Assembly (NCBI GenBank): GCA_947631295.1
Contig: CANRKU010000001.1
Location: forward strand, 6,690-70,689
Source: an uncultured Bacilli bacterium
GTDB taxonomy: Bacteria; Bacillota_I; Bacilli_A; RF39; UBA660
Direction: 5' to 3'
Length of the DNA stretch: 64,000 nucleotides
Part shown: in pieces, positions 1-64,000 of the stretch
How positions within the stretch are numbered: the first letter of the stretch is position 1
Layout: the number at the start of each line of letters is the position of its first letter
The notes under the pieces: model-generated
What the model was told of the DNA's origin: nothing
Database searches by the model: none
What the model saw: only the letters and a program-made list of their open reading frames with translations
Translations under genes and position numbers: made by a program

Positions 1-584
1 ATCAGTCTGTTCGACGCGGTTTAACTGGATTAGAATTTGCAACAGGTATTCCAGGTAGTATAGGTGGCGCCATATATATGAATGCGGGTGCTTATAAAAG
101 TGATATGGGATATGTTGTTTCTAAAATCAAAGTATTAACCCCTAAAATGACAGTTATCACTATGGTAAATCGAGAACTTAATTTTCATTATCGAACTTCA
201 TTTTTAAAAGATCATAAAGACTATATTTGTTTAGAAGCTACTCTTCAATTAAAAAAAGGAAATAAAGAGGAAATGGAACAGATTGTTTTAGATCGTAAAA
301 AAAGAAGATTAGAATCTCAACCTTTAGAATATCCTTCAGCTGGTAGTGTTTTTCGAAATCCGCCAGATATGTTTTGCGGCAAATTAATTGAAGATTTAGG
401 TTATAAAGGTTTAATTAAAGGGGGAGCTAAAATTAGCGAAAAGCATGCTAATTTTATTGTTAATTTTAATCATGCAAAAGCAAAAGATGTAAAAGAATTA
501 ATTGATTTTATAAAGCAGGTTGTAAAAGAAAAATATAATGTTGATTTAGTGGTTGAACAAGAATTAATTAATTGGGAGTCATAA
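1..584 (+). CDS. murB: UDP-N-acetylenolpyruvoylglucosamine reductase MurB, C-terminal part (5' end outside window)
   Basis: The frame is open from position 3 and the ORF-track ATG at 78 is internal. Translation contains MurB motifs (GIPGSIGGAIYMNAGAYG; SAGSVFRNP). Confidence 0.85.
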   Translation, partial: QSVRRGLTGLEFATGIPGSIGGAIYMNAGAYKSDMGYVVSKIKVLTPKMTVITMVNRELNFHYRTSFLKDHKDYICLEATLQLKKGNKEEMEQIVLDRKKRRLESQPLEYPSAGSVFRNPPDMFCGKLIEDLGYKGLIKGGAKISEKHANFIVNFNHAKAKDVKELIDFIKQVVKEKYNVDLVVEQELINWES

Positions 585-585
585 T

Positions 586-1269
586 ATGGCAAAGAAAAGA
601 AAGAAAAAAGTCAAAATTAAAATTTTACCATTTTTCATCATTGCTTTAATCATAGGTTTATTGATAGGATGTGGTTATTTACTAAGTCTTATTCCAATCA
701 AGAATATTTATATTATTGGTAATTCTTATTTGACTGATCAAGAAATCATAGAATTAGCAGGCATAGATAATTATCCTAGTTTTTTAGCTACTACTAAAAT
801 TTCTATGAAAAAGAAATTAAAGAAAAATCCATATATTAAAGAAGTGAATATTTATAAAAAATTATTTGCAGAAGTACATATTGAACTTGAAGAAGAAAAC
901 ATATTATTTAGAAAGCAAGAAACTGGTTTGATTGTGTTAGAAAATAAACAAGAATTAAATGATTATAATCAATATTCTGTTCCTGTTTTACTTAATTATG
1001 TTCCTGATACTAAATATGATAGTTTTGTAAAGGGAATGAATCAGGTAGATAATAGTATTAAAAGTCAAATATCTGAAATTCGATACTATCCAAATGGGCA
1101 AGATGAGGATCGTTTCTTATTGTATATGAATGATGGTAATTATGTTTATCTTACTCTCACAAAATTTAAACAAATTAATTATTATGAAGATGTTCTGGAA
1201 AAATTGGAAGGGAAAAAAGGAATTCTTTATCTAGATAGTGGTAATCATTTTCAGATTATGGAAGATTAA
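586..1269 (+). CDS. divIB: cell division protein DivIB/FtsQ
   Basis: 227 aa with a basic N-terminus, a single TM helix and a POTRA-like region. It sits immediately downstream of murB, as in dcw clusters. Confidence 0.7.
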   Translation: MAKKRKKKVKIKILPFFIIALIIGLLIGCGYLLSLIPIKNIYIIGNSYLTDQEIIELAGIDNYPSFLATTKISMKKKLKKNPYIKEVNIYKKLFAEVHIELEEENILFRKQETGLIVLENKQELNDYNQYSVPVLLNYVPDTKYDSFVKGMNQVDNSIKSQISEIRYYPNGQDEDRFLLYMNDGNYVYLTLTKFKQINYYEDVLEKLEGKKGILYLDSGNHFQIMED

Positions 1270-1359
1270 CGTTAATTAGAAAATTATTTTAAACTATGAG
1301 CATTTTCTTTTCTTTATATATATTTTATAGTATAATATTAGTAGTTATGGAGGATTTAT

Positions 1360-1920
1360 ATGTATAATTATATATTTGGTAAGATTACAGATATTGAAAG
1401 TACTTTTGTAGTAATAGAAGCAGGGGGAGTTGGATATCAAATATTTACGCCTAATCCTTATTCTTTTGATATGAATATGGTTTATAAAATATATGTTTAT
1501 CAAGTAGTAAGAGAAGATGAAAATAGTTTATATGGTTTTCAAACAAAAGAAGAAAAAGAAATGTTTTTAAAATTAATTAGTGTAAAAGGGCTTGGTCCAA
1601 AAATGGCTTTGCCAATCTTAGCAACGGGATCTCTTTCTGGTATCATGGATGCGATTGAAAGGGAGAATATTCTATATTTAAAAAAATTTCCGAAAATTGG
1701 AGATAAGGTAGCTAAACAGATTATTTTAGATTTAAAGGGGAAAGTTTCAATTGCTGGTTTGGAAAAAGTAAATAACGGAAATAGTTATGAAGAATTAACT
1801 GAGGTTTTAAAAGGGCTTGGTTATAAAGAAAAAGAAATTAAAGGTATTGTTGTCAAAGTAGATCAAAATTTATCTATTGAAGATCAAGTAAAAGAGGCAT
1901 TAAAGTTATTATTAAAATAG
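1360..1920 (+). CDS. ruvA: Holliday junction DNA helicase RuvA
   Basis: 186 aa with a RuvA-like N-terminus (IFGKITDIE...IEAGGVGYQI). It is followed directly by ruvB, and an AGGAGG-like RBS lies upstream. Confidence 0.9.
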   Translation: MYNYIFGKITDIESTFVVIEAGGVGYQIFTPNPYSFDMNMVYKIYVYQVVREDENSLYGFQTKEEKEMFLKLISVKGLGPKMALPILATGSLSGIMDAIERENILYLKKFPKIGDKVAKQIILDLKGKVSIAGLEKVNNGNSYEELTEVLKGLGYKEKEIKGIVVKVDQNLSIEDQVKEALKLLLK

Positions 1921-1939
1921 TTAGGAAGGAAGTGATTTT

Positions 1940-2950
1940 ATGGATGAGCGAATTGTTACTAATAGCGAATTAGAAGAAGATACTGTTGTAGAATCTAGTA
2001 TTCGTCCGTTAACTCTTTCAGAATATATTGGTCAAGAGGATGTAAAACAGAATATTCGAATTTATATTGAAGCTGCTAAAATGAGAGAGGAAGCTCTTGA
2101 TCATGTTTTATTATATGGTCCCCCTGGTCTTGGAAAAACTACTCTTGCTAATATCATAGCAAATGAATTAGGTGTGAATATTAAAACAGCTAGTGGTCCT
2201 AGTATAGAAAAATCTGGTGATTTAGCCGCTATTCTTTCTACGTTAGAAAAAAATGATGTTTTGTTTATTGATGAGATTCATCGAATGCCATCTTATATTG
2301 AAGAAATTTTATATCCTGCAATGGAAGATTTTGTTTTGGATATTATGATTGGGGGAGAGGGAAATAGTAGAAGTATCCGTATCAATTTACCTCCTTTTAC
2401 TTTAGTTGGTGCTACTACTAGAGCAGGTGATTTAACTTCACCGTTAAGAGATCGTTTTGGTATTATTGCCAAAATGCAATATTATACAATTGATGAACTA
2501 GTTCAGATTGTTAAAAGAACAGCAAAAGTATTCGAAGTATCAATTGAAGATAATGCTGCTATAGAGTTAGCTAGCCGTAGTCGCGGAACACCTCGTATTG
2601 CTAATCGATTATTGAAAAGAGTGCGCGATTTTGCTTTAGTAGAAGGTCATGGTATTATTGATATTGATATTACTAAAAAAGCATTACAACGTTTAAAAAT
2701 TGATGATATGGGCTTAGATGATACTGATCACCAATTACTTCTTGCTATCATTGAAAAATTTAATGGAGGTCCGGTAGGAATTGAGTCTGTTGCTTCTTCT
2801 ATTGGTGAAGAAGTAACTACAATTGAAGACGTTTATGAACCTTATTTATTACAACAGGGATTCTTAAAAAGAACACCGCGAGGAAGAGTAGCTACTCCTC
2901 TAGCATATGAACATTTAAAGATTGAATATCAGAGTGATCTGTTTCATTAA
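1940..2950 (+). CDS. ruvB: Holliday junction ATP-dependent DNA helicase RuvB
   Basis: Contains a Walker A motif ([12 protein letters not shown]) and a RuvB-specific C-terminal winged helix. It shows ruvA-ruvB synteny. Confidence 0.95.
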
Positions 2951-2965
2951 AAAAGAAAAGGAAGA

Positions 2966-3523
2966 ATGAAAATGGGAGAAAAAATATTTGTAGATTCAAA
3001 GGATTGTACTGTAGAAGGATTAATTAAAAAAATTAATGATATTATAGGGGAAGAATTTTCAATATTACAGGATGAAGATAGATTAGAAAAGTGGAATACC
3101 TTGCCTAAATTATTGGTGTTAGGTGAAAATCAGAAAAAACGATTATTAGAATTTATTGATTTTGTAGATTCTTTATTAGTACCAGTTTCAGAAAAAATCA
3201 TATATATTATTTCTTTATGTGGTTTATTAGAATATGGAAAATTAAAGATAGATGAATATGATTGTGGAAGTTTATTTACTTTGGCAGATTATTATCAAAA
3301 TAGTAGTATTTATGATATAAAAAATACTATTGGTATTATTGGGAATCAAAATTTATTATTAGTAGTAAGGGAAAAAACATTGGATTTAGAGGTTCGTAAG
3401 CAAATGCTTTCTGATATCTTAAATCGTGCTAATACAATTACTAATAAAAAAGAACTTAATCAATTTTTAATGGATGTAATTCAAGAGTATAAAGAAAAGA
3501 ATTATTATGATTTAGTAGGATAG
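2966..3523 (+). CDS. hypothetical protein (185 aa) inserted between ruvB and queA
   Basis: The ORF is intact and its codon usage is consistent with the neighbouring genes. No recognisable motif was found. Confidence 0.55.
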
Positions 3524-3537
3524 GAAGTAGGGATATT

Positions 3538-4563
3538 ATGAGGCTTGAAGATTTTGATTATGAATTACCAGAAAGATTAATTGCTCAGACACCTCTTCAA
3601 AAAAGAGATTCTTCAAGGTTATTAGTATTAGATAAAAAAACAGGTGAGATAGAACATAAAAGTTTTCCTAATATTTTGGATTATATGGAGGAGGGAGATA
3701 CCTTAGTATTAAATGATACTAAGGTTTTGCCTGCTCGTTTAATAGGCATGAAGGAAGATACTCATGCTGTAATTGAGATTTTATTATTGAAAGATCTACA
3801 AAATCATGTTTGGGAATGTTTGACAAAGCCCGCTAAAAGAGTACATGTAGGAACTGTTGTTGTTTTTGGTAATGGAGAGTTAAAAGCCAAATGTATTGAG
3901 GAAAAAGAAGATGGGATTCGTAAGTATGAATTAATTTATCATGGAATTCTTTTAGAAATACTAGAAAAATTGGGTACTATGCCACTTCCTCCTTATATTC
4001 ATGAAAAATTAGAAGACTCTGCTAGATATCAAACAGTATATGCAAAAAATATCGGAAGTGCTGCTGCGCCTACAGCAGGTTTACATTTTACAAAAGAATT
4101 ATTAGAGCAAGTAAAAGAAAAAAAAGTAAACGTTGTTTATGTGACATTACATGTAGGGCTAGGTACTTTTCGCCCTGTTCAAGAAGAAAATATATTAGAT
4201 CATAAAATGCATACGGAATATTATGAAATGAGTGAAGAAACTGCTCAAGTTCTTACTAAAACAAAAAAAGAAGGACATAAAATTATTGCAGTTGGAACGA
4301 CAAGTGTTAGAACATTAGAAACCATTATGACAAAATATCATTGCTTCCAGGCTTGTCAAGGAACAACAGATATTTTTATTTATCCTGGTTATCAATTTCA
4401 AACAGTTGATTGTTTAATTACGAATTTTCATTTACCAAAGTCGACATTAATTATGTTAGTAAGTGCTTTAGCTGGTAGAGAAAATATTTTACATGCTTAT
4501 CAAGAAGCTGTAAAAGAAAATTATCGCTTTTTCTCCTTTGGGGATAGTATGTTGATTAAGTGA
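3538..4563 (+). CDS. queA: S-adenosylmethionine:tRNA ribosyltransferase-isomerase QueA
   Basis: The N-terminus ([20 protein letters not shown]...RDSSRLLVL) is typical of QueA. It shows ruvAB-queA-tgt synteny. Confidence 0.95.
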
Positions 4564-4572
4564 GGAATAAAA

Positions 4573-5031
4573 ATGGAAGAATTTTGGAATCAAACGTGCG
4601 TATTGATAGATACGATGGGAAATGTAATTTTATCGGATCCTAATCTTCATGGACATAATAGTGCTATTAGTTATTGTGCTAAAAAGATAGGATTAGAAAT
4701 TAATGAAATGCAATCGATGGTTACTATGTTAGAAATAATTGTTTCTGCTGGGCATATTGCATTATTAAATACAGGAAAATCAGAAGATGATAATCATGGT
4801 ATGAAACGAAATGGTTATTTAGCATTACCAGCTTCTTTTCAAGAAACACAGATACCCAAATTAGAACTTCTAAGTTTCCTATTAGAAGAAGAATATCATG
4901 CTATTACTTCTTACCAATTAGAAAATCATTGCTTAAAGAAGAAATGTATGGGAAATGTGCAAAGTACGGTTCAATTAATCAATGATATATTAAGTAATTT
5001 GGCATCCTCCCATGACATTCAAAAAAAATAA
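4573..5031 (+). CDS. hypothetical protein (152 aa) inserted between queA and tgt
   Basis: The ORF is intact and has no recognisable motif. Confidence 0.5.
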   Translation: MEEFWNQTCVLIDTMGNVILSDPNLHGHNSAISYCAKKIGLEINEMQSMVTMLEIIVSAGHIALLNTGKSEDDNHGMKRNGYLALPASFQETQIPKLELLSFLLEEEYHAITSYQLENHCLKKKCMGNVQSTVQLINDILSNLASSHDIQKK

Positions 5032-5036
5032 TATGA

Positions 5037-6161
<1,125 letters not shown>

Positions 6162-6190
6162 AAAGAGCTCAATTTTGAACTCTTTTTAAT
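6162..6190. terminator. bidirectional rho-independent terminator between tgt and the convergent small membrane gene
   Basis: A near-perfect inverted repeat (AAGAGCTCAATTTTGAACTCTT) is flanked by A and T tracts. Confidence 0.55.
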
Positions 6191-6551
6191 TTGCTTTTCT
6201 TTTATTAATTCCTATCATACTACCTAGCATGGAAGAAGCTAATAGAATAAAGTAATAAATGATATTTTTTATATTGATTCCTTGATCAAATGCTAAATAA
6301 CTAATGATAAATAATAGAATAATTACTTCAACACCAACTTTTAAACCTTCTAACCATCCTTTTTTACTTGCTTTACTGCCAATATAAATTCCTCCTATTA
6401 ACATAGAAATGGCTATTATTAATAATTTTAAATAATTGCTAGTACCATCTCCAACTATATTAAAATAATATAGTAAAGAGAGAATGATATTTAAAATTAA
6501 AATAGGAATTAAGATATAGATTAGGGTTTTTAAATACTTTATTGCATTCAT
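6186..6551 (-). CDS. small integral membrane protein (121 aa, 3-4 TM helices)
   Basis: ORF with strongly hydrophobic segments, convergent with tgt. Confidence 0.55.
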   Translation of the reverse strand: MNAIKYLKTLIYILIPILILNIILSLLYYFNIVGDGTSNYLKLLIIAISMLIGGIYIGSKASKKGWLEGLKVGVEVIILLFIISYLAFDQGINIKNIIYYFILLASSMLGSMIGINKRKAN

Positions 6552-6624
6552 GATATCACCTAATAAAATCTATGATTATGTATAGTTTTTTATACCAAAA
6601 ACCATAATATATTTAGGTGATTTT

Positions 6625-7272
6625 ATGGATTATGTTATTGTTTTAGAAAGAACTGTTTTATTTTATATTATTATTACTTTATTATATCGTTTTATGGGAA
6701 AAAGAGAAATTGGACAACTGGGAATTGTTGATTTAATTGTATCTATTTTAATAGCTGAACTTGCTGCTATTTCTATTGATAATCGTGAAGAAAGTATATT
6801 TTTATCAATTATTCCTATTGTAGTATTGGTATTCATTCAAATTGGTATGAGTTATGTTTCTTTAAAATATTCGAAAGTTCGAGATGCTTTTGATGGAACA
6901 CCATCGGTTATGATTAATAGAGGAGTTGTCAATTTCAAAGAAATGGTAAGACAACGTTATAATCTAGATGATTTGTTAACACAGTTAAGAGAACAACATA
7001 TTAGAACCATTGAAGAGGTAGATTATGCTGTGTTAGAGTCTAGTGGAAAGCTTAGTGTTTTTAAGAAACAGAATAATCAATTTGGTGATTATCCTCTTCC
7101 TTTAATATTGGATGGGGTTGTTCAAAAAGAAACACTTGTGCAAATTAGGAAAAGTGAGAAATGGCTTCTTAGAACATTAAAAGATGAACAGGTAAAAATA
7201 GAAGATATTTTTTATGCTTTTTATAGGGATAAAGGACTTTACTTAATTAAAAAAAGTGAGCTTAATCAATAA
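6625..7272 (+). CDS. DUF421 (YetF/YdfS-like) membrane protein
   Basis: The N-terminal TM region is followed by a conserved DUF421-like core (FRFMGKREIGQL..DLIVSILIAE). AGGTGA RBS. Confidence 0.65.
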   Translation: MDYVIVLERTVLFYIIITLLYRFMGKREIGQLGIVDLIVSILIAELAAISIDNREESIFLSIIPIVVLVFIQIGMSYVSLKYSKVRDAFDGTPSVMINRGVVNFKEMVRQRYNLDDLLTQLREQHIRTIEEVDYAVLESSGKLSVFKKQNNQFGDYPLPLILDGVVQKETLVQIRKSEKWLLRTLKDEQVKIEDIFYAFYRDKGLYLIKKSELNQ

Positions 7273-7276
7273 AAAA

Positions 7277-7305
7277 AGAACTCAGAAGATTAGAGTTCTT
7301 TCTTG
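7277..7305. terminator. bidirectional terminator (hairpin AGAACTCAGAAGATTAGAGTTCT + T tract)
   Basis: A 7-bp perfect stem is followed by TTCTT. It lies between the converging DUF421 gene and the histidine kinase gene. Confidence 0.6.
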
Positions 7306-7400
7306 TAATTATCTATAGGTGAGAGAATTTTAGATAATTACTATGAAAATTTCTTTTCATAATTTAAATATAAAATATAAATGTGTAATTATTGTGTAAT

Positions 7401-8828
7401 TTATTTGAAATTTTTAATTTTAAAGTAAAAAGTTGTACCTTTATTTTTTTGAGAATGAACACCATATTCAAACTGATGTAGTTCTAAGATTTGTTTGACA
7501 ATAGCTAGACCAAGCCCAGTACCTACAGTATTTCTTTGATGATTTTTTTGTGACTTATAATATTTATCCCAGATAGAGTTGATATCTTCTTCTAAAATTC
7601 CTTTTCCTGTATCAGTAATTTCAACAGTAGTATCATCCATTTCTTTTCTTACATTAATATAAATCTTTTTGTCATCTCCTGTATAATTAATGGCATTATT
7701 GATTAAATTATAAATGACTTGTTCTAATTTTTGTTTATCAGCTTCAATCATAATAGTATCTGGACTAGTAATGATAAATTCATATTCTAATGTTTGAGAA
7801 AAAATTTCATAACGTTTGATAATAGTTTGAATTAATTCTGTTAAATTAAATCTTTCTTTGTTTAAAACTAACATTTTACTTTCCATAACGGATAAGGATA
7901 AAATATCATTTACTAGGGCATTTAAGCGATCTGTTTCATCAATAATGGTGTTTAAATTTGCTTCTCTTTTTTTCTTGTTTTTATACGTTAAATCACGAAC
8001 CATTTCAGCATAAGCTTTAATCATGGTAAGCGGTGTTTTTAAGTCATGTGAAACATTTGCCATTAAATCTCTTCTTAATTCATCAGTTTTTGCCAGTTCT
8101 AATTTTGTAGTATTTAAAGTATTGGTTAATTCTTGAATTTCAATAATATCTGTCTTTGTAGAAAAATCAGTATTATAATTTCCCTTTGCCAACTCTTTTG
8201 CTGATATCGTAATTTCTTCGATAGGTCTAGATAATTTTTTTGAAATAAAATAAGAGATAATTAAAGATAAGATTAACACAATAATAGTGACATAGATAAA
8301 TTGACTTTGTAGAATGGAAATAGTAGAATCAATTGGAACTAAAGAGGTAGAAATAAAAGCGTAAAAAGAATCATCTAATTTGATTCCATACATTAGTGTT
8401 TTGTTTTTAAATTGCGGATTAATCATGGTATATTTTTTACTTATTTTATTACTTTTTATAAAGTCTTCTTTATATTCTTTTGATGTTCCATTTTTCAAAC
8501 ATTCGCGGTTCATAAAACTATTGGTATAAGAAACCATATTATTTTCTATTGTTAATTCTACACAAATACCATTTTGAAAACTAATTTCATCTAATTTTTG
8601 AAAAAAATCATCTAAGGAATCCATTTGATTATAATTTACTATAATTTTATTGACTAGTTGATTCATATTTTTAGCTTTTCGCCACTCATAGTAGGAAGAT
8701 AAAAATAGAATTTGAAAAAACCATAAAAAGATTAGAATCAAAAAAGAAAATAAAATTAAATAGAACCATATTTTCGAATTAATACTATTTTTAAATCTTT
8801 TCATCTTTGATTTCAAATTTATATCCAA
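7401..8828 (-). CDS. sensor histidine kinase (HisKA + HATPase_c)
   Basis: Contains an H-box (ANVSHDLKTPLT), N/G1/G2 boxes (NLINNAINYT; DTGKGI; GTGLGLAIVK) and N-terminal TM helices. It overlaps the response regulator gene; an alternative start at 8804 is possible. Confidence 0.9.
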   Translation of the reverse strand: MDINLKSKMKRFKNSINSKIWFYLILFSFLILIFLWFFQILFLSSYYEWRKAKNMNQLVNKIIVNYNQMDSLDDFFQKLDEISFQNGICVELTIENNMVSYTNSFMNRECLKNGTSKEYKEDFIKSNKISKKYTMINPQFKNKTLMYGIKLDDSFYAFISTSLVPIDSTISILQSQFIYVTIIVLILSLIISYFISKKLSRPIEEITISAKELAKGNYNTDFSTKTDIIEIQELTNTLNTTKLELAKTDELRRDLMANVSHDLKTPLTMIKAYAEMVRDLTYKNKKKREANLNTIIDETDRLNALVNDILSLSVMESKMLVLNKERFNLTELIQTIIKRYEIFSQTLEYEFIITSPDTIMIEADKQKLEQVIYNLINNAINYTGDDKKIYINVRKEMDDTTVEITDTGKGILEEDINSIWDKYYKSQKNHQRNTVGTGLGLAIVKQILELHQFEYGVHSQKNKGTTFYFKIKNFK

Positions 8829-9474
8829 CTCCTCTTACTGTAGTAATTAAATCACGATATTTTCCTAGATTGTTTCTTAACATTTTTATATGTGTATCAA
8901 TTGTTCTGTCATCCCCAAAAAAGTCATATCCCCAAATGGAAGAAAGTAATCTTTCACGTGAAATCGCAATATTTTTATTTTTGACTAGATAAGTAAGTAA
9001 TTCAAATTCTTTTGGTGTTACTTTGATTTCTTTTTTGTCAATATAAATGGTATATCCTTTAAAATCAATGGTTAAATCATGATAAGTAAATTGGTCTAAT
9101 TCTTGATAAGTTCTTTTAGTTACTGCTTTGATTCTAGCAATTAACTCTTTTGGTGAGAATGGCTTAGTTAGATAATCATCAATTCCTAATTCAAAGCCAA
9201 ATAATTTATCATATTCTTCATTTCTAGCAGATAAAATAATGGTAGGAATATTTTTCATTTTTTTAATTTCTTTATAAGTGGAAAAACCATCTAATTTTGG
9301 CATCATAATATCTAATATGATGACATCAATATTGATATTTTCTACAATTTTAATTGCTTCTTGTCCATCTTCTGCTTCATAAACATGATATCCTTCATAA
9401 AGTGAATATTCTTTAATAACATCACGAATTAATTTTTCATCATCTACAATTAGTACATTCATAATTTCCTCCAT
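8791..9474 (-). CDS. OmpR-family response regulator
   Basis: Has a receiver domain (VLIVDDE...D...K) and a C-terminal winged-helix trans_reg_C (TPKEFELLTYL...GVGYKF). Confidence 0.9.
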   Translation of the reverse strand: MEEIMNVLIVDDEKLIRDVIKEYSLYEGYHVYEAEDGQEAIKIVENINIDVIILDIMMPKLDGFSTYKEIKKMKNIPTIILSARNEEYDKLFGFELGIDDYLTKPFSPKELIARIKAVTKRTYQELDQFTYHDLTIDFKGYTIYIDKKEIKVTPKEFELLTYLVKNKNIAISRERLLSSIWGYDFFGDDRTIDTHIKMLRNNLGKYRDLITTVRGVGYKFEIKDEKI

Positions 9475-9524
9475 TTCTTTTTATTATACATGTTTTTGTG
9501 TAATCTGTGTGAAAAAAACGACTT

Positions 9525-11222
9525 TTAAGCCGCTTTGATAGAATCATATTTTTTTACTTTAGTATTATTTTTTTCTAATTGTTTCTTCATATCATTTTTC
9601 ATTTTTTCTACATCCTTTTTATAGTTATTCATTTCTTTTTCTAAGGTAAATAATTTTTGGGATACCTCTTGATAACTTGGTAGATAAGAATAATTTTGAT
9701 AATCATGCTCAAAAGTATATTGAATTTCTGAGATTTGATGAATGTTATTATTAATTATATTTTCTAATAAATCGCTATCATTCATAGCATTTTTAATCAT
9801 TTCCTGATAATCTTTTATATCCACTTCTTTTATTACTATATCTTCCTTAATCGGGGTTGTCATTTTAATAATCATATCTAATGTGATAGCAGTTGTAATA
9901 GCTGCGACAGCATTATTTTTTATATTGAAATTGTGTTTAAAAGTTGCCATTAGTATTAATAATTCTAATAATGAATGATTAACATTTTTTGTAATTGTTT
10001 TTACTGTTTCCGTTATATTTACCGTTTGATTGACTTTCTCTTTAATTTCTTCTAACATTCTTTTTTCTAAGGCAATCATTTTTAGAATTTGTTTATTGAT
10101 TTCTTCTATGTTTATCATATTATTCTTTAATTCCAGAATTTGTTCTTCTTCTAGTTTCATTTGTTTTTCTTTTTCTTTAATTTGTTCATATAATTTTGTT
10201 TGTTTTTCTTCTATTTCAATCATGCTATCTATAATCGATTGATATTCTTTATTTTTGGTTATATTTTCTTGCAATTTTAATTGTTCTTTGCGGGTATTTT
10301 TATATTCTTCTAATAAATAGATTAGGTAGTTATCTGGTTCTTCTACTGGTAGTTTTAATTGTAGCATTTTTTCTAATGATAATATTTGCGTTTTTATTTT
10401 GTCTAACATTGTTACTAAATTTTCTCTAGCTTTATCAATCTCTTCTAATTCACTTTTATCAGTAATAAAATCCATATTTTCTTTTAAAATATCTATTTCT
10501 TCCTTTATTTTTTTTAACTCATATTTTTTATTTTGAATATCCTGATCGATAACTTTTAAAATTTGTTTTTCTAAAAATAGAGAAGATTCTTGTTCTTCGA
10601 TAACATTTCTTTTATTTTTTGATACTTTTTTTTCTTCTGGTTTTCGAGTAGAAAAAGATGAATCTATTTGATTTTCTTTTTTTTCTTCGATAACATTTCT
10701 TTCATTTTTTGATACTTTCTTTTTTTCTGGTTTTCGAGTAAGAAAAGAAGGGTTTATCTGATTTTCTTTTTTTTCTGTCCTATCCATTTCCATTTTTAAT
10801 TCTTTTTTTTCTTCTGATTTTTGAGTAGGGAAAGATGAATTTATCTGATTTTCCTTTTTTTCTTCTATAGTATTTATTTCCATTTTTAATTCTTTTTTTT
10901 CTTCGCTTTTGTTTTTATTATTTGATTTTAAATTGATTTTGGCATCTATTTGCATTTCTATTTCTTTTTCTTTTTGCTTTGATTCTTTTTCTAGAATTCC
11001 TGTTTTATCTTCTTTTTCTCGTATTTTTGCTGGTTTCTTTTTATCTTTTTGTTGATTGATAAAAATTATCAGTTCTTCCTGCTTCTTTTTTTGATGGTAT
11101 TCTTTTTGCTTTTGTTTTCTTCTTTTTTCTCTTAGCTTTATATTCTTTGTTCTTTTTTTCCTATTTAAAAAAGATAATATATAATCTCTTTTTCTACCTT
11201 TTTCACCTTTTTGATTATTCAT
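9525..11222 (-). CDS. Lys/Glu-rich coiled-coil protein with four imperfect tandem repeats of about 38 aa (565 aa)
   Basis: Long ORF co-oriented immediately upstream of the response regulator and histidine kinase genes. It carries repeated units (EKKENQI[ND][SP]SF.T[RQ]K.EEKK.SKN.RNVIE) and is extremely charged. Confidence 0.65.
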   Translation of the reverse strand: MNNQKGEKGRKRDYILSFLNRKKRTKNIKLREKRRKQKQKEYHQKKKQEELIIFINQQKDKKKPAKIREKEDKTGILEKESKQKEKEIEMQIDAKINLKSNNKNKSEEKKELKMEINTIEEKKENQINSSFPTQKSEEKKELKMEMDRTEKKENQINPSFLTRKPEKKKVSKNERNVIEEKKENQIDSSFSTRKPEEKKVSKNKRNVIEEQESSLFLEKQILKVIDQDIQNKKYELKKIKEEIDILKENMDFITDKSELEEIDKARENLVTMLDKIKTQILSLEKMLQLKLPVEEPDNYLIYLLEEYKNTRKEQLKLQENITKNKEYQSIIDSMIEIEEKQTKLYEQIKEKEKQMKLEEEQILELKNNMINIEEINKQILKMIALEKRMLEEIKEKVNQTVNITETVKTITKNVNHSLLELLILMATFKHNFNIKNNAVAAITTAITLDMIIKMTTPIKEDIVIKEVDIKDYQEMIKNAMNDSDLLENIINNNIHQISEIQYTFEHDYQNYSYLPSYQEVSQKLFTLEKEMNNYKKDVEKMKNDMKKQLEKNNTKVKKYDSIKAA

Positions 11223-11322
11223 GGTAAGACCTCATTTCTTTCTTATTATACTAAAAAGAATCTTATTCGTAAATATTTGTCTTTTTTATTATATATGCGT
11301 TATAATAATAGTAGGTGATGAT

Positions 11323-11928
11323 ATGAAAAATAGGACCTATTGGATGTTATTAATAGCTATTCTTATTTTTGTTAGTCTTGTTATTATTTATCAATTTTCT
11401 TATCTAGAAGAAATTGATAAATATGGTTATAATATTCAAAGTTTATTTATTCATCCTAGTTTTAAAACTATCTTTTTTGTCATTACAAATATAATGAGTA
11501 CAGTAGGGGTTATTTTCATTATAATAGGGACTTTCTATTTGTTAAAAAAACATGATTGCAAGAAAGATATTTTTATCTATATTCTTACTATTTTATGTTG
11601 TTTAATAATTACTAATCTTGTTAAAATTATTGTGAAAAGGACAAGACCATTTCCGATGTTATTACAAGTATCTGGTTATAGTTTTCCTAGTAGTCATGCT
11701 GCTGTTGCTGTAGTAGTATATGGATATTTAATTTTATTTATTAAAAAATATTATTCTGGAAAAAGAAAAAAATTATATACTTTTATTTGTCTTCTTTTTA
11801 TTTTATTAACAGGAGTTAGTAGGATTTATTTTAATGTTCATTATGTTACTGATGTCATTGCTGGGTTTAGTTTAGGATCTATCTTTTTATGTATTGGTTG
11901 TCTTTTTATGAATAGAAATCTGAATTGA
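11323..11928 (+). CDS. PAP2-family phosphatase (membrane-associated; undecaprenyl-PP/lipid phosphatase-like)
   Basis: Contains PAP2 motifs (KIIVKRTRPF; PSSHAAVAVV; SRIYFNVHYVTDV). The start was chosen at the ATG after an AGGTGA RBS, so the upstream extension in the ORF track is unlikely. Confidence 0.8.
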   Translation: MKNRTYWMLLIAILIFVSLVIIYQFSYLEEIDKYGYNIQSLFIHPSFKTIFFVITNIMSTVGVIFIIIGTFYLLKKHDCKKDIFIYILTILCCLIITNLVKIIVKRTRPFPMLLQVSGYSFPSSHAAVAVVVYGYLILFIKKYYSGKRKKLYTFICLLFILLTGVSRIYFNVHYVTDVIAGFSLGSIFLCIGCLFMNRNLN

Positions 11929-11998
11929 TTTCACTAGAGGAAGATTTTTTTCATTAGTATACAATGAAATAAAACTTTATAAATTATTGCTGTTTTGA

Positions 11999-13306
11999 TT
12001 ATGAGTAATTAGGCTGTATTAGTCTTTTTTTTACATGTATAAAATGGCTAATAGATACTACAACAATATTTACGCTTGATGCTATGATGAATCCGTAGAT
12101 TCCAATTCTCCATGATGAGAGAAAATATAGTAAAGATGTTTTTAAAATGATTCCTAAAATATTATCAAACATCACTTGTTTTGATAAATTCATTGCTTGC
12201 ATAGTAGCTGCTAATGGTAATTCAATATAATAAAAGAGAAAAGGAATAGCTAAAGCTCTCAAATAATTTCCACCATGAGTTGTACCATATATAAGATTTA
12301 AAAAAAAGGTGGGAAATAAAAATAAAATGATAGTAGTAGGTAGCCCAATGGATAACGAAATACCAATTGCTTGTTTTAATTTTCTTTTAATATAAGAAAA
12401 ATTTTTCTCCGTTGCCGCTTTGGAAATAACAGGCAATAAACTATTAGAGATAGCTCCTGTAAAGAAGCCTGGTAATAATAAAAGTGGCATAGAATATCCT
12501 GCTACAATACCATATTCTTGAGTAATAAAATTAGCACTATATCCAGCTTTTAACATTCCGGCTGTTAATAGAATAGGTTCTAAAAAATAGCCAATATTTC
12601 CAATTAATCTAGTGTTGGTATTCGGAATGGAAATTGCTAAAATATTTTTAATATTTCTTTTTTGTGGTTTGATATCATCTGAAGAAAATTTGATGCCTTT
12701 TGGTAGAAATAATAATAGAGTGATAATACTGGTAAATTCACTAACCATATTGACTAATACCAAAAAACTAACTGCATATACTAAATCAATTTTTAATAAT
12801 GTAGGTACTAATAGAATAGTTAAAGTTAATCTAACTATTTGCTCAATTACGTGACTGATAACATGAGGTAGCATTTTCTGCTTTCCAAAAAAATAACCTC
12901 TTAACATATTAGAAAGGGCTTCAAAAGGAAGAACGAGACTAATACATAAAATTGGTAAATAACATCGACTATCTTTTAATAAATCTATCGAAATGAATGA
13001 TGCAGAAAAGAGAATTATGGCAATTAATATTAAATCGAAAATCATAATAATGGGAATACTGGAAAATAGGAGATTTTTATTATTATATTGATCCTCACTT
13101 ACTAATTTAGATACACTAGTGGGGAGACTAAATTGTGCTAAAGACATAAATAAAGAAAAAGTTGGAAAAATTAACATATATAGTCCGATTCCTTCTAATC
13201 CAATTAATCTAGTATTTATAACTTTGATAATCATACCTAATATTTTAGTAATTAGACCGCCAATAATTAGAATAATAGTTGATCTGATAAAAGTTTCTTT
13301 CTTCAT
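11999..13306 (-). CDS. MOP-superfamily flippase (polysaccharide biosynthesis / SpoVB-like, Wzx/MurJ-like), 435 aa
   Basis: About 12 predicted TM helices and an N-terminus typical of the PST/SpoVB family (IRSTIILIIGGLITKILGMIIKVINTRLIG.EGIGLY). Confidence 0.7.
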   Translation of the reverse strand: MKKETFIRSTIILIIGGLITKILGMIIKVINTRLIGLEGIGLYMLIFPTFSLFMSLAQFSLPTSVSKLVSEDQYNNKNLLFSSIPIIMIFDLILIAIILFSASFISIDLLKDSRCYLPILCISLVLPFEALSNMLRGYFFGKQKMLPHVISHVIEQIVRLTLTILLVPTLLKIDLVYAVSFLVLVNMVSEFTSIITLLLFLPKGIKFSSDDIKPQKRNIKNILAISIPNTNTRLIGNIGYFLEPILLTAGMLKAGYSANFITQEYGIVAGYSMPLLLLPGFFTGAISNSLLPVISKAATEKNFSYIKRKLKQAIGISLSIGLPTTIILFLFPTFFLNLIYGTTHGGNYLRALAIPFLFYYIELPLAATMQAMNLSKQVMFDNILGIILKTSLLYFLSSWRIGIYGFIIASSVNIVVVSISHFIHVKKRLIQPNYS

Positions 13307-13475
13307 GAAATTATCACCTTATTAAATTTATATGTTATTTTGAGTAATTTTGAACTAAATATATTGATATTAAAAGTTTTGACTTGCTATCTAGATGTTC
13401 TTTTTTTTGATTATTTTTTATTAAATCTTTATTAAATTGAAAAATTCATATATAATAATTTATATAGTAGGTGGT

Positions 13476-13733
13476 ATGATGGAAATTTTGTTTTCAAGTA
13501 GCGAGGAATTAAAGAAAAGAGTGATGCCTGCTTTACGTATTAGAAAAAGAGAACTGAAAAAATTAAACTATGCTATTACGGAAGAAGAAATATGGAATTA
13601 TTTTGTAGAAAAATTTTGGAAAAAATCTTTTCAATTATCTCTTTATCAAATTGTGGATGATATTTTAAATAGAGAAATTGATATGCATATGATAAAATGT
13701 AGTTTTGGAGATGGTGTAAATGAGCAAAAATAA
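13476..13733 (+). CDS. small conserved protein (about 85 aa) preceding and overlapping relA; possibly a post-transcriptional-regulator (ComN/YrzD)-like protein
   Basis: The ORF ends 14 nt into relA. A GGTGGT RBS precedes the ATGATG start. The family assignment is tentative. Confidence 0.45.
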   Translation: MMEILFSSSEELKKRVMPALRIRKRELKKLNYAITEEEIWNYFVEKFWKKSFQLSLYQIVDDILNREIDMHMIKCSFGDGVNEQK

Positions 13734-15867
13734 AGAATATACAATCGATGATTTAATTGAAAAAGCAAGTGTTTATATTCCAGAAGAAGAAAATTTAAAT
13801 AAGATTAAAGATGCTTATCAATTTGCTGATATTTGTCATGGAGGTCAATATCGTAAATCAGGAGAACCTTATATTATTCATCCTTTAAATACAGCTATCA
13901 TCTTAACAACTGTTTATGCCGATACTGATACTTTAATTGCTGGATTGCTACATGATACTATTGAAGATTGTGGAATTGAGAAAGAAGAGTTAGAGGAAAA
14001 ATTTGGTAAAATAGTTGCTAACTTAGTTTATGGAGTATCTAAACTTGGAAGGATTCATTTTTCAACTGAAAATGAATATTTAATTGATTATTATAAAAAG
14101 ATTATTGTTGGTATGAGTGAAGATGTTAGAGTAATTATTGTGAAATTAGCGGATCGTTTACATAATATGAGAACTCTTTATGCTTTACCGATAGAAAAAC
14201 AAAAAAAAATAGCGAAAGAAACTTTAGAAATTTTGGCTCCTATTGCTCATCATTTAGGAATTCATAAAATTAAAAGTGAATTGGAGGATTTATCCCTTCG
14301 TTATTTAAAACCTGATGTTTTTTATGATATTGCTGAAAAATTAGATAAAACAAAATTAGAACGCGATAATACTGTTAATGATATGATGAATCTGGTGACA
14401 GATTTATTAAATGAACATAATATTCCCCATGAAATTAAGGGAAGAGCAAAAAGTATTTATAGTATTTATAATAAATTAAATAAAGGAAGAAAGTTTAGTG
14501 ATATTTATGATTTATTAGCATTAAGAATCTTAGTTAATACGGAACAAGAATGCTATTTGGCTCTTGGTATCATTCATTCTAAATTCAAGCCAATTCCTAA
14601 ACGTTTTAAGGATTATATTGCGATGCCCAAGACAAATATGTATCAGTCTTTACATACTACGGTATTTGGAAAAGATGGTTATTTGTTTGAAATTCAAATT
14701 CGTACTTATGATATGGATGAAGTAGCAGAAAATGGTATTGCATCTCATTGGGCTTATAAAGAACATAAAGATGCTAGTAAATTAATGCAAAATACTACCG
14801 AACAAAAGCTTCAATTTTTTAAATCTATCATTGAATTAAATGAAGATAAAATGAGTAGTGAAGAATTTGTAAATAGTGTTAAAGACGAGGTTTTAAATAA
14901 TAATATTTATTGTTTTACTCCTAAAGGAGATATTATTGAATTACCAAAAGGTTCAACTCCAATCGATTTTGCCTATAAAGTTCATACAAGGATTGGGGAA
15001 ACAATGATAGGTGCTCTTGTCAATAATAGTATTGTACCATTGGATTATGAATTACATAGTAATGATATTGTTAAAATTAATACCTCTAAAAATTCGAATG
15101 GACCTTCACAAGAATGGTTAAAAATTGTGAAATCGTCACAGGCTCGAAATAAAATACGTGCTTTTTTTACTAAAAATGAAAGAGAAATATATATTGAACG
15201 TGGAAAAGACTTTTTAGAAAAAGAGCTTAGAAAAAGAAAAATTCCTTTTTCTGATTTCTTTACAACTGAAAATCAAAATAAATTGTTAAAAGAATTTAAG
15301 ATTAATGATTTGGAAGAATTGTATTTAGAAATAGGAAATGGAAAGCATGCTGCTAGTACTGTTGTTAATATTCTATATAGAAAGGAAGAGGAAATAAAAC
15401 CAAAAAAAATTATTTCCAAAGCAGTAGATAATAATTCTGATATAGTTGTTTCTGGTATTGATAAAGTTAAAGTTAATTTGGCTAATTGTTGCAATCCTAT
15501 TCCAGGAGATGATATCATAGGATATATTACGAAAGGAAATGGGATTAGTGTTCATAGAAGATGTTGTCATAATTTAGAATATTTAGATAATCGTATTATA
15601 AGAGTGGATTGGAATTCTATTACTAGTGAAAAATATGAAACGGTAATTTTAGTTCATTCTAATACTACTGAAAATAAAATTTTAGAAATGATTCAAAAAA
15701 TGAGTATGTTTGATATTCGTATTGATCGTTTTTTAACGATGCATGATAAGGATGATACTATTTATGAAATTACTTTATATGTTCAAAATTTAGAATGTTT
15801 AAAAAAGATTTTTAAAGAGTTAGAAAAATTATCTTATGTGATAAAAATAGAAAGGTTAATTCGATGA
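13720..15867 (+). CDS. relA: bifunctional (p)ppGpp synthetase/hydrolase RelA/SpoT
   Basis: 715 aa with an HD domain (HPL..A..L....D..TLIAGLLHDTIEDC), a RelA/SpoT synthetase domain, TGS and ACT domains. Followed by dtd as in Bacillus. Confidence 0.95.
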   Translation: MSKNKEYTIDDLIEKASVYIPEEENLNKIKDAYQFADICHGGQYRKSGEPYIIHPLNTAIILTTVYADTDTLIAGLLHDTIEDCGIEKEELEEKFGKIVANLVYGVSKLGRIHFSTENEYLIDYYKKIIVGMSEDVRVIIVKLADRLHNMRTLYALPIEKQKKIAKETLEILAPIAHHLGIHKIKSELEDLSLRYLKPDVFYDIAEKLDKTKLERDNTVNDMMNLVTDLLNEHNIPHEIKGRAKSIYSIYNKLNKGRKFSDIYDLLALRILVNTEQECYLALGIIHSKFKPIPKRFKDYIAMPKTNMYQSLHTTVFGKDGYLFEIQIRTYDMDEVAENGIASHWAYKEHKDASKLMQNTTEQKLQFFKSIIELNEDKMSSEEFVNSVKDEVLNNNIYCFTPKGDIIELPKGSTPIDFAYKVHTRIGETMIGALVNNSIVPLDYELHSNDIVKINTSKNSNGPSQEWLKIVKSSQARNKIRAFFTKNEREIYIERGKDFLEKELRKRKIPFSDFFTTENQNKLLKEFKINDLEELYLEIGNGKHAASTVVNILYRKEEEIKPKKIISKAVDNNSDIVVSGIDKVKVNLANCCNPIPGDDIIGYITKGNGISVHRRCCHNLEYLDNRIIRVDWNSITSEKYETVILVHSNTTENKILEMIQKMSMFDIRIDRFLTMHDKDDTIYEITLYVQNLECLKKIFKELEKLSYVIKIERLIR

Positions 15868-16301
15868 GAGTTTTAGTTCAAAAAAGTAAAAAAGCTTGTT
15901 GTAGAGTAGATAATAAAATAGTTGGAAAAATTGATGAAGGACTTGTATTATTTGTTGGTTTTACTTCTTCAGATACTATAGAACAAGTTGAATATTTATG
16001 TAGAAAAATTGTAAATCTTAGAATTTTTAATGATCAAAATGGAGTGATGAATCAAAGTATTTTGGAACAGAAAAAACCACAAGTGTTATCTATTTCTCAA
16101 TTTACTTTATATGCTAATACTAAGAAAGGTAATCGACCAAGTTATGTAGAGGCATTAAATGGAGAAAGTGCAAAAATATTATATGATTTATTTAATCAAG
16201 AATTAAGAAAGTATGTAGCAGTAGAAACTGGTATTTTTGGTGCTAATATGCAGATTGATTTTATAAATGACGGTCCAACTACTATTTGGTTAGAAAGGTG
16301 A
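15864..16301 (+). CDS. dtd: D-aminoacyl-tRNA deacylase
   Basis: 145 aa containing the SQFTLYA and NDGPTT motifs. Overlaps the relA stop by 4 nt. Confidence 0.9.
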   Translation: MRVLVQKSKKACCRVDNKIVGKIDEGLVLFVGFTSSDTIEQVEYLCRKIVNLRIFNDQNGVMNQSILEQKKPQVLSISQFTLYANTKKGNRPSYVEALNGESAKILYDLFNQELRKYVAVETGIFGANMQIDFINDGPTTIWLER

Positions 16302-16305
16302 TAGT

Positions 16306-17370
16306 ATGAGTAATAAATTAAATTATCGTTTAGTTAATACTTTATTATTAATGGCAATTATTTATATTATTGTTGCTACTAGTAATTATTGGGGTGGAAT
16401 TCTTCTAAAAGTATTTAATATTTTAGTTCCTTTTCTGTTAGCTTTTGTTTTTGCTTACATTTTAAATCCTTTTGTTAAAAAGTTAGAAGAAAAAGGAATT
16501 CGCAGAAGCTTGGCTATGATTTTTGTTATCTTAGTTGTCTTTGGTATATTTATTGGACTTTTGTGGATTACAGTTCCAGCTGTTTATGAACAGTTAGTAT
16601 CTTTTTCAAAAACAATTGCACAAGTAATTAATAATTTGTCTGGTAGATTGGATATTGATTTAGGATCTTATCAAATAGCAATTATGGATACATTAAATCA
16701 AATGATAAAAGATTTGGGTAGTTATATTTCTACAGGTACGATTGATATTTTAGGAAAAAGTGTTAATTTTTTAACTAATATGATTATTGTTTTTATCGTT
16801 GGAATTTATTTATTAATCGATATGGATAAGATACGTCATTTTATTAAAAAAACATTGTCATCTCATAAAAAAGAATTTCAATATGTGAAAGCAATTGATC
16901 GTGAGATGAGTGCTTATTTACATGGATTAGCTATTTTTATGATTATTCAATTAATAGAGTACTCCATTTTATTTAAAATTGTGGGACATCCTAGTTGGTT
17001 ATTATTAGGACTTTTGGCTTGTGTTACAACTGTTATTCCTTATTTTGGAGGAATTATTACGAATATTATTGCTGTTGTTACTGCTAGTGTAATTTCAACA
17101 AAACTTTTTATTGCGACATTATTCATTACTCTTGTTTTTCCAAATATAGATGGCTATGTCATTTCTCCTCATATTTATGGTAAAACTAATAATATTAATC
17201 CTATTTTAGTTATTTTTACTGCTGGTGTATGTAGTAGTTTGTTTGGAATTCTTGGAATTACAATGGGGCTTCCTCTTTATATTATTGTTCGTACTACATG
17301 GTATTTTTTTCATCAAGATATTAAAGAATATATTGTAGATATGAAGGAAGATAAAAATGCAACCAAGTAA
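16306..17370 (+). CDS. AI-2E family transporter (UPF0118/PerM-like) membrane protein
   Basis: 354 aa with 7-8 TM helices and a family-typical ...ILNPFV..LE..G.RRSLA.. segment. Confidence 0.8.
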   Translation: MSNKLNYRLVNTLLLMAIIYIIVATSNYWGGILLKVFNILVPFLLAFVFAYILNPFVKKLEEKGIRRSLAMIFVILVVFGIFIGLLWITVPAVYEQLVSFSKTIAQVINNLSGRLDIDLGSYQIAIMDTLNQMIKDLGSYISTGTIDILGKSVNFLTNMIIVFIVGIYLLIDMDKIRHFIKKTLSSHKKEFQYVKAIDREMSAYLHGLAIFMIIQLIEYSILFKIVGHPSWLLLGLLACVTTVIPYFGGIITNIIAVVTASVISTKLFIATLFITLVFPNIDGYVISPHIYGKTNNINPILVIFTAGVCSSLFGILGITMGLPLYIIVRTTWYFFHQDIKEYIVDMKEDKNATK

Positions 17371-17436
17371 AAATGATATATATCTGTATAGTCATTTATT
17401 TGATAGAAGAATTGGGATTATTTGGAGAAGAATTAG

Positions 17437-17589
17437 ATTCTCTACTTTGTTGATTTAGTGTACCCTTGGTTTGATCGTGGTGGCGATTGGAACAATGGTT
17501 CATATGTTGGTGTCTTTGCTTTTAATACTTACACTGGAGGGATGACTTCCCATCTTTCTTTCCGTATTGTACTTGCACCGATAAAATAA
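17437..17589 (+). pseudogene. orphan gene remnant encoding a C-type-lectin/FGE-sulfatase-like C-terminal segment (DGR variable-region-like); no start codon, preceded by stop codons
   Basis: Translation is ILYFVDLVYPWFDRGGDWNNGSYVGVFAFNTYTGGMTSHLSFRIVLAPIK*. The local GC is about 45% against about 28% for the surroundings. An upstream 26-codon ORF in another frame (17373..17453) suggests frame disruption. Confidence 0.4.
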
Positions 17590-17623
17590 TTATATTATAA
17601 TAATGCTACTAAGGGGTGATACG

Positions 17624-18295
17624 ATGTCTATTATTAAACAAAATCGAAGAGGGAGCATTATTGTAATTAGTGGTCCAAGTGGTTCTGGAAAAGGAACAAT
17701 TATTAATGAAATATTAAAGAAAAATAAAAACTGTTGGTTATCAGTTTCTACTACTAGTCGTCCAATTAGAGAAAATGATATTCCTGGTGTTACTTATAAT
17801 TTTGTTACTAAAGAAGAATTTGAAAAGAAAATCCAAGATGGTTATTTTTTAGAATATAATAATTACGTTGGAAATTATTATGGTACCCCTAAAGAATTTA
17901 TATTTAGTAAGATACAACAAGGAATCGATGTTATTTTAGAAATCGAAATTAATGGTGCACAAAATATAAAGAAATTGATACCTGAAGCTATTTTTATCTT
18001 TATCATGCCACCATCTATTGAAGAACTACAACAGCGATTAAGAAATCGTGGTACTGATAGCGAAGAAAAAATATTAGAACGATTTAAAGTTGCTTATCAA
18101 GAGATTAATGAGGTAACAAAATATAATTATGTAGTAGTAAATGATAAATTGGAAGAAGCAGTAGAAAAGGTACATTCTATTTTATTAGCTGAAAAATGTA
18201 GGGTGGATCGTATCGAAGAAGTATTTTTAAACAATAAAGAAGAAACTATTCATGAAAAATTAGTTGATAATAAACAATTTGATAATAGTAAATAA
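17624..18295 (+). CDS. gmk: guanylate kinase
   Basis: Has a P-loop (ISGPSGSGKGT) and the Gmk core. The start was set at the ATG following an AAGGGGTGA RBS. Confidence 0.9.
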   Translation: MSIIKQNRRGSIIVISGPSGSGKGTIINEILKKNKNCWLSVSTTSRPIRENDIPGVTYNFVTKEEFEKKIQDGYFLEYNNYVGNYYGTPKEFIFSKIQQGIDVILEIEINGAQNIKKLIPEAIFIFIMPPSIEELQQRLRNRGTDSEEKILERFKVAYQEINEVTKYNYVVVNDKLEEAVEKVHSILLAEKCRVDRIEEVFLNNKEETIHEKLVDNKQFDNSK

Positions 18296-18307
18296 TAAAA
18301 GACCGTT

Positions 18308-19225
18308 TTAAAAAATAACGGTCTTTAATATTCTAGAAGTATTTGCGAAATTAAGTTTGGCAATTTCTTTTAATTTGTCACTACCATATTTTTCAACAAT
18401 TTCTTCTCCAATAGTATCTACTTGAGGTCCAGCTCCTTTAGGAAGAGGAATATGCAAACTATCAGAAAGCTTATCAAACTCTTTTAAAAATAAATATCTA
18501 CTAATGACACTACTACAAGCAACAGCTAGATTCTTATCTTCTGCTTTGGTCATAAATGTTATGCCTCTTTGTATTTCTGATGATTCTTTAATATAATCAT
18601 AGTAACGATTTTCTTTCGCAAATTCATCCACAATAATATAATCATAAGATTCTTTTGTAGTTTGTACCATTTGATATAAAACTTTATTGTGCATAATTGC
18701 TTTAATTTTATTCATGTTATTATCAGAATGTCTTTCATTATATTCTTGATTCGTTAAAATAATACTCTTATAGGAAATTCTTTTGGCAACTTGAGGAGCA
18801 ATTTCTAAAATCTTTTCATCTGTTAATTTTTTGGAATCTTTAATCCCTAATTTTTCTAAAAATTCAATATCTTCTTTTTTAACAAAACTAGCTGTAACGA
18901 CAATTGGACCAAAATAATCTCCTGTTCCAACCTCATCAGATCCAATAGAAGAACAGTAATAATATTTTTTTTCTTTTTCTTTTATTTCAGGACTATTTTT
19001 TTTATTTTGGCCATCCATTTCGAGCCACATAGCTGAATCAATATCAGCACTAGTTCCTTGAAACATGATTTTTCCACTTTCGTACATGGTAACTACTGTA
19101 TCTCCATCTTGTGCTTGAAAGATAACATAGGGAATTACTTTATCTCTTTTTTTATCTTCATAATATTTGATAATTTTTTCTTTTGTTTTTTCACTAACGC
19201 GAATTACACAGTTCATAGATTTCAC
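18308..19225 (-). CDS. rnhC: ribonuclease HIII
   Basis: 305 aa with an N-terminal DUF3378 region and an RNase HII/HIII catalytic domain (CSSIGSDEVGTGDYFGP). Confidence 0.85.
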   Translation of the reverse strand: MKSMNCVIRVSEKTKEKIIKYYEDKKRDKVIPYVIFQAQDGDTVVTMYESGKIMFQGTSADIDSAMWLEMDGQNKKNSPEIKEKEKKYYYCSSIGSDEVGTGDYFGPIVVTASFVKKEDIEFLEKLGIKDSKKLTDEKILEIAPQVAKRISYKSIILTNQEYNERHSDNNMNKIKAIMHNKVLYQMVQTTKESYDYIIVDEFAKENRYYDYIKESSEIQRGITFMTKAEDKNLAVACSSVISRYLFLKEFDKLSDSLHIPLPKGAGPQVDTIGEEIVEKYGSDKLKEIAKLNFANTSRILKTVIF

Positions 19226-19333
19226 CTTCTTCTAATCTTCTAACATGATTATACTCAATTTTTTTTTCTTTTACAACCAATCAATAGACAAAATTAAGAA
19301 AATAAGATATGATTATAATAAGGTGTGAGTGTT

Positions 19334-22300
19334 ATGAAAATAACTAATAATGTATTAATAAAAGTAACTAATGATGATTTGATAAATGGTACTTTTACTA
19401 TTCCTGATGGTATCGTTTCTATAGGTGATTCTGCTTTTGACTTTTGTAGCCATTTAGAATCTGTTATCATTCCTGATAGCGTTATCAGCATTGGAGATTT
19501 TGCTTTTAATTATTGTGAGTCGTTACATTCTGTTATTATTCCTGATAGTGTCGTCCATATGGGTAAAACTGTTTTTCACCAATGCAAATCTTTACAGTCT
19601 GTAATATTATCAACTAATCTTACTAGTATCGAAGATTTTACTTTTCGTAGCTGCCAGTCTTTAATTTCTATTACTATACCCAAAATGGTTACTAAAATTG
19701 GCAATTATGCTTTTTCTAATTGTCTTTCTTTAAAATCTATTAATGGATTAGAAGGGGTTGTTGAGTTAGGCGATAGAACATTCCAAAATTGTAAATCTTT
19801 ATCTTCAATAGAATTATCTGAAAATCTTATAGATATTGGTCAAGAAGCCTTTTCTAATTGCGAATCTTTAACTAGCATCATGATACCTAAAAAAGTAAAA
19901 AAAATAAAAAAAGCTACCTTTGATGGGTGCCATTCATTAATATCTATATCATTATCTGACTCTATTGAAAGCATTGAAACAAAAGCTTTTAATAATTGCC
20001 CAATTGAAAATATAAATACACCATGGGGAGATTATCATATAACGCATCCTACTACTGAAAATGTTGCTAGTAGTTATCTTTATCTTTATGTAAATTCTAT
20101 CTTACAAGAAAAATTTAGTTCTTTAGCAGATTTTATTAATACTAATAATTCTATTTATGATTGCTTTATGAATAATAATTATCTTTTAGATCAAAATGCT
20201 ATTCAAAAATTTAAAAATTTATTTTATAAAATGAGAAGAACTTATGATATCAATGGAAATTTGTTCCATTCAATGGATTTGGAAATAACTGATAAATTTA
20301 ATTTAAATACTTGGAATCGTATTAAAAATGTTTTTGATTGGCGTGATACCTCCGAATTAGCACAATCTTTTAGTGAAATGATGAAAGTTTTTGGATTATT
20401 TGAAAATGATAGCGAAAAAGAAAAAAGAATTTCAGATTTTATTCATTTTTTTCGTGAAGATGACTTTTTTCTTACAAGTAAGCAATTTTCTGATTTAATT
20501 TCATGTTATTCTAATATGTCTCAAGTAATAGTTGATTCTTTTGAAAAGAAAGAGAAAAAATCTATAGTATGTAAACCAAATGTAGATATTCCTACTCAAT
20601 TTCAACCTTATTTAAAAAAGGAATTATCAGATCAAGTTATTAAATATATTAAAAGATTAGATGGTAGTTATGGAAAACGTATTAATGATTTTGTTAAAGA
20701 AAATTATGAAACTCATTACTTTGAAATCTATCAATTAAAGGAAGAATATTGTAACAATAATCATAGTATAAATCATTTATTATTTTATCATGATTTACTA
20801 GGCCATATTAATTATAGTAGTCTTCATCGTATATTTGATGGATGTGAATTAAAATTTAATCCTGATTTTTATCATTTTTTTAGAGATAATTTAGAATTTA
20901 TTTTACAGGATGAAAAATTACAGTCTCAAGTAAAAAATATCCAGAAGAATTTTGAAAAAATGAAAAATCATTATTTCAATCAATCAGGAGTAAAAGAAAT
21001 CACTTTAAAACAAGCACTTGATTATTTAGAAAATATTACCTTTGATTATCATGATGGAAATTATGAATTAGCACTGGATGTCAAAAGAGCTGGGGTAAAG
21101 AATGAAGAAGCCTTTCTTTATTATCAAAAAGTATTTGAAGAAAATGATGTTAGAAAATTAAGTTCTTTAATAAAAAGAAGCCATATTTATGAAATTGATG
21201 GCTATACGATTCAAGCAGAATTATTAAGAAAAGACGATAGTTTTGGTATGTTAGTAGGAGAAGTTAACTATACCGATTGTTGTCAAGCATTTGGTGATTT
21301 AGGTCATAATTGTATGGCCCATGCAGTAAGTAGTGATGATGGAGGAATCTTTGTTACCAGATTATTAAAAGATGGAGAATGGATTTTACTAACAGAGTCA
21401 TGGGATTGGCAGAATAATAATATTTATTGTCATGATAATATCGAAGGAACACCTTATTTCAAAAAAGATGAAAGATTAAAAAAAGCAGTAGCAGAGGTTT
21501 ATCGTTTAGATGGAGAAGCTATTATTGAAAAAAGTAAAGAAGAGGTATTAAAATATATAAAAACAAGAAGAAAAGTAATTGAGAAATCATCATTACCTAA
21601 TAAAGAAAAAGAATTGGAATTATTAAGAGAGTTAGAACAAAGAGAAGTAATTCGCTTAGTAACAGTAGGATCTGGAAATGATGATTTAGGACTTTCTCGT
21701 TATTTTCAAAGATCCATTCAAGTAAATCAAGAACAGATTATCGCCTCACAAAGATTTACCTTAGAAAACTTTCAACCAGTTAATTATAATTCAAATCAAC
21801 CATATTTTGATGAGACTCATGGTTCTTATACTGATAGCGGTATAAAACAGTATATGATAGCAGGAAGTATAGAAGAATTATGTTTGGGGAAATTAGAACC
21901 ATTAGTACCTATTTATCGAGATGAAAGAAGAGTCATCTTAGAAGAGAAAGAAAATATTAGAAATTATACGGTAAATAAAATCAAGAATATGGAAAAAGAA
22001 ATTTATCCAAAAGAGATGTATCAATATCAAACATCTCATCAAGATGATTTTAGTGATTCTAATATTTATTTAGGAGAAGATTGGTACTTAATTTATGAGG
22101 AAAAAGAAGATAATGGTATTTATATATCTGATTTAGTGAAAACAACTCCAACATTAGGAGATGAAATAAAGGATCAAAATCAAGAAATTATGAAAGTAAT
22201 CTATGATTTAGTAAGAAAATATGATTATATCGAAGCAGATTTAAAAGAGGATACCTCCTATTTATTATATTTAATCAATAAAAAGTTAGGATATTTTGAA

Positions 22301-22504
22301 CAAATAGGAGAAGATATTAGTTATCCATTCCAAAATAGAAATCAACAAAAAGAAATAACAGAACAAGAACAAGAAGATATATTAAAACAAATGAAAGAAA
22401 TTAAGAAGAAAAAAAATCCAGAATTAATCATGCATCATATTATCTTTCAAAAAGGAAAACTTTTTCAATTAGAAGAAGAAGAAGAAGCTATCAAACGTCG
22501 TTAA
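19334..22504 (+). CDS. BspA-type leucine-rich-repeat protein, paralog 1 (variable N-terminal LRR region + conserved about 560-aa C-terminal module); no signal peptide
   Basis: LRR_5-type units (IPDSV.SIGD.AF..C.SL) occupy the first about 230 aa. The C-terminal 1.68 kb is nearly identical to that of paralogs 2 and 3. The ATG at 19334 follows an AAGGTG RBS. Confidence 0.85.
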   Translation: MKITNNVLIKVTNDDLINGTFTIPDGIVSIGDSAFDFCSHLESVIIPDSVISIGDFAFNYCESLHSVIIPDSVVHMGKTVFHQCKSLQSVILSTNLTSIEDFTFRSCQSLISITIPKMVTKIGNYAFSNCLSLKSINGLEGVVELGDRTFQNCKSLSSIELSENLIDIGQEAFSNCESLTSIMIPKKVKKIKKATFDGCHSLISISLSDSIESIETKAFNNCPIENINTPWGDYHITHPTTENVASSYLYLYVNSILQEKFSSLADFINTNNSIYDCFMNNNYLLDQNAIQKFKNLFYKMRRTYDINGNLFHSMDLEITDKFNLNTWNRIKNVFDWRDTSELAQSFSEMMKVFGLFENDSEKEKRISDFIHFFREDDFFLTSKQFSDLISCYSNMSQVIVDSFEKKEKKSIVCKPNVDIPTQFQPYLKKELSDQVIKYIKRLDGSYGKRINDFVKENYETHYFEIYQLKEEYCNNNHSINHLLFYHDLLGHINYSSLHRIFDGCELKFNPDFYHFFRDNLEFILQDEKLQSQVKNIQKNFEKMKNHYFNQSGVKEITLKQALDYLENITFDYHDGNYELALDVKRAGVKNEEAFLYYQKVFEENDVRKLSSLIKRSHIYEIDGYTIQAELLRKDDSFGMLVGEVNYTDCCQAFGDLGHNCMAHAVSSDDGGIFVTRLLKDGEWILLTESWDWQNNNIYCHDNIEGTPYFKKDERLKKAVAEVYRLDGEAIIEKSKEEVLKYIKTRRKVIEKSSLPNKEKELELLRELEQREVIRLVTVGSGNDDLGLSRYFQRSIQVNQEQIIASQRFTLENFQPVNYNSNQPYFDETHGSYTDSGIKQYMIAGSIEELCLGKLEPLVPIYRDERRVILEEKENIRNYTVNKIKNMEKEIYPKEMYQYQTSHQDDFSDSNIYLGEDWYLIYEEKEDNGIYISDLVKTTPTLGDEIKDQNQEIMKVIYDLVRKYDYIEADLKEDTSYLLYLINKKLGYFEQIGEDISYPFQNRNQQKEITEQEQEDILKQMKEIKKKKNPELIMHHIIFQKGKLFQLEEEEEAIKRR

Positions 22505-22640
22505 TTTTAGTTATCAAAAAAAGAAATAAAATAAACAAGAATAGGAGGTGAAAGGTATGCAAGTAATGAATGGTGTATTAACAGATGTTGAAGATAAAGA
22601 TATTATGAATGGTACTTTTATATTTCCTGAAGGAGTTACC
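20827..22640 (+). repeat. direct repeat copy 1 of about 1.8 kb (3' end of LRR gene 1 + intergenic + 5' head of gene 2)
   Basis: Nucleotide-level identity with 23936..25750 was judged by eye at essentially 100% over more than 1.6 kb. Confidence 0.8.
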
Positions 22641-25613
22641 AGTATAGGAGATTATGCTTTTGATCATTGCAAATCCTTAATTTCCATTATTATACCTGAA
22701 GGAGTTACTAGTATAGGAGATTATGCTTTTGCTAGTTGTAGATCCTTAACCTCAATTAATCTACCTGAAGGAGTTACCAGTATAGGAGATTATGCTTTTT
22801 TCCACTGTAGCCACTTAACTTCCATTACTATACCTGAAGGAGTTACCAGTATAGGAGCTTGTGCTTTTTATGATTGTATATCCTTAACTTCCATTACTAT
22901 ACCCGAAGGAGTTACTAGTATAGGATATTCTGCTTTTTGGAATTGTAACCCCTTAACTTCCATTACACTACCTGAAAGTATCACCAATATAGAAAAATCT
23001 GCTTTTGATGATTGTTCAATAAAAGAATTTCATACACCTTGGGGTAGTTGTGTAATGGGTGATTGTACTACCAAAGACATAATTCAAAAATATTTATATT
23101 TATATGCAAATTCTATTTTGAAAGAAAAATATTTATCTTTTGATGATTTCTTATCTAGTAATGATTTTATTTATGAATTTTTTGATGGTGCTATTATTTA
23201 TCATACCAACGCTATCATAAAATTCAAAAACTTATTTTACAAAATGAGAAAAGACTTTGATATTCCAAACGGACTATTTAATAGAATGAGCGTAGAAATG
23301 ACTGAAAAATTTGATTTGAAAACATGGAATCGTATTAAAAATATCTTTGATTGGCGAGGTTCTCCTGAAATGACAGAAGCATTTAATGAAATAATAGCAG
23401 TCTTTGGATTATTTGAAGAGGATAACGAAAAAGAAAAAAGAATTTTAGATTTTATCGATCTTTTTCAGAGAAAATCTTATATCATAACGAATGATGATTA
23501 TTTTAGAATGGATGATAATATTCATCCTTATTTTGAAAAAATAGAAACAACTTGTATGTTATTAAAAGAAAAAACAGATATTCTTACTAAATTTCAACTT
23601 TATTTAAAAAGAAGATTATCAGAATCGGAAATTAAGAAAATTAAAAAGTTAAATGGTACTTATGGGAAACAAATTAATGAGTTTTTAAAAGAAAAAACAG
23701 ATATTTCTACTCAATTTCAACCTTATTTAAAAAGAAGGTTATCAGAATCAGAAATTAGGAAAATTAAAAAATTAACTGGTACTTATGGAAAACAAATTAA
23801 TGAGTTTTTAAAAGATTATTATCAAGTTAGTATGGTAAAAGATTATCAATTAAAAGAAGAGTATTTGAATCAAAAAGACATTAAAAAGTATTTATTTTTT
23901 AAAACTGATTTACATGGTTATCTTACATATCATAGTCTTCATCGTATATTTGATGGATGTGAATTAACATTTCAACCTGATTTTTATCATTTCTTCATGG
24001 ATAATTTAGAATTTATTTTACAGGATGAAAAATTACAGTCTCAAGTAAAAAATATCCAGAAGAATTTTGAAAAAATGAAAAATCATTATTTCAATCAATC
24101 AGGAGTAAAAGAAATCACTTTAAAACAAGCACTTGATTATTTAGAAAATATTACCTTTGATTATCATGATGGAAATTATGAATTAGCACTGGATGTCAAA
24201 AGAGCTGGGGTAAAGAATGAAGAAGCCTTTCTTTATTATCAAAAAGTATTTGAAGAAAATGATGTTAGAAAATTAAGTTCTTTAATAAAAAGAAGCCATA
24301 TTTATGAAATTGATGGCTATACGATTCAAGCAGAATTATTAAGAAAAGACGATAGTTTTGGTATGTTAGTAGGAGAAGTTAACTATACCGATTGTTGTCA
24401 AGCATTTGGTGATTTAGGTCATAATTGTATGGCCCATGCAGTAAGTAGTGATGATGGAGGAATCTTTGTTACCAGATTATTAAAAGATGGAGAATGGATT
24501 TTACTAACAGAGTCATGGGATTGGCAGAATAATAATATTTATTGTCATGATAATATCGAAGGAACACCTTATTTCAAAAAAGATGAAAGATTAAAAAAAG
24601 CAGTAGCAGAGGTTTATCGTTTAGATGGAGAAGCTATTATTGAAAAAAGTAAAGAAGAGGTATTAAAATATATAAAAACAAGAAGAAAAGTAATTGAGAA
24701 ATCATCATTACCTAATAAAGAAAAAGAATTGGAATTATTAAGAGAGTTAGAACAAAGAGAAGTAATTCGCTTAGTAACAGTAGGATCTGGAAATGATGAT
24801 TTAGGACTTTCTCGTTATTTTCAAAGATCCATTCAAGTAAATCAAGAACAGATTATCGCCTCACAAAGATTTACCTTAGAAAACTTTCAACCAGTTAATT
24901 ATAATTCAAATCAACCATATTTTGATGAGACTCATGGTTCTTATACTGATAGCGGTATAAAACAGTATATGATAGCAGGAAGTATAGAAGAATTATGTTT
25001 GGGGAAATTAGAACCATTAGTACCTATTTATCGAGATGAAAGAAGAGTCATCTTAGAAGAGAAAGAAAATATTAGAAATTATACGGTAAATAAAATCAAG
25101 AATATGGAAAAAGAAATTTATCCAAAAGAGATGTATCAATATCAAACATCTCATCAAGATGATTTTAGTGATTCTAATATTTATTTAGGAGAAGATTGGT
25201 ACTTAATTTATGAGGAAAAAGAAGATAATGGTATTTATATATCTGATTTAGTGAAAACAACTCCAACATTAGGAGATGAAATAAAGGATCAAAATCAAGA
25301 AATTATGAAAGTAATCTATGATTTAGTAAGAAAATATGATTATATCGAAGCAGATTTAAAAGAGGATACCTCCTATTTATTATATTTAATCAATAAAAAG
25401 TTAGGATATTTTGAACAAATAGGAGAAGATATTAGTTATCCATTCCAAAATAGAAATCAACAAAAAGAAATAACAGAACAAGAACAAGAAGATATATTAA
25501 AACAAATGAAAGAAATTAAGAAGAAAAAAAATCCAGAATTAATCATGCATCATATTACCTTTCAAAAAGGAAAACTTTTTCAATTAGAAGAAGAAGCTAT
25601 CAAACATCGTTAA
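22557..25613 (+). CDS. BspA-type leucine-rich-repeat protein, paralog 2 (contains an internal 120-nt tandem duplication)
   Basis: AGGAGGTGA RBS. Carries LRR units of type IPEGVTSIGDYAF..C.SLTSI and the same C-terminal module as paralog 1. Confidence 0.85.
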   Translation: MQVMNGVLTDVEDKDIMNGTFIFPEGVTSIGDYAFDHCKSLISIIIPEGVTSIGDYAFASCRSLTSINLPEGVTSIGDYAFFHCSHLTSITIPEGVTSIGACAFYDCISLTSITIPEGVTSIGYSAFWNCNPLTSITLPESITNIEKSAFDDCSIKEFHTPWGSCVMGDCTTKDIIQKYLYLYANSILKEKYLSFDDFLSSNDFIYEFFDGAIIYHTNAIIKFKNLFYKMRKDFDIPNGLFNRMSVEMTEKFDLKTWNRIKNIFDWRGSPEMTEAFNEIIAVFGLFEEDNEKEKRILDFIDLFQRKSYIITNDDYFRMDDNIHPYFEKIETTCMLLKEKTDILTKFQLYLKRRLSESEIKKIKKLNGTYGKQINEFLKEKTDISTQFQPYLKRRLSESEIRKIKKLTGTYGKQINEFLKDYYQVSMVKDYQLKEEYLNQKDIKKYLFFKTDLHGYLTYHSLHRIFDGCELTFQPDFYHFFMDNLEFILQDEKLQSQVKNIQKNFEKMKNHYFNQSGVKEITLKQALDYLENITFDYHDGNYELALDVKRAGVKNEEAFLYYQKVFEENDVRKLSSLIKRSHIYEIDGYTIQAELLRKDDSFGMLVGEVNYTDCCQAFGDLGHNCMAHAVSSDDGGIFVTRLLKDGEWILLTESWDWQNNNIYCHDNIEGTPYFKKDERLKKAVAEVYRLDGEAIIEKSKEEVLKYIKTRRKVIEKSSLPNKEKELELLRELEQREVIRLVTVGSGNDDLGLSRYFQRSIQVNQEQIIASQRFTLENFQPVNYNSNQPYFDETHGSYTDSGIKQYMIAGSIEELCLGKLEPLVPIYRDERRVILEEKENIRNYTVNKIKNMEKEIYPKEMYQYQTSHQDDFSDSNIYLGEDWYLIYEEKEDNGIYISDLVKTTPTLGDEIKDQNQEIMKVIYDLVRKYDYIEADLKEDTSYLLYLINKKLGYFEQIGEDISYPFQNRNQQKEITEQEQEDILKQMKEIKKKKNPELIMHHITFQKGKLFQLEEEAIKHR

Positions 25614-25750
25614 TTTTTAGTTATTAAAAAAATAAAATAAACAAGAATAGGAGGTGAAAGGTATGCAAGTAATGAATGGTGTATTAACAGATGTTAAAGA
25701 TGATGATATTATGAATGGTACTTTTATATTTCCTGAAGGAGTTACCAGTA
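23936..25750 (+). repeat. direct repeat copy 2 of about 1.8 kb
   Basis: Identical to copy 1, and to copy 3 from about 27421 onward. Confidence 0.8.
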
Positions 25751-28700
25751 TAGGAAGAGGGGCTTTTTATGGTTGTTGGTCTTTAATTTCCATTACTATA
25801 CCAGAAGGAGTTATCAGTATAGGAGATTATGCTTTTTATAATTGTAAATCCTTAACTTTAATTACTATACCTAAAGGAGTTACCAGTATAGGAAAAAATG
25901 CTTTTGAGCATTGTAGCTCCTTAACTTCCATTACTATACCCAAAGGAGTTACTAGTATAGGATATTCTGCTTTTGCTAGTTGTAGATCCTTAACCTCAAT
26001 TACACTACCTAAAAGTATCACCAGTATAGGAAAATTTGCTTTTGATAGTTGTAGATCTTTAACCACAATTAATCTACCCGAAGGAGTTACCAGTATAGGA
26101 ACTGCTGCTTTTAATGGTTGTAGATCTTTAACCTCAATTAATCTACCCGAAGGAGTTACTAGTATAGGAGATTATGCTTTTTGGAATTGTAGATCCTTAA
26201 CTTCCATTACTATACCCGAAGGAGTTACTAGTATAGGATATTCTGCTTTTAATGGTTGTAGATCTTTAACCTCAATTAATCTACCCGAAGGAGTTACCAG
26301 TATAGGAGATGCTGCTTTTGATGATTGCTCAATACATGAACTACATACACCATGGGGTAGTTGTGAAATGGATGATTGTACTACCGAAGATATAATTCAA
26401 AAATATTTATATTTATATGCAAATTCTATTTTGAAAGAAAAATATTCATCTCTTGATGATTTCTTATCTAGTAATGATTTTATTTATGAATTTTTTGATG
26501 GTGCTATTATTTATCATACCAACGCTATCATAAAATTCAAAAACTTATTTTATAAAATGAGAAAAGACTTTGATATTTCTACAGAACTATGTGATAGAAT
26601 GAACCTAGAAATGACTGAAAAATTTAAGTTGAAGACATGGAATCGTATTAAAAATGTTTTTGATTGGCGTGATTCTATTGAAATGACAGAAGCCTTTAAT
26701 GAAATAATAGCAGTCTTTGGATTATTTGAAAATGATTTAGAAAAAGAAACTAGAATTTTAGATTTTATCGATCTTTTTGAAGAAAAATCTTATATCATAA
26801 CGAATGATGATTCTTTTGGAATGGATGTTAATAGTACGTCTTATTGCGAAAAAATAGAAACAACTTGTATGTTATTAAAGGATGGAATAGATATTCCTAC
26901 TGAATTTCAACCTTATTTAAAAGTAAGACTATCAGAATCAGAAATTAAGAAAATTAAAAAATTAACTGGTACTTATGGAAAACAAATCAATGAGTTTTTA
27001 AAATATTATTATCAGGTTAATATTTTCAAAGATTATCAATTAAAAAAAGAATATTTAGATCAAGAAGATATTAAAAAACGTATATTTTTTAAAACTGATT
27101 GGTATGGTCATCTTACATATCATAGTCTTCATCGTATATTTGATGGATGTGAATTAAAATTTAATCCTGATTTTTATCATTTCTTGATGGATAATTTAGA
27201 ATTTATTTTACATGATGAAAAACTACAGTCTGAAGTAAAAAATATCCAGAAGAATTTTGAAAAAATGAAAAAACATTATCTCTTTCAATCAGGAACTACA
27301 GAAATTACTTTAAAACAAGCTCTTGATTATTTAGAAAATATTACTTTTGATTATCATGATAGAAATTATGAATTAGCATTAGATGTTAAAAGAGCTGGGG
27401 TAAACGATGAAGAAGCTTTTCTTTATTATCAAAAAGTATTTGAAGAAAATGATGTTAGAAAATTAAGTTCTTTAATAAAAAGAAGCCATATTTATGAAAT
27501 TGATGGCTATACGATTCAAGCAGAATTATTAAGAAAAGACGATAGTTTTGGTATGTTAGTAGGAGAAGTTAACTATACCGATTGTTGTCAAGCATTTGGT
27601 GATTTAGGTCATAATTGTATGGCCCATGCAGTAAGTAGTGATGATGGAGGAATCTTTGTTACCAGATTATTAAAAGATGGAGAATGGATTTTACTAACAG
27701 AGTCATGGGATTGGCAGAATAATAATATTTATTGTCATGATAATATCGAAGGAACACCTTATTTCAAAAAAGATGAAAGATTAAAAAAAGCAGTAGCAGA
27801 GGTTTATCGTTTAGATGGAGAAGCTATTATTGAAAAAAGTAAAGAAGAGGTATTAAAATATATAAAAACAAGAAGAAAAGTAATTGAGAAATCATCATTA
27901 CCTAATAAAGAAAAAGAATTGGAATTATTAAGAGAGTTAGAACAAAGAGAAGTAATTCGCTTAGTAACAGTAGGATCTGGAAATGATGATTTAGGACTTT
28001 CTCGTTATTTTCAAAGATCCATTCAAGTAAATCAAGAACAGATTATCGCCTCACAAAGATTTACCTTAGAAAACTTTCAACCAGTTAATTATAATTCAAA
28101 TCAACCATATTTTGATGAGACTCATGGTTCTTATACTGATAGCGGTATAAAACAGTATATGATAGCAGGAAGTATAGAAGAATTATGTTTGGGGAAATTA
28201 GAACCATTAGTACCTATTTATCGAGATGAAAGAAGAGTCATCTTAGAAGAGAAAGAAAATATTAGAAATTATACGGTAAATAAAATCAAGAATATGGAAA
28301 AAGAAATTTATCCAAAAGAGATGTATCAATATCAAACATCTCATCAAGATGATTTTAGTGATTCTAATATTTATTTAGGAGAAGATTGGTACTTAATTTA
28401 TGAGGAAAAAGAAGATAATGGTATTTATATATCTGATTTAGTGAAAACAACTCCAACATTAGGAGATGAAATAAAGGATCAAAATCAAGAAATTATGAAA
28501 GTAATCTATGATTTAGTAAGAAAATATGATTATATCGAAGCAGATTTAAAAGAGGATACCTCCTATTTATTATATTTAATCAATAAAAAGTTAGGATATT
28601 TTGAACAAATAGGAGAAGATATTAGTTATCCATTCCAAAATAGAAATCAACAAAAAGAAATAACAGAACAAGAACAAGAAGATATATTAAAACAAATGAA

Positions 28701-28803
28701 AGAAATTAAGAAGAAAAAAAATCCAGAATTAATCATGCATCATATTACCTTTCAAAAAGGAAAACTTTTTCAATTAGAAGAAGAAGCTATCAAACATCGT
28801 TAA
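25663..28803 (+). CDS. BspA-type leucine-rich-repeat protein, paralog 3 (expanded array of about 9 near-identical 23-aa LRR units)
   Basis: The 5' 95 nt and the upstream intergenic region are near-identical to paralog 2. The C-terminal module is identical except for a diverged patch of about 300 nt (27180-27420). Confidence 0.85.
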   Translation: MQVMNGVLTDVKDDDIMNGTFIFPEGVTSIGRGAFYGCWSLISITIPEGVISIGDYAFYNCKSLTLITIPKGVTSIGKNAFEHCSSLTSITIPKGVTSIGYSAFASCRSLTSITLPKSITSIGKFAFDSCRSLTTINLPEGVTSIGTAAFNGCRSLTSINLPEGVTSIGDYAFWNCRSLTSITIPEGVTSIGYSAFNGCRSLTSINLPEGVTSIGDAAFDDCSIHELHTPWGSCEMDDCTTEDIIQKYLYLYANSILKEKYSSLDDFLSSNDFIYEFFDGAIIYHTNAIIKFKNLFYKMRKDFDISTELCDRMNLEMTEKFKLKTWNRIKNVFDWRDSIEMTEAFNEIIAVFGLFENDLEKETRILDFIDLFEEKSYIITNDDSFGMDVNSTSYCEKIETTCMLLKDGIDIPTEFQPYLKVRLSESEIKKIKKLTGTYGKQINEFLKYYYQVNIFKDYQLKKEYLDQEDIKKRIFFKTDWYGHLTYHSLHRIFDGCELKFNPDFYHFLMDNLEFILHDEKLQSEVKNIQKNFEKMKKHYLFQSGTTEITLKQALDYLENITFDYHDRNYELALDVKRAGVNDEEAFLYYQKVFEENDVRKLSSLIKRSHIYEIDGYTIQAELLRKDDSFGMLVGEVNYTDCCQAFGDLGHNCMAHAVSSDDGGIFVTRLLKDGEWILLTESWDWQNNNIYCHDNIEGTPYFKKDERLKKAVAEVYRLDGEAIIEKSKEEVLKYIKTRRKVIEKSSLPNKEKELELLRELEQREVIRLVTVGSGNDDLGLSRYFQRSIQVNQEQIIASQRFTLENFQPVNYNSNQPYFDETHGSYTDSGIKQYMIAGSIEELCLGKLEPLVPIYRDERRVILEEKENIRNYTVNKIKNMEKEIYPKEMYQYQTSHQDDFSDSNIYLGEDWYLIYEEKEDNGIYISDLVKTTPTLGDEIKDQNQEIMKVIYDLVRKYDYIEADLKEDTSYLLYLINKKLGYFEQIGEDISYPFQNRNQQKEITEQEQEDILKQMKEIKKKKNPELIMHHITFQKGKLFQLEEEAIKHR
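27118..28803 (+). repeat. direct repeat copy 3 (3' module only; diverged 27180-27420)
   Basis: Same sequence as copies 1 and 2 apart from a patch of clustered substitutions. No head segment follows because cvpA comes next. Confidence 0.8.
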
Positions 28804-28865
28804 TTTTTAGTTATCAAAATTAATAAAATGCGCTATAATGAATATAATAAGGAAGGGTGAAGTAT

Positions 28866-29579
28866 ATGAGTATTGTAGATGCACTAATTATATTAATGAT
28901 TTTAGTTTTTGGTGCAAAAGGCTTTAAAAATGGAGTTTTTAAACAATTGGTAACAACAGTTGGTTTTGTGATTGTAGTAATACTTGCATTTTATCTAAAG
29001 AATCCTATTGCTGAATTTTTAAGTTTACATTTACCATTTTTTACATTTGGTGGAACTTTTGCTAATGTAGCTAGTATTAATATAATTTTATATCAATTAA
29101 TTTCTTTTATCTTAGTAATTGTTGTCTTAGAGGCAATTCTAAATATTTTGATTAAATTCACAGGAATTCTTGAAAAAATATTAAAATTTACTATTATTTT
29201 AGGAATACCATCTAAAATATTAGGATTTATAGTGGGAATAGTAGAAGGTTTTATTGTTACTTTTTTAATTTTATTTTTCTTACGACAACCTGGATTTAAT
29301 CTTAAAATATTTGATGATAGTAAATTAACAAATCCTATTTTAAAATCAACACCAGTATTATCACAAGTAGCAGGAAATTTTGTTAATACATTTCAAGATT
29401 TATATGAATTAGGAAATGATTATTATGAACAACAAATGGATGAAAATACATTAAATTTAAAATCTATTGAAGTGATGCTTAAACATAAGATTATTACTCC
29501 CGATTATATTGTTAAATTGGTTGATGCCCATAAAATAGATGTAGTTGGAATTGATAATATTGTTAATAATTATAGATAG
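28866..29579 (+). CDS. cvpA: CvpA-family (colicin V production protein-like) membrane protein
   Basis: N-terminal TM helices carry the CvpA-like motif (IDALIILMILVFGAKGFKNGVFKQL). The ATG follows an AAGGAAGGGTGA RBS. Confidence 0.7.
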   Translation: MSIVDALIILMILVFGAKGFKNGVFKQLVTTVGFVIVVILAFYLKNPIAEFLSLHLPFFTFGGTFANVASINIILYQLISFILVIVVLEAILNILIKFTGILEKILKFTIILGIPSKILGFIVGIVEGFIVTFLILFFLRQPGFNLKIFDDSKLTNPILKSTPVLSQVAGNFVNTFQDLYELGNDYYEQQMDENTLNLKSIEVMLKHKIITPDYIVKLVDAHKIDVVGIDNIVNNYR

Positions 29580-29588
29580 GAGAGAAAT

Positions 29589-29897
29589 ATGTTAGATTTA
29601 GAAGATCAGAGTTTTAAAGATGAAATACAAAACGGGTTAGTATTAGTAGATTTTTATGCAACTTGGTGTGGACCATGTAAAATGATGCATCCTGTTATAG
29701 AAGAAATTCATAATTGTAATCAAGATTTGAAAATTATTAAAGTGGATGTAGATAAACATGATGAATTAGCTAGAGAATATGGTATTATGAGTATTCCAAC
29801 ATTGATTCTTTTTAAAGAAGGAAAAATGGTGGAAAAAAATATTGGTTATCTATCAAAAGAACAGTTAGATGATTGGATTAAAAATTATAGAAAATAG
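29589..29897 (+). CDS. trxA: thioredoxin
   Basis: 102 aa containing the WCGPCK active site. Confidence 0.95.
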   Translation: MLDLEDQSFKDEIQNGLVLVDFYATWCGPCKMMHPVIEEIHNCNQDLKIIKVDVDKHDELAREYGIMSIPTLILFKEGKMVEKNIGYLSKEQLDDWIKNYRK

Positions 29898-29938
29898 AAC
29901 TTTTTTCCTTTTTGGAAAAGAGTTTTTCTTTTTTTCTT
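29898..29938 (+). terminator. rho-independent terminator after trxA
   Basis: The hairpin GAACTTTTTTCC-TTTT-GGAAAAGAGTT is followed by a long T tract. The downstream ftsA has its own extended -10 (TGTATAAT). Confidence 0.5.
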
Positions 29939-30001
29939 TTCAATCATTCTATTTTATTGTATAATGAATTATAAGAATGGTAGAAAGAAGGAGCTAAGTA
30001 G

Positions 30002-31249
30002 ATGAAAAAAATATATACTGGTATTGATCTTGGCAGTTATAGTATTAAGATTGTAGTATGTGAAATAGTTAATCATAAATTTCATGTGCTAGCTGCTTCT
30101 AATACTAGGTGTAAGGGTATTAAAAATGGAATTGTTACTGATTTAGATAATGCTAAAATTTATTTAGAACAGGCTAAAAAAAATGTAGAAGAGATGTTAG
30201 GTATTTCTATTGATCAGGCAATTGTTACTGTTCCTTCTATTGATAGAACTTTTGATATTGTAGAAGGAAAAGTAAATGTGGAAGATGAAAATAAAATTGT
30301 TTCTGCTAATGATATCAATAATGTTTTTCAAGAAGCTGTATTAGGCCATATAGAGGAGTCTAGGGAATTAATTACTATTACGCCGATTTCTTTTCAGGTT
30401 GATAATATGGAACCAGTTAAAGATCCAAAGGGTTTAGAAGGGGAGACTTTATCTGTAAAAGCGGTCATTAGTACTATTCCTAAAGCTAATTTGAAGAGTG
30501 TGGTTAATTTGTTAAAAATATGTGGAATTGAAACAGTGGATGTTACATATGGTTCCGTTGGCGATTATTATGAAGCTAAAAATTTAGATTTTGATAAAAG
30601 TATTTCTGCTATTATTAATATTGGTTATTCTAAAACAGATGTTTCTATTTTTAATAAAGGAATTATGATAAAAAATAGTATTATTGATAGTGGTAGTAAG
30701 TTAATTGATAAAGACTTAGCTTATGTTTATAATTTAAAACGTAGTCAGGCAAGGGCTTTAAAAGAAAGTTTTGCTGTTAGTAATACTAGATATTCCGATG
30801 TGAGTGATACTATAGAATTACGAAATAAAAATGGGGAAGATATCATACTAAATCAATTAGAAGTTTCTGAAGTGGTGGAATCTAGGTTAGTAGACTTATT
30901 AAAGACAGCGAAAAAAGAAATTAATATCTTAACAAATCGTGAAATTAGTTATATAATAATCACAGGGGGAATAAGCGAACTAGCAGGTTTTGAATATGTA
31001 GTCGAAAATGTTTTTGATAGAAGATGCTCTACACTTGATATTCGTACGATGGGCATTCGTAATAATATGTATTCTAGTAGTTATGGAATTATAAAATATT
31101 TTCATAATAAGCTTGATTTAAGAGGTTTATCTTATTCTATGGTAAGTGAGAAAGAAGCAAATAATTTAGTATCAACAAACGAAAAATCGTCTAATAATTT
31201 TCATGATAACATTATCAGTAAAGTATTTGGATATTTTTCAGGCGAATAG
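30002..31249 (+). CDS. ftsA: cell division protein FtsA
   Basis: Actin-like ATPase N-terminus ([16 protein letters not shown]). It lies upstream of ftsZ. Confidence 0.9.
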
Positions 31250-31260
31250 GGAGGATTTAT

Positions 31261-32358
31261 ATGTTAAATAGTTTAGAAATGGATCAACTTGCAAAGATAA
31301 AAGTAATTGGAGTTGGTGGAGCTGGTTGTAATGCTGTAAATAGAATGATTGAATCAGGAGTAAAAGGTGTAGAATTTATCGTTGCAAATACTGATTTGCA
31401 AGTTTTGAATAATTCTAAAGCAGATATTAAAATTCAAATTGGCGCTAATCTAACCGATGGTTTAGGAGCTGGTGCTAATCCTGATGTAGGAAGAGAAGCT
31501 GCTGTTGAAAGTAAAAAAGAAATCGAAGATGCCTTAACTGGTGCTGATATGGTATTTGTAACTTGTGGTATGGGTGGTGGAACAGGAACTGGTGCTTCTC
31601 CTGTTATTGCTGAAATATCTCAAACAATTGGGGCTTTGACTGTTGCCATTGTTACAAAACCATTTGGCTTTGAAGGAAAGCGCAGAATGGAAAATGCTCT
31701 AAAAGGTTTGGATGAGTTAAAAAAACATGTCGATACTTTGATTATCATTCCAAATGATAGATTAAGAGAAATTATTGATAAAACTACACCAATGCTAGAA
31801 GCATTTAAAGAAGTTGATAATGTTCTTCGTCGTGGTGTTCAATCTATTTCTGATTTAATTGCTGTAGTTGGACTTGTTAACTTAGATTTTGCTGATGTAA
31901 AAGCAGTTATGCAAAATTCTGGAAAGGCTATTATTGGTATTGGTATTGGTATGGGTGAAGATAGAGCTATTGAAGCTGCTAAGCAGGCGGTATCTTCTCC
32001 ACTGCTTGAAACTAGCATTCAAGGAGCAACAGATGCTATTATTAACGTTACTGGAGGAGTAAACTTAACTTTATTTGAAGCAGAACAAGCAGCAGAAGTA
32101 GTAAGAGCTGCATCGAATACAGATATTAATACTATTTTTGGATCTGTTATTAATGAAAACTTGACTGATGAAGTAATTGTTACTGTAATTGCTACTGGAT
32201 TTGATAAAAATGAAAAATCGAAAGAACCTTTATATAATAATGTACAAAATACTACTCGAAGAAGTGCCACTCATGAGGTAGAAATTATGGATGATGATTT
32301 TGATGATGATGGAGACGATGATGATTTTCCAATTTTCTTACAAAATAAAAATTTCTAA
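31261..32358 (+). CDS. ftsZ: cell division GTPase FtsZ
   Basis: Contains the tubulin signature GGGTGTG, a T7 loop and an acidic C-terminal tail. Confidence 0.97.
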
Positions 32359-32454
32359 AATTTAAAATGCAGATAAAAAGAAAAGATTGAAACCTTTTCT
32401 TTTTATTCATTTCATGATATACTTTATCTACTTTATATATAAGGGGATGAGATT

Positions 32455-33738
32455 ATGAAAGTAGGAATTTATACCTTAGGATGCAAAGTTAATACTTATG
32501 AAAGTGAATATGTTATCTCTCTTTTAAAAGATAAAGGATATATTTTGTCCTCTTTTAATGATATTTGCGATATTTATATTATCAATACTTGTACAGTTAC
32601 GAATCAAAGTGATAGTAAAAGTAGAAAAATTATTCATCAAGCAATCCGTAGAAATCCACATGCTTGTATTGTTGCTATGGGATGTTTTATTGAAGCAAAT
32701 AAGGATATTTCTATTCCTGGTGTAGATATTTTGATAGGAAATAAAGATAAGAGTCAAATAGTTCATTTAATAGAAGAATATTTCTCTAAAAAAGAAACGA
32801 TAGTGGATTTATATTCTGATTTAGGAAATCAATTTGAAGATATGGAAATTAAAAATTTGGAAGGTAGAACACGTGCATTTGTTAAAATCCAGGATGGGTG
32901 TGAAAATTTTTGTAGTTATTGTATTATTCCTTATGTCAGGGGTAAATGTAGAAGTAAACAGTTAACTAAAGTTATTCAAGAAATAGAAAATCTAGTTGGA
33001 AATGGATATCAAGAAATTGTATTAACGGGAATACATACTGGTAATTATGGTAGAGATCTCAATACTAATTTCGCTTCATTATTGAGAAGAATTATGCAAA
33101 TTCCTAATTTACGTCGTTTACGAATTTCTTCAATTGAAATTACTGAATTAACAGATGAAGTGTTGGATATTATCAAAGAATATGATATTATAGCTAATCA
33201 TTTACACATTCCTTTACAATCTGGTAGTAATCAAATTTTAAAATTAATGAATCGTAAATATAATACAGAATATTTTGAAGAAAAAATAAAAAAGATTCGT
33301 AAAATTAGACCAAATATTTCTATTTCTACTGATGTTATTGTAGGTTTTCCTGGGGAAACGGAGGATAATTTTCAAGAAACAATTGATTTCTGTAGAAAAA
33401 TTGAATTTTCAAAAATTCATGTTTTTCCATATTCTGTTAGAAAAAATACACCTGCTAGTAAATTTCCTAATCAAATTGATAGTAACATTAAAAAGATCAG
33501 AGCTAAAAAATTGATAGAGGTATCAAAGGATTTAGAGTTGAAATATATGAATAAATTTTTAAACTGTGAGGTTGAGGTTTTAATTGAACAAGAGAAAGAT
33601 GGGTATAGTTATGGACATACCAGTAATTATTTAGCTGTGCAGGTTGATGGAACTTATCATAGTGAAGATATTGTACATGTACAAATTCATAAGATTCAGT
33701 ATCCTTATTGCCAAGCTTATGTGTTAGTAAAATCATAA
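32455..33738 (+). CDS. mtaB: tRNA t6A37 methylthiotransferase MtaB (radical SAM, MiaB-like)
   Basis: Has an MTTase N-terminal domain (3 Cys), a radical SAM CxxxCxxC site (CENFCSYC) and a TRAM domain. Its length (427 aa) and lack of a MiaB-type N-terminal extension favour MtaB. Confidence 0.8.
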   Translation: MKVGIYTLGCKVNTYESEYVISLLKDKGYILSSFNDICDIYIINTCTVTNQSDSKSRKIIHQAIRRNPHACIVAMGCFIEANKDISIPGVDILIGNKDKSQIVHLIEEYFSKKETIVDLYSDLGNQFEDMEIKNLEGRTRAFVKIQDGCENFCSYCIIPYVRGKCRSKQLTKVIQEIENLVGNGYQEIVLTGIHTGNYGRDLNTNFASLLRRIMQIPNLRRLRISSIEITELTDEVLDIIKEYDIIANHLHIPLQSGSNQILKLMNRKYNTEYFEEKIKKIRKIRPNISISTDVIVGFPGETEDNFQETIDFCRKIEFSKIHVFPYSVRKNTPASKFPNQIDSNIKKIRAKKLIEVSKDLELKYMNKFLNCEVEVLIEQEKDGYSYGHTSNYLAVQVDGTYHSEDIVHVQIHKIQYPYCQAYVLVKS

Positions 33739-33794
33739 AAAACTATATTTTTTATTTTATTTATTGTATAATATATTTATGGTAAGGTGATAAA

Positions 33795-34415
33795 ATGAAA
33801 GAAGAATTAAATTTAGATTTAATGAATATGGTAAGTAAAGATAGCCCTGTTAACAAAAAGAAAGCAGATAAGATGGAAAAAGAACAGGCTGCTCATGATA
33901 TTGATACTACTTTAAAAATTTTACGTCAAAAACAATTAGGAGAATCTTTTTATAGAAAAAGTCTTCAGGATAAGCAAAATACAAAAAATCAGAAAATATT
34001 TGGAAAGACTTATGTTGGAAAAAATGTATTAAAAACCTCTATTCTTATGTTTAGCGTTGCTGCGGGTGTGATTTTAGTTGGTAAAACTGCTAATGCAACG
34101 ATTGAAATTTCTCATTATAATCATGTTCTTGAACAAAAGATGAATGATCAATTAACCCAAGAAGAAAAGGAAAACTATGAAATGGAACATAATCATCCTA
34201 TATTTGATTCTTTAGAAATTTATCAAAATATTCAAGATGCTAAAGATACATTAGATTCTCATTCTTATGATTTTCAGGGTAATAATAATTTTGATGTTAA
34301 TACAGAATATTTACCAGTTGATGAAGGAATTGTAAATTTATCGGAAAAAGATCAAGATGCAATCAACATTGCTACTGATCAAGTTATCAGTGAATATAAA
34401 GAAAGGAGTAGATAA
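33795..34415 (+). CDS. hypothetical single-pass membrane protein (206 aa)
   Basis: ORF with one central TM helix; no recognisable motif. Confidence 0.5.
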   Translation: MKEELNLDLMNMVSKDSPVNKKKADKMEKEQAAHDIDTTLKILRQKQLGESFYRKSLQDKQNTKNQKIFGKTYVGKNVLKTSILMFSVAAGVILVGKTANATIEISHYNHVLEQKMNDQLTQEEKENYEMEHNHPIFDSLEIYQNIQDAKDTLDSHSYDFQGNNNFDVNTEYLPVDEGIVNLSEKDQDAINIATDQVISEYKERSR

Positions 34416-34416
34416 C

Positions 34417-34650
34417 ATGATAGATAATAGCCATGTTGTTTTAGAAAATCAAATAAAATATGATGTAATTGATAAAATAGAATATAATGGTATTTACTTT
34501 GTCTATTTGTCTAATCCTGAAGATATTCAAGATTTTTGTTGTCGTAAAGAAATAGAAGAAAATGATCAAACTTTTTTAGTTGGTTTAAGTGATCAAGAAG
34601 AAGCTAATCTAGCATTAGAACTTTTTACTAAAAAACATGAAAATGATTAA
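34417..34650 (+). CDS. DUF1292-family small acidic protein (YrzB-like)
   Basis: Shows the pattern ..DVIDKIEYNGIYFVYL..ED......F and an acidic C-terminus. The ATG follows an AAGGAG RBS. The longer ORF in the track overlaps the upstream gene. Confidence 0.6.
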   Translation: MIDNSHVVLENQIKYDVIDKIEYNGIYFVYLSNPEDIQDFCCRKEIEENDQTFLVGLSDQEEANLALELFTKKHEND

Positions 34651-34710
34651 GTAAAATAATTATAATATTGGTATAATATCCTTAGGGATATTTTTTTTGG
34701 AGGAAAGTTA

Positions 34711-36906
34711 ATGGCAGTTTATATCAAAGGTAATTTTAAAAAATCCATTTTTAGGAGTGATACTGGTTATTGTATTGGATTGTTTAAAGTAAGAGAAACA
34801 AATTCCACTGAACTAGAAGAATTTCTTGATCATACTATTACTTTTACAGGTTATTTCCATGAATTAACAGAGGATGATATGTATCTTTTTTATGGTCATT
34901 TAGTTGAGCATGAAAAATATGGAAAGCAATTTCAAGTAGAAAGTTATGAAAGAGTACTTCCTGATGATAAAGATGCTACGATTGAATTTTTAAGTAGTGG
35001 ACTATTTAAAGGAATAGGGGAAAAAACAGCAGAGAAAATAGTTTCTTATTTAGGAAAAGATACATTAAACACTATTTTAGAAAATCCTAGTAATTTACTT
35101 TTGATACCAGGTATTACTAAAAAACAAATTGATATTTTACATCACACTTTGTCTCAATATGAGGCAAGTTATAAAACAATAGTAGCATTAGGTGAACTTG
35201 GTTTTTCTACTAAAGATAGTTTATTGATTTATAATCAATATAAAGAAAAAACAAATACAATTTTGGAACAAAATATTTATTTATTGATGGAGGATATTTT
35301 AGAAATCGGTTTTAAAAAAGTAGATGCAATTGCGTTAAAAAATGGAATTTTAAGAGATGATATTCGAAGAATTCAAGCTTCTATTTTATATATTTTAGAT
35401 GAGGTATGTAATTTATATGGACATAGTTATTTAATAGAATCAGAAATTTTTGAATATTTAATTCGTTTATTAGGTAATGAGATAATAGATAGTCAATTCC
35501 AGGATGCATTAGAAAAATTAGAATTGGATTTAAAAATTATTAAAATTAATGAAAAATATTATTTAAAGAAGATGTATGAAGCTGAACAAAATATTGCTAA
35601 AAGATGCGGGTATTTGATGAGAGCTAATGATCATATAGATAAAAAATTGGAAAGTGTTATTCATTCAGTAGAAGAATATTTTGGATGTTATTATAATGAA
35701 GAACAACGGAATGCTATTAGACTTTCTTTTATTAAAAATTTTTTGATTGTAACTGGTGGTCCTGGTACAGGAAAAACGACTATTACAAAGGCAATTTGTG
35801 AATTATTTAGACAGATGAATCGATTATCTCATGAGGCTTTAGCTCAAAGGATTGCTTTATTAGCTCCTACTGGTAGAGCTAGTAAACGAATTAGTGAATC
35901 TACTTCATTACCTGCATCTACTATCCATCGTTTTTTAAAATGGAATAAAGAAAATAATAAATTTGGCATTAATGAGTATCATAAAAGTGATGTTGATTTA
36001 GTAATTATTGATGAATTTAGTATGGTAGATACTTATTTATTTGATTCTTTATTAAAAGGGTTAAAATATGATACAAAAATTATTTTAATAGGAGATTTTA
36101 ATCAATTGCCTAGTGTTGGACCAGGACAATTATTAAAAGATATGATTAATAGTGAATCTTTAAATGTAGTGGTTTTAAAAGAACTTTATCGCCAAAAAGA
36201 AAATTCTAATATTGTCAATTTAGCTTATCAAATTAATGATGATAAGCTGGATACTAGTATTTTTAATAGAGAAGAAGATTTGATTTTTCTACCAGTACCA
36301 GCTGCAAATGTAATGGATAAAATAATGGAAATTTCTATAGATTATGCTAAAAGTCAAAATGATATTCAAATACTTGCTCCTATGTATAAAACTTTAAATG
36401 GTATTGATGCTATCAATTCTTCTTTACAAAATGTTTTTAATTCCAAAAAAATGTCTAAAAAGGAAATTATGATCAATAATGTTATATTTCGTGAAAATGA
36501 TAAAGTAATTCAACTTTCTAATATGCCTGATGAAAATGTTTTTAATGGCGATATTGGTACTATTGATAAGATTAGTAATGGAAATAAGAAAGAAATTTAT
36601 ATTAATTTTGATGGTAATATTATAAAATATACTCCTGCTAATTTTCAAAAATTTAAACATGCTTATGCTATTAGTATTCATAAAAGTCAAGGAAGTGAAT
36701 TTGATACTGTAATTATTCCTATTGTGAATCATTATGGTAAAATGCTATATCGAAAATTGATTTACACTGCTGTTACTCGTGTAAAGAAAAAACTATATTT
36801 GATTGGTGAAATTTCTGCTTTAGAAAAAGCAATTAAAAATAATGATGAAAATTTAAGAAGAACTACTTTAAAAGAAATGTTAATTCAGAATATTCGAGGT
36901 GAATAA
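34711..36906 (+). CDS. recD2: ATP-dependent RecD-like DNA helicase RecD2 (RecD/TraA family)
   Basis: 731 aa with N-terminal HhH/SH3 domains, Walker A (VTGGPGTGKTT) and helicase motifs through VYTAVTRVKK. Confidence 0.9.
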   Translation: MAVYIKGNFKKSIFRSDTGYCIGLFKVRETNSTELEEFLDHTITFTGYFHELTEDDMYLFYGHLVEHEKYGKQFQVESYERVLPDDKDATIEFLSSGLFKGIGEKTAEKIVSYLGKDTLNTILENPSNLLLIPGITKKQIDILHHTLSQYEASYKTIVALGELGFSTKDSLLIYNQYKEKTNTILEQNIYLLMEDILEIGFKKVDAIALKNGILRDDIRRIQASILYILDEVCNLYGHSYLIESEIFEYLIRLLGNEIIDSQFQDALEKLELDLKIIKINEKYYLKKMYEAEQNIAKRCGYLMRANDHIDKKLESVIHSVEEYFGCYYNEEQRNAIRLSFIKNFLIVTGGPGTGKTTITKAICELFRQMNRLSHEALAQRIALLAPTGRASKRISESTSLPASTIHRFLKWNKENNKFGINEYHKSDVDLVIIDEFSMVDTYLFDSLLKGLKYDTKIILIGDFNQLPSVGPGQLLKDMINSESLNVVVLKELYRQKENSNIVNLAYQINDDKLDTSIFNREEDLIFLPVPAANVMDKIMEISIDYAKSQNDIQILAPMYKTLNGIDAINSSLQNVFNSKKMSKKEIMINNVIFRENDKVIQLSNMPDENVFNGDIGTIDKISNGNKKEIYINFDGNIIKYTPANFQKFKHAYAISIHKSQGSEFDTVIIPIVNHYGKMLYRKLIYTAVTRVKKKLYLIGEISALEKAIKNNDENLRRTTLKEMLIQNIRGE

Positions 36907-36980
36907 TTTTAAAAAAAAATATCATACTACTAATGGTATAGAAATATACTGATCATATTTTCAAAGTTAGAGGTGATATT

Positions 36981-37148
36981 ATGAAGAAAAGTAGTATGGT
37001 TGCTGGATCAGCTATATTAATGGCACTTGGTGGTTACGGTGCTTGGTGTGCTTATAAAAAAATGTATCCCAAATGTGCTCAAGAACTAAAACAAGATATG
37101 AAAAAAATGACTAAAAATATGGAAAAAAGCATTGAAGATATGATGTAA
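36981..37148 (+). CDS. small membrane protein (55 aa)
   Basis: Has a strong RBS (GAGGTGA 7 nt upstream), an N-terminal TM helix (MVAGSAILMALGGYGAWCAY), and is followed immediately by a strong terminator. Confidence 0.5.
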   Translation: MKKSSMVAGSAILMALGGYGAWCAYKKMYPKCAQELKQDMKKMTKNMEKSIEDMM

Positions 37149-37150
37149 TA

Positions 37151-37178
37151 AAAGGGACGAATGTCCCTTTTACTTTTT
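37151..37178 (+). terminator. rho-independent terminator (GGGACgaatGTCCC + TTTT)
   Basis: A GC-rich hairpin in an AT-rich context is followed by a T tract. Confidence 0.75.
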
Positions 37179-37323
37179 ATAGAGTGCTTTATATATAGGA
37201 TGATAAATCAAAGCATTTAGTGAATTCATAAAAGTCAAATTATTATGATGATAGAATTCAAGAAAAATGAAAAGAATTGTTACCTAATTTTATTTAGGTA
37301 CAATCCTTTTATAATTAAACTAT

Positions 37324-38112
37324 CTAATCTTTGAAATTTATTTCATCTTTTAATTGTTCATAAAGAATAGAATTTATTAAATTTGGTTTTTCTAAATAAG
37401 TGAAATGCGTAGTTTTATCAATAATAATTAGCTCAGAGTTGGGAATTAATTTATTCATGATATTGCCATCTTTTACTGGAGTTGCTTCATCATTTTTTCC
37501 CCATATTAATAGTGTTTTTGACTTTATATATTTTAAATATGGCTTTAAATCTTCATTGACTACATTTTTAAAAGTTTGCATCATCATGGGGTCTAAGTTT
37601 CTATAATCGTTAGATGCAAATATAGAAAAAATATAATTTTGATATTTTTTTCTATATCTTTTTGGTATTATATATTTTATTTTTTTTAATAATTTGTAAG
37701 TAACTGTTTTTATTTTTTTATAAATAGTTCTTCTAGGTTTAATACCTGCACTATTCATAAGTATAATATTATTAAATGGATAATGATAATATCCTAATAA
37801 AGTAATAATAATTCTACCTCCAAAAGAATGCCCAATCAAAATAGGATCACATATTTTGATATTTTGAATCCATTCATAAATTAGATTTGTATAATCGTAG
37901 ATGGTTAAATCTTTTTTTGGAAAAGTACTATTTCCAAATCCAGGATAGTCTACTATATATACAGTAAAATAGTTTTTTAAAAAATCAATCATATAAGAAA
38001 AAGTATTTCTTGTTTCTCCCCAACCAGGAAGTATAATAATATTTTTTTCTTTATTTCCAAATTTTTCATAATATAGAGTAATGTTTTCATAGGTAAAATA
38101 CATGATAATCAC
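37324..38112 (-). CDS. alpha/beta-fold hydrolase (esterase/lipase-like)
   Basis: 262 aa with a GHSFGG nucleophile elbow, HGW-like oxyanion region and a C-terminal His. Confidence 0.8.
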   Translation of the reverse strand: MIIMYFTYENITLYYEKFGNKEKNIIILPGWGETRNTFSYMIDFLKNYFTVYIVDYPGFGNSTFPKKDLTIYDYTNLIYEWIQNIKICDPILIGHSFGGRIIITLLGYYHYPFNNIILMNSAGIKPRRTIYKKIKTVTYKLLKKIKYIIPKRYRKKYQNYIFSIFASNDYRNLDPMMMQTFKNVVNEDLKPYLKYIKSKTLLIWGKNDEATPVKDGNIMNKLIPNSELIIIDKTTHFTYLEKPNLINSILYEQLKDEINFKD

Positions 38113-38274
38113 CTAATGTATTGTATGCAGTATAAAAGAGAAAGTGTTGACCAAAAATTCGATAAAATTTTACTCCTGATAAAATGAAAAAGAAAAATTA
38201 TGTTATATAAAATATTTTTGTCAAATAAAGTAAAAAAAAGTATAAAAATATTATTTTTATGGTATACTATAATT

Positions 38275-38459
38275 GTCTAGAGGAATCGAGTTTGTCACAT
38301 ATAAAACCGACTAATTAGAACGATACGGGAGCATCCGATCAGCAATTTGTGTTGAATGCCTTTCCATTGGTAAAGGAATCCTAGAAAATTGCGTACGAGC
38401 ACCCACCTGTACAAGTGCAGGTTTTATCGTTAGACATATCGATCCTTTGGACTTTTTTT
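38275..38459 (+). ncRNA. ssrS: candidate 6S RNA (SsrS), about 185 nt
   Basis: An extended -10 promoter (TGgTATACT) lies about 7 nt upstream. The 5' end (GUCUAGAGGAAUCGAU) pairs with the 3' end (AUAUCGAUCCUUUGGAC) in a closing stem of about 15 bp, followed by U7. An internal small hairpin (ACCUG..CAGGU) is present. It lies upstream of a tcdA/yrvM-like gene, mirroring B. subtilis bsrA (6S-1). Confidence 0.5.
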
Positions 38460-38471
38460 ATAGGTGATAAG

Positions 38472-39152
38472 ATGTTTACAAGATTAGAAAAAATAATTGG
38501 TAATCAAAATTTGGAGAAAATTAAAAATACTTCTGTTATGATTGTTGGTATTGGTGGAGTAGGCGGTTATGTAACAGAAGCACTTGTTAGAAGTGGAATT
38601 GAAAAATTAATTATTATTGATCATGATTTTGTTGATATTACGAATAAAAATAGGCAGATTATTGCTTTAGATTCTACAATTGGAAGAAAAAAAGTAGAGG
38701 TAATGAAAGAAAGAATTTTAGATATCAATGCGAATTGTAAGGTAATGAGTTTAGATTTGTTTTTAGATCAAAATAATACAAAAGATATTATTTCTAAATA
38801 CCATCCTGATTATGTAATAGATGCTTGCGATACAGTAACTACTAAAAGAGAAATCATTATGGCATGTTTAAAATTTGATATTTTTTTAATTTCTTCTATG
38901 GGAACAGGAAATAAATTAGATCCTAGTAAACTAAGAATTGATGATATTAGAAAGACTAGTAATGATCCTCTTGCTAAAGTTTTAAGAAAATGGGTAAATG
39001 ATCAGAAAATAAAAGGCAAAATTCCTGTTTTATGGAGTAATGAGGTTCCTATCAAAATTCATGATAGAGTTCCTGGCTCTACTAGTTTTGTTCCAAGTTC
39101 TGCTGGATTAAAAATAGCCGCATATGTCATCAATAATATAATAAATAAATAA
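38472..39152 (+). CDS. tcdA: ThiF/MoeB-family protein, tRNA threonylcarbamoyladenosine dehydratase (TcdA/YrvM-like)
   Basis: Rossmann motif IVGIGGVGGYV. The ATG follows an AGGTGA RBS. Confidence 0.75.
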   Translation: MFTRLEKIIGNQNLEKIKNTSVMIVGIGGVGGYVTEALVRSGIEKLIIIDHDFVDITNKNRQIIALDSTIGRKKVEVMKERILDINANCKVMSLDLFLDQNNTKDIISKYHPDYVIDACDTVTTKREIIMACLKFDIFLISSMGTGNKLDPSKLRIDDIRKTSNDPLAKVLRKWVNDQKIKGKIPVLWSNEVPIKIHDRVPGSTSFVPSSAGLKIAAYVINNIINK

Positions 39153-39178
39153 ATAAAAAAAGAGAGTATTCTCTTTTT

Positions 39179-39796
39179 TTAAAATTTACGATATAAACCA
39201 ATCACTTTTCCTAAAATGGTACAATTTGGTAAGATGATGGGTGACATAAAATCATTTTCCGGTTGTAGACGAATATGATCTTTTTCTTTATAAAAGGTTT
39301 TAACAGTCACTGTATTTTCTTCTGTCATTGCAACTACTGTATCTCCATTGTTAGCTATATTTTGTTTTTGTACAATGATAATATCTCCATCATAAATTCC
39401 AACATTAATCATGGATTCACCACTAACTCTTAGAGTAAATACTTCTTGTTTACTAGGAATTAAGCCAACTGGTAAGGAAAAAAATTCATCAGGCATTTCA
39501 ATTGCTTCAATAGGGTTTCCAGCTGTTACTTTTCCCAATAGAGGTACCTCAATAACTTTTTCGTCTGTCTTTAAGTACTCGTTTGGTACTAATAATTCGA
39601 TGGTTCTATTTTTAGAAGCATCTTTTTTTATATAGCCTTTTTCTACTAATTTATTTAAATGAAATTGGGTAGTAGCTGAAGAATTTAAACCTACCTTAGA
39701 ACCAATTTCTCTTACAGTAGGTGGAAATCCTTTTTCTGCAATTGTTTTTTTGATTATATCTAGAATCTCTTTTTGTCTATCTGTTAAACTTTCCAT
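39179..39796 (-). CDS. lexA: LexA repressor
   Basis: Has an N-terminal wHTH, an Ala-Gly cleavage site (GKVTAG), an S24 peptidase Ser (SGESM) and Lys. Confidence 0.9.
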   Translation of the reverse strand: MESLTDRQKEILDIIKKTIAEKGFPPTVREIGSKVGLNSSATTQFHLNKLVEKGYIKKDASKNRTIELLVPNEYLKTDEKVIEVPLLGKVTAGNPIEAIEMPDEFFSLPVGLIPSKQEVFTLRVSGESMINVGIYDGDIIIVQKQNIANNGDTVVAMTEENTVTVKTFYKEKDHIRLQPENDFMSPIILPNCTILGKVIGLYRKF

Positions 39797-39846
39797 TATA
39801 GACCTCCTTTATTTATTTTTATCTTAACATAAAAAGTGTAAACTGT

Positions 39847-39860
39847 CAAACAAATGTTCA
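39847..39860. promoter_or_regulatory. LexA (Cheo-type) box candidate 1: CAAACAAATGTTCA
   Basis: Matches CGAACATATGTTCG at 11 of 14 positions. Lies in the lexA promoter region. Confidence 0.55.
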
Positions 39861-39878
39861 AATAAATCTATTTTTCTT

Positions 39879-39907
39879 TTGACACAAACATCTGTTTGAT
39901 ATACAAT
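39879..39907 (+). promoter_or_regulatory. sigma-A promoter TTGACA-17-TACAAT whose spacer is the palindromic LexA box CAAACATCTGTTTG (39885..39898)
   Basis: The -35 and -10 hexamers are consensus or near-consensus. The 14-nt perfect palindrome fits Cheo-box geometry (xAAC-N4-GTTx). The -10 lies 27 nt upstream of the small gene ATG. Confidence 0.65.
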
Positions 39908-39933
39908 TGAATTATAGAAAGAGAGGTAATATT

Positions 39934-40077
39934 ATGAAAAGAAATATTAAATTAGTTGTATTTATTTATGTGGGAGTAGCAGTATTTACTTATGCTTTGG
40001 CACAAAGAGTAAATCATTTAGAAATTAGTGGAGATTATCAAAGACAAAATGAAGCAATTGTGCTTCGATTAAAATAA
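39934..40077 (+). CDS. SOS-regulated small membrane protein (47 aa), candidate cell-division inhibitor (YneA/SosA-like in function, not sequence)
   Basis: Divergent from lexA with a good RBS (AGAGAGGT). Carries an N-terminal TM helix (LVVFIYVGVAVFTYALA). Its promoter overlaps a LexA box. Confidence 0.55.
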   Translation: MKRNIKLVVFIYVGVAVFTYALAQRVNHLEISGDYQRQNEAIVLRLK

Positions 40078-40126
40078 ATCATTAAAAAAATAAGGGATTA
40101 TGATATAATATTTTTTAGGTGATAAT

Positions 40127-42754
40127 ATGAAAAAAGTGATTTTAGTAGATGGAAATAATTTATTATTTAGAAGCTACTATGCAACTGCTTATACAGGAAA
40201 TATTATGAAAAATTCCAAAGGATTTCCTACCAATGCTATTTATGGTTTTATCAATATGATTAATAAAATTATTGCCGAAGAAAAACCTGAATATATTATG
40301 ATTGCTTTTGATAAAGGGAAAACTTTTAGACATGATAAATATGAATCATATAAAGGTGGACGTAGTGAAACTCCAGATGAATTAAAACAACAATTTCCAG
40401 TTGCAAAACAAATTTGTGAAGCCATGGGCATTCATTACTTCGAAATTGATAACTATGAAGCAGATGATATTATTGGAACTTTTGCGAAAGAAGTAAATCA
40501 TAATCCTGATTTTACTGCTACCATTATTAGTAGTGATAAAGATTTATTACAGTTAATTACGGATGAAGTAGATATGAAATTACTAAAACAAACAGGTTTT
40601 ATTCGTATGGATAAAAAAGTTTTCAAAGAAACATATGGAGTAGAACCAATTGGTATGATTGATTTAAAAGCCTTAATGGGAGATGCCAGCGATAATATTC
40701 CGGGAGTAAAAGGAATAGGTGAAAAAACAGCAATCTCTCTTCTTAGTAAATACCAGACACTAGATAACTTATATCAACATATTGATGAAATTAGTGGAAA
40801 GACAAAAGAAAAATTAATATTAGATAAAGAAAATGCCTATATGAGTTATGATATCGCAACAATTTATTGTGATGTCCCTATTAATACTGATTTAGAAAAT
40901 ATTCATTATCATGGAATTCATGCTCTAGAATATGTAAAACTATTAGAAGAATTAGAATTTTATTCTTTAATAAAAAAATTAGATATTGATCCCAATATGG
41001 TAGCAAAAGAAAATCAAAATACTCCTTCACAAGAAGAAATTCATGTAGAAATTATGAAAGATATCACGAACTTTAAAATAGAAGGAGACTATGCTTTATA
41101 TCTAGAAATTTTTGGAACGAATTATCATAAAGATAAAGTTTATGGTGTAGGCATTTATAATGAAAATACTAGTATTTTTATTCCTTTTGATGTCTTAGTA
41201 ACAAATCCAACTATTTTAAAAAATGATCAAGAAATGTTTACTTATGATTTAAAAAAAGTATCTTATATTTTTAGAAAATATAATATTCTTTATAGTGAAT
41301 GTAACTATGATTTAATGGTTGCTTCTTATCTACTTAATTATAATATTAAAGAGGATATTAGCTATTTAGCACGTAATAAAGGATATCAAATTCCTTTTTA
41401 TGAAGAATTATTTGGAAAAGGTGCCAAAACACATGAACCATCTATCGAAGAAATTGCCAAAGTTTGTTTAGAAAAAGCACGTTTTATTTATGAAACCAAA
41501 GACAAATTTTTAAATGAATTAAAAGAAGATCAATCTTTAATGTTATTTCATAATATTGAAATGCCTTTAGTAGAAGTATTAACAGATATGGAGTTTACGG
41601 GAATTCGAGTAAATAGAACTTATTTAGAAGAAACAGGAAAAGAATTAGAAGTAAAAATTCAAAAATTAGAAAAAGAAATTTATGAAATTGCTGGTGGAGA
41701 ATTTAATATTTCCTCTCCTAAACAGTTAGGAATTATTTTATTTGAACAATTACAGATTCCATATCCTAAAAAAATAAAGGATCATAATTATTCAACGAGT
41801 AAAGAGATTTTAGATAAACTAGTGGGAACTTATCCGATTGTAGACAAAGTATTAGAATATCGTATGTTAACAAAGATTTTAAGCAATTATGTAGTAGGAT
41901 TAATAAATGAGATTATGGAAGATGGTAAGATTCATACGATTTTTACCCAAACACTAACTAGAACAGGAAGATTATCTTCTATTAGTCCTAATCTTCAAAA
42001 TATTCCGATTCGAACCGAAGAAGGAAAATTAATTCGTAAAGCTTTTATTCCGGAAAAAGATTCTTGTATTTTATCAAGTGATTATTCGCAAATTGAACTT
42101 CGCTTATTTGCATCGTTTGCGAATGCTGATAACTTAATTGATGCTTTTATTCATGGAGCTGATATTCATGCGAAAACAGCTTCTGATATTTTTGGTATTC
42201 CTATGGATCAAGTAGATCAAAATATGAGAAGAACGGCAAAAGCTGTTAACTTTGGAATTTTGTATGGAATTAGTAGTTTTGGTCTTTCAGAAGATTTAGG
42301 AATTGACATTCTCTCTGCAAAGAGTTTTATTGATTCTTATCTAGATACTTATCCAAGAATTAAAGAATATATGCAAGAGGTAATTGCAGATGCTAAAGAA
42401 AAAGGTTATGTAAAAACCATCATGAATCGTAAACGAGTAATTGAAGAATTAAATAATAAAAATTACATGATTCGTCAACAGGGAGAAAGAATTGCTTTAA
42501 ATACACCTGTTCAGGGTAGTAGTGCTGATATTTTAAAGAAAGCCATGATTGAAATCTTCCAAGAATTTAAAGAGAAAAATCTAAAGAGTAAAATGTTAAT
42601 TCAAGTACATGATGAACTTGTTTTCAATGTTCTAAACAGCGAATTAGATACCGTAAAAGAAATCGTACAAAGAATTATGGAAAATACTTATCAGTTGAAT
42701 GTACCATTAAAGGTAGATATTGAAACTGGATCTGACTGGTATGAAGCAAAATAA
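40127..42754 (+). CDS. polA: DNA polymerase I
   Basis: 875 aa with a 5'-3' exonuclease domain and polymerase motifs A/B/C (DYSQIELR; RRTAKAVNFGILYG; VHDE). Confidence 0.95.
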   Translation: MKKVILVDGNNLLFRSYYATAYTGNIMKNSKGFPTNAIYGFINMINKIIAEEKPEYIMIAFDKGKTFRHDKYESYKGGRSETPDELKQQFPVAKQICEAMGIHYFEIDNYEADDIIGTFAKEVNHNPDFTATIISSDKDLLQLITDEVDMKLLKQTGFIRMDKKVFKETYGVEPIGMIDLKALMGDASDNIPGVKGIGEKTAISLLSKYQTLDNLYQHIDEISGKTKEKLILDKENAYMSYDIATIYCDVPINTDLENIHYHGIHALEYVKLLEELEFYSLIKKLDIDPNMVAKENQNTPSQEEIHVEIMKDITNFKIEGDYALYLEIFGTNYHKDKVYGVGIYNENTSIFIPFDVLVTNPTILKNDQEMFTYDLKKVSYIFRKYNILYSECNYDLMVASYLLNYNIKEDISYLARNKGYQIPFYEELFGKGAKTHEPSIEEIAKVCLEKARFIYETKDKFLNELKEDQSLMLFHNIEMPLVEVLTDMEFTGIRVNRTYLEETGKELEVKIQKLEKEIYEIAGGEFNISSPKQLGIILFEQLQIPYPKKIKDHNYSTSKEILDKLVGTYPIVDKVLEYRMLTKILSNYVVGLINEIMEDGKIHTIFTQTLTRTGRLSSISPNLQNIPIRTEEGKLIRKAFIPEKDSCILSSDYSQIELRLFASFANADNLIDAFIHGADIHAKTASDIFGIPMDQVDQNMRRTAKAVNFGILYGISSFGLSEDLGIDILSAKSFIDSYLDTYPRIKEYMQEVIADAKEKGYVKTIMNRKRVIEELNNKNYMIRQQGERIALNTPVQGSSADILKKAMIEIFQEFKEKNLKSKMLIQVHDELVFNVLNSELDTVKEIVQRIMENTYQLNVPLKVDIETGSDWYEAK

Positions 42755-42819
42755 CACTTGATATTTATGAAGAAAAGTGTATAATAGGAAATGCTTTACA
42801 AGGAGGAAAAAAACTATTT

Positions 42820-43401
42820 ATGGAAGAAAAGAAATTAGAAATCACAGATGAAAATTTTGATGGCTATGATACTTTATATTTTATTAAAGCACACTCTGCT
42901 AGTATTCTAACAAGGAATACAAAGGAAAGTGTATTATTTTGTGGCTTAGGTGTTCTAATGTATACAGTATCAACTATTTTGTTTTTAGGAATAGGTTATT
43001 TCTTAACAAATATTAATGCATTATTTGGAATATCCATAAGTCTATTTATGATATTTATTGGATGGGGACTTATTTCTAAGTCTTTCATAAGTATTAACAA
43101 AAAATTTCAAATCAAAAAATTAAAAGAAGAATATCCAGATATTGATATCAATATTGATAAACAAGAATTAGAAAAAGCACTAGTAAAATATAAAGAATTA
43201 TCTAAAGTAGAAAAAGATTTTGAAAAGAAAAAAGAAGAACATTTAGAGAATTATCAGGAATCATTTAGAAGTATGACACCATCTGAAAAAATTGCTTTTT
43301 TAGAAAAAGAAAAAGAATTTTGGGAGCAAGAAGCTATCTTAGAAAAGAATCAAACTCCTGAACTAGATATTCAGAAAGAATTAGGAGAAAAGAAAAAATA
43401 A
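42820..43401 (+). CDS. small membrane protein, tandem paralog A (2 TM helices + conserved charged coiled-coil C-terminus)
   Basis: GGAGGA RBS. The C-terminal about 92 aa are identical to paralog B except for 4 residues. Confidence 0.65.
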   Translation: MEEKKLEITDENFDGYDTLYFIKAHSASILTRNTKESVLFCGLGVLMYTVSTILFLGIGYFLTNINALFGISISLFMIFIGWGLISKSFISINKKFQIKKLKEEYPDIDINIDKQELEKALVKYKELSKVEKDFEKKKEEHLENYQESFRSMTPSEKIAFLEKEKEFWEQEAILEKNQTPELDIQKELGEKKK

Positions 43402-43464
43402 TTAAACTGTAAAATATATAAAGTTTATAATAGAAAATACTTTACAGGGGGAGAGAAACAATTT

Positions 43465-44028
43465 ATGGAAGAAAAATTAGAAATTACAGATCAAAACTAT
43501 AATGCATATCGTCATTTATATGATATACAAAAAGGTAGAGACTATGTGAATATGACACAATTTACAATATGGGTTGCTCTTTTGGTAGCTGTGACAGTTA
43601 ATGCTCCAAATCTAGCACTGATTATAGGAGAACTATTAGGTGCAACTCCACTAGGAATTATTACAACTTTGATAATGATAGGATTTTGTGAATGCTTTTT
43701 AATATTTGGCTCAAAGAAGATTCTATTTAAAATGTCTCTCAAAAATTTCAAAGAAGACTATCCAGATATTGATATCAATATTGATAAACAAGAATTAGAA
43801 AAAGCACTAGTAAAATATAAAGAATTATCTAAAGTAGAAAAAGATTGTGAAAAAAAGAAAGAAGAACACCTATCAAACTATCAAGAATCATTTAGAAGTA
43901 TGACACCATCTGAAAAAATTGCTTTCTTAGAAAAAGAAAAAGAATTTTGGGAGCAAGAAGCTATCTTAGAAAAGAATCAAACTTCTGAACTAGATATTCA
44001 GAAAGAATTAGGAGAAAAGAAAATATAA
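43465..44028 (+). CDS. small membrane protein, tandem paralog B
   Basis: GGGGGAGAG RBS. Its 3' about 280 nt (43746..44028) are near-identical to 43127..43401. Confidence 0.65.
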   Translation: MEEKLEITDQNYNAYRHLYDIQKGRDYVNMTQFTIWVALLVAVTVNAPNLALIIGELLGATPLGIITTLIMIGFCECFLIFGSKKILFKMSLKNFKEDYPDIDINIDKQELEKALVKYKELSKVEKDCEKKKEEHLSNYQESFRSMTPSEKIAFLEKEKEFWEQEAILEKNQTSELDIQKELGEKKI

Positions 44029-44053
44029 TAAAGTAGTAGGAGAGAAGTAGCAT

Positions 44054-44884
44054 ATGCCAGAAAAACCAGAAGTAATTACAGTTACCAAAAAATTAGAAAA
44101 AAGATTATTCAATCGAAAAATAACAGACTGTAAAGTATATTATGATGCTATTATTGACTATCCAACAAAAGAAGAATTCATTGGTAAAATCAAAAATCAA
44201 ACCATGAATTCTTTTTCTACTCGTGGAAAATGGATCGTAATAGAATTAGACCAAGATTATCTATTAGTACATCTTCGTATGGAAGGAAAATTCTTTTTTC
44301 GAGAAAAAAATGTGCCAGTAGAAAAACATCATCACGTAGTATTTACAATCGATGACAAAGAAGAATTACACTTTCAAGATGTTAGAAAATTTGGAAGAAT
44401 GAAATTAATTCCCAAAGAAAAAATCAACGAAATGCCACCCTTTTCTGAATTAGGATTAGAACCATGGGATCCCAACTTGACCCCTCAATATTTAAAAGAA
44501 AAATTAAAAAACAAGAAAATTCCTATCAAATCAGCATTATTAGATCAATCTATCATAACCGGTATTGGGAATATTTACGATGATGAAATCTTATTCTTAT
44601 CCCACCTTCATCCCTTAACACCCGCTAATTCAATTACAGAAAAAAAGTTAAAATCAATCATTGCCAATACGATAATCACTTTAGATAAAGCTATTCAAGA
44701 AGGAGGTACAACCATCCGTAATTATACCTCAGAAGAAGGTGTTACTGGTCTATTTCAAAATCATTTATATGTTCATACTAAAGTAGGAGAAGCCTGCCCT
44801 AATTGTGGTACTGCCATTTTAAAAATAAAAGTTGGAGGAAGAGGAACTTACTACTGTCCAAAGTGTCAGAAAAAGAAAAAATAA
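44054..44884 (+). CDS. mutM: formamidopyrimidine-DNA glycosylase Fpg/MutM
   Basis: The N-terminal PEKPEV contains the catalytic Pro2/Glu3. Has an H2TH domain and a C-terminal zinc finger (CPNCGT...CPKCQ). Lies in polA-mutM synteny. Confidence 0.9.
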   Translation: MPEKPEVITVTKKLEKRLFNRKITDCKVYYDAIIDYPTKEEFIGKIKNQTMNSFSTRGKWIVIELDQDYLLVHLRMEGKFFFREKNVPVEKHHHVVFTIDDKEELHFQDVRKFGRMKLIPKEKINEMPPFSELGLEPWDPNLTPQYLKEKLKNKKIPIKSALLDQSIITGIGNIYDDEILFLSHLHPLTPANSITEKKLKSIIANTIITLDKAIQEGGTTIRNYTSEEGVTGLFQNHLYVHTKVGEACPNCGTAILKIKVGGRGTYYCPKCQKKKK

Positions 44885-44947
44885 ATTGAAATCCTTATGA
44901 AAATATGTTACTATGAAACAGTGCAAAAAAATTAGAGGAGTGAAAAT

Positions 44948-46354
44948 ATGAAAAAAACAAAAATTATTTGTAGTATTGGGCCTTCTACGCAGAGCTGGGA
45001 TAAATTTAAAGGTTTAGTAGAAGCAGGTATGAATGTTGCAAGAATTAATTTTTCTCATGCAACTTTAGAAGAAAGAAAATTAGATGAATCTTTAATTAAA
45101 AGAGCTAATGAAGAATTAGGAGCTAACATTGCGACTTTATATGATACAAAGGGTCCGGATCTTAGAACTTGTTCTTTTGAAAATGATCAAATTGAATTAG
45201 TAACGGGTTCTACTATTCGTATTGTTGATGAGGATTTGGTAGGTAATAATGAACGAATTTGTTTTAATTATCGTGGAATTTTAAAAGATTTACAGGTTGG
45301 TAGTATAATTTTACTAGATGATGGTTTTTATAAACTAATTGTAGATAGCTGTGATTCTGATGGAGGAGTTACTTGCCGTATTGTAAACGGAGGTGTAATT
45401 AAGTCTCGTCGTGGAGTATGTATTCCTGGTATTAGATTAAATGTTAATTATGTATCAGAACAAGATAAAGAAGATATTAAATATGCCTGTGAAATGGATG
45501 GAGATTATCTAGCAATTTCTTTTGTCAATAGTAAAGAAGATATTCTTGAGGTCAGAAAACTTTGCCAAGAATATGGAAAACCTGATATGCCAATTATATC
45601 AAAAGTTGAAACACAATATGCAATGGATCATTTACAAGAGATTGTAGAAGAGTCTGATTATATTATGGTAGCTCGTGGTGATTTAGGGGTTGAAACAGGA
45701 CTTGAAAATTTACCTTTATATCAACAAATGATGATTGATATCTGTCATTCTAATGGAACTGGTGTTATTATGGCTACTCAAATGATGACTAGTATGAAGA
45801 AAAACATTCGTCCAACAAATGCTGAAGTTACTGATGTATCTCATGCAGTTTTAGCTGGATGTGATGCTATTATGACGAGTGATGAAACAACTGTAGGGGA
45901 TTATCCTGTCGAGACAATTCAAATGATGACTAATATTTGTAATAGCACAGAAAAAATTACTAAATATAATTTAGGAGAATATAAGTTAAAGGGAACAGCT
46001 ATTCATAATACCATTGCTGAATGTGCAGCCAAAAGTACACATGAATTGCCTATTAAAGCTGTAGTGGTTTCTACTTTAACTGGAAAAACAGCACTTGATA
46101 TTTCTTCTCTTCGCCCTAATGCTTATATTGTAGCAGCGGTAACAAGCGAGAAAGTTGCGCGTAGATTAGCGTTGAAATGGGGCGTTTATCCTAAAGTAGT
46201 ACCAGTTTATTCTGATACTGATGATATTGTTCATGATGGAATTGAAGCAGCTAAAAAAATTATGAGTTTACAACCTGGTGATATTGTAACTGTTATTGGC
46301 GGCTTTCCATATGATGCTCATACAAACTTTATGAAAATTGAAGAAATTCAATAA
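44948..46354 (+). CDS. pyk: pyruvate kinase
   Basis: 468 aa with PK barrel and C-terminal domains (MVARGDLGVE; ATQMM.SM). Confidence 0.9.
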   Translation: MKKTKIICSIGPSTQSWDKFKGLVEAGMNVARINFSHATLEERKLDESLIKRANEELGANIATLYDTKGPDLRTCSFENDQIELVTGSTIRIVDEDLVGNNERICFNYRGILKDLQVGSIILLDDGFYKLIVDSCDSDGGVTCRIVNGGVIKSRRGVCIPGIRLNVNYVSEQDKEDIKYACEMDGDYLAISFVNSKEDILEVRKLCQEYGKPDMPIISKVETQYAMDHLQEIVEESDYIMVARGDLGVETGLENLPLYQQMMIDICHSNGTGVIMATQMMTSMKKNIRPTNAEVTDVSHAVLAGCDAIMTSDETTVGDYPVETIQMMTNICNSTEKITKYNLGEYKLKGTAIHNTIAECAAKSTHELPIKAVVVSTLTGKTALDISSLRPNAYIVAAVTSEKVARRLALKWGVYPKVVPVYSDTDDIVHDGIEAAKKIMSLQPGDIVTVIGGFPYDAHTNFMKIEEIQ

Positions 46355-46374
46355 AAGTAGAAAAATAGTTGATA

Positions 46375-46409
46375 AAAACCTGTTCTTTATTTAAAAGACA
46401 GTTTTTTTT
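46375..46409 (+). terminator. rho-independent terminator after pyk
   Basis: The hairpin CCTGTTCTTT...AAAGACAG is followed by T8. Confidence 0.6.
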
Positions 46410-46587
46410 AGGAATAATTTCAATTATACAGAAAAATAAATAGATTATTTATTATACTATGATAAATTATTTTACTTTTGGAGTTAGTCCCAATTTTTTT
46501 CTTTTTAAAAAATTATTCATAAAATATTTGCTGTTTGCATATAAATGTGATATAATCTAATACACGCAATTAAAGGGAGGCGAACAA

Positions 46588-46932
46588 ATGAAGAATATTG
46601 GTTTACGCAAGATTAGTATTAATACACCATTAATATCCTCATACATGAAAACTATTCATTTATGGAATGATAAAGATTTTACAGTTGGCGAACAAGACCA
46701 TTTTTATGCTATATTCTTAGAAGATAAATTTTTGGCTGCTTCAACTATTAAATTTGATAAAGAAAATTCACAAATTTTAATTTCTATTATTAATGGAAGT
46801 ATTAGTTCACAATATTGTGATAGTGTGCAACAAGAGTCAGATATGCAATTAAGAAAAATTGCTTATGATCAATATGGACAAGATTATCCAATTGTTGTAA
46901 ATACAATTAATAGATTTCAAAAGAAAAAATAA
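46588..46932 (+). CDS. hypothetical protein (114 aa)
   Basis: ORF with an extended -10 promoter (TGTGATATAAT) and an AAGGGAGG RBS. Confidence 0.55.
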   Translation: MKNIGLRKISINTPLISSYMKTIHLWNDKDFTVGEQDHFYAIFLEDKFLAASTIKFDKENSQILISIINGSISSQYCDSVQQESDMQLRKIAYDQYGQDYPIVVNTINRFQKKK

Positions 46933-46944
46933 GAGAATCGTTAT

Positions 46945-48102
46945 TTATTGATTTCTCTTATTTTTTGGTTGATGCTGATACTCTTGCTTAATAAATTCGA
47001 TTTTTTCATTTTCTTCTAAAATAGAAGAATAAACATTGGTAACTATTTGTTCATATTTTAACATTTCGCTATTTCCTTTAGAAAAGGTAGTAATAATAGG
47101 AAGATTGATTTTTCTTTTTATTTGATTTAAATATCGCTGTCCTTTGTTATTAAAACCTAATACTCTAATGTATTCAATTTCTTGCCATTTATTTGCCTGT
47201 TCTTTGGTAAAATTACATAAGATATGCGTAAGCATGCGATTAATTTTATTATATGTATAACGCTTTGTTTTTATTTTTTTTACCAAATCTATCCAACTTT
47301 TAGCATCATTAATATATTTTTTAATTCTAAAATCAATACCTTCTTCTACTGTTTGATAAATACTTAGATCAGGTGTTGTTTGTATTTTATATTTTAAAAG
47401 GGGAAAGTAATCATTTTGACAAAAGATTCTATTTTCTAATATTTTACTGACTTTAATAGGAACTGAAAAGTCAATTTTTTTGTTTTCTAGTAAGGCATTT
47501 CTAATACTAGTTGCGCTAGAGATGGTTTGTAGGGTATTACCATGATAATCATTTGTTCTTTGAATAGAAATAGGGATGATATTCGTATTTTGTTTGATAA
47601 TCTCTTTTATATAACTTAAACCTAATAAATCATTAGGAGTCGATATGCATTCTTGATGATGATCTTCAAGGGCTTTGTTTAGAGCAGTAGGGTAATTTAG
47701 TCCTTTTTTTAAGTATTTTTTTATTGTTTTTTGGTATAATTCATCATTTAATGAGATGTTAGCTATTCTTTTTAATTTTTCTATATCATTGCACTCACTA
47801 CCAAATATTAAATATTCTGCTTTTAATTCTTTTAAAATAGAAATAGCTCCATGGGCAAATACATCAGCACTCTGCGTAGCAAATGCAAAGGGAAGTTCTA
47901 TTACTAAATCTATCCCATAGTCTAAAGCAATTTCTGTTTTTTTCCATTTATCTATAATGCTAGGAATTCCTCTTTGAGTAAAGTTACCAGACATAACTAA
48001 TATAATAAGAGAATTAGGGAAGATTTCTTTTATTTTTTGTAGATGATAAAGATGTCCATTATGAAATGGATTATATTCACAAATAATACCAACTATTTCC
48101 AT
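46945..48102 (-). CDS. tmcAL: tRNA(Met) cytidine acetate ligase TmcAL (YlbM-like nucleotidyltransferase)
   Basis: The N-terminal nucleotidyltransferase motif (GIICEYNPFHNGHLYH) is characteristic. 385 aa. Confidence 0.8.
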   Translation of the reverse strand: MEIVGIICEYNPFHNGHLYHLQKIKEIFPNSLIILVMSGNFTQRGIPSIIDKWKKTEIALDYGIDLVIELPFAFATQSADVFAHGAISILKELKAEYLIFGSECNDIEKLKRIANISLNDELYQKTIKKYLKKGLNYPTALNKALEDHHQECISTPNDLLGLSYIKEIIKQNTNIIPISIQRTNDYHGNTLQTISSATSIRNALLENKKIDFSVPIKVSKILENRIFCQNDYFPLLKYKIQTTPDLSIYQTVEEGIDFRIKKYINDAKSWIDLVKKIKTKRYTYNKINRMLTHILCNFTKEQANKWQEIEYIRVLGFNNKGQRYLNQIKRKINLPIITTFSKGNSEMLKYEQIVTNVYSSILEENEKIEFIKQEYQHQPKNKRNQ

Positions 48103-48229
48103 GTAATCACCTTTTAAATATTATAAAGATAATTATGATAATTGACAAGCTTTTTCCTGTTGTTACTATTCAGTATTTGCTTGAAAAATAATAAAAATTA
48201 TTATATAATTTAGAAACAGTGGTGGTGAT

Positions 48230-48697
48230 TTGATGAAATTAGAATTACACAATCTAAGTAATCATTTACAGGATTCTTTAGAAATTAATGAAAAAGTAAT
48301 CATACCAAAAGAATATTATCAAAAAACAGATATTATTGATTTCAAAAATTTAATTTTAAAAGGCAAAATAACTAATTCTACTAATGGACTTATTTTGAAA
48401 GCAAATTTATCTGGAATGATGGTATTAGAAGATTCTATTAGTTTAGAACCAATTGACTATCCATTTTCTTGTGAAATTGAGGAAGAATTACAAAGTTTTT
48501 TGAAAAATAATGAAAATATACTTGATATTACAGAAATTTTATGGCAAAATATTATTTTAGAAGTTCCTTTGAAGCTTTCTCATGTAGAAAATTTCAATGA
48601 ATATCAAGGGGATGGCTGGAAATTAGTCAGTGAAGATAGTATTCAAAATACTAACAATCCTTTTAGTGAACTAAAAGATATGATGGGAGAGGAGTGA
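48230..48697 (+). CDS. yceD: YceD/YlbN (DUF177) family protein
   Basis: A DUF177 protein immediately upstream of rpmF, with an acidic C-terminus. Confidence 0.7.
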
Positions 48698-48701
48698 AAA
48701 T

Positions 48702-48884
48702 ATGGCAGTTCCATTTCATAGAGTATCAAAAACTAGAAAGAGAATGAGAAGAAGTCACAATGCTTTAACTCAAGTTGGAACTAGTAAATGTCCAAACTGT
48801 GGAGAAGCAATTAGACCTCATAGAGTTTGTCCTAAATGTGGTTTCTACAAAGGAAAAGAAGAAATAAAAAAAGATGCCGAATAA
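48702..48884 (+). CDS. rpmF: 50S ribosomal protein L32
   Basis: Starts [19 protein letters not shown] and carries the CPNCGE...CPKCG zinc ribbon. Confidence 0.95.
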
Positions 48885-48907
48885 GCATTTTTTTATTTGG
48901 AGGGTTT

Positions 48908-49831
48908 ATGGTGTTAGATGATTATATTACTTATGATCAAAAAATGTTTGAGAATATTATCGCTGTTTTAGCTACATATCAATTAATGGGAATAGAGCAA
49001 AAAGGGATTTTATTAGAAGAATCTAGATATCAAAATCTCTTAGAGATACTGATAACTGAGTATGTCAATTTAAAAGCAGATTTGGATAGAGTGCCAATTA
49101 TACCTACAAAATTAGATTTGAAGTCAGTTTTGGAATTGGCTGATTATTCCTTTATATCTATTTTACCAAAATATTGGAAAACAATTTTGAAATATGATGG
49201 TTTACTTTATTCGCATGATGATTTTCCTTTTTATACAGCTAATTTTGAATATCGAGTTACTAAAAAAGGAAAAATTCGTTTGCATCAAATTGCATTATCA
49301 TCAGATATTAATGAATATACACCAGGTGTTATTAATCATGAAAAAATGCATGCTTTAATGATGAAAAAAATCCATTTATCCAATTTTCCTATTATTTACA
49401 TGGAATTATTATCTATCTTGATGCAAAAAATAACGAATTATCAAGTGGAAAAAGTACTAAATATTTCTACAATTCATATTATGGATGAAATCATTCGAGC
49501 TTTTGAAAATCAACAACATTTATCTATTTTAGTAGATATCTTCAAAGATATCGATTTAGAAAAAGAATCTGTCAATAATCATTTTGTTTATCAATTTTTA
49601 AATTTAAAAGCCAATGATTATTTACTTTCCGATTGGTATAGTGATATCTTAATGGAATATTATTTAATAGATTTTAAAACTCTACAAAAGAAACTTTTTC
49701 AATTATTCAGCAATGAAATAACTATACAAGAATTATTAAATTATTATGATGTTTCTTTAGATCATAAAAATTTTATTCCTAATATTGAAAAGAAATTAGC
49801 AAAAATAAAAAAATATTCTATTCAACAGTAA
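48908..49831 (+). CDS. hypothetical protein with HExxH motif (NHEKMHALM); possible metallopeptidase-like
   Basis: The ATG follows a GGAGGG RBS. The longer upstream extension in the ORF track overlaps rpmF and is unlikely. A single HExxH motif is present. Confidence 0.5.
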   Translation: MVLDDYITYDQKMFENIIAVLATYQLMGIEQKGILLEESRYQNLLEILITEYVNLKADLDRVPIIPTKLDLKSVLELADYSFISILPKYWKTILKYDGLLYSHDDFPFYTANFEYRVTKKGKIRLHQIALSSDINEYTPGVINHEKMHALMMKKIHLSNFPIIYMELLSILMQKITNYQVEKVLNISTIHIMDEIIRAFENQQHLSILVDIFKDIDLEKESVNNHFVYQFLNLKANDYLLSDWYSDILMEYYLIDFKTLQKKLFQLFSNEITIQELLNYYDVSLDHKNFIPNIEKKLAKIKKYSIQQ

Positions 49832-49881
49832 TCAACAATTTCTTTCAACTAAAAAAAATATAATAAGACTAGGTGATATTT

Positions 49882-50658
49882 ATGAAAATATATCTTGATC
49901 TAGTCTTTTTTTTAAATTTTATGTTTGATTTTTTACTTTTATTGACAGTGAAAATAGTTTTGAAAAGAAACGTAAAGTGTTATCGTATTTTACTAGGGGC
50001 TCTTGTTGGTGCCTTCAGTATCTTTTTTTTATTTATCAAACTTAATTCTTTTACATTATTTTTATTGAAGATAATTATTTCTCTTATCATGTTATGTGTT
50101 TCTTTTGGCTTTTCATCATCGAAAGATTTTTTTAAAAATTTCTTATATTTATATTTTATTAGTATTGTTTTAGGAGGTTTTCTCTATTATTTAAATTTAG
50201 AATTTTCTTATCAAAATATAGGCCTTGCTTTTTTTCATAATGGTTTTAGTGTTAATTTTATTTTATTATTAATCTTAAGTCCAGTTATTTTTGTTTTTTA
50301 TATGAAACAAGATCGAACTTTAAAAATTATTAAAAACTGTAATTATCAAGTAGATTTATATTATCAAAAAAAAGTTCTTCATTATAATGCTTATTTAGAC
50401 ACTGGTAATCAATTATATGATCCTTATTTTCATCAACCAGTTATTTTGCTTTATGATCCTAATTTTCCTAAGATCAAAAATCCCCTTATGATTCCTTATG
50501 ATACTTTAGAACATCATGGATTATTAAAATGTATTAGAGTAGATAAGATTGTATTAGATCAAAAAAAAGTAATTCTAAAACCCTATATTGCTTTCAGTAA
50601 CGATTCTTTGAAAATAGAGGGAGTTAATATGATTTTACATCAGGATTATTTAGAATAG
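49882..50658 (+). CDS. spoIIGA: sporulation sigma-E factor-processing peptidase SpoIIGA
   Basis: N-terminal TM region (IYLDLVFFLNFMFDFLLLLTV) and catalytic DTG (AYLDTGNQLYDP). It lies directly upstream of sigE. Confidence 0.85.
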   Translation: MKIYLDLVFFLNFMFDFLLLLTVKIVLKRNVKCYRILLGALVGAFSIFFLFIKLNSFTLFLLKIIISLIMLCVSFGFSSSKDFFKNFLYLYFISIVLGGFLYYLNLEFSYQNIGLAFFHNGFSVNFILLLILSPVIFVFYMKQDRTLKIIKNCNYQVDLYYQKKVLHYNAYLDTGNQLYDPYFHQPVILLYDPNFPKIKNPLMIPYDTLEHHGLLKCIRVDKIVLDQKKVILKPYIAFSNDSLKIEGVNMILHQDYLE

Positions 50659-50731
50659 GAAACGACAAAATTTTATGATAAATTTTTCTATACTGGATTT
50701 ATAAACATATAATGAAATGAGGAGGAAATAT

Positions 50732-51421
50732 ATGATTAGTATATTATTATTTGTTGGAAAAATTATGTGTAGGGTAAATACTTTATTTTATGTAGGGGCT
50801 ACTGATATATTACCACCACCTCTTACAAAGGATGAAGAAGAATATTATTTAATGATGTCAGCAGATGGAGATTTATTTGCACGTGATAAGTTAATTGAAC
50901 ACAATTTAAGATTAGTTGTTTTTCTTGCTAAAAAATATGAAAATACTAGAGTGGATTTGGAAGATTTAGTCAGTATTGGTACGATTGGATTAATTAAAGG
51001 AATTAAAACTTTTTCTAAAGATAAAAATATTAAATTGGCTACTTATGCATCACGTTGTATTGATAATGAGATTTTGATGTATTTAAGAAAAAATAAAAAA
51101 GTCAGAACGGAAGTTAGTATCGATGAATCTTTAAGCTTTGATCCAGAAGGAAATGAATTGAAACTAGAAGATATTTTAGGAACGGATCCAGATATTGTAA
51201 CTAAAAATTTAGAACATGAAACTGAAAAGAATTTAGTGATGGACGAAATTAATAAATTAAATTCTCGTGATAGAGAAATTATTATTTTAAGATATGGATT
51301 AATGGGACATAAGGAAATGACGCAAAAAGATGTTGCAGATATGTTAGGAATTAGTCAATCATATATATCCAGAATTGAAAAAAAAGTAATAAAAAGACTT
51401 AGAAATTTAGTAAGATGCTAG
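50732..51421 (+). CDS. sigE: RNA polymerase sporulation sigma factor E (pro-sigma-E)
   Basis: Has a pro-sequence, region 2 (DLVSIGTIGLIKGIKTF) and a region 4 HTH (TQKDVADMLGISQSYISRIEK). The ATG follows a GGAGGA RBS. Confidence 0.9.
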   Translation: MISILLFVGKIMCRVNTLFYVGATDILPPPLTKDEEEYYLMMSADGDLFARDKLIEHNLRLVVFLAKKYENTRVDLEDLVSIGTIGLIKGIKTFSKDKNIKLATYASRCIDNEILMYLRKNKKVRTEVSIDESLSFDPEGNELKLEDILGTDPDIVTKNLEHETEKNLVMDEINKLNSRDREIIILRYGLMGHKEMTQKDVADMLGISQSYISRIEKKVIKRLRNLVRC

Positions 51422-51444
51422 AATGAATTTTTCTAGTTTTTTTT
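51418..51444 (+). terminator. rho-independent terminator immediately after sigE
   Basis: The hairpin CTAGAA-tgaattt-TTCTAG overlaps the stop codon and is followed by T8. Confidence 0.6.
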
Positions 51445-51645
51445 ATTATGGGATATGAATGAAGAATCTGTTTTTTTCTTTTCCTTTGATGTTATTTATT
51501 TCATCAATCTTTTTTATAGATAGTATGGATAGTATGATAATGATGACTAAATTCTTATATTTTTAATTTTAGGAATTGTAAATTATTGTAAATTATTGTA
51601 TAATTCTATCATAATGGCTCTATAATTAGAAAGAGGTAATTTATT

Positions 51646-53268
51646 ATGGAAAAAGTTTATATATTCGGACATCAGAAACCAGATACAGATTCTATCACTA
51701 GTGCAATTAATTTATCTTATTTGAAAAATCAACTAGGGATAAATGCTGTACCGGTAAGACTTGGTGAAATAAATGATGAAACAAAGTTTGTTTTAAAATA
51801 TTTTGGGGTTCATGTTCCTATGTTAATCGAAGATGTAAAACTTCAAATTAAAGATTTAAATTATCATCAGGATTATTATGTAAATCAAAATATTTCTATT
51901 GGAGAAGCCTATCATTATATGACAGAGAAGGGAATTACTGGTATACCTGTTGTAGATGATAATAAAAAATTTGTAGGTTTGGTTACTGTTAAAACTATTT
52001 TTAAAGATTTAATTAGTGGTGATTTCAGGAAATTATATACTTCTTATGATAATATTATGCATACATTAGAAGGTGAACAAGTTTTAAAGTTTGATGATGA
52101 GATTATTGGAAATATCATGGCAGCTACTTATCGTAGTACTACTATTATTAATAATATTCGATTAGAAAAAGATGATATTTTAATTATTGGAGATCGTCAT
52201 AGTGTTATAGAATATGCTGTTCTTTCTCACGTAAAATTATTAATTGTTGTAGGAAATGGTGAAATTAAAGAAGAGCATTTAGAAATGGCAAAGAAAAATC
52301 ATGTTAATATTATCCGCACAAAGTTTGATGCTTTTCATACTACCAAGTTAATTGGTTTTGCTAATTATTTAAAAAACGTTATTCCTACGGATCGTCCTTA
52401 TACTTTTGATGAGAATACTTATTATGATGACTTTTTAGTGAAAACAGGGAAGTTAAAACATAATAACTATCCTATTATTGGTAAAAATGATATATGTAAG
52501 GGATTGATTCGTATTACAGAAATTACAGAACAGGATAAGCGTCGTAAAAAAGTAATATTAGTTGATCATAATGAATTTGAACAAAGTGCTGATGGCTTAG
52601 AAGAAGCGGAAGTTATTGAAATTGTCGATCATCACAAGATAGGAAATATTTCTACTAAAAATCCAATTAATTTTAGAAATATGTCTGTAGGGTGTACGAA
52701 TACCATTATTTATTTAATGTATAAAGAAAATAAAATAGAAATACCTAAACAAAATAAAGGGTTAATGCTAGCTGGAATTTTATCAGATACTTTAGCATTA
52801 ACTAGTCCTACTACCACAGAGTTAGATATTCAAGTAGTTAAACAACTTGCTCAAGATTTAGAAATTAATTATCATCAGTTTGCTTTAGATATGTTTAAAG
52901 AAGGAACTTCGTTAAAAGGGAAAAGTATTGAAGAAATTGTATGTGCAGATATGAAAGAGTTTTCAAAAGAAGATCTTAGTTTTGCCGTTAGTCAAGTCTT
53001 TACTTTGGATATTGATACTATTTTATCTAGAAAAGAGGAATATATTCAATATATTAATCGAATTGCTCATGATAGAAATTATCGTATTCTGTTATTAGTG
53101 ATTACCGATATTATTCGTAATGGTAGTTATTTACTTTATACGGATAATGCTAGTGAAATTATAGGGGATGCTTTTGAAATAGAAAATTTACAGCAAGGTA
53201 CTTATATTGATGGTGTTGTTTCTAGAAAAAAACAAGTTGTTCCAGCTGTTATGGATGTTATTCGCTAA
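51646..53268 (+). CDS. ppaC: manganese-dependent inorganic pyrophosphatase with inserted CBS domains (family II, DHH-DHHA2, CBS-PPase)
   Basis: DHH motif (IFGHQKPDTDSI), a CBS pair in the middle and a DHHA2 C-terminus. 540 aa. Confidence 0.85.
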   Translation: MEKVYIFGHQKPDTDSITSAINLSYLKNQLGINAVPVRLGEINDETKFVLKYFGVHVPMLIEDVKLQIKDLNYHQDYYVNQNISIGEAYHYMTEKGITGIPVVDDNKKFVGLVTVKTIFKDLISGDFRKLYTSYDNIMHTLEGEQVLKFDDEIIGNIMAATYRSTTIINNIRLEKDDILIIGDRHSVIEYAVLSHVKLLIVVGNGEIKEEHLEMAKKNHVNIIRTKFDAFHTTKLIGFANYLKNVIPTDRPYTFDENTYYDDFLVKTGKLKHNNYPIIGKNDICKGLIRITEITEQDKRRKKVILVDHNEFEQSADGLEEAEVIEIVDHHKIGNISTKNPINFRNMSVGCTNTIIYLMYKENKIEIPKQNKGLMLAGILSDTLALTSPTTTELDIQVVKQLAQDLEINYHQFALDMFKEGTSLKGKSIEEIVCADMKEFSKEDLSFAVSQVFTLDIDTILSRKEEYIQYINRIAHDRNYRILLLVITDIIRNGSYLLYTDNASEIIGDAFEIENLQQGTYIDGVVSRKKQVVPAVMDVIR

Positions 53269-53368
53269 GAAAAGAGAACTTTTCTTTTTTCTTTATAATT
53301 ATAAAAAATGTTTAATATAATGGAATAAATGTGATATAATGCTACTAGATTATTAAAAAGGAGAGTAT

Positions 53369-54235
53369 ATGAAAAATGTTGTTTTAATCGTTAAAGGATT
53401 TATTATGGGAATTGCTAACATTATTCCTGGTGTTAGTGGTGGAACATTAGCTTTAACTTTAGGAATTTATGAAAGGTTTATTAGTGCCATTAGTCATTTT
53501 TTCTCTAATTTTAAGGATAATATTCGATTTCTCATTCCTGTTTTTTTAGGTATGGGTTTATCTATTTTAACAATGAGTCAAGTAGTATCTTATTGCTTTA
53601 CTTATTATCCTATTCCCACTACTTTATTTTTTATGGGATTAGTTATTGGGGGAATTCCAATGCTTATTAGTAAAGTGAAAAATACAAAGGAAATGAAAGA
53701 AATTTCTAGCTATACTATTATGTTTGTGACTTTTAGTTTTGTTATAATTTTAGCATTTTCTAAAGAAATATTTGGTGGTACTTTTGGTAGTGCTAAATTA
53801 GATAATTTAAGTGTATTTGGCTATTTATGGTTATCTGTTATTGGAATGATTGCTGCTGCTACAATGGTTATTCCTGGTGTGAGTGGTTCTTTGGTACTTA
53901 TGTTGCTAGGATATTATTTACCTATTATTAATATTGTAAAAGAGTTAACTCATTTTGAAAATATTTTTCCAAATATTTTTATTGCTTTATTTTTTGGAGT
54001 AGGTGTAGTAATTGGGATTATACTTGTTGCCAAATTGATTGAATGGTTACTTGCTAAATATGAAAAGAAAACTTTTTTTGGTGTAATAGGTTTTATTATT
54101 GCTAGTATTTTAGCAATTCCTGTTTCTGTTTTTCATGAAATAGGTATTATTACTTTTTCTTTACCACAGGTAATAATAGGTATTGTGTTTTTAGTATTAG
54201 GTATAGCAATTGGCTATAAGTTAGGAGAGAAATAA
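53369..54235 (+). CDS. DUF368-family membrane protein (PopT-like, candidate undecaprenyl-phosphate translocase)
   Basis: Has two IPGVSG(G/S) repeats typical of DUF368 and about 8 TM helices. It is adjacent to, and co-directional with, uppP. Confidence 0.75.
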   Translation: MKNVVLIVKGFIMGIANIIPGVSGGTLALTLGIYERFISAISHFFSNFKDNIRFLIPVFLGMGLSILTMSQVVSYCFTYYPIPTTLFFMGLVIGGIPMLISKVKNTKEMKEISSYTIMFVTFSFVIILAFSKEIFGGTFGSAKLDNLSVFGYLWLSVIGMIAAATMVIPGVSGSLVLMLLGYYLPIINIVKELTHFENIFPNIFIALFFGVGVVIGIILVAKLIEWLLAKYEKKTFFGVIGFIIASILAIPVSVFHEIGIITFSLPQVIIGIVFLVLGIAIGYKLGEK

Positions 54236-54236
54236 A

Positions 54237-55052
54237 ATGGATATTGGAGTTATTATTTTAGCAATTATTCAAGGAATTGCAGAATTTTTACCTATTTCTT
54301 CTAGTGCACATTTGATTATATTTAGAGATTTATTTGGAATTGGGATTCATAGTGTGAGTGGTGATTTAGCTCTTGCTTTTGATATTGCTCTTCATTTTGG
54401 AACTTTGCTTGCGATAGCAATTTACTTTTTTAAAGATTTTTGGAATATGGTATTAGCAGGTGTTACAAAAGGTGTTAAAACTAAAGAAGGTAAACTTTTT
54501 TGGTATATTGTAGTAGCTACCATTCCAGCAGCTATTGCGGGTGTTTTATTTGAAGATGTTATTGAAGATGCTATTAGAAATAATTTTTGTTTAATTGGTA
54601 GTGCTTTAATTATTATGGGTATTATTATTTATTTAGTAGATAAATATTCTAAGCAAAATAAAGACTTTTCTAAAATGACTTTTAAAGATGCTATTTTAAT
54701 TGGTTGTAGTCAAGTATTTGCTTTAATTCCAGGATTTAGTAGAAGTGGAACAACTATTGCTGCTGCGAGGGGTTTAAATTTAGAACGTGAGGATGCTGCT
54801 AAGTTTTCTTTCTACTTATCTGCACCAGTTGTTTTAGGTGCTGTAGTATTATCAATTTTTGATGTGGAAACACTTACTGCTATTACTAGTCATCTTAGTA
54901 TTTTTATTGTTGGAATAGGAGTTGCTTTTATTTCAGGCTTGTTATGTATTGAATTCTTACTTCGTTATATTAAAAAGCATGATTTTAAATTGTTTATGTG
55001 GTATCGTGTTTTACTTGGAATTATTGTGATTGTTTATACTTTAATAAAATAG
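54237..55052 (+). CDS. uppP: undecaprenyl-diphosphate phosphatase UppP/BacA
   Basis: Contains the motifs AEFLPISSSAHL and PGFSRSG. 271 aa. Confidence 0.9.
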   Translation: MDIGVIILAIIQGIAEFLPISSSAHLIIFRDLFGIGIHSVSGDLALAFDIALHFGTLLAIAIYFFKDFWNMVLAGVTKGVKTKEGKLFWYIVVATIPAAIAGVLFEDVIEDAIRNNFCLIGSALIIMGIIIYLVDKYSKQNKDFSKMTFKDAILIGCSQVFALIPGFSRSGTTIAAARGLNLEREDAAKFSFYLSAPVVLGAVVLSIFDVETLTAITSHLSIFIVGIGVAFISGLLCIEFLLRYIKKHDFKLFMWYRVLLGIIVIVYTLIK

Positions 55053-55061
55053 GAGAATAAG

Positions 55062-55811
55062 ATGGGATTATTATTTACATTTCTTTTAGGAATTTTTATT
55101 ATATTGGGATCAGTTATTGTTTTTCTATCTAAAAATAATGATCGATTTGTTCAATTTTCAATTAGTTTGGCTTTTGGTGTTATGGCCATGCTAATTATTG
55201 TTGATTTGTTTCCAGAAGTGTATGAATTGATTGATAGTGGCAATTTGATTTATAATTTTTTATATATTGTAATTGGATCTACCATTGGTTTTTTAATTTT
55301 AAAAATATTGGATTGTTTTATACCAGATCATGAAGATGATTATTCTACTCAAAAAGATGATGAAAGAAATTTCAAACATATTGGATTGGTTTCTAGTATT
55401 GCTTTAGTTATTCATAATATTGTAGAAGGAATTGCTATTTATTTATTAATTACATCAGATTTTAAGGCTGGGGTTTTAGCTTGTATAGGAGTAGGGCTTC
55501 ATAATATTCCTCTTGGAATGGTGATTGCTTCTACTTTTTATAAAGCAACTCAAAATAGAAAAAAGACAATTTTAATTATTTTAGGTATTTCTCTTTCTAC
55601 TTTTGTTGGTGGATTGTTTGTTTATTTCTTCCATTTATCTAATATGATTGACTTGTTAGAAAGTGTTTCTTTAACTTTAACAGTTGGAATGTTAATTTAT
55701 ATTTTGATAATGGAGTTATTTCCTAAAATCATCCATACAGATGATAAAAAAATAACATATGGAGGTATTTTTTTAGGAATCTTATTATTAGCGATTACTT
55801 TGTTTCTATAA
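55062..55811 (+). CDS. ZIP-family metal cation transporter (ZupT-like)
   Basis: The metal-binding helices carry HNIVEGIAI and GLHNIPLGM. Confidence 0.8.
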   Translation: MGLLFTFLLGIFIILGSVIVFLSKNNDRFVQFSISLAFGVMAMLIIVDLFPEVYELIDSGNLIYNFLYIVIGSTIGFLILKILDCFIPDHEDDYSTQKDDERNFKHIGLVSSIALVIHNIVEGIAIYLLITSDFKAGVLACIGVGLHNIPLGMVIASTFYKATQNRKKTILIILGISLSTFVGGLFVYFFHLSNMIDLLESVSLTLTVGMLIYILIMELFPKIIHTDDKKITYGGIFLGILLLAITLFL

Positions 55812-56018
55812 TTGAAAATAGCTTGGCATTTTTTATAGAAAATTTGTAGAAATAGTTATTACAAAATAATTAAGATAGTAACTGTTTTATGATTGGAAAT
55901 AAAATAAGGTATTTAAGTAAAATAATTAGCATTTACATTTGAAATTAAAATAATTTTTTAAATACTATTAAAATAATATTTTTTTTGTTATAATATTTTT
56001 TGGAAAGTATGTGTTAAA

Positions 56019-57827
56019 ATGAAACAGGAAAATATTCGCAATTTTTGTATTATTGCTCATATCGATCATGGAAAAAGCACATTAGCTGATAGACTATTAG
56101 AAGAAACAGGTACTTTAGAAAAAAGGGAATTAGTAGAACAAACTTTAGATTCTCTAGATATTGAAAGAGAAAGAGGTATTACCATTAAATTAAATGCTGT
56201 CCAACTTTCTTATCAATATCAAAATAAAGATTATATTCTTCATTTGATAGATACACCAGGGCATGTGGATTTTTCATATGAAGTGAGCCGTAGTTTAGCT
56301 GCTTGTGAAGGTGCTCTATTAGTTGTGGATGCTGCTCAAGGAATTGAAGCTCAAACTTTAGCAAATTTATATTTAGCCCTTGAGCATGATTTAACGATTA
56401 TTCCTGTTATTAATAAGATTGATTTGCCAAATGCTAATCCAGAATTAGTAAAGCAAGAATTAATAAATACAGTTGGTTTTTCTTCCGATGAATTTATTTA
56501 TACAAGTGCGAAAACTGGGGAAGGAATTCAAGAGTTACTAAGTGCTATTATTCAGAGAATACCACCTCCTAAAGGGGATCAACAAAATCCTTTACAAGCA
56601 TTAATTTTTGATAGTTTTTTTGATCCATATCGTGGTGTTATTATTTTATGTCGTATTGTGGAAGGCACTTTAAAGACAGGTGATACCATTCGTTTAATGG
56701 AAACAGGAGCTACTTATGATGTCGTTGAAGTTGGGGTGATGACACCGAAGGAAATTAAAAAAGATTTTTTAATTGCTGGAGAAGTTGGATTTATTGCTGC
56801 TAGTATTAAAGATATTTCTCAGATTAAAGTAGGGGATACGGTAACTACTCAAAATCGTCCAGCCTTACAACCTTTACCTGGATATCAACCAATGAAATCT
56901 ATGGTATTTTGTGGAATTTATCCAATTGAAGAAAATAAATTTGATGATTTAAGAGATGCCTTAGAAAAATTAAAGTTAAATGATGCTTCTCTTGTTTTTG
57001 AACCAGAGACTTCTCAAGCACTGGGATTTGGTTTTCGATGTGGCTTTTTAGGACTTTTACATATGGAGATTATTGAAGAACGTGTAGAACGTGAATTTGG
57101 AATTGAAATTATTGCTACTTCTCCTAGTGTTATTTATGAAGTAGAATTAACAGATAAAAGTATTATTATGGTTGATTCACCAAGTTTACTTCCAGACCGA
57201 CAAAAAATTGCTAGTATTAAAGAACCCTATATAAAAACAAATATCTTTTCACCTAGTGAATATATTGGTCCTATTTTGGAGTTATGTCAGAGTAAGAGAG
57301 GTACTTATATTAATATGGATTACATAGATAAGACAAGAGTAAATATTCATTATGAAATGCCTCTTTCTGAGATTGTATATGATTTTTTTGATAAGTTAAA
57401 ATCCTATACCAAAGGATATGCGTCATTTGATTATGAATTGATTGGATATAAAGAAAGTAATTTAGTTAAGATGGATATTTTGTTAAATGGTGTTATAGTT
57501 GATGCTTTAAGTATTATTATACATAAAGATTTTGTATATAATAGGGGAAAGAAAATTGTCGAGGCTTTAAAGGAATTGATTCCTAGGCAGATGTTTGAAG
57601 TACCTATTCAAGCTTCTGTTGGAAATCATGTTGTAGCCCGTACTGATATTAAAGCATTACGAAAAAATGTTCTTGCCAAGTGCTATGGCGGAGATATTAC
57701 TAGAAAGAGAAAATTATTAGAAAAACAAAAAGAAGGCAAAAAAAGAATGAAACAAGTTGGTAGAGTAGAAGTACCACAAGAAGCATTCTTAGCCGTATTA
57801 AAAATGGAGGATACATATGGAAAATAG
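56019..57827 (+). CDS. lepA: elongation factor 4 (LepA)
   Basis: Has a GTPase domain ([10 protein letters not shown]; DTPGHVDF; NKID) and a LepA C-terminal domain. 602 aa. Confidence 0.97.
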
Positions 57828-58596
57828 AGAATTTCAAATTTTAAGTGAGGAAGAGATTCAAGAATTATTACAAGAAATAGAACAAATGCAAAAAGAAGAA
57901 CAAAGAATTCAAGAGGAAGCGCAAAAATTGCAGGAAGAAGAACAAGATGTGAATTCTAGAAAAAGAAGACTTTTAAGTGAGGAAGAGATTCAAGAATTAT
58001 TACAAGAAATAGAACAAATGCAAAAAGAAGAACAAAGAATCCAAGAAGAAGAACAGAATTTAAAACTTCAGCAATTAAAACTTTTTGGAAAATCTCCTAA
58101 TGAAATTAGAAAAATACCTGTTTTACATGATAGGAATGCTGAGTTAGCAAAGTTTGAATTATTAAATCAATTATATGTACTACCACTTTTTGAATATGCT
58201 AAAAGAGTAAGTGGCAATCCCAAATTAAGTTTTAAAGATTCAGATGAATTATCCATTTATCATAGATGTCAAATTTTGCAACAATACATTAAACAAAAAG
58301 CAGCAGAAAAAGGAAAGAAGTTTACTGAAATAGACCTTCATAGATTGATTCCTACTACTGAAAAGGATATAGATTATTTAGTTAGAGCCAAAAGGATTGG
58401 TTTTGATTTAGGACTAGAAAAACAGGAATATTTAGAGAATAATGTTCGTGTCTTTCTTGCTAGACAACGATTAAAAGAAAAAAATATGTTACCTGAAGAA
58501 AAATTTGCTAATCAAAATTTTCAATTTAAACAAAGAACATTGAATCAATCATCAGAACAATCAAGTAATGGTTCGCATTATGGAAGAAGAAAATAA
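57817..58596 (+). CDS. hypothetical Glu/Gln-rich protein with two perfect 26-aa repeats (259 aa), inserted between lepA and hemW
   Basis: GGAGGA RBS lies inside the lepA 3' end. The 78-nt repeats at 57841..57918 and 57973..58050 differ by 1 nt. Confidence 0.6.
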
Positions 58597-59677
58597 AATA
58601 AGCTCTGTTTATATTCATATACCATTTTGTAGTAGTATTTGCAGTTACTGTGATTTTTGTAAGTTTTATTATCAAGATATTTTAGTTGAGAAATATCTTG
58701 ATATTTTATTACAAGAAATTCAAGAGAAATATTGCCATGACCTTATTGATACACTATATATTGGTGGTGGTACACCATCTTGTTTGTCTCCAACAATGCT
58801 CAATAAATTATTGCAAGGTTTAAAAATATTAAATGTTAGTCCTTCTTTAGAGTTTACAATTGAATGCAATGTTTTAGATTTAACAGAAGAAAAAATGATT
58901 CTTTTTCAAAAGTATGGCGTCAATCGTCTTAGTATTGGTATTCAATCCTTTCAACCTCGTATTCTGTCTTTTTTGGGTAGAAATTATAATACTAAAATAA
59001 TTAGAGAAAAAATTAATTTAGCTAAACGATATTTTACTAATATTAATATTGATTTGATTTATGCTGTTCCTAATGAGACAATTAAAATGCTGGAAAGTGA
59101 TTTGGAATTTTTTTTATCTTTAGGTGTTCCTCATATTTCTACTTATTCTTTGATGATTGAACCTAATACCAAGCTATTTATTCAGAAGGTAAGACCTATT
59201 AATCCAGAATTAGATCAGAAAATGTATCGTATTATCGAGAATAAATTAAAAGCAAATCATTATATTCATTATGAAATTAGTAATTATGCATTACCAGGCT
59301 ATTGTTCTAAGCATAATTTAACGTATTGGAAAAATGAACATTACTATGGATTTGGATTAAGTGCTAGTGGATATATTGGAAATTATCGATATACTAATAC
59401 TAAAAATATTAAAAAATATTTATCTGGAAACTATATCGATGAGCAAGAATTTATCACTTCTAGTCTTTCTGCTTCTAATTGTGCTATTTTGGGACTTCGT
59501 ACTATTTATGGAGTACATAAGGAGAATTTTTTAAAACAGTTTGGAATGGATTTTATAGAATATTTTGCAGTTCAATCACTTTTGGATGATCATATCTTGT
59601 TAGAAACGGATACAAATTATTATTTAAATCCTAAATATTGGTATCTTTCTAACGAAGTTTTGATAAAGTTTATTTAA
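58580..59677 (+). CDS. hemW: radical SAM heme chaperone HemW (oxygen-independent coproporphyrinogen-III oxidase-like)
   Basis: CxxxCxxC (CSSICSYC) near the N-terminus and a HemN_C domain. lepA-hemW synteny. The start is ambiguous (58568 or 58580). Confidence 0.85.
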   Translation: MEEENKISSVYIHIPFCSSICSYCDFCKFYYQDILVEKYLDILLQEIQEKYCHDLIDTLYIGGGTPSCLSPTMLNKLLQGLKILNVSPSLEFTIECNVLDLTEEKMILFQKYGVNRLSIGIQSFQPRILSFLGRNYNTKIIREKINLAKRYFTNINIDLIYAVPNETIKMLESDLEFFLSLGVPHISTYSLMIEPNTKLFIQKVRPINPELDQKMYRIIENKLKANHYIHYEISNYALPGYCSKHNLTYWKNEHYYGFGLSASGYIGNYRYTNTKNIKKYLSGNYIDEQEFITSSLSASNCAILGLRTIYGVHKENFLKQFGMDFIEYFAVQSLLDDHILLETDTNYYLNPKYWYLSNEVLIKFI

Positions 59678-59745
59678 TTTAATTGTCAAACAATTGTTCT
59701 TGTTGTATAATAATATTGATAGGATGTTAGAGGTGTAGAATAAAT

Positions 59746-60339
59746 ATGATAGAGCAGATAAATAAATTAGATTGTTTTAAAAAAGAATTTGAATATATTA
59801 AAAATGTAGATTATCTTGAAGATTTAAAAATATTAGTAGAGTGCCTTCCAGATTATTTTTTTGAAATAGCAGCTTCTTCTACCTCAAAGTATCATCCGGC
59901 TTTTTCATTAGGAGTAGGAGGTTTATTACGCCATACTAAAGTAGCGGTTAGAATTGCTTATGAGCTACTTTCTGATTCTTGTATTGGTGATAAATATACC
60001 TCTCGTGAAAAAGATTTGATGTTGATAGCTTTAATTATGCATGATGGAGTAAAATGTGGAATTCCTAAAGAAGAATATACTAGAGCGGATCATCCTTTAT
60101 TAGCTAGTAAGCTTATTTATGAAAATAAAGATAAATTGAAAATGAATGATGAAGATGTTTCTTTTTTATGTAGAGTGATTCAAACACATATGGGTCCATG
60201 GAATAAGCATCCATATACTAAAGAAGAAATTTTACCAATTCCTAAAGATAAATTTCAAAATTTTGTTCATTTATGTGATTATATAGCAAGTAGAAAATTT
60301 TTAGATGTTCAATTTGAGGATAATGATATTGTATATTAG
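59746..60339 (+). CDS. HD-domain phosphohydrolase
   Basis: Carries the HD motif (H..L..ALIMHDGVK). Confidence 0.6.
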   Translation: MIEQINKLDCFKKEFEYIKNVDYLEDLKILVECLPDYFFEIAASSTSKYHPAFSLGVGGLLRHTKVAVRIAYELLSDSCIGDKYTSREKDLMLIALIMHDGVKCGIPKEEYTRADHPLLASKLIYENKDKLKMNDEDVSFLCRVIQTHMGPWNKHPYTKEEILPIPKDKFQNFVHLCDYIASRKFLDVQFEDNDIVY

Positions 60340-60348
60340 GTGATAAAA

Positions 60349-61023
60349 ATGGAGAAGGGCAAACTAATCGTTATTGAAGGAACAGATGGTTCTGGTAAAA
60401 ATACGCAAAGTAAATTATTAGTGAAAAAATTGAATGCTATGGGGATAAAAGCAATTACTTTTTCTTTTCCTATGTATGATACTCCTACTGGAAAAATTGT
60501 AGGGGGTCCATTGTTGGGAAGAAAAGAAAATGGGGATTCTTTTTTTCCAGAGGGACCTGTTCAATTAGATCCTAAGATTTTTTGTTTATATTTAGCAGCA
60601 GATAGAAAATATAATTTTTCACAAATAGATGCTTATTTAAAAGATGGCTATTATGTTATTTTAGATCGTTATGTTAGCTCGAATATGGCTCATCAAGGCT
60701 CTAAAATAGAAAATGCAGAGGAAAGATTTAATTTATTTAAATGGATTGATAAATTAGAATATTGGTTATTGGATCTTCCTAAAGCTGATTTAACGATTTT
60801 TTTACATGTTCCTTATGCTTTGAACAAAGAACTTTTAAAAAATAGACCTTTTTTAGATGCAAATGAAAAAAATGAAACTCATTTAAAAAATGCAGAGAAA
60901 ACCTATATAGAGCTATCTAGTCTATATAATTGGAGTGTAATTGATTGCGCAGAAGGAAATCATTTAAGGAGTATTGAAGAAATTAATCAAGATATTTTGA
61001 AAATAGTAATGCAAAAAAAATAA
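60349..61023 (+). CDS. tmk: thymidylate kinase
   Basis: P-loop IEGTDGSGKNTQ, a DRY-like motif (LDRYVSSNMAHQ) and a lid region. The ATG follows an AGGTGA RBS. Confidence 0.8.
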   Translation: MEKGKLIVIEGTDGSGKNTQSKLLVKKLNAMGIKAITFSFPMYDTPTGKIVGGPLLGRKENGDSFFPEGPVQLDPKIFCLYLAADRKYNFSQIDAYLKDGYYVILDRYVSSNMAHQGSKIENAEERFNLFKWIDKLEYWLLDLPKADLTIFLHVPYALNKELLKNRPFLDANEKNETHLKNAEKTYIELSSLYNWSVIDCAEGNHLRSIEEINQDILKIVMQKK

Positions 61024-61052
61024 AAGTACTTTACATAATATAAAGTACTTTT
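61022..61052. terminator. bidirectional terminator between tmk and convergent pilus ATPase gene
   Basis: An inverted repeat (AAAGTACTTTA..TAAAGTACTTT) is flanked by A and T runs. Confidence 0.55.
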
Positions 61053-62277
61053 ATTTTGTAGTATAATTTTCTGCTATTTGTGTATCTAAATCATCTTCTA
61101 TTTCTACTAATTTATAAATTTCTTCAAAAGTCGTATATCCTTTTAATACTTTGTCAAGACCATCTTGTAGTAGAGTGATAGTATGGTTTTGACCATAAAC
61201 TATTTCTCTTAAGTCTTCTTTCTTTAAATTTTCATTACTTAATTTATCCCTTAGCTCTTCATCAATTAATAAAACTTCTTGAATAGCAATTCTACCATGG
61301 TAACCATTATTACATTCTTCACAGTTACCAGTATCCCAGATTTCAGCAACATTTTTATTTAAAAAGGTTTTAAATACCTTTTTTTCAAATGAAGTAGTTG
61401 GTCTTAAATGTCTACAATGCGTACATAATCTTCTTGCTAGTTTTTGAGAAATAATACCTTCTAGAGCACTAGATAGTAAATATCTTTCTACATCCATATC
61501 TAGTAGTCTTTCAATGGTACTTAAAGAATTATTGGTATGGATAGTCGATAGTACTAAATGTCCTGTAATAGAGGCACGGACAGCTATTTGAGCAGTTTCA
61601 GAATCACGAATTTCACCAATTAATATAATATTTGGATCTTGTCTTAAAATGGAACGAAGAACATTCGCAAATGTAAGGCCAATACTAGGATTAACTTGTA
61701 CTTGATTAATTCCTTCGATATTCATTTCGATGGGATCTTCTACTGTGATAATATTTCTTTCTTCACTGTTTAATCTTTGTAACATAGAATAGGTAGTTGT
61801 TGATTTACCAGATCCAGTAGCACCTGTTACTAAGATAATACCATTTGGTACTGCTAACATTCTTTCAATTTTGGCATAATTTTCTTTAGAAAAATCCAAG
61901 CTTTCGATTCCATTTAAACTCATACTATAATCTAGAATACGAATAACAGCTTTTTCACCTTCATTCGTTGGCAAAACAGAAACACGCATATCTAATTCTA
62001 AATCATCTATTTTTCCTTTAATTGCGCCATCTTGTGGTAATCTGTTTTCAGTAATATTCATACCAGAGATTAGTTTTACTCTAGTAATCAGATTTCTTTC
62101 TGCTGATTTAGGAATAATGGTATGGTCTCTCAAATCACCATCAATACGCATTCTAATTTTTAATCCATCTTCCATTGGATCAAAGTGAATATCTGAAGCT
62201 CTTGATTTTACTCCTGTAATAATAATCTTATTCACCAAATCTACAATTGGCGTTTTTTCAACATCATAATTTATCAT
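61051..62277 (-). CDS. type II/IV secretion-system ATPase (GspE/PilB/ComGA-like)
   Basis: Has Walker A (VTGATGSGKSTT), Asp box, Walker B and His box, and a tetracysteine motif (CTHC...CEEC). At 408 aa it lacks a long N1 domain, as in ComGA. Confidence 0.85.
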   Translation of the reverse strand: MINYDVEKTPIVDLVNKIIITGVKSRASDIHFDPMEDGLKIRMRIDGDLRDHTIIPKSAERNLITRVKLISGMNITENRLPQDGAIKGKIDDLELDMRVSVLPTNEGEKAVIRILDYSMSLNGIESLDFSKENYAKIERMLAVPNGIILVTGATGSGKSTTTYSMLQRLNSEERNIITVEDPIEMNIEGINQVQVNPSIGLTFANVLRSILRQDPNIILIGEIRDSETAQIAVRASITGHLVLSTIHTNNSLSTIERLLDMDVERYLLSSALEGIISQKLARRLCTHCRHLRPTTSFEKKVFKTFLNKNVAEIWDTGNCEECNNGYHGRIAIQEVLLIDEELRDKLSNENLKKEDLREIVYGQNHTITLLQDGLDKVLKGYTTFEEIYKLVEIEDDLDTQIAENYTTK

Positions 62278-62371
62278 AATTTTCCCTCAACTTTATTCTT
62301 TTCTCTAGTATTTTATCCAAAACTATTATATAATAATTTTAATATATAATCAATAAAGGATAGTGAATTTT

Positions 62372-63541
62372 ATGAAATTGTTGAATAAAAAGGGGTTTAT
62401 TTTAGTTGAAACATTAGTTGTTACCTTATTTATTATGACTTTGTTTATGTTAGTTTATCAAAATTTAGTTCCTTCTATTGGTAAATATGAAGCAATGGAA
62501 AATTATGATGATATCGATAGTGTATATGCTAGCAATTTATTTAAAAAGACACTATTACGCTATGGTAATACTGATTATATTGATTCTTATCTTGCTAATC
62601 ATACTTATTTAGATATTACTGATTGTAGTAATATCAATGTTTATAAAAACAGTGATTATTGTTTGTTTATTAAAGATTTTCTTGATATTTCAGAAGATGA
62701 CTATATATTTATTACTAAGTATGATATTAAAGATTTTCGAAATGAGGTTAAAAATAATGAACTTTTTGATTCTGGAAAATTTAGTGGTTTTAAAGATTAT
62801 ATTTCTACTATTCCAGATATTGATACCTTTTATGATACAGAAGATCATAGTAAAGTAGCTGGTAAGTATCGTTTATTTTTGACCAGAACAGTTCCAAATA
62901 TTGATCAAAGTAATTCTTTAAAGTATGTAAATTTAGGAATTTTTGATGGATTGTATAAACGTTATAATGTTGGTGAATTGGTACAATTTTCTCCTATTGT
63001 TGGTGGCTCTAAAATGAATTTTTATGTCTTAAAAAATAGTTCTTCTTTAGAAGAGAAAGTAACTTTAATATTAGATAGAAATGTTGGTACAGTTACTGCT
63101 TTTAATAGTACAGGTACTACAGGGCTTCCTAATTCTGCTTTGAAGGTTTTAAGTGATAATACTACAAATTGGAATAATGTAGCTCCTTTTACAAATTCTA
63201 CACAGTATGTATCTTCAAATGGATATACTATTTCTTATAATGGATACCGAGCTAGGCTATTGGAACCTAATGATATTTATGCTCTTTTAGGTAGTCAAAT
63301 AGATGCAGATTATTTCAATTATAATAATTTATTTTCTATTTTATTGACAAATAGTTCTGCTTCCTTTTTATTTCAAAATTTAACAGGTAATCAAGGATAT
63401 TGGATGGCAAATATGGTTCCATCTAATACCGAAATGGCTTGGACTATTCAGTATCAAAAAATAGCTCCTGCTTTTATAACAGATCATACAAATATTGGAG
63501 TAAGGCCTGTTATTGAGGTATCAAAAGAGTTGTTAGGTTAG
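62372..63541 (+). CDS. large type IV pilin/pseudopilin-like protein (389 aa) with a class III prepilin signal
   Basis: The N-terminus MKLLNKKGFILVETLVV matches the prepilin peptidase site G|F-x-L-V-E followed by a hydrophobic helix. An AAAGGA RBS is present; the GTG at 62363 in the ORF track is unlikely to be the start. Confidence 0.7.
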   Translation: MKLLNKKGFILVETLVVTLFIMTLFMLVYQNLVPSIGKYEAMENYDDIDSVYASNLFKKTLLRYGNTDYIDSYLANHTYLDITDCSNINVYKNSDYCLFIKDFLDISEDDYIFITKYDIKDFRNEVKNNELFDSGKFSGFKDYISTIPDIDTFYDTEDHSKVAGKYRLFLTRTVPNIDQSNSLKYVNLGIFDGLYKRYNVGELVQFSPIVGGSKMNFYVLKNSSSLEEKVTLILDRNVGTVTAFNSTGTTGLPNSALKVLSDNTTNWNNVAPFTNSTQYVSSNGYTISYNGYRARLLEPNDIYALLGSQIDADYFNYNNLFSILLTNSSASFLFQNLTGNQGYWMANMVPSNTEMAWTIQYQKIAPAFITDHTNIGVRPVIEVSKELLG

Positions 63542-63551
63542 GTGATTAAAA

Positions 63552-64000
63552 TGCGATTAGATAATAAAGGTATGAGTATCATTGAAATCGTGTTAACTTT
63601 TTCTTTGATTATGGTTATGGTTGTGGGAATGGTTTCAGTTGCTTTAAATTATCGCCTGAAAGCTAGTATTAGTTTAGAAAAAATGGATATGAATACTTTT
63701 AAAAATACTTTGACGAAAGCTATTCAAGATGATATTTTAGAAAAAGGCGTTAAAGAAATGAATTATGATGGAGAATGTCAAACAATTAGTTACTTAAATA
63801 GTTGTGTTAATATTGTTTTTATGGATGGTTCTAGTAAAATTTTTGGAACGAGTATTGTTGATAATAATAGTAGAGAAAGTATTGAGAATAAGTTTGTATA
63901 TTATGATGGAATAAAATATCCATTAAATGATTCTTTACCAACTACTATTCCAGATGGAAGAAGTCTTTCTGATTTTCAAATGATTCAAATCCAAGATAGT
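63552..64000 (+). CDS. second prepilin-type protein (partial; 3' end outside window)
   Basis: The N-terminus MRLDNKGMSIIEIVLTFSLIMVMV matches G|M-S-I-I-E. An AGGTGA RBS is present. The frame is open to the window end. Confidence 0.65.

Follow-up and report, generated by a model that had tools for sequence, protein, structure and literature searches.

Immediately upstream of gmk in an uncultured member of the Bacilli, we observe a segment of roughly 150 nt that is very probably a non-functional, 5′-truncated remnant of a target gene of a diversity-generating retroelement (DGR), left as a genomic fossil at a deletion scar. The segment resembles the last ~50 codons of a large, unannotated protein family whose C-terminus is a DGR variable region (VR), and it is a VR-type copy rather than a template repeat (TR). 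Throughout, the window denotes the whole stretch of 64,000 nt that was analysed. It stems from a low-GC, uncultured Bacilli bacterium found in gut metagenomes, whose nearest species representatives are MAGs from the Hadza gut and the rabbit gut.

Position and composition of the relic

The features of the locus are as follows.

16306..17370, + strand: gene of an AI-2E family transporter, the left neighbour (PF01594, E = 7e-45)
17371..17436: AT-rich stretch of 66 nt from the AI-2E stop to the relic
17434..17436, + strand: in-frame TAG that closes the frame just 5′ of the recognisable relic
17437..17589, + strand: the relic proper, consisting of the last 50 codons and a native-type stop of a gene of the DGR-target family, with VR-type sequence
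17458..17589, + strand: mechanically listed ORF of 43 codons with GTG as its first codon, 40.9% GC
17573..17601, + strand: possible gmk promoter, TTGCAC, 17 nt, TATAAT, as read from the sequence
17590..17604: right-hand junction zone with only short imperfect A+T palindromes
17624..18295, + strand: gmk, the right neighbour (PF00625, E = 1e-49)

The relic lies in the 232–253 nt of non-coding DNA that separate the AI-2E stop from gmk, the range reflecting two possible starts of the latter. The called start is ATG 17603 (MLLRGDTMSIIK...), while an alternative, ATG 17624 (MSIIK), is the probable one, as it is preceded by AAGGGGTGA and the resulting N-terminus matches those of the relatives (MSIIKQ/MSIVKQ).

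The listed ORF at 17458–17589 translates to VYPWFDRGGDWNNGSYVGVFAFNTYTGGMTSHLSFRIVLAPIK followed by a stop, which is the sequence given in the original prediction. Also borne out are the in-frame stop just 5′ of the fragment and a short ORF in another frame (17357–17458) that overlaps the start of the relic. The further statement that the fragment has no start codon stands only in part: the first codon of the 43-aa ORF is GTG, but reading the sequence 5′ of GTG 17458 reveals no Shine-Dalgarno or other ribosome-binding site. Recognisable homology to the family begins at about 17437, slightly 5′ of this ORF, with ILYFVDLVYPWF. There are no frameshifts inside the relic, and the scaffold is intact at all 12 positions that are invariant or nearly so.

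The relic (17437–17589) has a GC content of 41%, compared to 27% for the window; for the listed ORF, the value is 40.9%, against flanks of 24–25% and a window mean of 27.1%. This places it within the top 0.47% of 132-nt windows. The fragment had been described as GC-rich at about 45%, and the elevation is real even if the figure was too high. The GC maximum of the window is the 6S/SsrS RNA gene at 38271–38457 on the + strand (RF00013, 58.1 bits, E = 6e-9).

Comparison of the locus with its relatives

To place the relic, we turn to L004 and L006, the closest two relatives in which gmk is still found downstream of the AI-2E gene; their transporters are 80% and 71% identical, respectively, to that of the window. 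In both, the order is AI-2E, zr1, zr2, gmk, followed by rnhC on the opposite strand, where zr1 encodes a zinc-ribbon protein of 413–415 aa and zr2 a zinc-ribbon/Yip1 membrane protein of 241–243 aa. The pair occupies 5195–7180 in L004 and 4223–6217 in L006. Both genes are absent from the window, and between L004 and L006 they are only 51–52% identical, from which it follows that they are old residents at this locus. The relatives additionally have a terminator hairpin after the AI-2E gene, which is absent in the window.

The window is homologous to the relatives up to the AI-2E stop and again from about 17596–17611 onwards, shortly before gmk. Taken with the missing zinc-ribbon genes, this break indicates that about 2.3 kb was replaced by about 230 nt, including the relic, in the lineage of the window. 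The relic thus marks a lineage-specific replacement or deletion. Among 38 related AI-2E loci (314 kb), we find no members of the family to which the relic belongs.

The original prediction had named, as a finding that would speak against it, an ordinary gene truncated by misassembly. The junction is 100% identical, and free of Ns, in an independent Logan assembly (ERR10663793), and exact look-ups of the AI-2E and gmk genes lead to a single distinct place that is identical to the window. Since the flanks are also syntenic with the relatives within 240 nt, misassembly is unlikely.

The 3′ end of the relic overlaps a candidate promoter. TTGCAC (17573–17578) lies inside the relic, while TATAAT (17596–17601) lies beyond it in a −10 region that aligns with the sequence upstream of gmk in L006. 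Judging from these hexamers, the relic may incidentally supply a −35-like element for gmk. A consensus scan for promoters and terminators gave nothing above shuffled sequences and missed this candidate because the first hexamer has only a 3/6 match. An Rfam scan of 17200–17800 returned only chance-level matches.

Farther along the window, at 19325–28803 on the + strand, we observe three tandem paralogues of 1059, 1021, and 1049 aa. Their N-termini are leucine-rich repeats of the BspA type (PF13306; the first has E = 6.5e-60), and the long C-terminal part of each is unannotated.

Homology to a large unannotated protein family

A phmmer search with the relic peptide against 1.84 billion representative proteins yields 64 matches with E ≤ 1e-3, of which the best has E = 7.3e-10, and all of the alignments fall at the C-terminal end of the matched proteins. 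The long matches (441–845 aa; P0006, P0010, P0025, P0026, P0040, and P0064) align at their extreme C-terminus. Conversely, tblastn searches of the window with family members give matches only at 17431/17437–17586; full-length members match nothing else, and a profile of the part that precedes the VR recognises in the window only the segment LYFVDLVYPWF. At the DNA level, the 3′ part of the relic aligns with intact genes of three loci (L045, L003, and L047), up to and including the ...AAATAA stop. A word-indexed protein search with the 43-aa peptide returned no candidates, and Pfam and NCBIfam scans of the same peptide gave no match. A resemblance this strong to the family lies well outside what chance would produce, and it does not extend beyond the final ~50 codons.

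The family itself is very large. Searches with P0025 and with the intact target gene of locus L042 each recover more than 7,900 proteins at E ≤ 1e-5, and the named matches are all "hypothetical protein." The family, represented by P0025, P0085, and P0184, is defined by an N-terminal signal anchor or pilin-like N_methyl segment, a beta-rich middle, and a conserved C-terminal domain of ~300 residues that ends in the VR. The motifs of this domain run HPAF...GKFE...HMMKNTEWGAVAYL...GIYDMSGG...ILGDATGEMGPF, or, in an alternative listing, HPAF...GKFE...MMKNTEWGAVAYL...GIYDMSGG...ILGDATGE. No Pfam or NCBIfam model covers the domain. Elsewhere in the proteins, a subset of the members begins with a prepilin N_methyl segment, and a subset contains Laminin_G_3 or Ig-like inserts. 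The family members are secreted or anchored in the membrane and occur in gut Bacilli of low GC content and in the phages of these bacteria. The hosts match the window in AT-richness, with GC contents of 26.5–27.4% at the loci L045 (a 1.44-Mb contig), L047 (a gut MAG), and L003.

Alleles of the family are mosaic. An identical VR-containing block, ...GNLLLRGGGWHDGTSTGVFAFNGNSGGTNTNISFRIVLAPTK, is found in P0082, P0085, P0097 (605 aa), and P0127 (670 aa), the architectures of which differ despite this shared C-terminal block. We also observe dozens of alleles with similar N-terminal regions, each forming its own 90% cluster.

The C-terminus of the family is a DGR variable region

Several loci contain family members together with components of a DGR. 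In L042, from IMG/VR, the target gene spans 20–1201 with its VR at 1046–1190 (the last 145 nt) and a TR at 2017–2164; 23 of the 26 differences between VR and TR lie at TR adenines, and downstream of the TR are genes for bAvd (PF22296) and a reverse transcriptase (RT; PF00078). In L048, the VR (459–601) and the TR (808–951) differ at 15 positions, all of which are TR adenines, while in L043, a TR-type ORF adjoins an RT fragment. The phmmer matches fall into corresponding types: those that end in ...VL[AT]P(xx) and a stop contain 0–5 Asn, as expected of the VR type, whereas most of those that read past LAP into unrelated sequence contain 7–14 Asn and are translated TRs. Together, these observations show that the C-terminal ~45 residues of the family are a DGR VR. 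As many family members (e.g., those of L045 and L047) have no RT within 10 kb, however, membership in the family does not by itself prove targeting by a DGR.

These cassettes display some individual features. In L042, an ORF of 137 aa at 1570–1983, between the target and the TR/bAvd/RT region, matches MutS domain I (PF01624, E = 5e-9); an accessory gene of this kind is unusual in a DGR. The VR of L048 has lost 1 nt at one of the 15 TR adenines at which the pair differs; the target gene is thereby frameshifted, which looks like a self-inflicted inactivation by mutagenic homing. In L002, the VR at 1–58 is followed by TAG and an inverted repeat (AGATGACT..AGTCATCT) and is 98% identical to an Asn-rich TR at 342–399; this VR is undiversified or freshly reset. 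Finally, two metagenome scaffolds from ENA (L050 and L051) have gaps, given as runs of N, just 5′ of the family VR that break the ORFs, which suggests that assemblers stumble on the hypervariable or repeated VR region. These gaps also account for the two short "MGPF..." matches that we examined as candidates for recurrent orphan VR tails in the family: both are gap-broken ORFs, and the idea was set aside.

The window copy is of the VR type

To classify the copy in the window, we compared it with 19 TR-type ORFs of the family, defining a TR-Asn position as one with Asn in at least half of these templates. The window copy is substituted at 8 of the 11 TR-Asn positions, as opposed to 1 of the 17 conserved non-Asn positions (Fisher p = 4e-4), in agreement with the earlier claim that varied residues occupy the positions of template Asn. 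The AAY codons of the templates now encode Tyr, Asp, Thr, His, and other residues, while the scaffold residues are kept, and the number of Asn in the copy is 3. A pyrimidine in the third position (NNY) is retained in 10 of the 11 codons at TR-Asn positions (p = 0.012), as would be expected if mutations had hit only the adenines of AAY. Judged in this way against the templates of other family members, the relic copy itself was plausibly diversified by adenine-directed mutagenesis.

The sequence that follows the VR points in the same direction. In the window, it is ATAAAATAA (ATA AAA TAA), and in intact genes, it is ACTAAATAA (ACT AAA TAA; L045) or ACAAAATAA (ACA AAA TAA; L003), whereas the flanks of TRs past the point of TR/VR divergence read AGACTAC in both L048 and L002. 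The gene-like post-VR sequence and the VR-like Asn content both speak against the survival of a decayed TR and against the capture of a TR-derived cDNA, and the comparison thus identifies the window copy as VR-type sequence that derives from the end of a gene. On this evidence, the central proposal of the original prediction, namely that the fragment is a relic of the variable C-terminus of a DGR target, agrees with what we find, as it is significantly similar to the last 40–50 residues of a family with a DGR VR.

Components missing from the window

On its 5′ side, the window copy lacks more than 500 codons. With full-length members as tblastn queries, the window lacks the N-terminal segment, the beta-rich middle, and the motifs of the conserved domain. 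The AT-rich stretch that precedes the relic (17371–17436) aligns with the DNA that precedes the VR in six genes of the family no better than shuffles do (p ~0.2–0.26) and has no similarity to the intergenic DNA of the relatives. We considered an extension of the relic to about 17403 through EELGLFGEELD, which is encoded in another frame and recalls the family motif GEMGPFGxExD, but the resemblance is not significant (blastx E = 6–26; profile E = 0.75 for EELGLFGE; DNA not above shuffles).

On the 3′ side, intact genes are directly followed by inverted repeats with 100% complementary arms of 17 nt (L042), 13 nt (L045), and 11 nt (L047). No such perfect repeat follows the relic, where we find only imperfect A+T palindromes of 9–13 nt. 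In the DGR of Bordetella phage BPP-1, the downstream inverted repeat is needed for efficient homing, whereas upstream sequence is dispensable (PMC3240598).

The core of a DGR was also sought. Within the 64-kb window, blastn and tblastn detect no second copy or TR, a scan for the YxDD motif is empty, and tblastn with two RTs and two Avds finds no homologue (all E > 0.2), consistent with the earlier remark that neither an RT nor a TR is visible there. Pattern searches for a cognate TR extended to collections that do not include the window's own genome: a "same base or A" pattern has no match in genome_contigs, a codon-masked pattern none in metagenome_contigs or viral_contigs, and a pattern of the TR flank (...CTTGCNCCNAGACTAC) none in the viral and metagenome contigs. 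The relic is truncated and most likely does nothing.

GC content and relation to CLec/FGE domains

In the original prediction, the high GC content had been taken as a sign of horizontal acquisition. We observe the same elevation in intact family genes, where the last 150 nt have 38.7–42.7% GC compared to 27–31% for the rest of the gene, even though these genes sit in loci of 26.5–27.4% GC. The GC spike is therefore an intrinsic property of the VR and not the sign of a foreign donor, and the argument for acquisition from GC falls away. The spike reflects the Gly, Arg, Ala, and Pro codons of the VR together with the constraint that its sequence follows the TR. More generally, where a VR produces a GC spike in an AT-rich genome, the spike is no reason to assume horizontal transfer.

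The fragment had further been likened to C-type lectin (CLec)/FGE-sulfatase domains, for which a search with PF03781 was proposed. This check returned nothing for the fragment, which has no match at E ≤ 10, and eight full-length relatives have none at E ≤ 0.1. The full-length relative P0184 has a sub-threshold match on the segment containing GIYDMSGG (15.6 bits, with the cut-off at 23.3; E = 0.013). An hhalign comparison of the family profile with the Mtd-like target of Faecalibacterium phage FP_Lagaffe, which itself matches PF03781 (E = 1.9e-7), gives a probability of 71% (E = 3.7e-5) over the last 40 residues, and weak tblastn matches of the peptide in phages are mostly DGR VRs, TRs, or RT loci. 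By these sequence comparisons, a link between the family and the CLec/FGE type appears weak but consistent. In structure prediction with AF2, the C-terminal domain has a pLDDT of 20–40 with 20 sequences and is well predicted with 70; fold searches with the 70-sequence model gave no resolved fold match for this domain.

Origin of the relic and alternative explanations

The most probable history of the locus begins with a DGR-diversified gene of the family that came to sit upstream of gmk, and whose VR would have been rewritten by adenine-directed mutagenic retrohoming before the truncation. A deletion or an illegitimate recombination would then have removed the body of the gene together with the zinc-ribbon genes, leaving ~150 nt as an inert tail that comprises the final 50 codons with their stop and a few more bases. 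The intactness of all 12 scaffold positions and the lack of frameshifts imply that the truncation is recent or that something has preserved the sequence. In addition, the 5′ limit of recognisable homology (~17437) is where TR/VR homology starts in L048 and L042, a match that is a coincidence if the deletion was random.

Both of these points bear on the rival explanations. It is unlikely, for instance, that the relic is a remote VR into which a DGR elsewhere in the genome still homes despite its non-coding state. The undecayed scaffold, the frequent location of family members far from any RT, and the finding that homing in BPP-1 needs no upstream VR sequence (PMC3240598) would all be in keeping with such a role, but the relic lacks the perfect inverted repeat that intact targets possess and that BPP-1 needs (PMC3240598), its sequence is 100% identical in an independent assembly, and there is no TR or RT within 64 kb. 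The suggestion of a displaced VR, if taken to mean one that still functions, fares poorly for similar reasons, with neither an ORF to carry it nor a downstream inverted repeat. Ectopic capture of a free, mutagenised TR-derived cDNA during repair of the break that removed the zinc-ribbon genes, or survival of a decayed TR, would explain why the homology starts at ~17437, as the TR/VR does in L048 (LAHFV...) and L042, why no gene body is detectable upstream, and why the segment sits at a deletion scar. We nevertheless regard this origin as highly unlikely, given that ATA AAA TAA after the VR is gene-like and differs from the AGACTAC of TRs, and that the 3 Asn of the relic are VR-like as compared to the 7–14 of TR ORFs.

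Two other readings have very little probability. A functional micro-protein of 43 aa translated from GTG 17458 would fit the uninterrupted GTG-start ORF and its intact conserved residues, but is hardly conceivable for a peptide that has no ribosome-binding site and would amount to just the final strands of a domain that exceeds 250 residues; a stand-alone family of such peptides was not found, and the short VR-type matches examined are scaffold-gap artefacts. Equally hard to credit is a chance resemblance or an assembly chimera. The fragment has no Pfam or NCBIfam match, and VRs do break assemblies elsewhere, as the gaps just 5′ of the VR in L050 and L051 illustrate; against this stand an E-value of 7e-10 among 1.84e9 proteins, the synteny of both flanks with the relatives within 240 nt, and a junction that is identical and without Ns in a second assembly. 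Finally, the orphan tail could conceivably be other than inert, either still addressed by a DGR elsewhere in the genome or serving as a silent cassette that lacks a promoter and recombines into full-length paralogues. The latter role is suggested by analogy to pilS cassettes, by the mosaic alleles, and by the identical VR blocks in different architectures. Were this highly improbable scenario correct, the coincidence with the TR/VR unit and the undecayed scaffold would be meaningful rather than accidental. A remnant of a truncated DGR-target gene remains the explanation that we favour.

Comparison with known systems and significance

Like the variable proteins of other DGRs, such as Mtd of BPP-1, TvpA of T. 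denticola, and the Mtd-like target of FP_Lagaffe, the relic has the C-terminal pattern RGG-x-W-x-x-G-x-x-x-G-x-F ... G ... F-R, and like VRs of the CLec/FGE type, it is substituted at the positions of template Asn. Unlike these three targets, it is not in a gene and is not accompanied by a TR, an RT, an Avd, or a downstream inverted repeat, and in contrast to targets of the CLec/FGE type, its family has no Pfam model for the conserved domain.

Parallels are also found among DGR remnants. Isolates of Treponema denticola have truncated targets of 58–136 aa, with or without an RT and a TR (PMC4891356), and Nostoc all3226 has remnant TR–VR homology without a nearby RT (PMC7517822). As in these cases, the relic is a leftover, VR-bearing piece of a target at a locus without the core DGR. 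It differs from the truncated targets of T. denticola in being shorter (50 codons), in having no start context, and in consisting essentially of the VR alone, and it differs from both the T. denticola and Nostoc remnants in its placement at a lineage-specific deletion scar between housekeeping genes, as well as in the target family it derives from, which is a separate and unannotated one in gut Bacilli of low GC content. Truncated DGR targets are thus already known, and the relic is a further instance, in an unannotated family of gut Bacilli.

As a pseudogene fragment, the relic matters little on its own. It dates the loss of 2.3 kb of genes next to gmk, and it marks the lineage as a past or present host of a DGR-diversified surface protein. 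Beyond this locus, it draws attention to a very large family that has no Pfam or NCBIfam annotation, although it is the target of verified DGR cassettes. A model of this family would improve the annotation of DGR targets in gut metagenomes.

Follow-up and report, generated by a model that had tools for sequence, protein, structure and literature searches.

A tandem array of LRR genes, probably gene-converted across a predicted tandem GNAT-like module, in an uncultured gut member of the Bacilli

An uncultured low-GC member of the Bacilli from the gut has, in its core chromosome, three consecutive genes (g1, g2 and g3) that carry diverged N-terminal LRR arrays and share a 3' portion that is exactly identical at the nucleotide level over more than 1.3 kb. 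We read them, with a probability of about 0.7, as a gene-converted tandem array of LRR and tandem-GNAT proteins that would act as repeat-targeted acyltransferases, the functional part of this reading being a prediction. The window analysed is a 64,000-nt stretch of the genome (GCA_947631295.1 CANRKU010000001.1:6690-70689); all relatives found are MAGs, so the window is probably a MAG too. Its relevant features are the following:

18308..19225, - strand: RNase HIII gene (RNase_HII and DUF3378), conserved left flank by synteny
19285..19313, + strand: promoter-like site TAGACA-17-TATGAT 5' of g1 (10/12 consensus, pattern match only)
19334..22504, + strand: g1 (P0001, 1056 aa), LRR_5, helical region and tandem GNAT-like module
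19400..20020, + strand: g1 LRR array, 9 units of 23 aa
20768..21934, + strand: aa 482-870 of the 1059-aa g1 ORF, with the helical lead-in, Cys-rich GNAT-like domain 1 and the coiled coil
20885..21112, + strand: exact-identity extension in g1 and g2 only (equals 24000-24227)
21113..22442, + strand: three-way identical block, copy 1 (1,330 nt)
21935..22501, + strand: g1 GNAT-like domain 2 (aa 871-1059)
22505..22556, + strand: g1-g2 spacer with AGGAGGTGA RBS
22557..25613, + strand: g2 (P0002, 1018 aa), 6 LRR units
22623..23036, + strand: g2 LRR array, 6 units of 69 nt
23558..23815, + strand: 123-nt in-frame tandem duplication in the g2 mid region (2.1 copies, 91% matches)
24228..25557, + strand: three-way identical block, copy 2
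25614..25662, + strand: g2-g3 spacer with AGGAGGTGA RBS
25663..28803, + strand: g3 (P0004, 1046 aa), 9 LRR units
25729..26349, + strand: g3 LRR array, 9 units of 69 nt
27183..27417, + strand: g3-specific divergent patch directly 5' of the identical block (~22 differences from g1/g2)
27418..28747, + strand: three-way identical block, copy 3 (match to g2 continues to 28814)
28857..29579, + strand: cvpA-like gene, conserved right flank by synteny

The three ORFs lie on the + strand at 19325/19334-22504, 22548/22557-25613 and 25654/25663-28803 (upstream GTG/ATG starts), and each copy is complete with its own RBS. Their products measure 1059, 1021 and 1049 aa from the upstream GTG, or 1056, 1018 and 1046 aa from the RBS-preceded ATG. 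These ORFs, together with matches to Pfam LRR_5 at all three N-termini (E 6e-60 to 6e-75; 201-250 bits against a cut-off of 27.7), agree with the preliminary description of three consecutive BspA-type LRR genes of 1021-1059 aa, and the AGGAGGTGA RBS that it placed before g2 and g3 is present. The promoter-like site may drive a g1-g2-g3 operon, as judged from its sequence; no terminator-like sites were found between the genes, which form a tandem and probably co-transcribed family.

Exact nucleotide identity extends over 1,558 nt between g1 and g2 (20885-22442 and 24000-25557), over 1,330 nt between g1 and g3 (21113-22442 and 27418-28747), and over ~1,397 nt between g2 and g3 (24228-25624 and 27418-28814), in the last case past the stop codon. 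The 5' edges of these blocks vary by gene pair (20885, 21113 and 27418), and towards the 3' end SNPs and a 6-nt insert are peculiar to g1, g2 and g3 being identical there. Against an estimated 15% background divergence of the 5' part, the chance of an exact run of ~1,400 nt is, by our own arithmetic, ~0.85^1397, or ~1e-98. The preliminary description was therefore right about the identity itself, but its length of ~1.7 kb fits neither the exact blocks (1.33-1.56 kb) nor the span with at least 93% identity (1.95-2.45 kb). Similarly, identity had been said to continue through the stop codon, the spacer and ~95 nt of the next gene; this is correct for the stop codon of g2 and g3, but one SNP and two indels (1 nt and 4 nt) separate the two spacers, and only the 63 nt that follow (RBS and first codons) are exact before identity drops to ~82-92%. 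The sharply bounded patch described in copy 3 (27180-27420) is real, lies at 27183-27417 with a dS of 0.27, and is unconverted sequence. The extension shared by g1 and g2 alone points to a separate conversion tract.

The variable part of the genes (~1.55-1.75 kb) had been taken as purely LRR and turned out to include a helical non-LRR region of ~250 aa. Nor are the LRR segments "completely different", since g2 and g3 share 78-83% protein identity across the variable part (80-98% nucleotide identity per 100-nt window); g1 alone is deeply diverged, at 48-51% aa identity to g2/g3. LRR unit counts are 9, 6 and 9 for g1, g2 and g3, and the 123-nt tandem duplication of g2 is present in neither g1 nor g3. 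Variation among LRR units is focused on 5 of the 23 positions (10, 11, 14, 15 and 17, with 2.3-3.1 bits, compared with ≤1.4 bits at the others). With an overall dN/dS of 0.4-0.7, the LRR and mid regions stay below 1 and give no demonstration of diversifying selection.

Synonymous divergence in the 5' halves amounts to 0.15-0.25 between g2 and g3 and 0.66-1.14 between g1 and g2/g3, the non-LRR mid region being as diverged as the rest; within the identical block the value falls to 0.000-0.004. Genes of other species (L004 and L012) match g2 and g3 at 75-80% identity in the mid region, where g1 reaches only 50-51%; in the constant region all three copies are 100% identical, with L004 at 85% and L012 at 79%. 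Since the 5' halves of g2 and g3 are nearer to other species' genes than to g1, the split between g1 and g2/g3 predates speciation, and the shared 3' half reflects gene conversion after speciation rather than an old or simple duplication. The drop in dS, the pair-specific breakpoints and this trans-species test thus favour the proposal, made at the outset, of ongoing conversion or unequal crossing-over. On this reading g1 is an old paralogue with an overwritten 3' half, and g3 a recent tandem duplicate of g2, the g1 and g2/g3 lineages being old paralogues. The 3' 1.3-1.6 kb of all three was homogenised recently, through several gene conversions or unequal crossovers between the genes whose breakpoints differ. 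A further family member on another NCBI contig (P0003) has a protein-identical module, 13 LRR units, a mosaic mid region that is g2-like and then g3-like, and the g3-type divergent patch. In an independent MAG, a 549-nt exact tract stands in a mosaic profile between two unlinked paralogues (L007 and L008).

The array occupies a locus with conserved gene order (RelA/SpoT, Dtd, AI-2E, gmk, rnhC / family gene(s) / cvpA, trx, ftsA, ftsZ), among housekeeping genes rather than in a defence island. Copy number between rnhC and cvpA is three here, one in each of two relatives (L008 and L015), where the gene is disrupted, and at least eight in another species (CATLHA01), whose copies are old paralogues diverged throughout. 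The single copy considered for related genomes in the preliminary description is thus found in the first two and not in the third. This pattern is one of birth-and-death evolution; the long direct repeats, which run from the module through the spacer into the first codons of the following gene, would favour copy gain and loss, in line with one (disrupted), three and at least eight copies. No recent exchange or homogenisation was seen among the eight paralogues, indicating that conversion occurs in episodes rather than being a constant trait of the family. Around the array we found no partner genes or conserved neighbourhood giving functional context, no secretion genes nearby, and no adjoining antitoxin or immunity gene. 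A large secreted NPCBM/F5_F8 protein is located within the array of one relative. Elsewhere in the window, a second, unrelated tandem pair is likewise diverged at the 5' end and near-identical at the 3' end.

An assembly artefact, in which a collapsed or consensus-polished module was threaded three times and the 100% identity or the tandem order is unreal, would suit the probable MAG origin, repeats of 1.3-1.6 kb that are longer than short-read insert sizes, and the termination of a related contig (L012) within the module, as happens at repeats; moreover, an exact 53-mer from the block was not found in JGI metagenomes, which leaves the block with no independent DNA copy. Bubble-popping or polishing of repeats could also have raised a true identity of ~99% to an exact match. 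Simple collapse, however, is not expected to yield block edges that differ by pair or 3' SNPs and a 6-nt insert confined to g1, and the 10%-diverged patch adjoining the block indicates that the copies were resolved individually. The recurrence of the module protein sequence on the separate contig of P0003, the 549-nt tract in a different MAG and the matching pattern in the unrelated tandem pair also speak against it. As smoothing erases small differences only, near-identity against an upstream dS of 0.15-1.1 would remain, and we regard an artefact as very unlikely.

Even less probable is programmed recombinational variation, with the genes as cassettes whose frequent shuffling would diversify a binding protein. 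The variable binding end, constant end and direct repeats, on which the earlier comparison with a recombinational variation cassette was based, are consistent with it, as are the P0003 mosaic and the several conversion tracts. Known systems of this kind include pilE/pilS, vlsE (vls), MgPa repeats, shufflons and DGR. Here, however, every copy is a full-length ORF preceded by an RBS, which leaves neither silent or partial cassettes nor any asymmetry between silent donors and an expression site. No recombinase, invertase, transposase or reverse transcriptase was found within 10 kb on either side, and inverted repeats are weak and AT-rich (70-85%), none of them clean; the array was accordingly not placed in this class. 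Conversion homogenises the constant part rather than shuffling the variable part, synonymous divergence in the 5' halves is old, with orthologues of these halves present in other species, and the eight-copy array of a relative is without recent exchange. Lacking an export signal, the proteins also have no obvious immune or phage exposure that would drive antigenic variation. We give the least credence to a recent triplication after which positive selection or targeted hypermutation drove the 5' halves apart very quickly: the relatively high dN/dS of 0.4-0.7 and the centring of variation on five LRR positions would fit, but synonymous sites have diverged too (dS up to 1.1), as has the non-LRR mid region, no DGR-type reverse transcriptase lies nearby, and orthologues at 75-80% to the g2/g3 5' halves, compared with 50% for g1, place the split before speciation. 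In the preferred reading, gene conversion among the three paralogues, the process is ordinary homologous recombination with no dedicated switch.

The ~830-aa non-LRR part of the proteins has no match in Pfam, NCBIfam, PHROGs, PADLOC or PDB sequences, in keeping with the preliminary remark that the constant module belongs to no nameable family. AF2 models (pLDDT 90.4 and 89.8) predict that this module of ~580 aa consists of two GNAT-like domains and a long coiled coil that connects them, with a mixed beta-sheet in the GNAT order (b1-a1-a2-b2-b3-b4-a3-b5-a4-b6-b7); GNAT sequence profiles (Pfam Acetyltransf_* and NCBIfam) gave no match, nor did PDB sequences. Domain 1 carries the conserved motif VGE..YTNCCQ..G..C..H ... 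QSWxW ... CxDNIE, with an invariant Glu ending a beta4-like strand, an invariant Cys-Cys-Gln, and a Q-x-x-G-x-x-G/A loop before an alpha3-like helix. This loop (C-C-Q-x-x-G-x-x-G/A) is one residue longer than canonical motif A (Q/R-x-x-G-x-G/A), and the domain 2 motif P-x-L-[ED]-D-E-x-G-x-Q is acidic and non-canonical. Because the canonical motif is inexact in either domain, one or both could be non-catalytic; the predicted active site is more likely in domain 1 than in domain 2. The module is found at the C-terminus of 1,618 clusters (E≤1e-3) with varying N-termini (LRR_5, DUF4116, FNIP or unannotated helical repeats), was not found in phage and plasmid collections, and represents a large protein family without an existing name or sequence family.

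The absence of a signal peptide, described previously, was upheld: g1-g3 have neither a signal peptide nor a transmembrane segment (maximum Kyte-Doolittle 19-mer score 1.06-1.51), so the proteins read as cytoplasmic. No lipobox or wall-anchor motif was found in them, and 209/212 family members are without a hydrophobic N-terminus. These observations bear on whether the proteins are instead BspA-like surface adhesins that leave the cell by non-classical export, in which case the module would serve for anchoring or scaffolding and not for catalysis. Strong LRR_5 matches, partial matches to the HupY/LrrG and Gli349 models, the gut habitat and the NPCBM/F5_F8 protein in a relative's array would be in line with this; however, export and anchor signals are missing from these proteins and from 209/212 relatives, the adhesin-model matches are limited to the LRR and far under cut-off (75-116 bits against 1250 for the HupY equivalog), no secretion genes lie nearby, and the module is predicted to fold as an enzyme and has Cys, Glu, Asp and Gln residues that are invariant, making an adhesin role distinctly unlikely. 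Somewhat less so, yet still improbable, is an intracellular immune-like repertoire in which the repeats act as sensors of proteins from phages or mobile elements and the tandem GNAT is a toxic effector that would, for example, acetylate aminoacyl-tRNA or another essential target. Toxins of the GNAT type are already known, and the pairing of a repeat sensor with a constant enzymatic domain, copy numbers from one to at least eight with pseudogenisation, the cytoplasmic proteins and the swapping of N-terminal repeat types across the family are compatible with such a role. It is opposed by zero PADLOC-DB defence families matched, the housekeeping setting outside defence islands, the missing antitoxin or immunity gene, the lack of an NTPase switch domain and the failure to find the module in phage or plasmid collections.

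Several known systems resemble parts of this array. BspA-type LRR proteins (LRR_5, PF13306), such as Tannerella BspA and the BspA-like proteins of Trichomonas and Entamoeba, correspond to the N-terminal 140-210 aa here (E 1e-60 to 1e-75, 23-aa units), but the present proteins have no signal peptide or anchor, and their LRR makes up ~20% of the protein, the remaining 830 aa being an unrelated conserved module. Tandem-GNAT proteins include Legionella VipF, MshD and FemABX, the last with a coiled-coil arm, and likewise combine two GNAT-like domains with long helices. In contrast to these, the module matches no GNAT or FemAB model at the sequence level, its motif A is non-canonical, and domain 1 has a family-specific invariant cysteine cluster (CCQ...C...H / CxDNIE). 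The coiled coil lies between the two domains, and in FemA inside one; membership of the FemABX aminoacyl-tRNA transferases was rejected, as the proteins neither fall in the FemAB sequence family nor have a coiled-coil arm inserted in domain 2.

The organisation as a whole, a variable LRR joined to a near-identical enzymatic C-terminus, recalls the Shigella IpaH effectors by analogy; the 12 ipaH genes encode LRR N-termini and E3 activity in conserved C-terminal regions (PMC4701945). The likeness to IpaH and the Salmonella SspH-SlrP proteins (LRR and NEL E3 ligase) is architectural only: a multicopy family within one genome, an N-terminal LRR that varies among copies and selects the target, and a conserved C-terminal region common to all. 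Here, however, the C-terminus is tandem GNAT-like and matches no NEL model, the LRR belongs to the BspA/LRR_5 type, neither a type III secretion system nor any secretion signal is present, and the copies stand in tandem at a core-gene locus of a gut commensal of Gram-positive lineage.

Concerted evolution by gene conversion is familiar in bacterial paralogues such as tufA/tufB, rRNA operons and the opa/pil families, with which the array shares identical tracts between otherwise diverged paralogues, mosaic blocks and a dS of ~0 within tracts. It differs in that the donors are all full-length and presumably expressed genes, and in that conversion affects only one half of a modular protein, the enzymatic one, while the half that binds the target stays diverged. 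On the modelled fold, the most likely function is that of repeat-targeted acyltransferases: the variable repeat domain would select the target for acylation or acetylation by the constant module.

Three tandem LRR genes, g1, g2 and g3, make up the array, with AAGGTG or AGGAGGTGA preceding each ATG. These genes and their chromosomal setting are as follows:

19325–22504, plus strand: g1 ORF, probable ATG at 19334, 1056 aa (database entry P0001)
22548–25613, plus strand: g2 ORF, probable ATG at 22557, 1018 aa (database entry P0002)
25654–28803, plus strand: g3 ORF, probable ATG at 25663, 1046 aa (database entry P0004)
Upstream flank: two-component system, PAP2, flippase, RelA/SpoT, D-Tyr-tRNA deacylase, AI-2E transporter, guanylate kinase, RNase HIII
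Downstream flank: CvpA, thioredoxin, FtsA, FtsZ, MiaB-like radical-SAM enzyme

The ATGs at 19334, 22557 and 25663 are likely the true starts, yielding proteins that match the three database entries in length. With a promoter-like site at 19285–19313 and no terminator-like sites found between the genes, it is plausible from the sequence that g1–g3 form one operon. The window is chromosomal (GC ~27%), and the array is flanked on both sides by housekeeping genes, with no recombinase, transposase, reverse transcriptase or secretion gene in either flank. Adjoining the two-component system is a 565-aa ORF without a Pfam match (9525–11222, minus strand). The convergent gmk and rnhC are separated by an inverted repeat, AAAGACCGTT ... 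AACGGTCTTT with a 9-nt loop (18282–18342), which is probably their shared bidirectional terminator.

The three proteins begin with LRR_5 arrays built from 23-aa units, numbering 9, 6 and 9, respectively. In the 28 units compared from g2, g3 and P0003 (a family protein encoded on another NCBI contig), these follow a near-constant scaffold, IPEGVTSIG--AF--C-SLTSIT, with variability focused at positions 10, 11, 14, 15 and 17 (2.3–3.1 bits vs ≤1.4 elsewhere). The lack of a signal peptide in all three proteins, already pointed out in the preliminary description, was borne out; no transmembrane segment was found either, and the same was true of 209 of the 212 relatives examined. That these are BspA-like adhesins, exported non-classically, is quite improbable.

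Three-way alignment of g1, g2 and g3 delimited the following blocks of exact identity:

g1 20885–22442 = g2 24000–25557: 1,558 nt
g1 21113–22442 = g3 27418–28747: 1,330 nt
g2 24228–25624 = g3 27418–28814: ~1,397 nt, extending past the stop codon

The preliminary description of the array was right in kind and is largely confirmed, with quantitative corrections. Its figure of ~1.7 kb of identity was too long, the exact blocks spanning 1,330–1,558 nt; the 3′ end of g1 carries a private SNP, a 6-nt insert and a second SNP, and g3 has a private patch of ~22 differences (27183–27417). Identity had also been said to continue through the spacer into the next gene. This holds for 63 exact nucleotides across the RBS and first codons; the two intergenic spacers themselves are set apart by a SNP and two short indels. 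The variable part (~1.55–1.75 kb) is not limited to LRR-encoding sequence, as had been assumed, and includes a ~250-aa non-LRR helical region. Variable parts described as completely different are indeed diverged between g1 and g2 or g3 (identity down to 53–78% 5′ of the blocks), but the difference between g2 and g3 had been overstated: these are recent duplicates, 64–98% identical when windows across LRR-unit indels or the g2 duplication are left out. The latter is an in-frame 123-nt tandem duplication in the helical region between LRRs and module (the mid region) of g2 (23558–23815; 2.1 copies, 91% matches), doubling the 41-aa segment KEKTDI.T.FQ.YLKRRLSESEI.KIKKL.GTYGKQINEFL, and is absent in g1, g3 and P0003.

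We consider it very probable (about 0.85) that the putative catalytic half of the array has been homogenised by gene conversion, a process already well known. Synonymous divergence, estimated region by region with the Nei–Gojobori method, was distributed as follows:

g1 vs g2/g3, LRR: dS 0.99–1.14
g1 vs g2/g3, mid region: dS 0.66–0.67
g2 vs g3, 5′ halves: dS 0.15–0.25
All g1–g3 pairs, constant block: dS 0.000–0.004

Selection was rejected as the cause of the identical block, since purifying selection at the protein level leaves synonymous differences in place. Over the mid region, g2 and g3 share 75–80% identity with genes from two MAGs of the rabbit gut (L004 and L012/P0044) and only 50–51% with g1, so that the split between g1 and g2–g3 is older than those speciations. 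At the same time, the constant region is 100% identical within the array vs 85% in the L004 orthologue and 79% in L012/P0044, and the 3′ halves were therefore overwritten after speciation. This trans-species comparison is decisive for such overwriting, and together with the contrast between a dS of 0.000–0.004 in the block and 0.15–1.1 upstream it supports the earlier proposal of conversion rather than old duplication. Breakpoints are specific to each pair, which points to more than one conversion event. P0003 has 13 LRR units and a g3-type module identical at the protein level, and its mid region starts out g2-like and then turns g3-like; be it a strain variant or a fourth paralogue, it is a recombinant. 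A mosaic profile is also seen in an independent MAG from the Hadza gut, between the unlinked paralogues L007 (9000–12500) and L008 (9350–12500): they are 88% identical overall, identity per 100 nt varies between 78% and 100%, and a 549-nt stretch of the 3′ module matches exactly; the pair may also be two strains binned into one MAG.

An assembly artefact is a very improbable source of the array identity: the relatives are all MAGs, and repeat smoothing could raise ~99% identity to 100%, but it cannot make the contrast with the upstream dS, breakpoints that differ from pair to pair or a 10%-diverged patch right beside the block, and both P0003 and the L007/L008 mosaic give conversion partial independent support. 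An exact 53-mer of the constant block had 0 matches in JGI metagenomes. The other half of the original interpretation, a programmed recombinational variation cassette, does not stand. All three genes are complete, each with its own RBS; no partial or silent donors, dedicated recombination enzyme or clean inverted repeats were found at the array, and exchange homogenises the constant end without shuffling the variable one. An invertible promoter or shufflon was rejected in the inverted-repeat analysis. A diversity-generating retroelement (DGR) was rejected too, there being no reverse transcriptase and, by inspection, synonymous divergence without base bias. A mobile-element origin of the module was likewise dismissed, as tblastn against phage and plasmid collections gave no match; the module was not found in PADLOC either.

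A second tandem pair, unrelated to the LRR array, occupies 42820–44028 of the window between polA and fpg (42820–43401 and 43465–44028), encoding proteins of 193 and 187 aa without a Pfam match. Their N-terminal halves are diverged and hydrophobic; the C-terminal ~75 aa agree at ~97%, and 295 nt at the 3′ end (43112–43406 vs 43739–44032) at 94% on the nucleotide level, repeating the pattern of a diverged 5′ and a homogenised 3′ part. The sequences suggest that tandem paralogues of this genome readily undergo partial conversion.

The slot between rnhC and cvpA varies in copy number between genomes. Two homologous loci, L008 and L015, hold exactly one family gene each, both disrupted, whether by genuine pseudogenisation or through sequencing errors in the MAGs:

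L008 9449–12388: single-copy gene, in-frame TAA at codon 359
L015 10001–12457: single-copy gene, two frameshifts

At L012, a family gene adjoins gmk–rnhC. The contig (CANRPT010000073.1, 3,909 bp) stops within the constant module of this rnhC-adjacent gene, and its product P0044 ends at ~aa 664; short-read assemblies typically break at repeats, so this MAG may hold several near-identical module copies too. CATLHA01, a species other than that of the window (JGI/NCBI loci L001–L003, L006, L011 and L013), has a single family copy on the left side of rnhC and seven or more on its right. These eight paralogues are diverged over their full length, with protein identities of 26–41% in the LRRs, 47–67% in the core and 38–61% at the C-terminus (65–75% at the nucleotide level). 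Amid them is the gene of a 1,911-aa protein that has a hydrophobic segment at its N-terminus and carries NPCBM / F5_F8 type C domains, which bind carbohydrates (L001 13591–19326, corresponding to 11438–17173 of the reconstructed contig CATLHA010000011.1). Disrupted single copies, three genes in the window and at least eight diverged ones in CATLHA01 together point to birth-and-death evolution of the family with episodic homogenisation. The long direct repeats of the window array would serve as substrates for unequal crossing-over and hence for changes in copy number.

The ~830-aa non-LRR part matched no sequence family in Pfam, NCBIfam, PHROGs, PADLOC, PDB phmmer or PDB profile searches, in agreement with the earlier remark that the constant module has no nameable family. 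AlphaFold2 modelled this part with a pLDDT of 90.4 and a pTM of 0.80 from a 50-sequence alignment. Since the top Foldseek matches were exclusively GNAT acetyltransferases, with weak E-values (~1e-3), we read the module as two predicted GNAT-like domains with long coiled-coil helices between them. Domain 1 bears the family's invariant residues (VG-E, C-C-Q, C..H, QSWxW, CxDNIE) and a Q-x-x-G-x-x-G/A loop ahead of an alpha3-like helix; domain 2 has GEDWY, ISDL and a motif-B-like SYLLYL.NKKLGY. We can only speculate on whether the cysteine cluster of domain 1 is catalytic, structural (Zn), redox or Fe-S related.

Searching the complete set of 1.84 billion representatives for the module with HMMER recovered 1,618 clusters at E ≤ 1e-3, of which 803 reached E ≤ 1e-10 and 277 reached E ≤ 1e-30. 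The conserved module (~600–740 aa) is thus present in ~1,600 protein clusters (50% identity clustering), many of them 1,300–1,860 aa long with the module C-terminal. Unannotated helical repeats are the most frequent N-termini, the others being LRR_5, DUF4116 and FNIP, and the recurring family design is an interchangeable repeat domain followed by the constant tandem-GNAT module. The long N-termini of the distant family members P0129, P0141 and P0167 carry a recurring repeat, ..YPE(L/I)F(L/V)..DAP.ELK..(F/Y)Y.., every ~100–150 aa, which matches no Pfam model. Distant members are single genes on gut contigs of 25–28% GC, with only housekeeping genes found around them and no conserved partners. 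A protein-pattern scan of metagenomes returned only seven distant loci (29–37% identity), and a word-indexed homologue search with the core profile only six fragments. Neither Pfam nor NCBIfam has a model for the module family, and none of its members is characterised.

The best-supported functional reading is a cytoplasmic repeat-targeted acyltransferase family, whose biochemical part, based on the predicted fold, is tentative and somewhat short of an even chance. In organisation, the closest analogue is Shigella IpaH, with 12 genes combining variable LRRs and a conserved enzymatic C-terminus (PMC4701945); g1–g3 proteins have no NEL domain and are not IpaH members. An intracellular immune-like sensor-effector set is unlikely. 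We give similarly low odds to a broader proposal, likened to plant NLR clusters or IpaH sets, of a large and as yet undescribed group of "repeat-guided tandem-GNAT" enzymes acting in the cytoplasm of small-genome gut Bacilli, forming a diversifiable sensor-effector repertoire. Here foreign or host proteins would be recognised by interchangeable LRR_5, DUF4116, FNIP or novel helical repeats and then modified by a Cys-rich GNAT pair, perhaps under metal or redox control, and conversion would keep the effector uniform while recognition ends diversify by birth-and-death.

What appears new is the unannotated tandem-GNAT module family with its putative repeat-domain targeting. The array offers a clean natural case of domain-restricted concerted evolution, the putative catalytic half being homogenised and the recognition half still diverged, with copy-number turnover across species at the rnhC–cvpA slot (from a pseudogene through three copies to eight or more). 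A fold-level annotation with a testable activity would allow thousands of "hypothetical LRR proteins" of gut metagenomes, mostly from uncultured, reduced-genome Bacilli, to be annotated.
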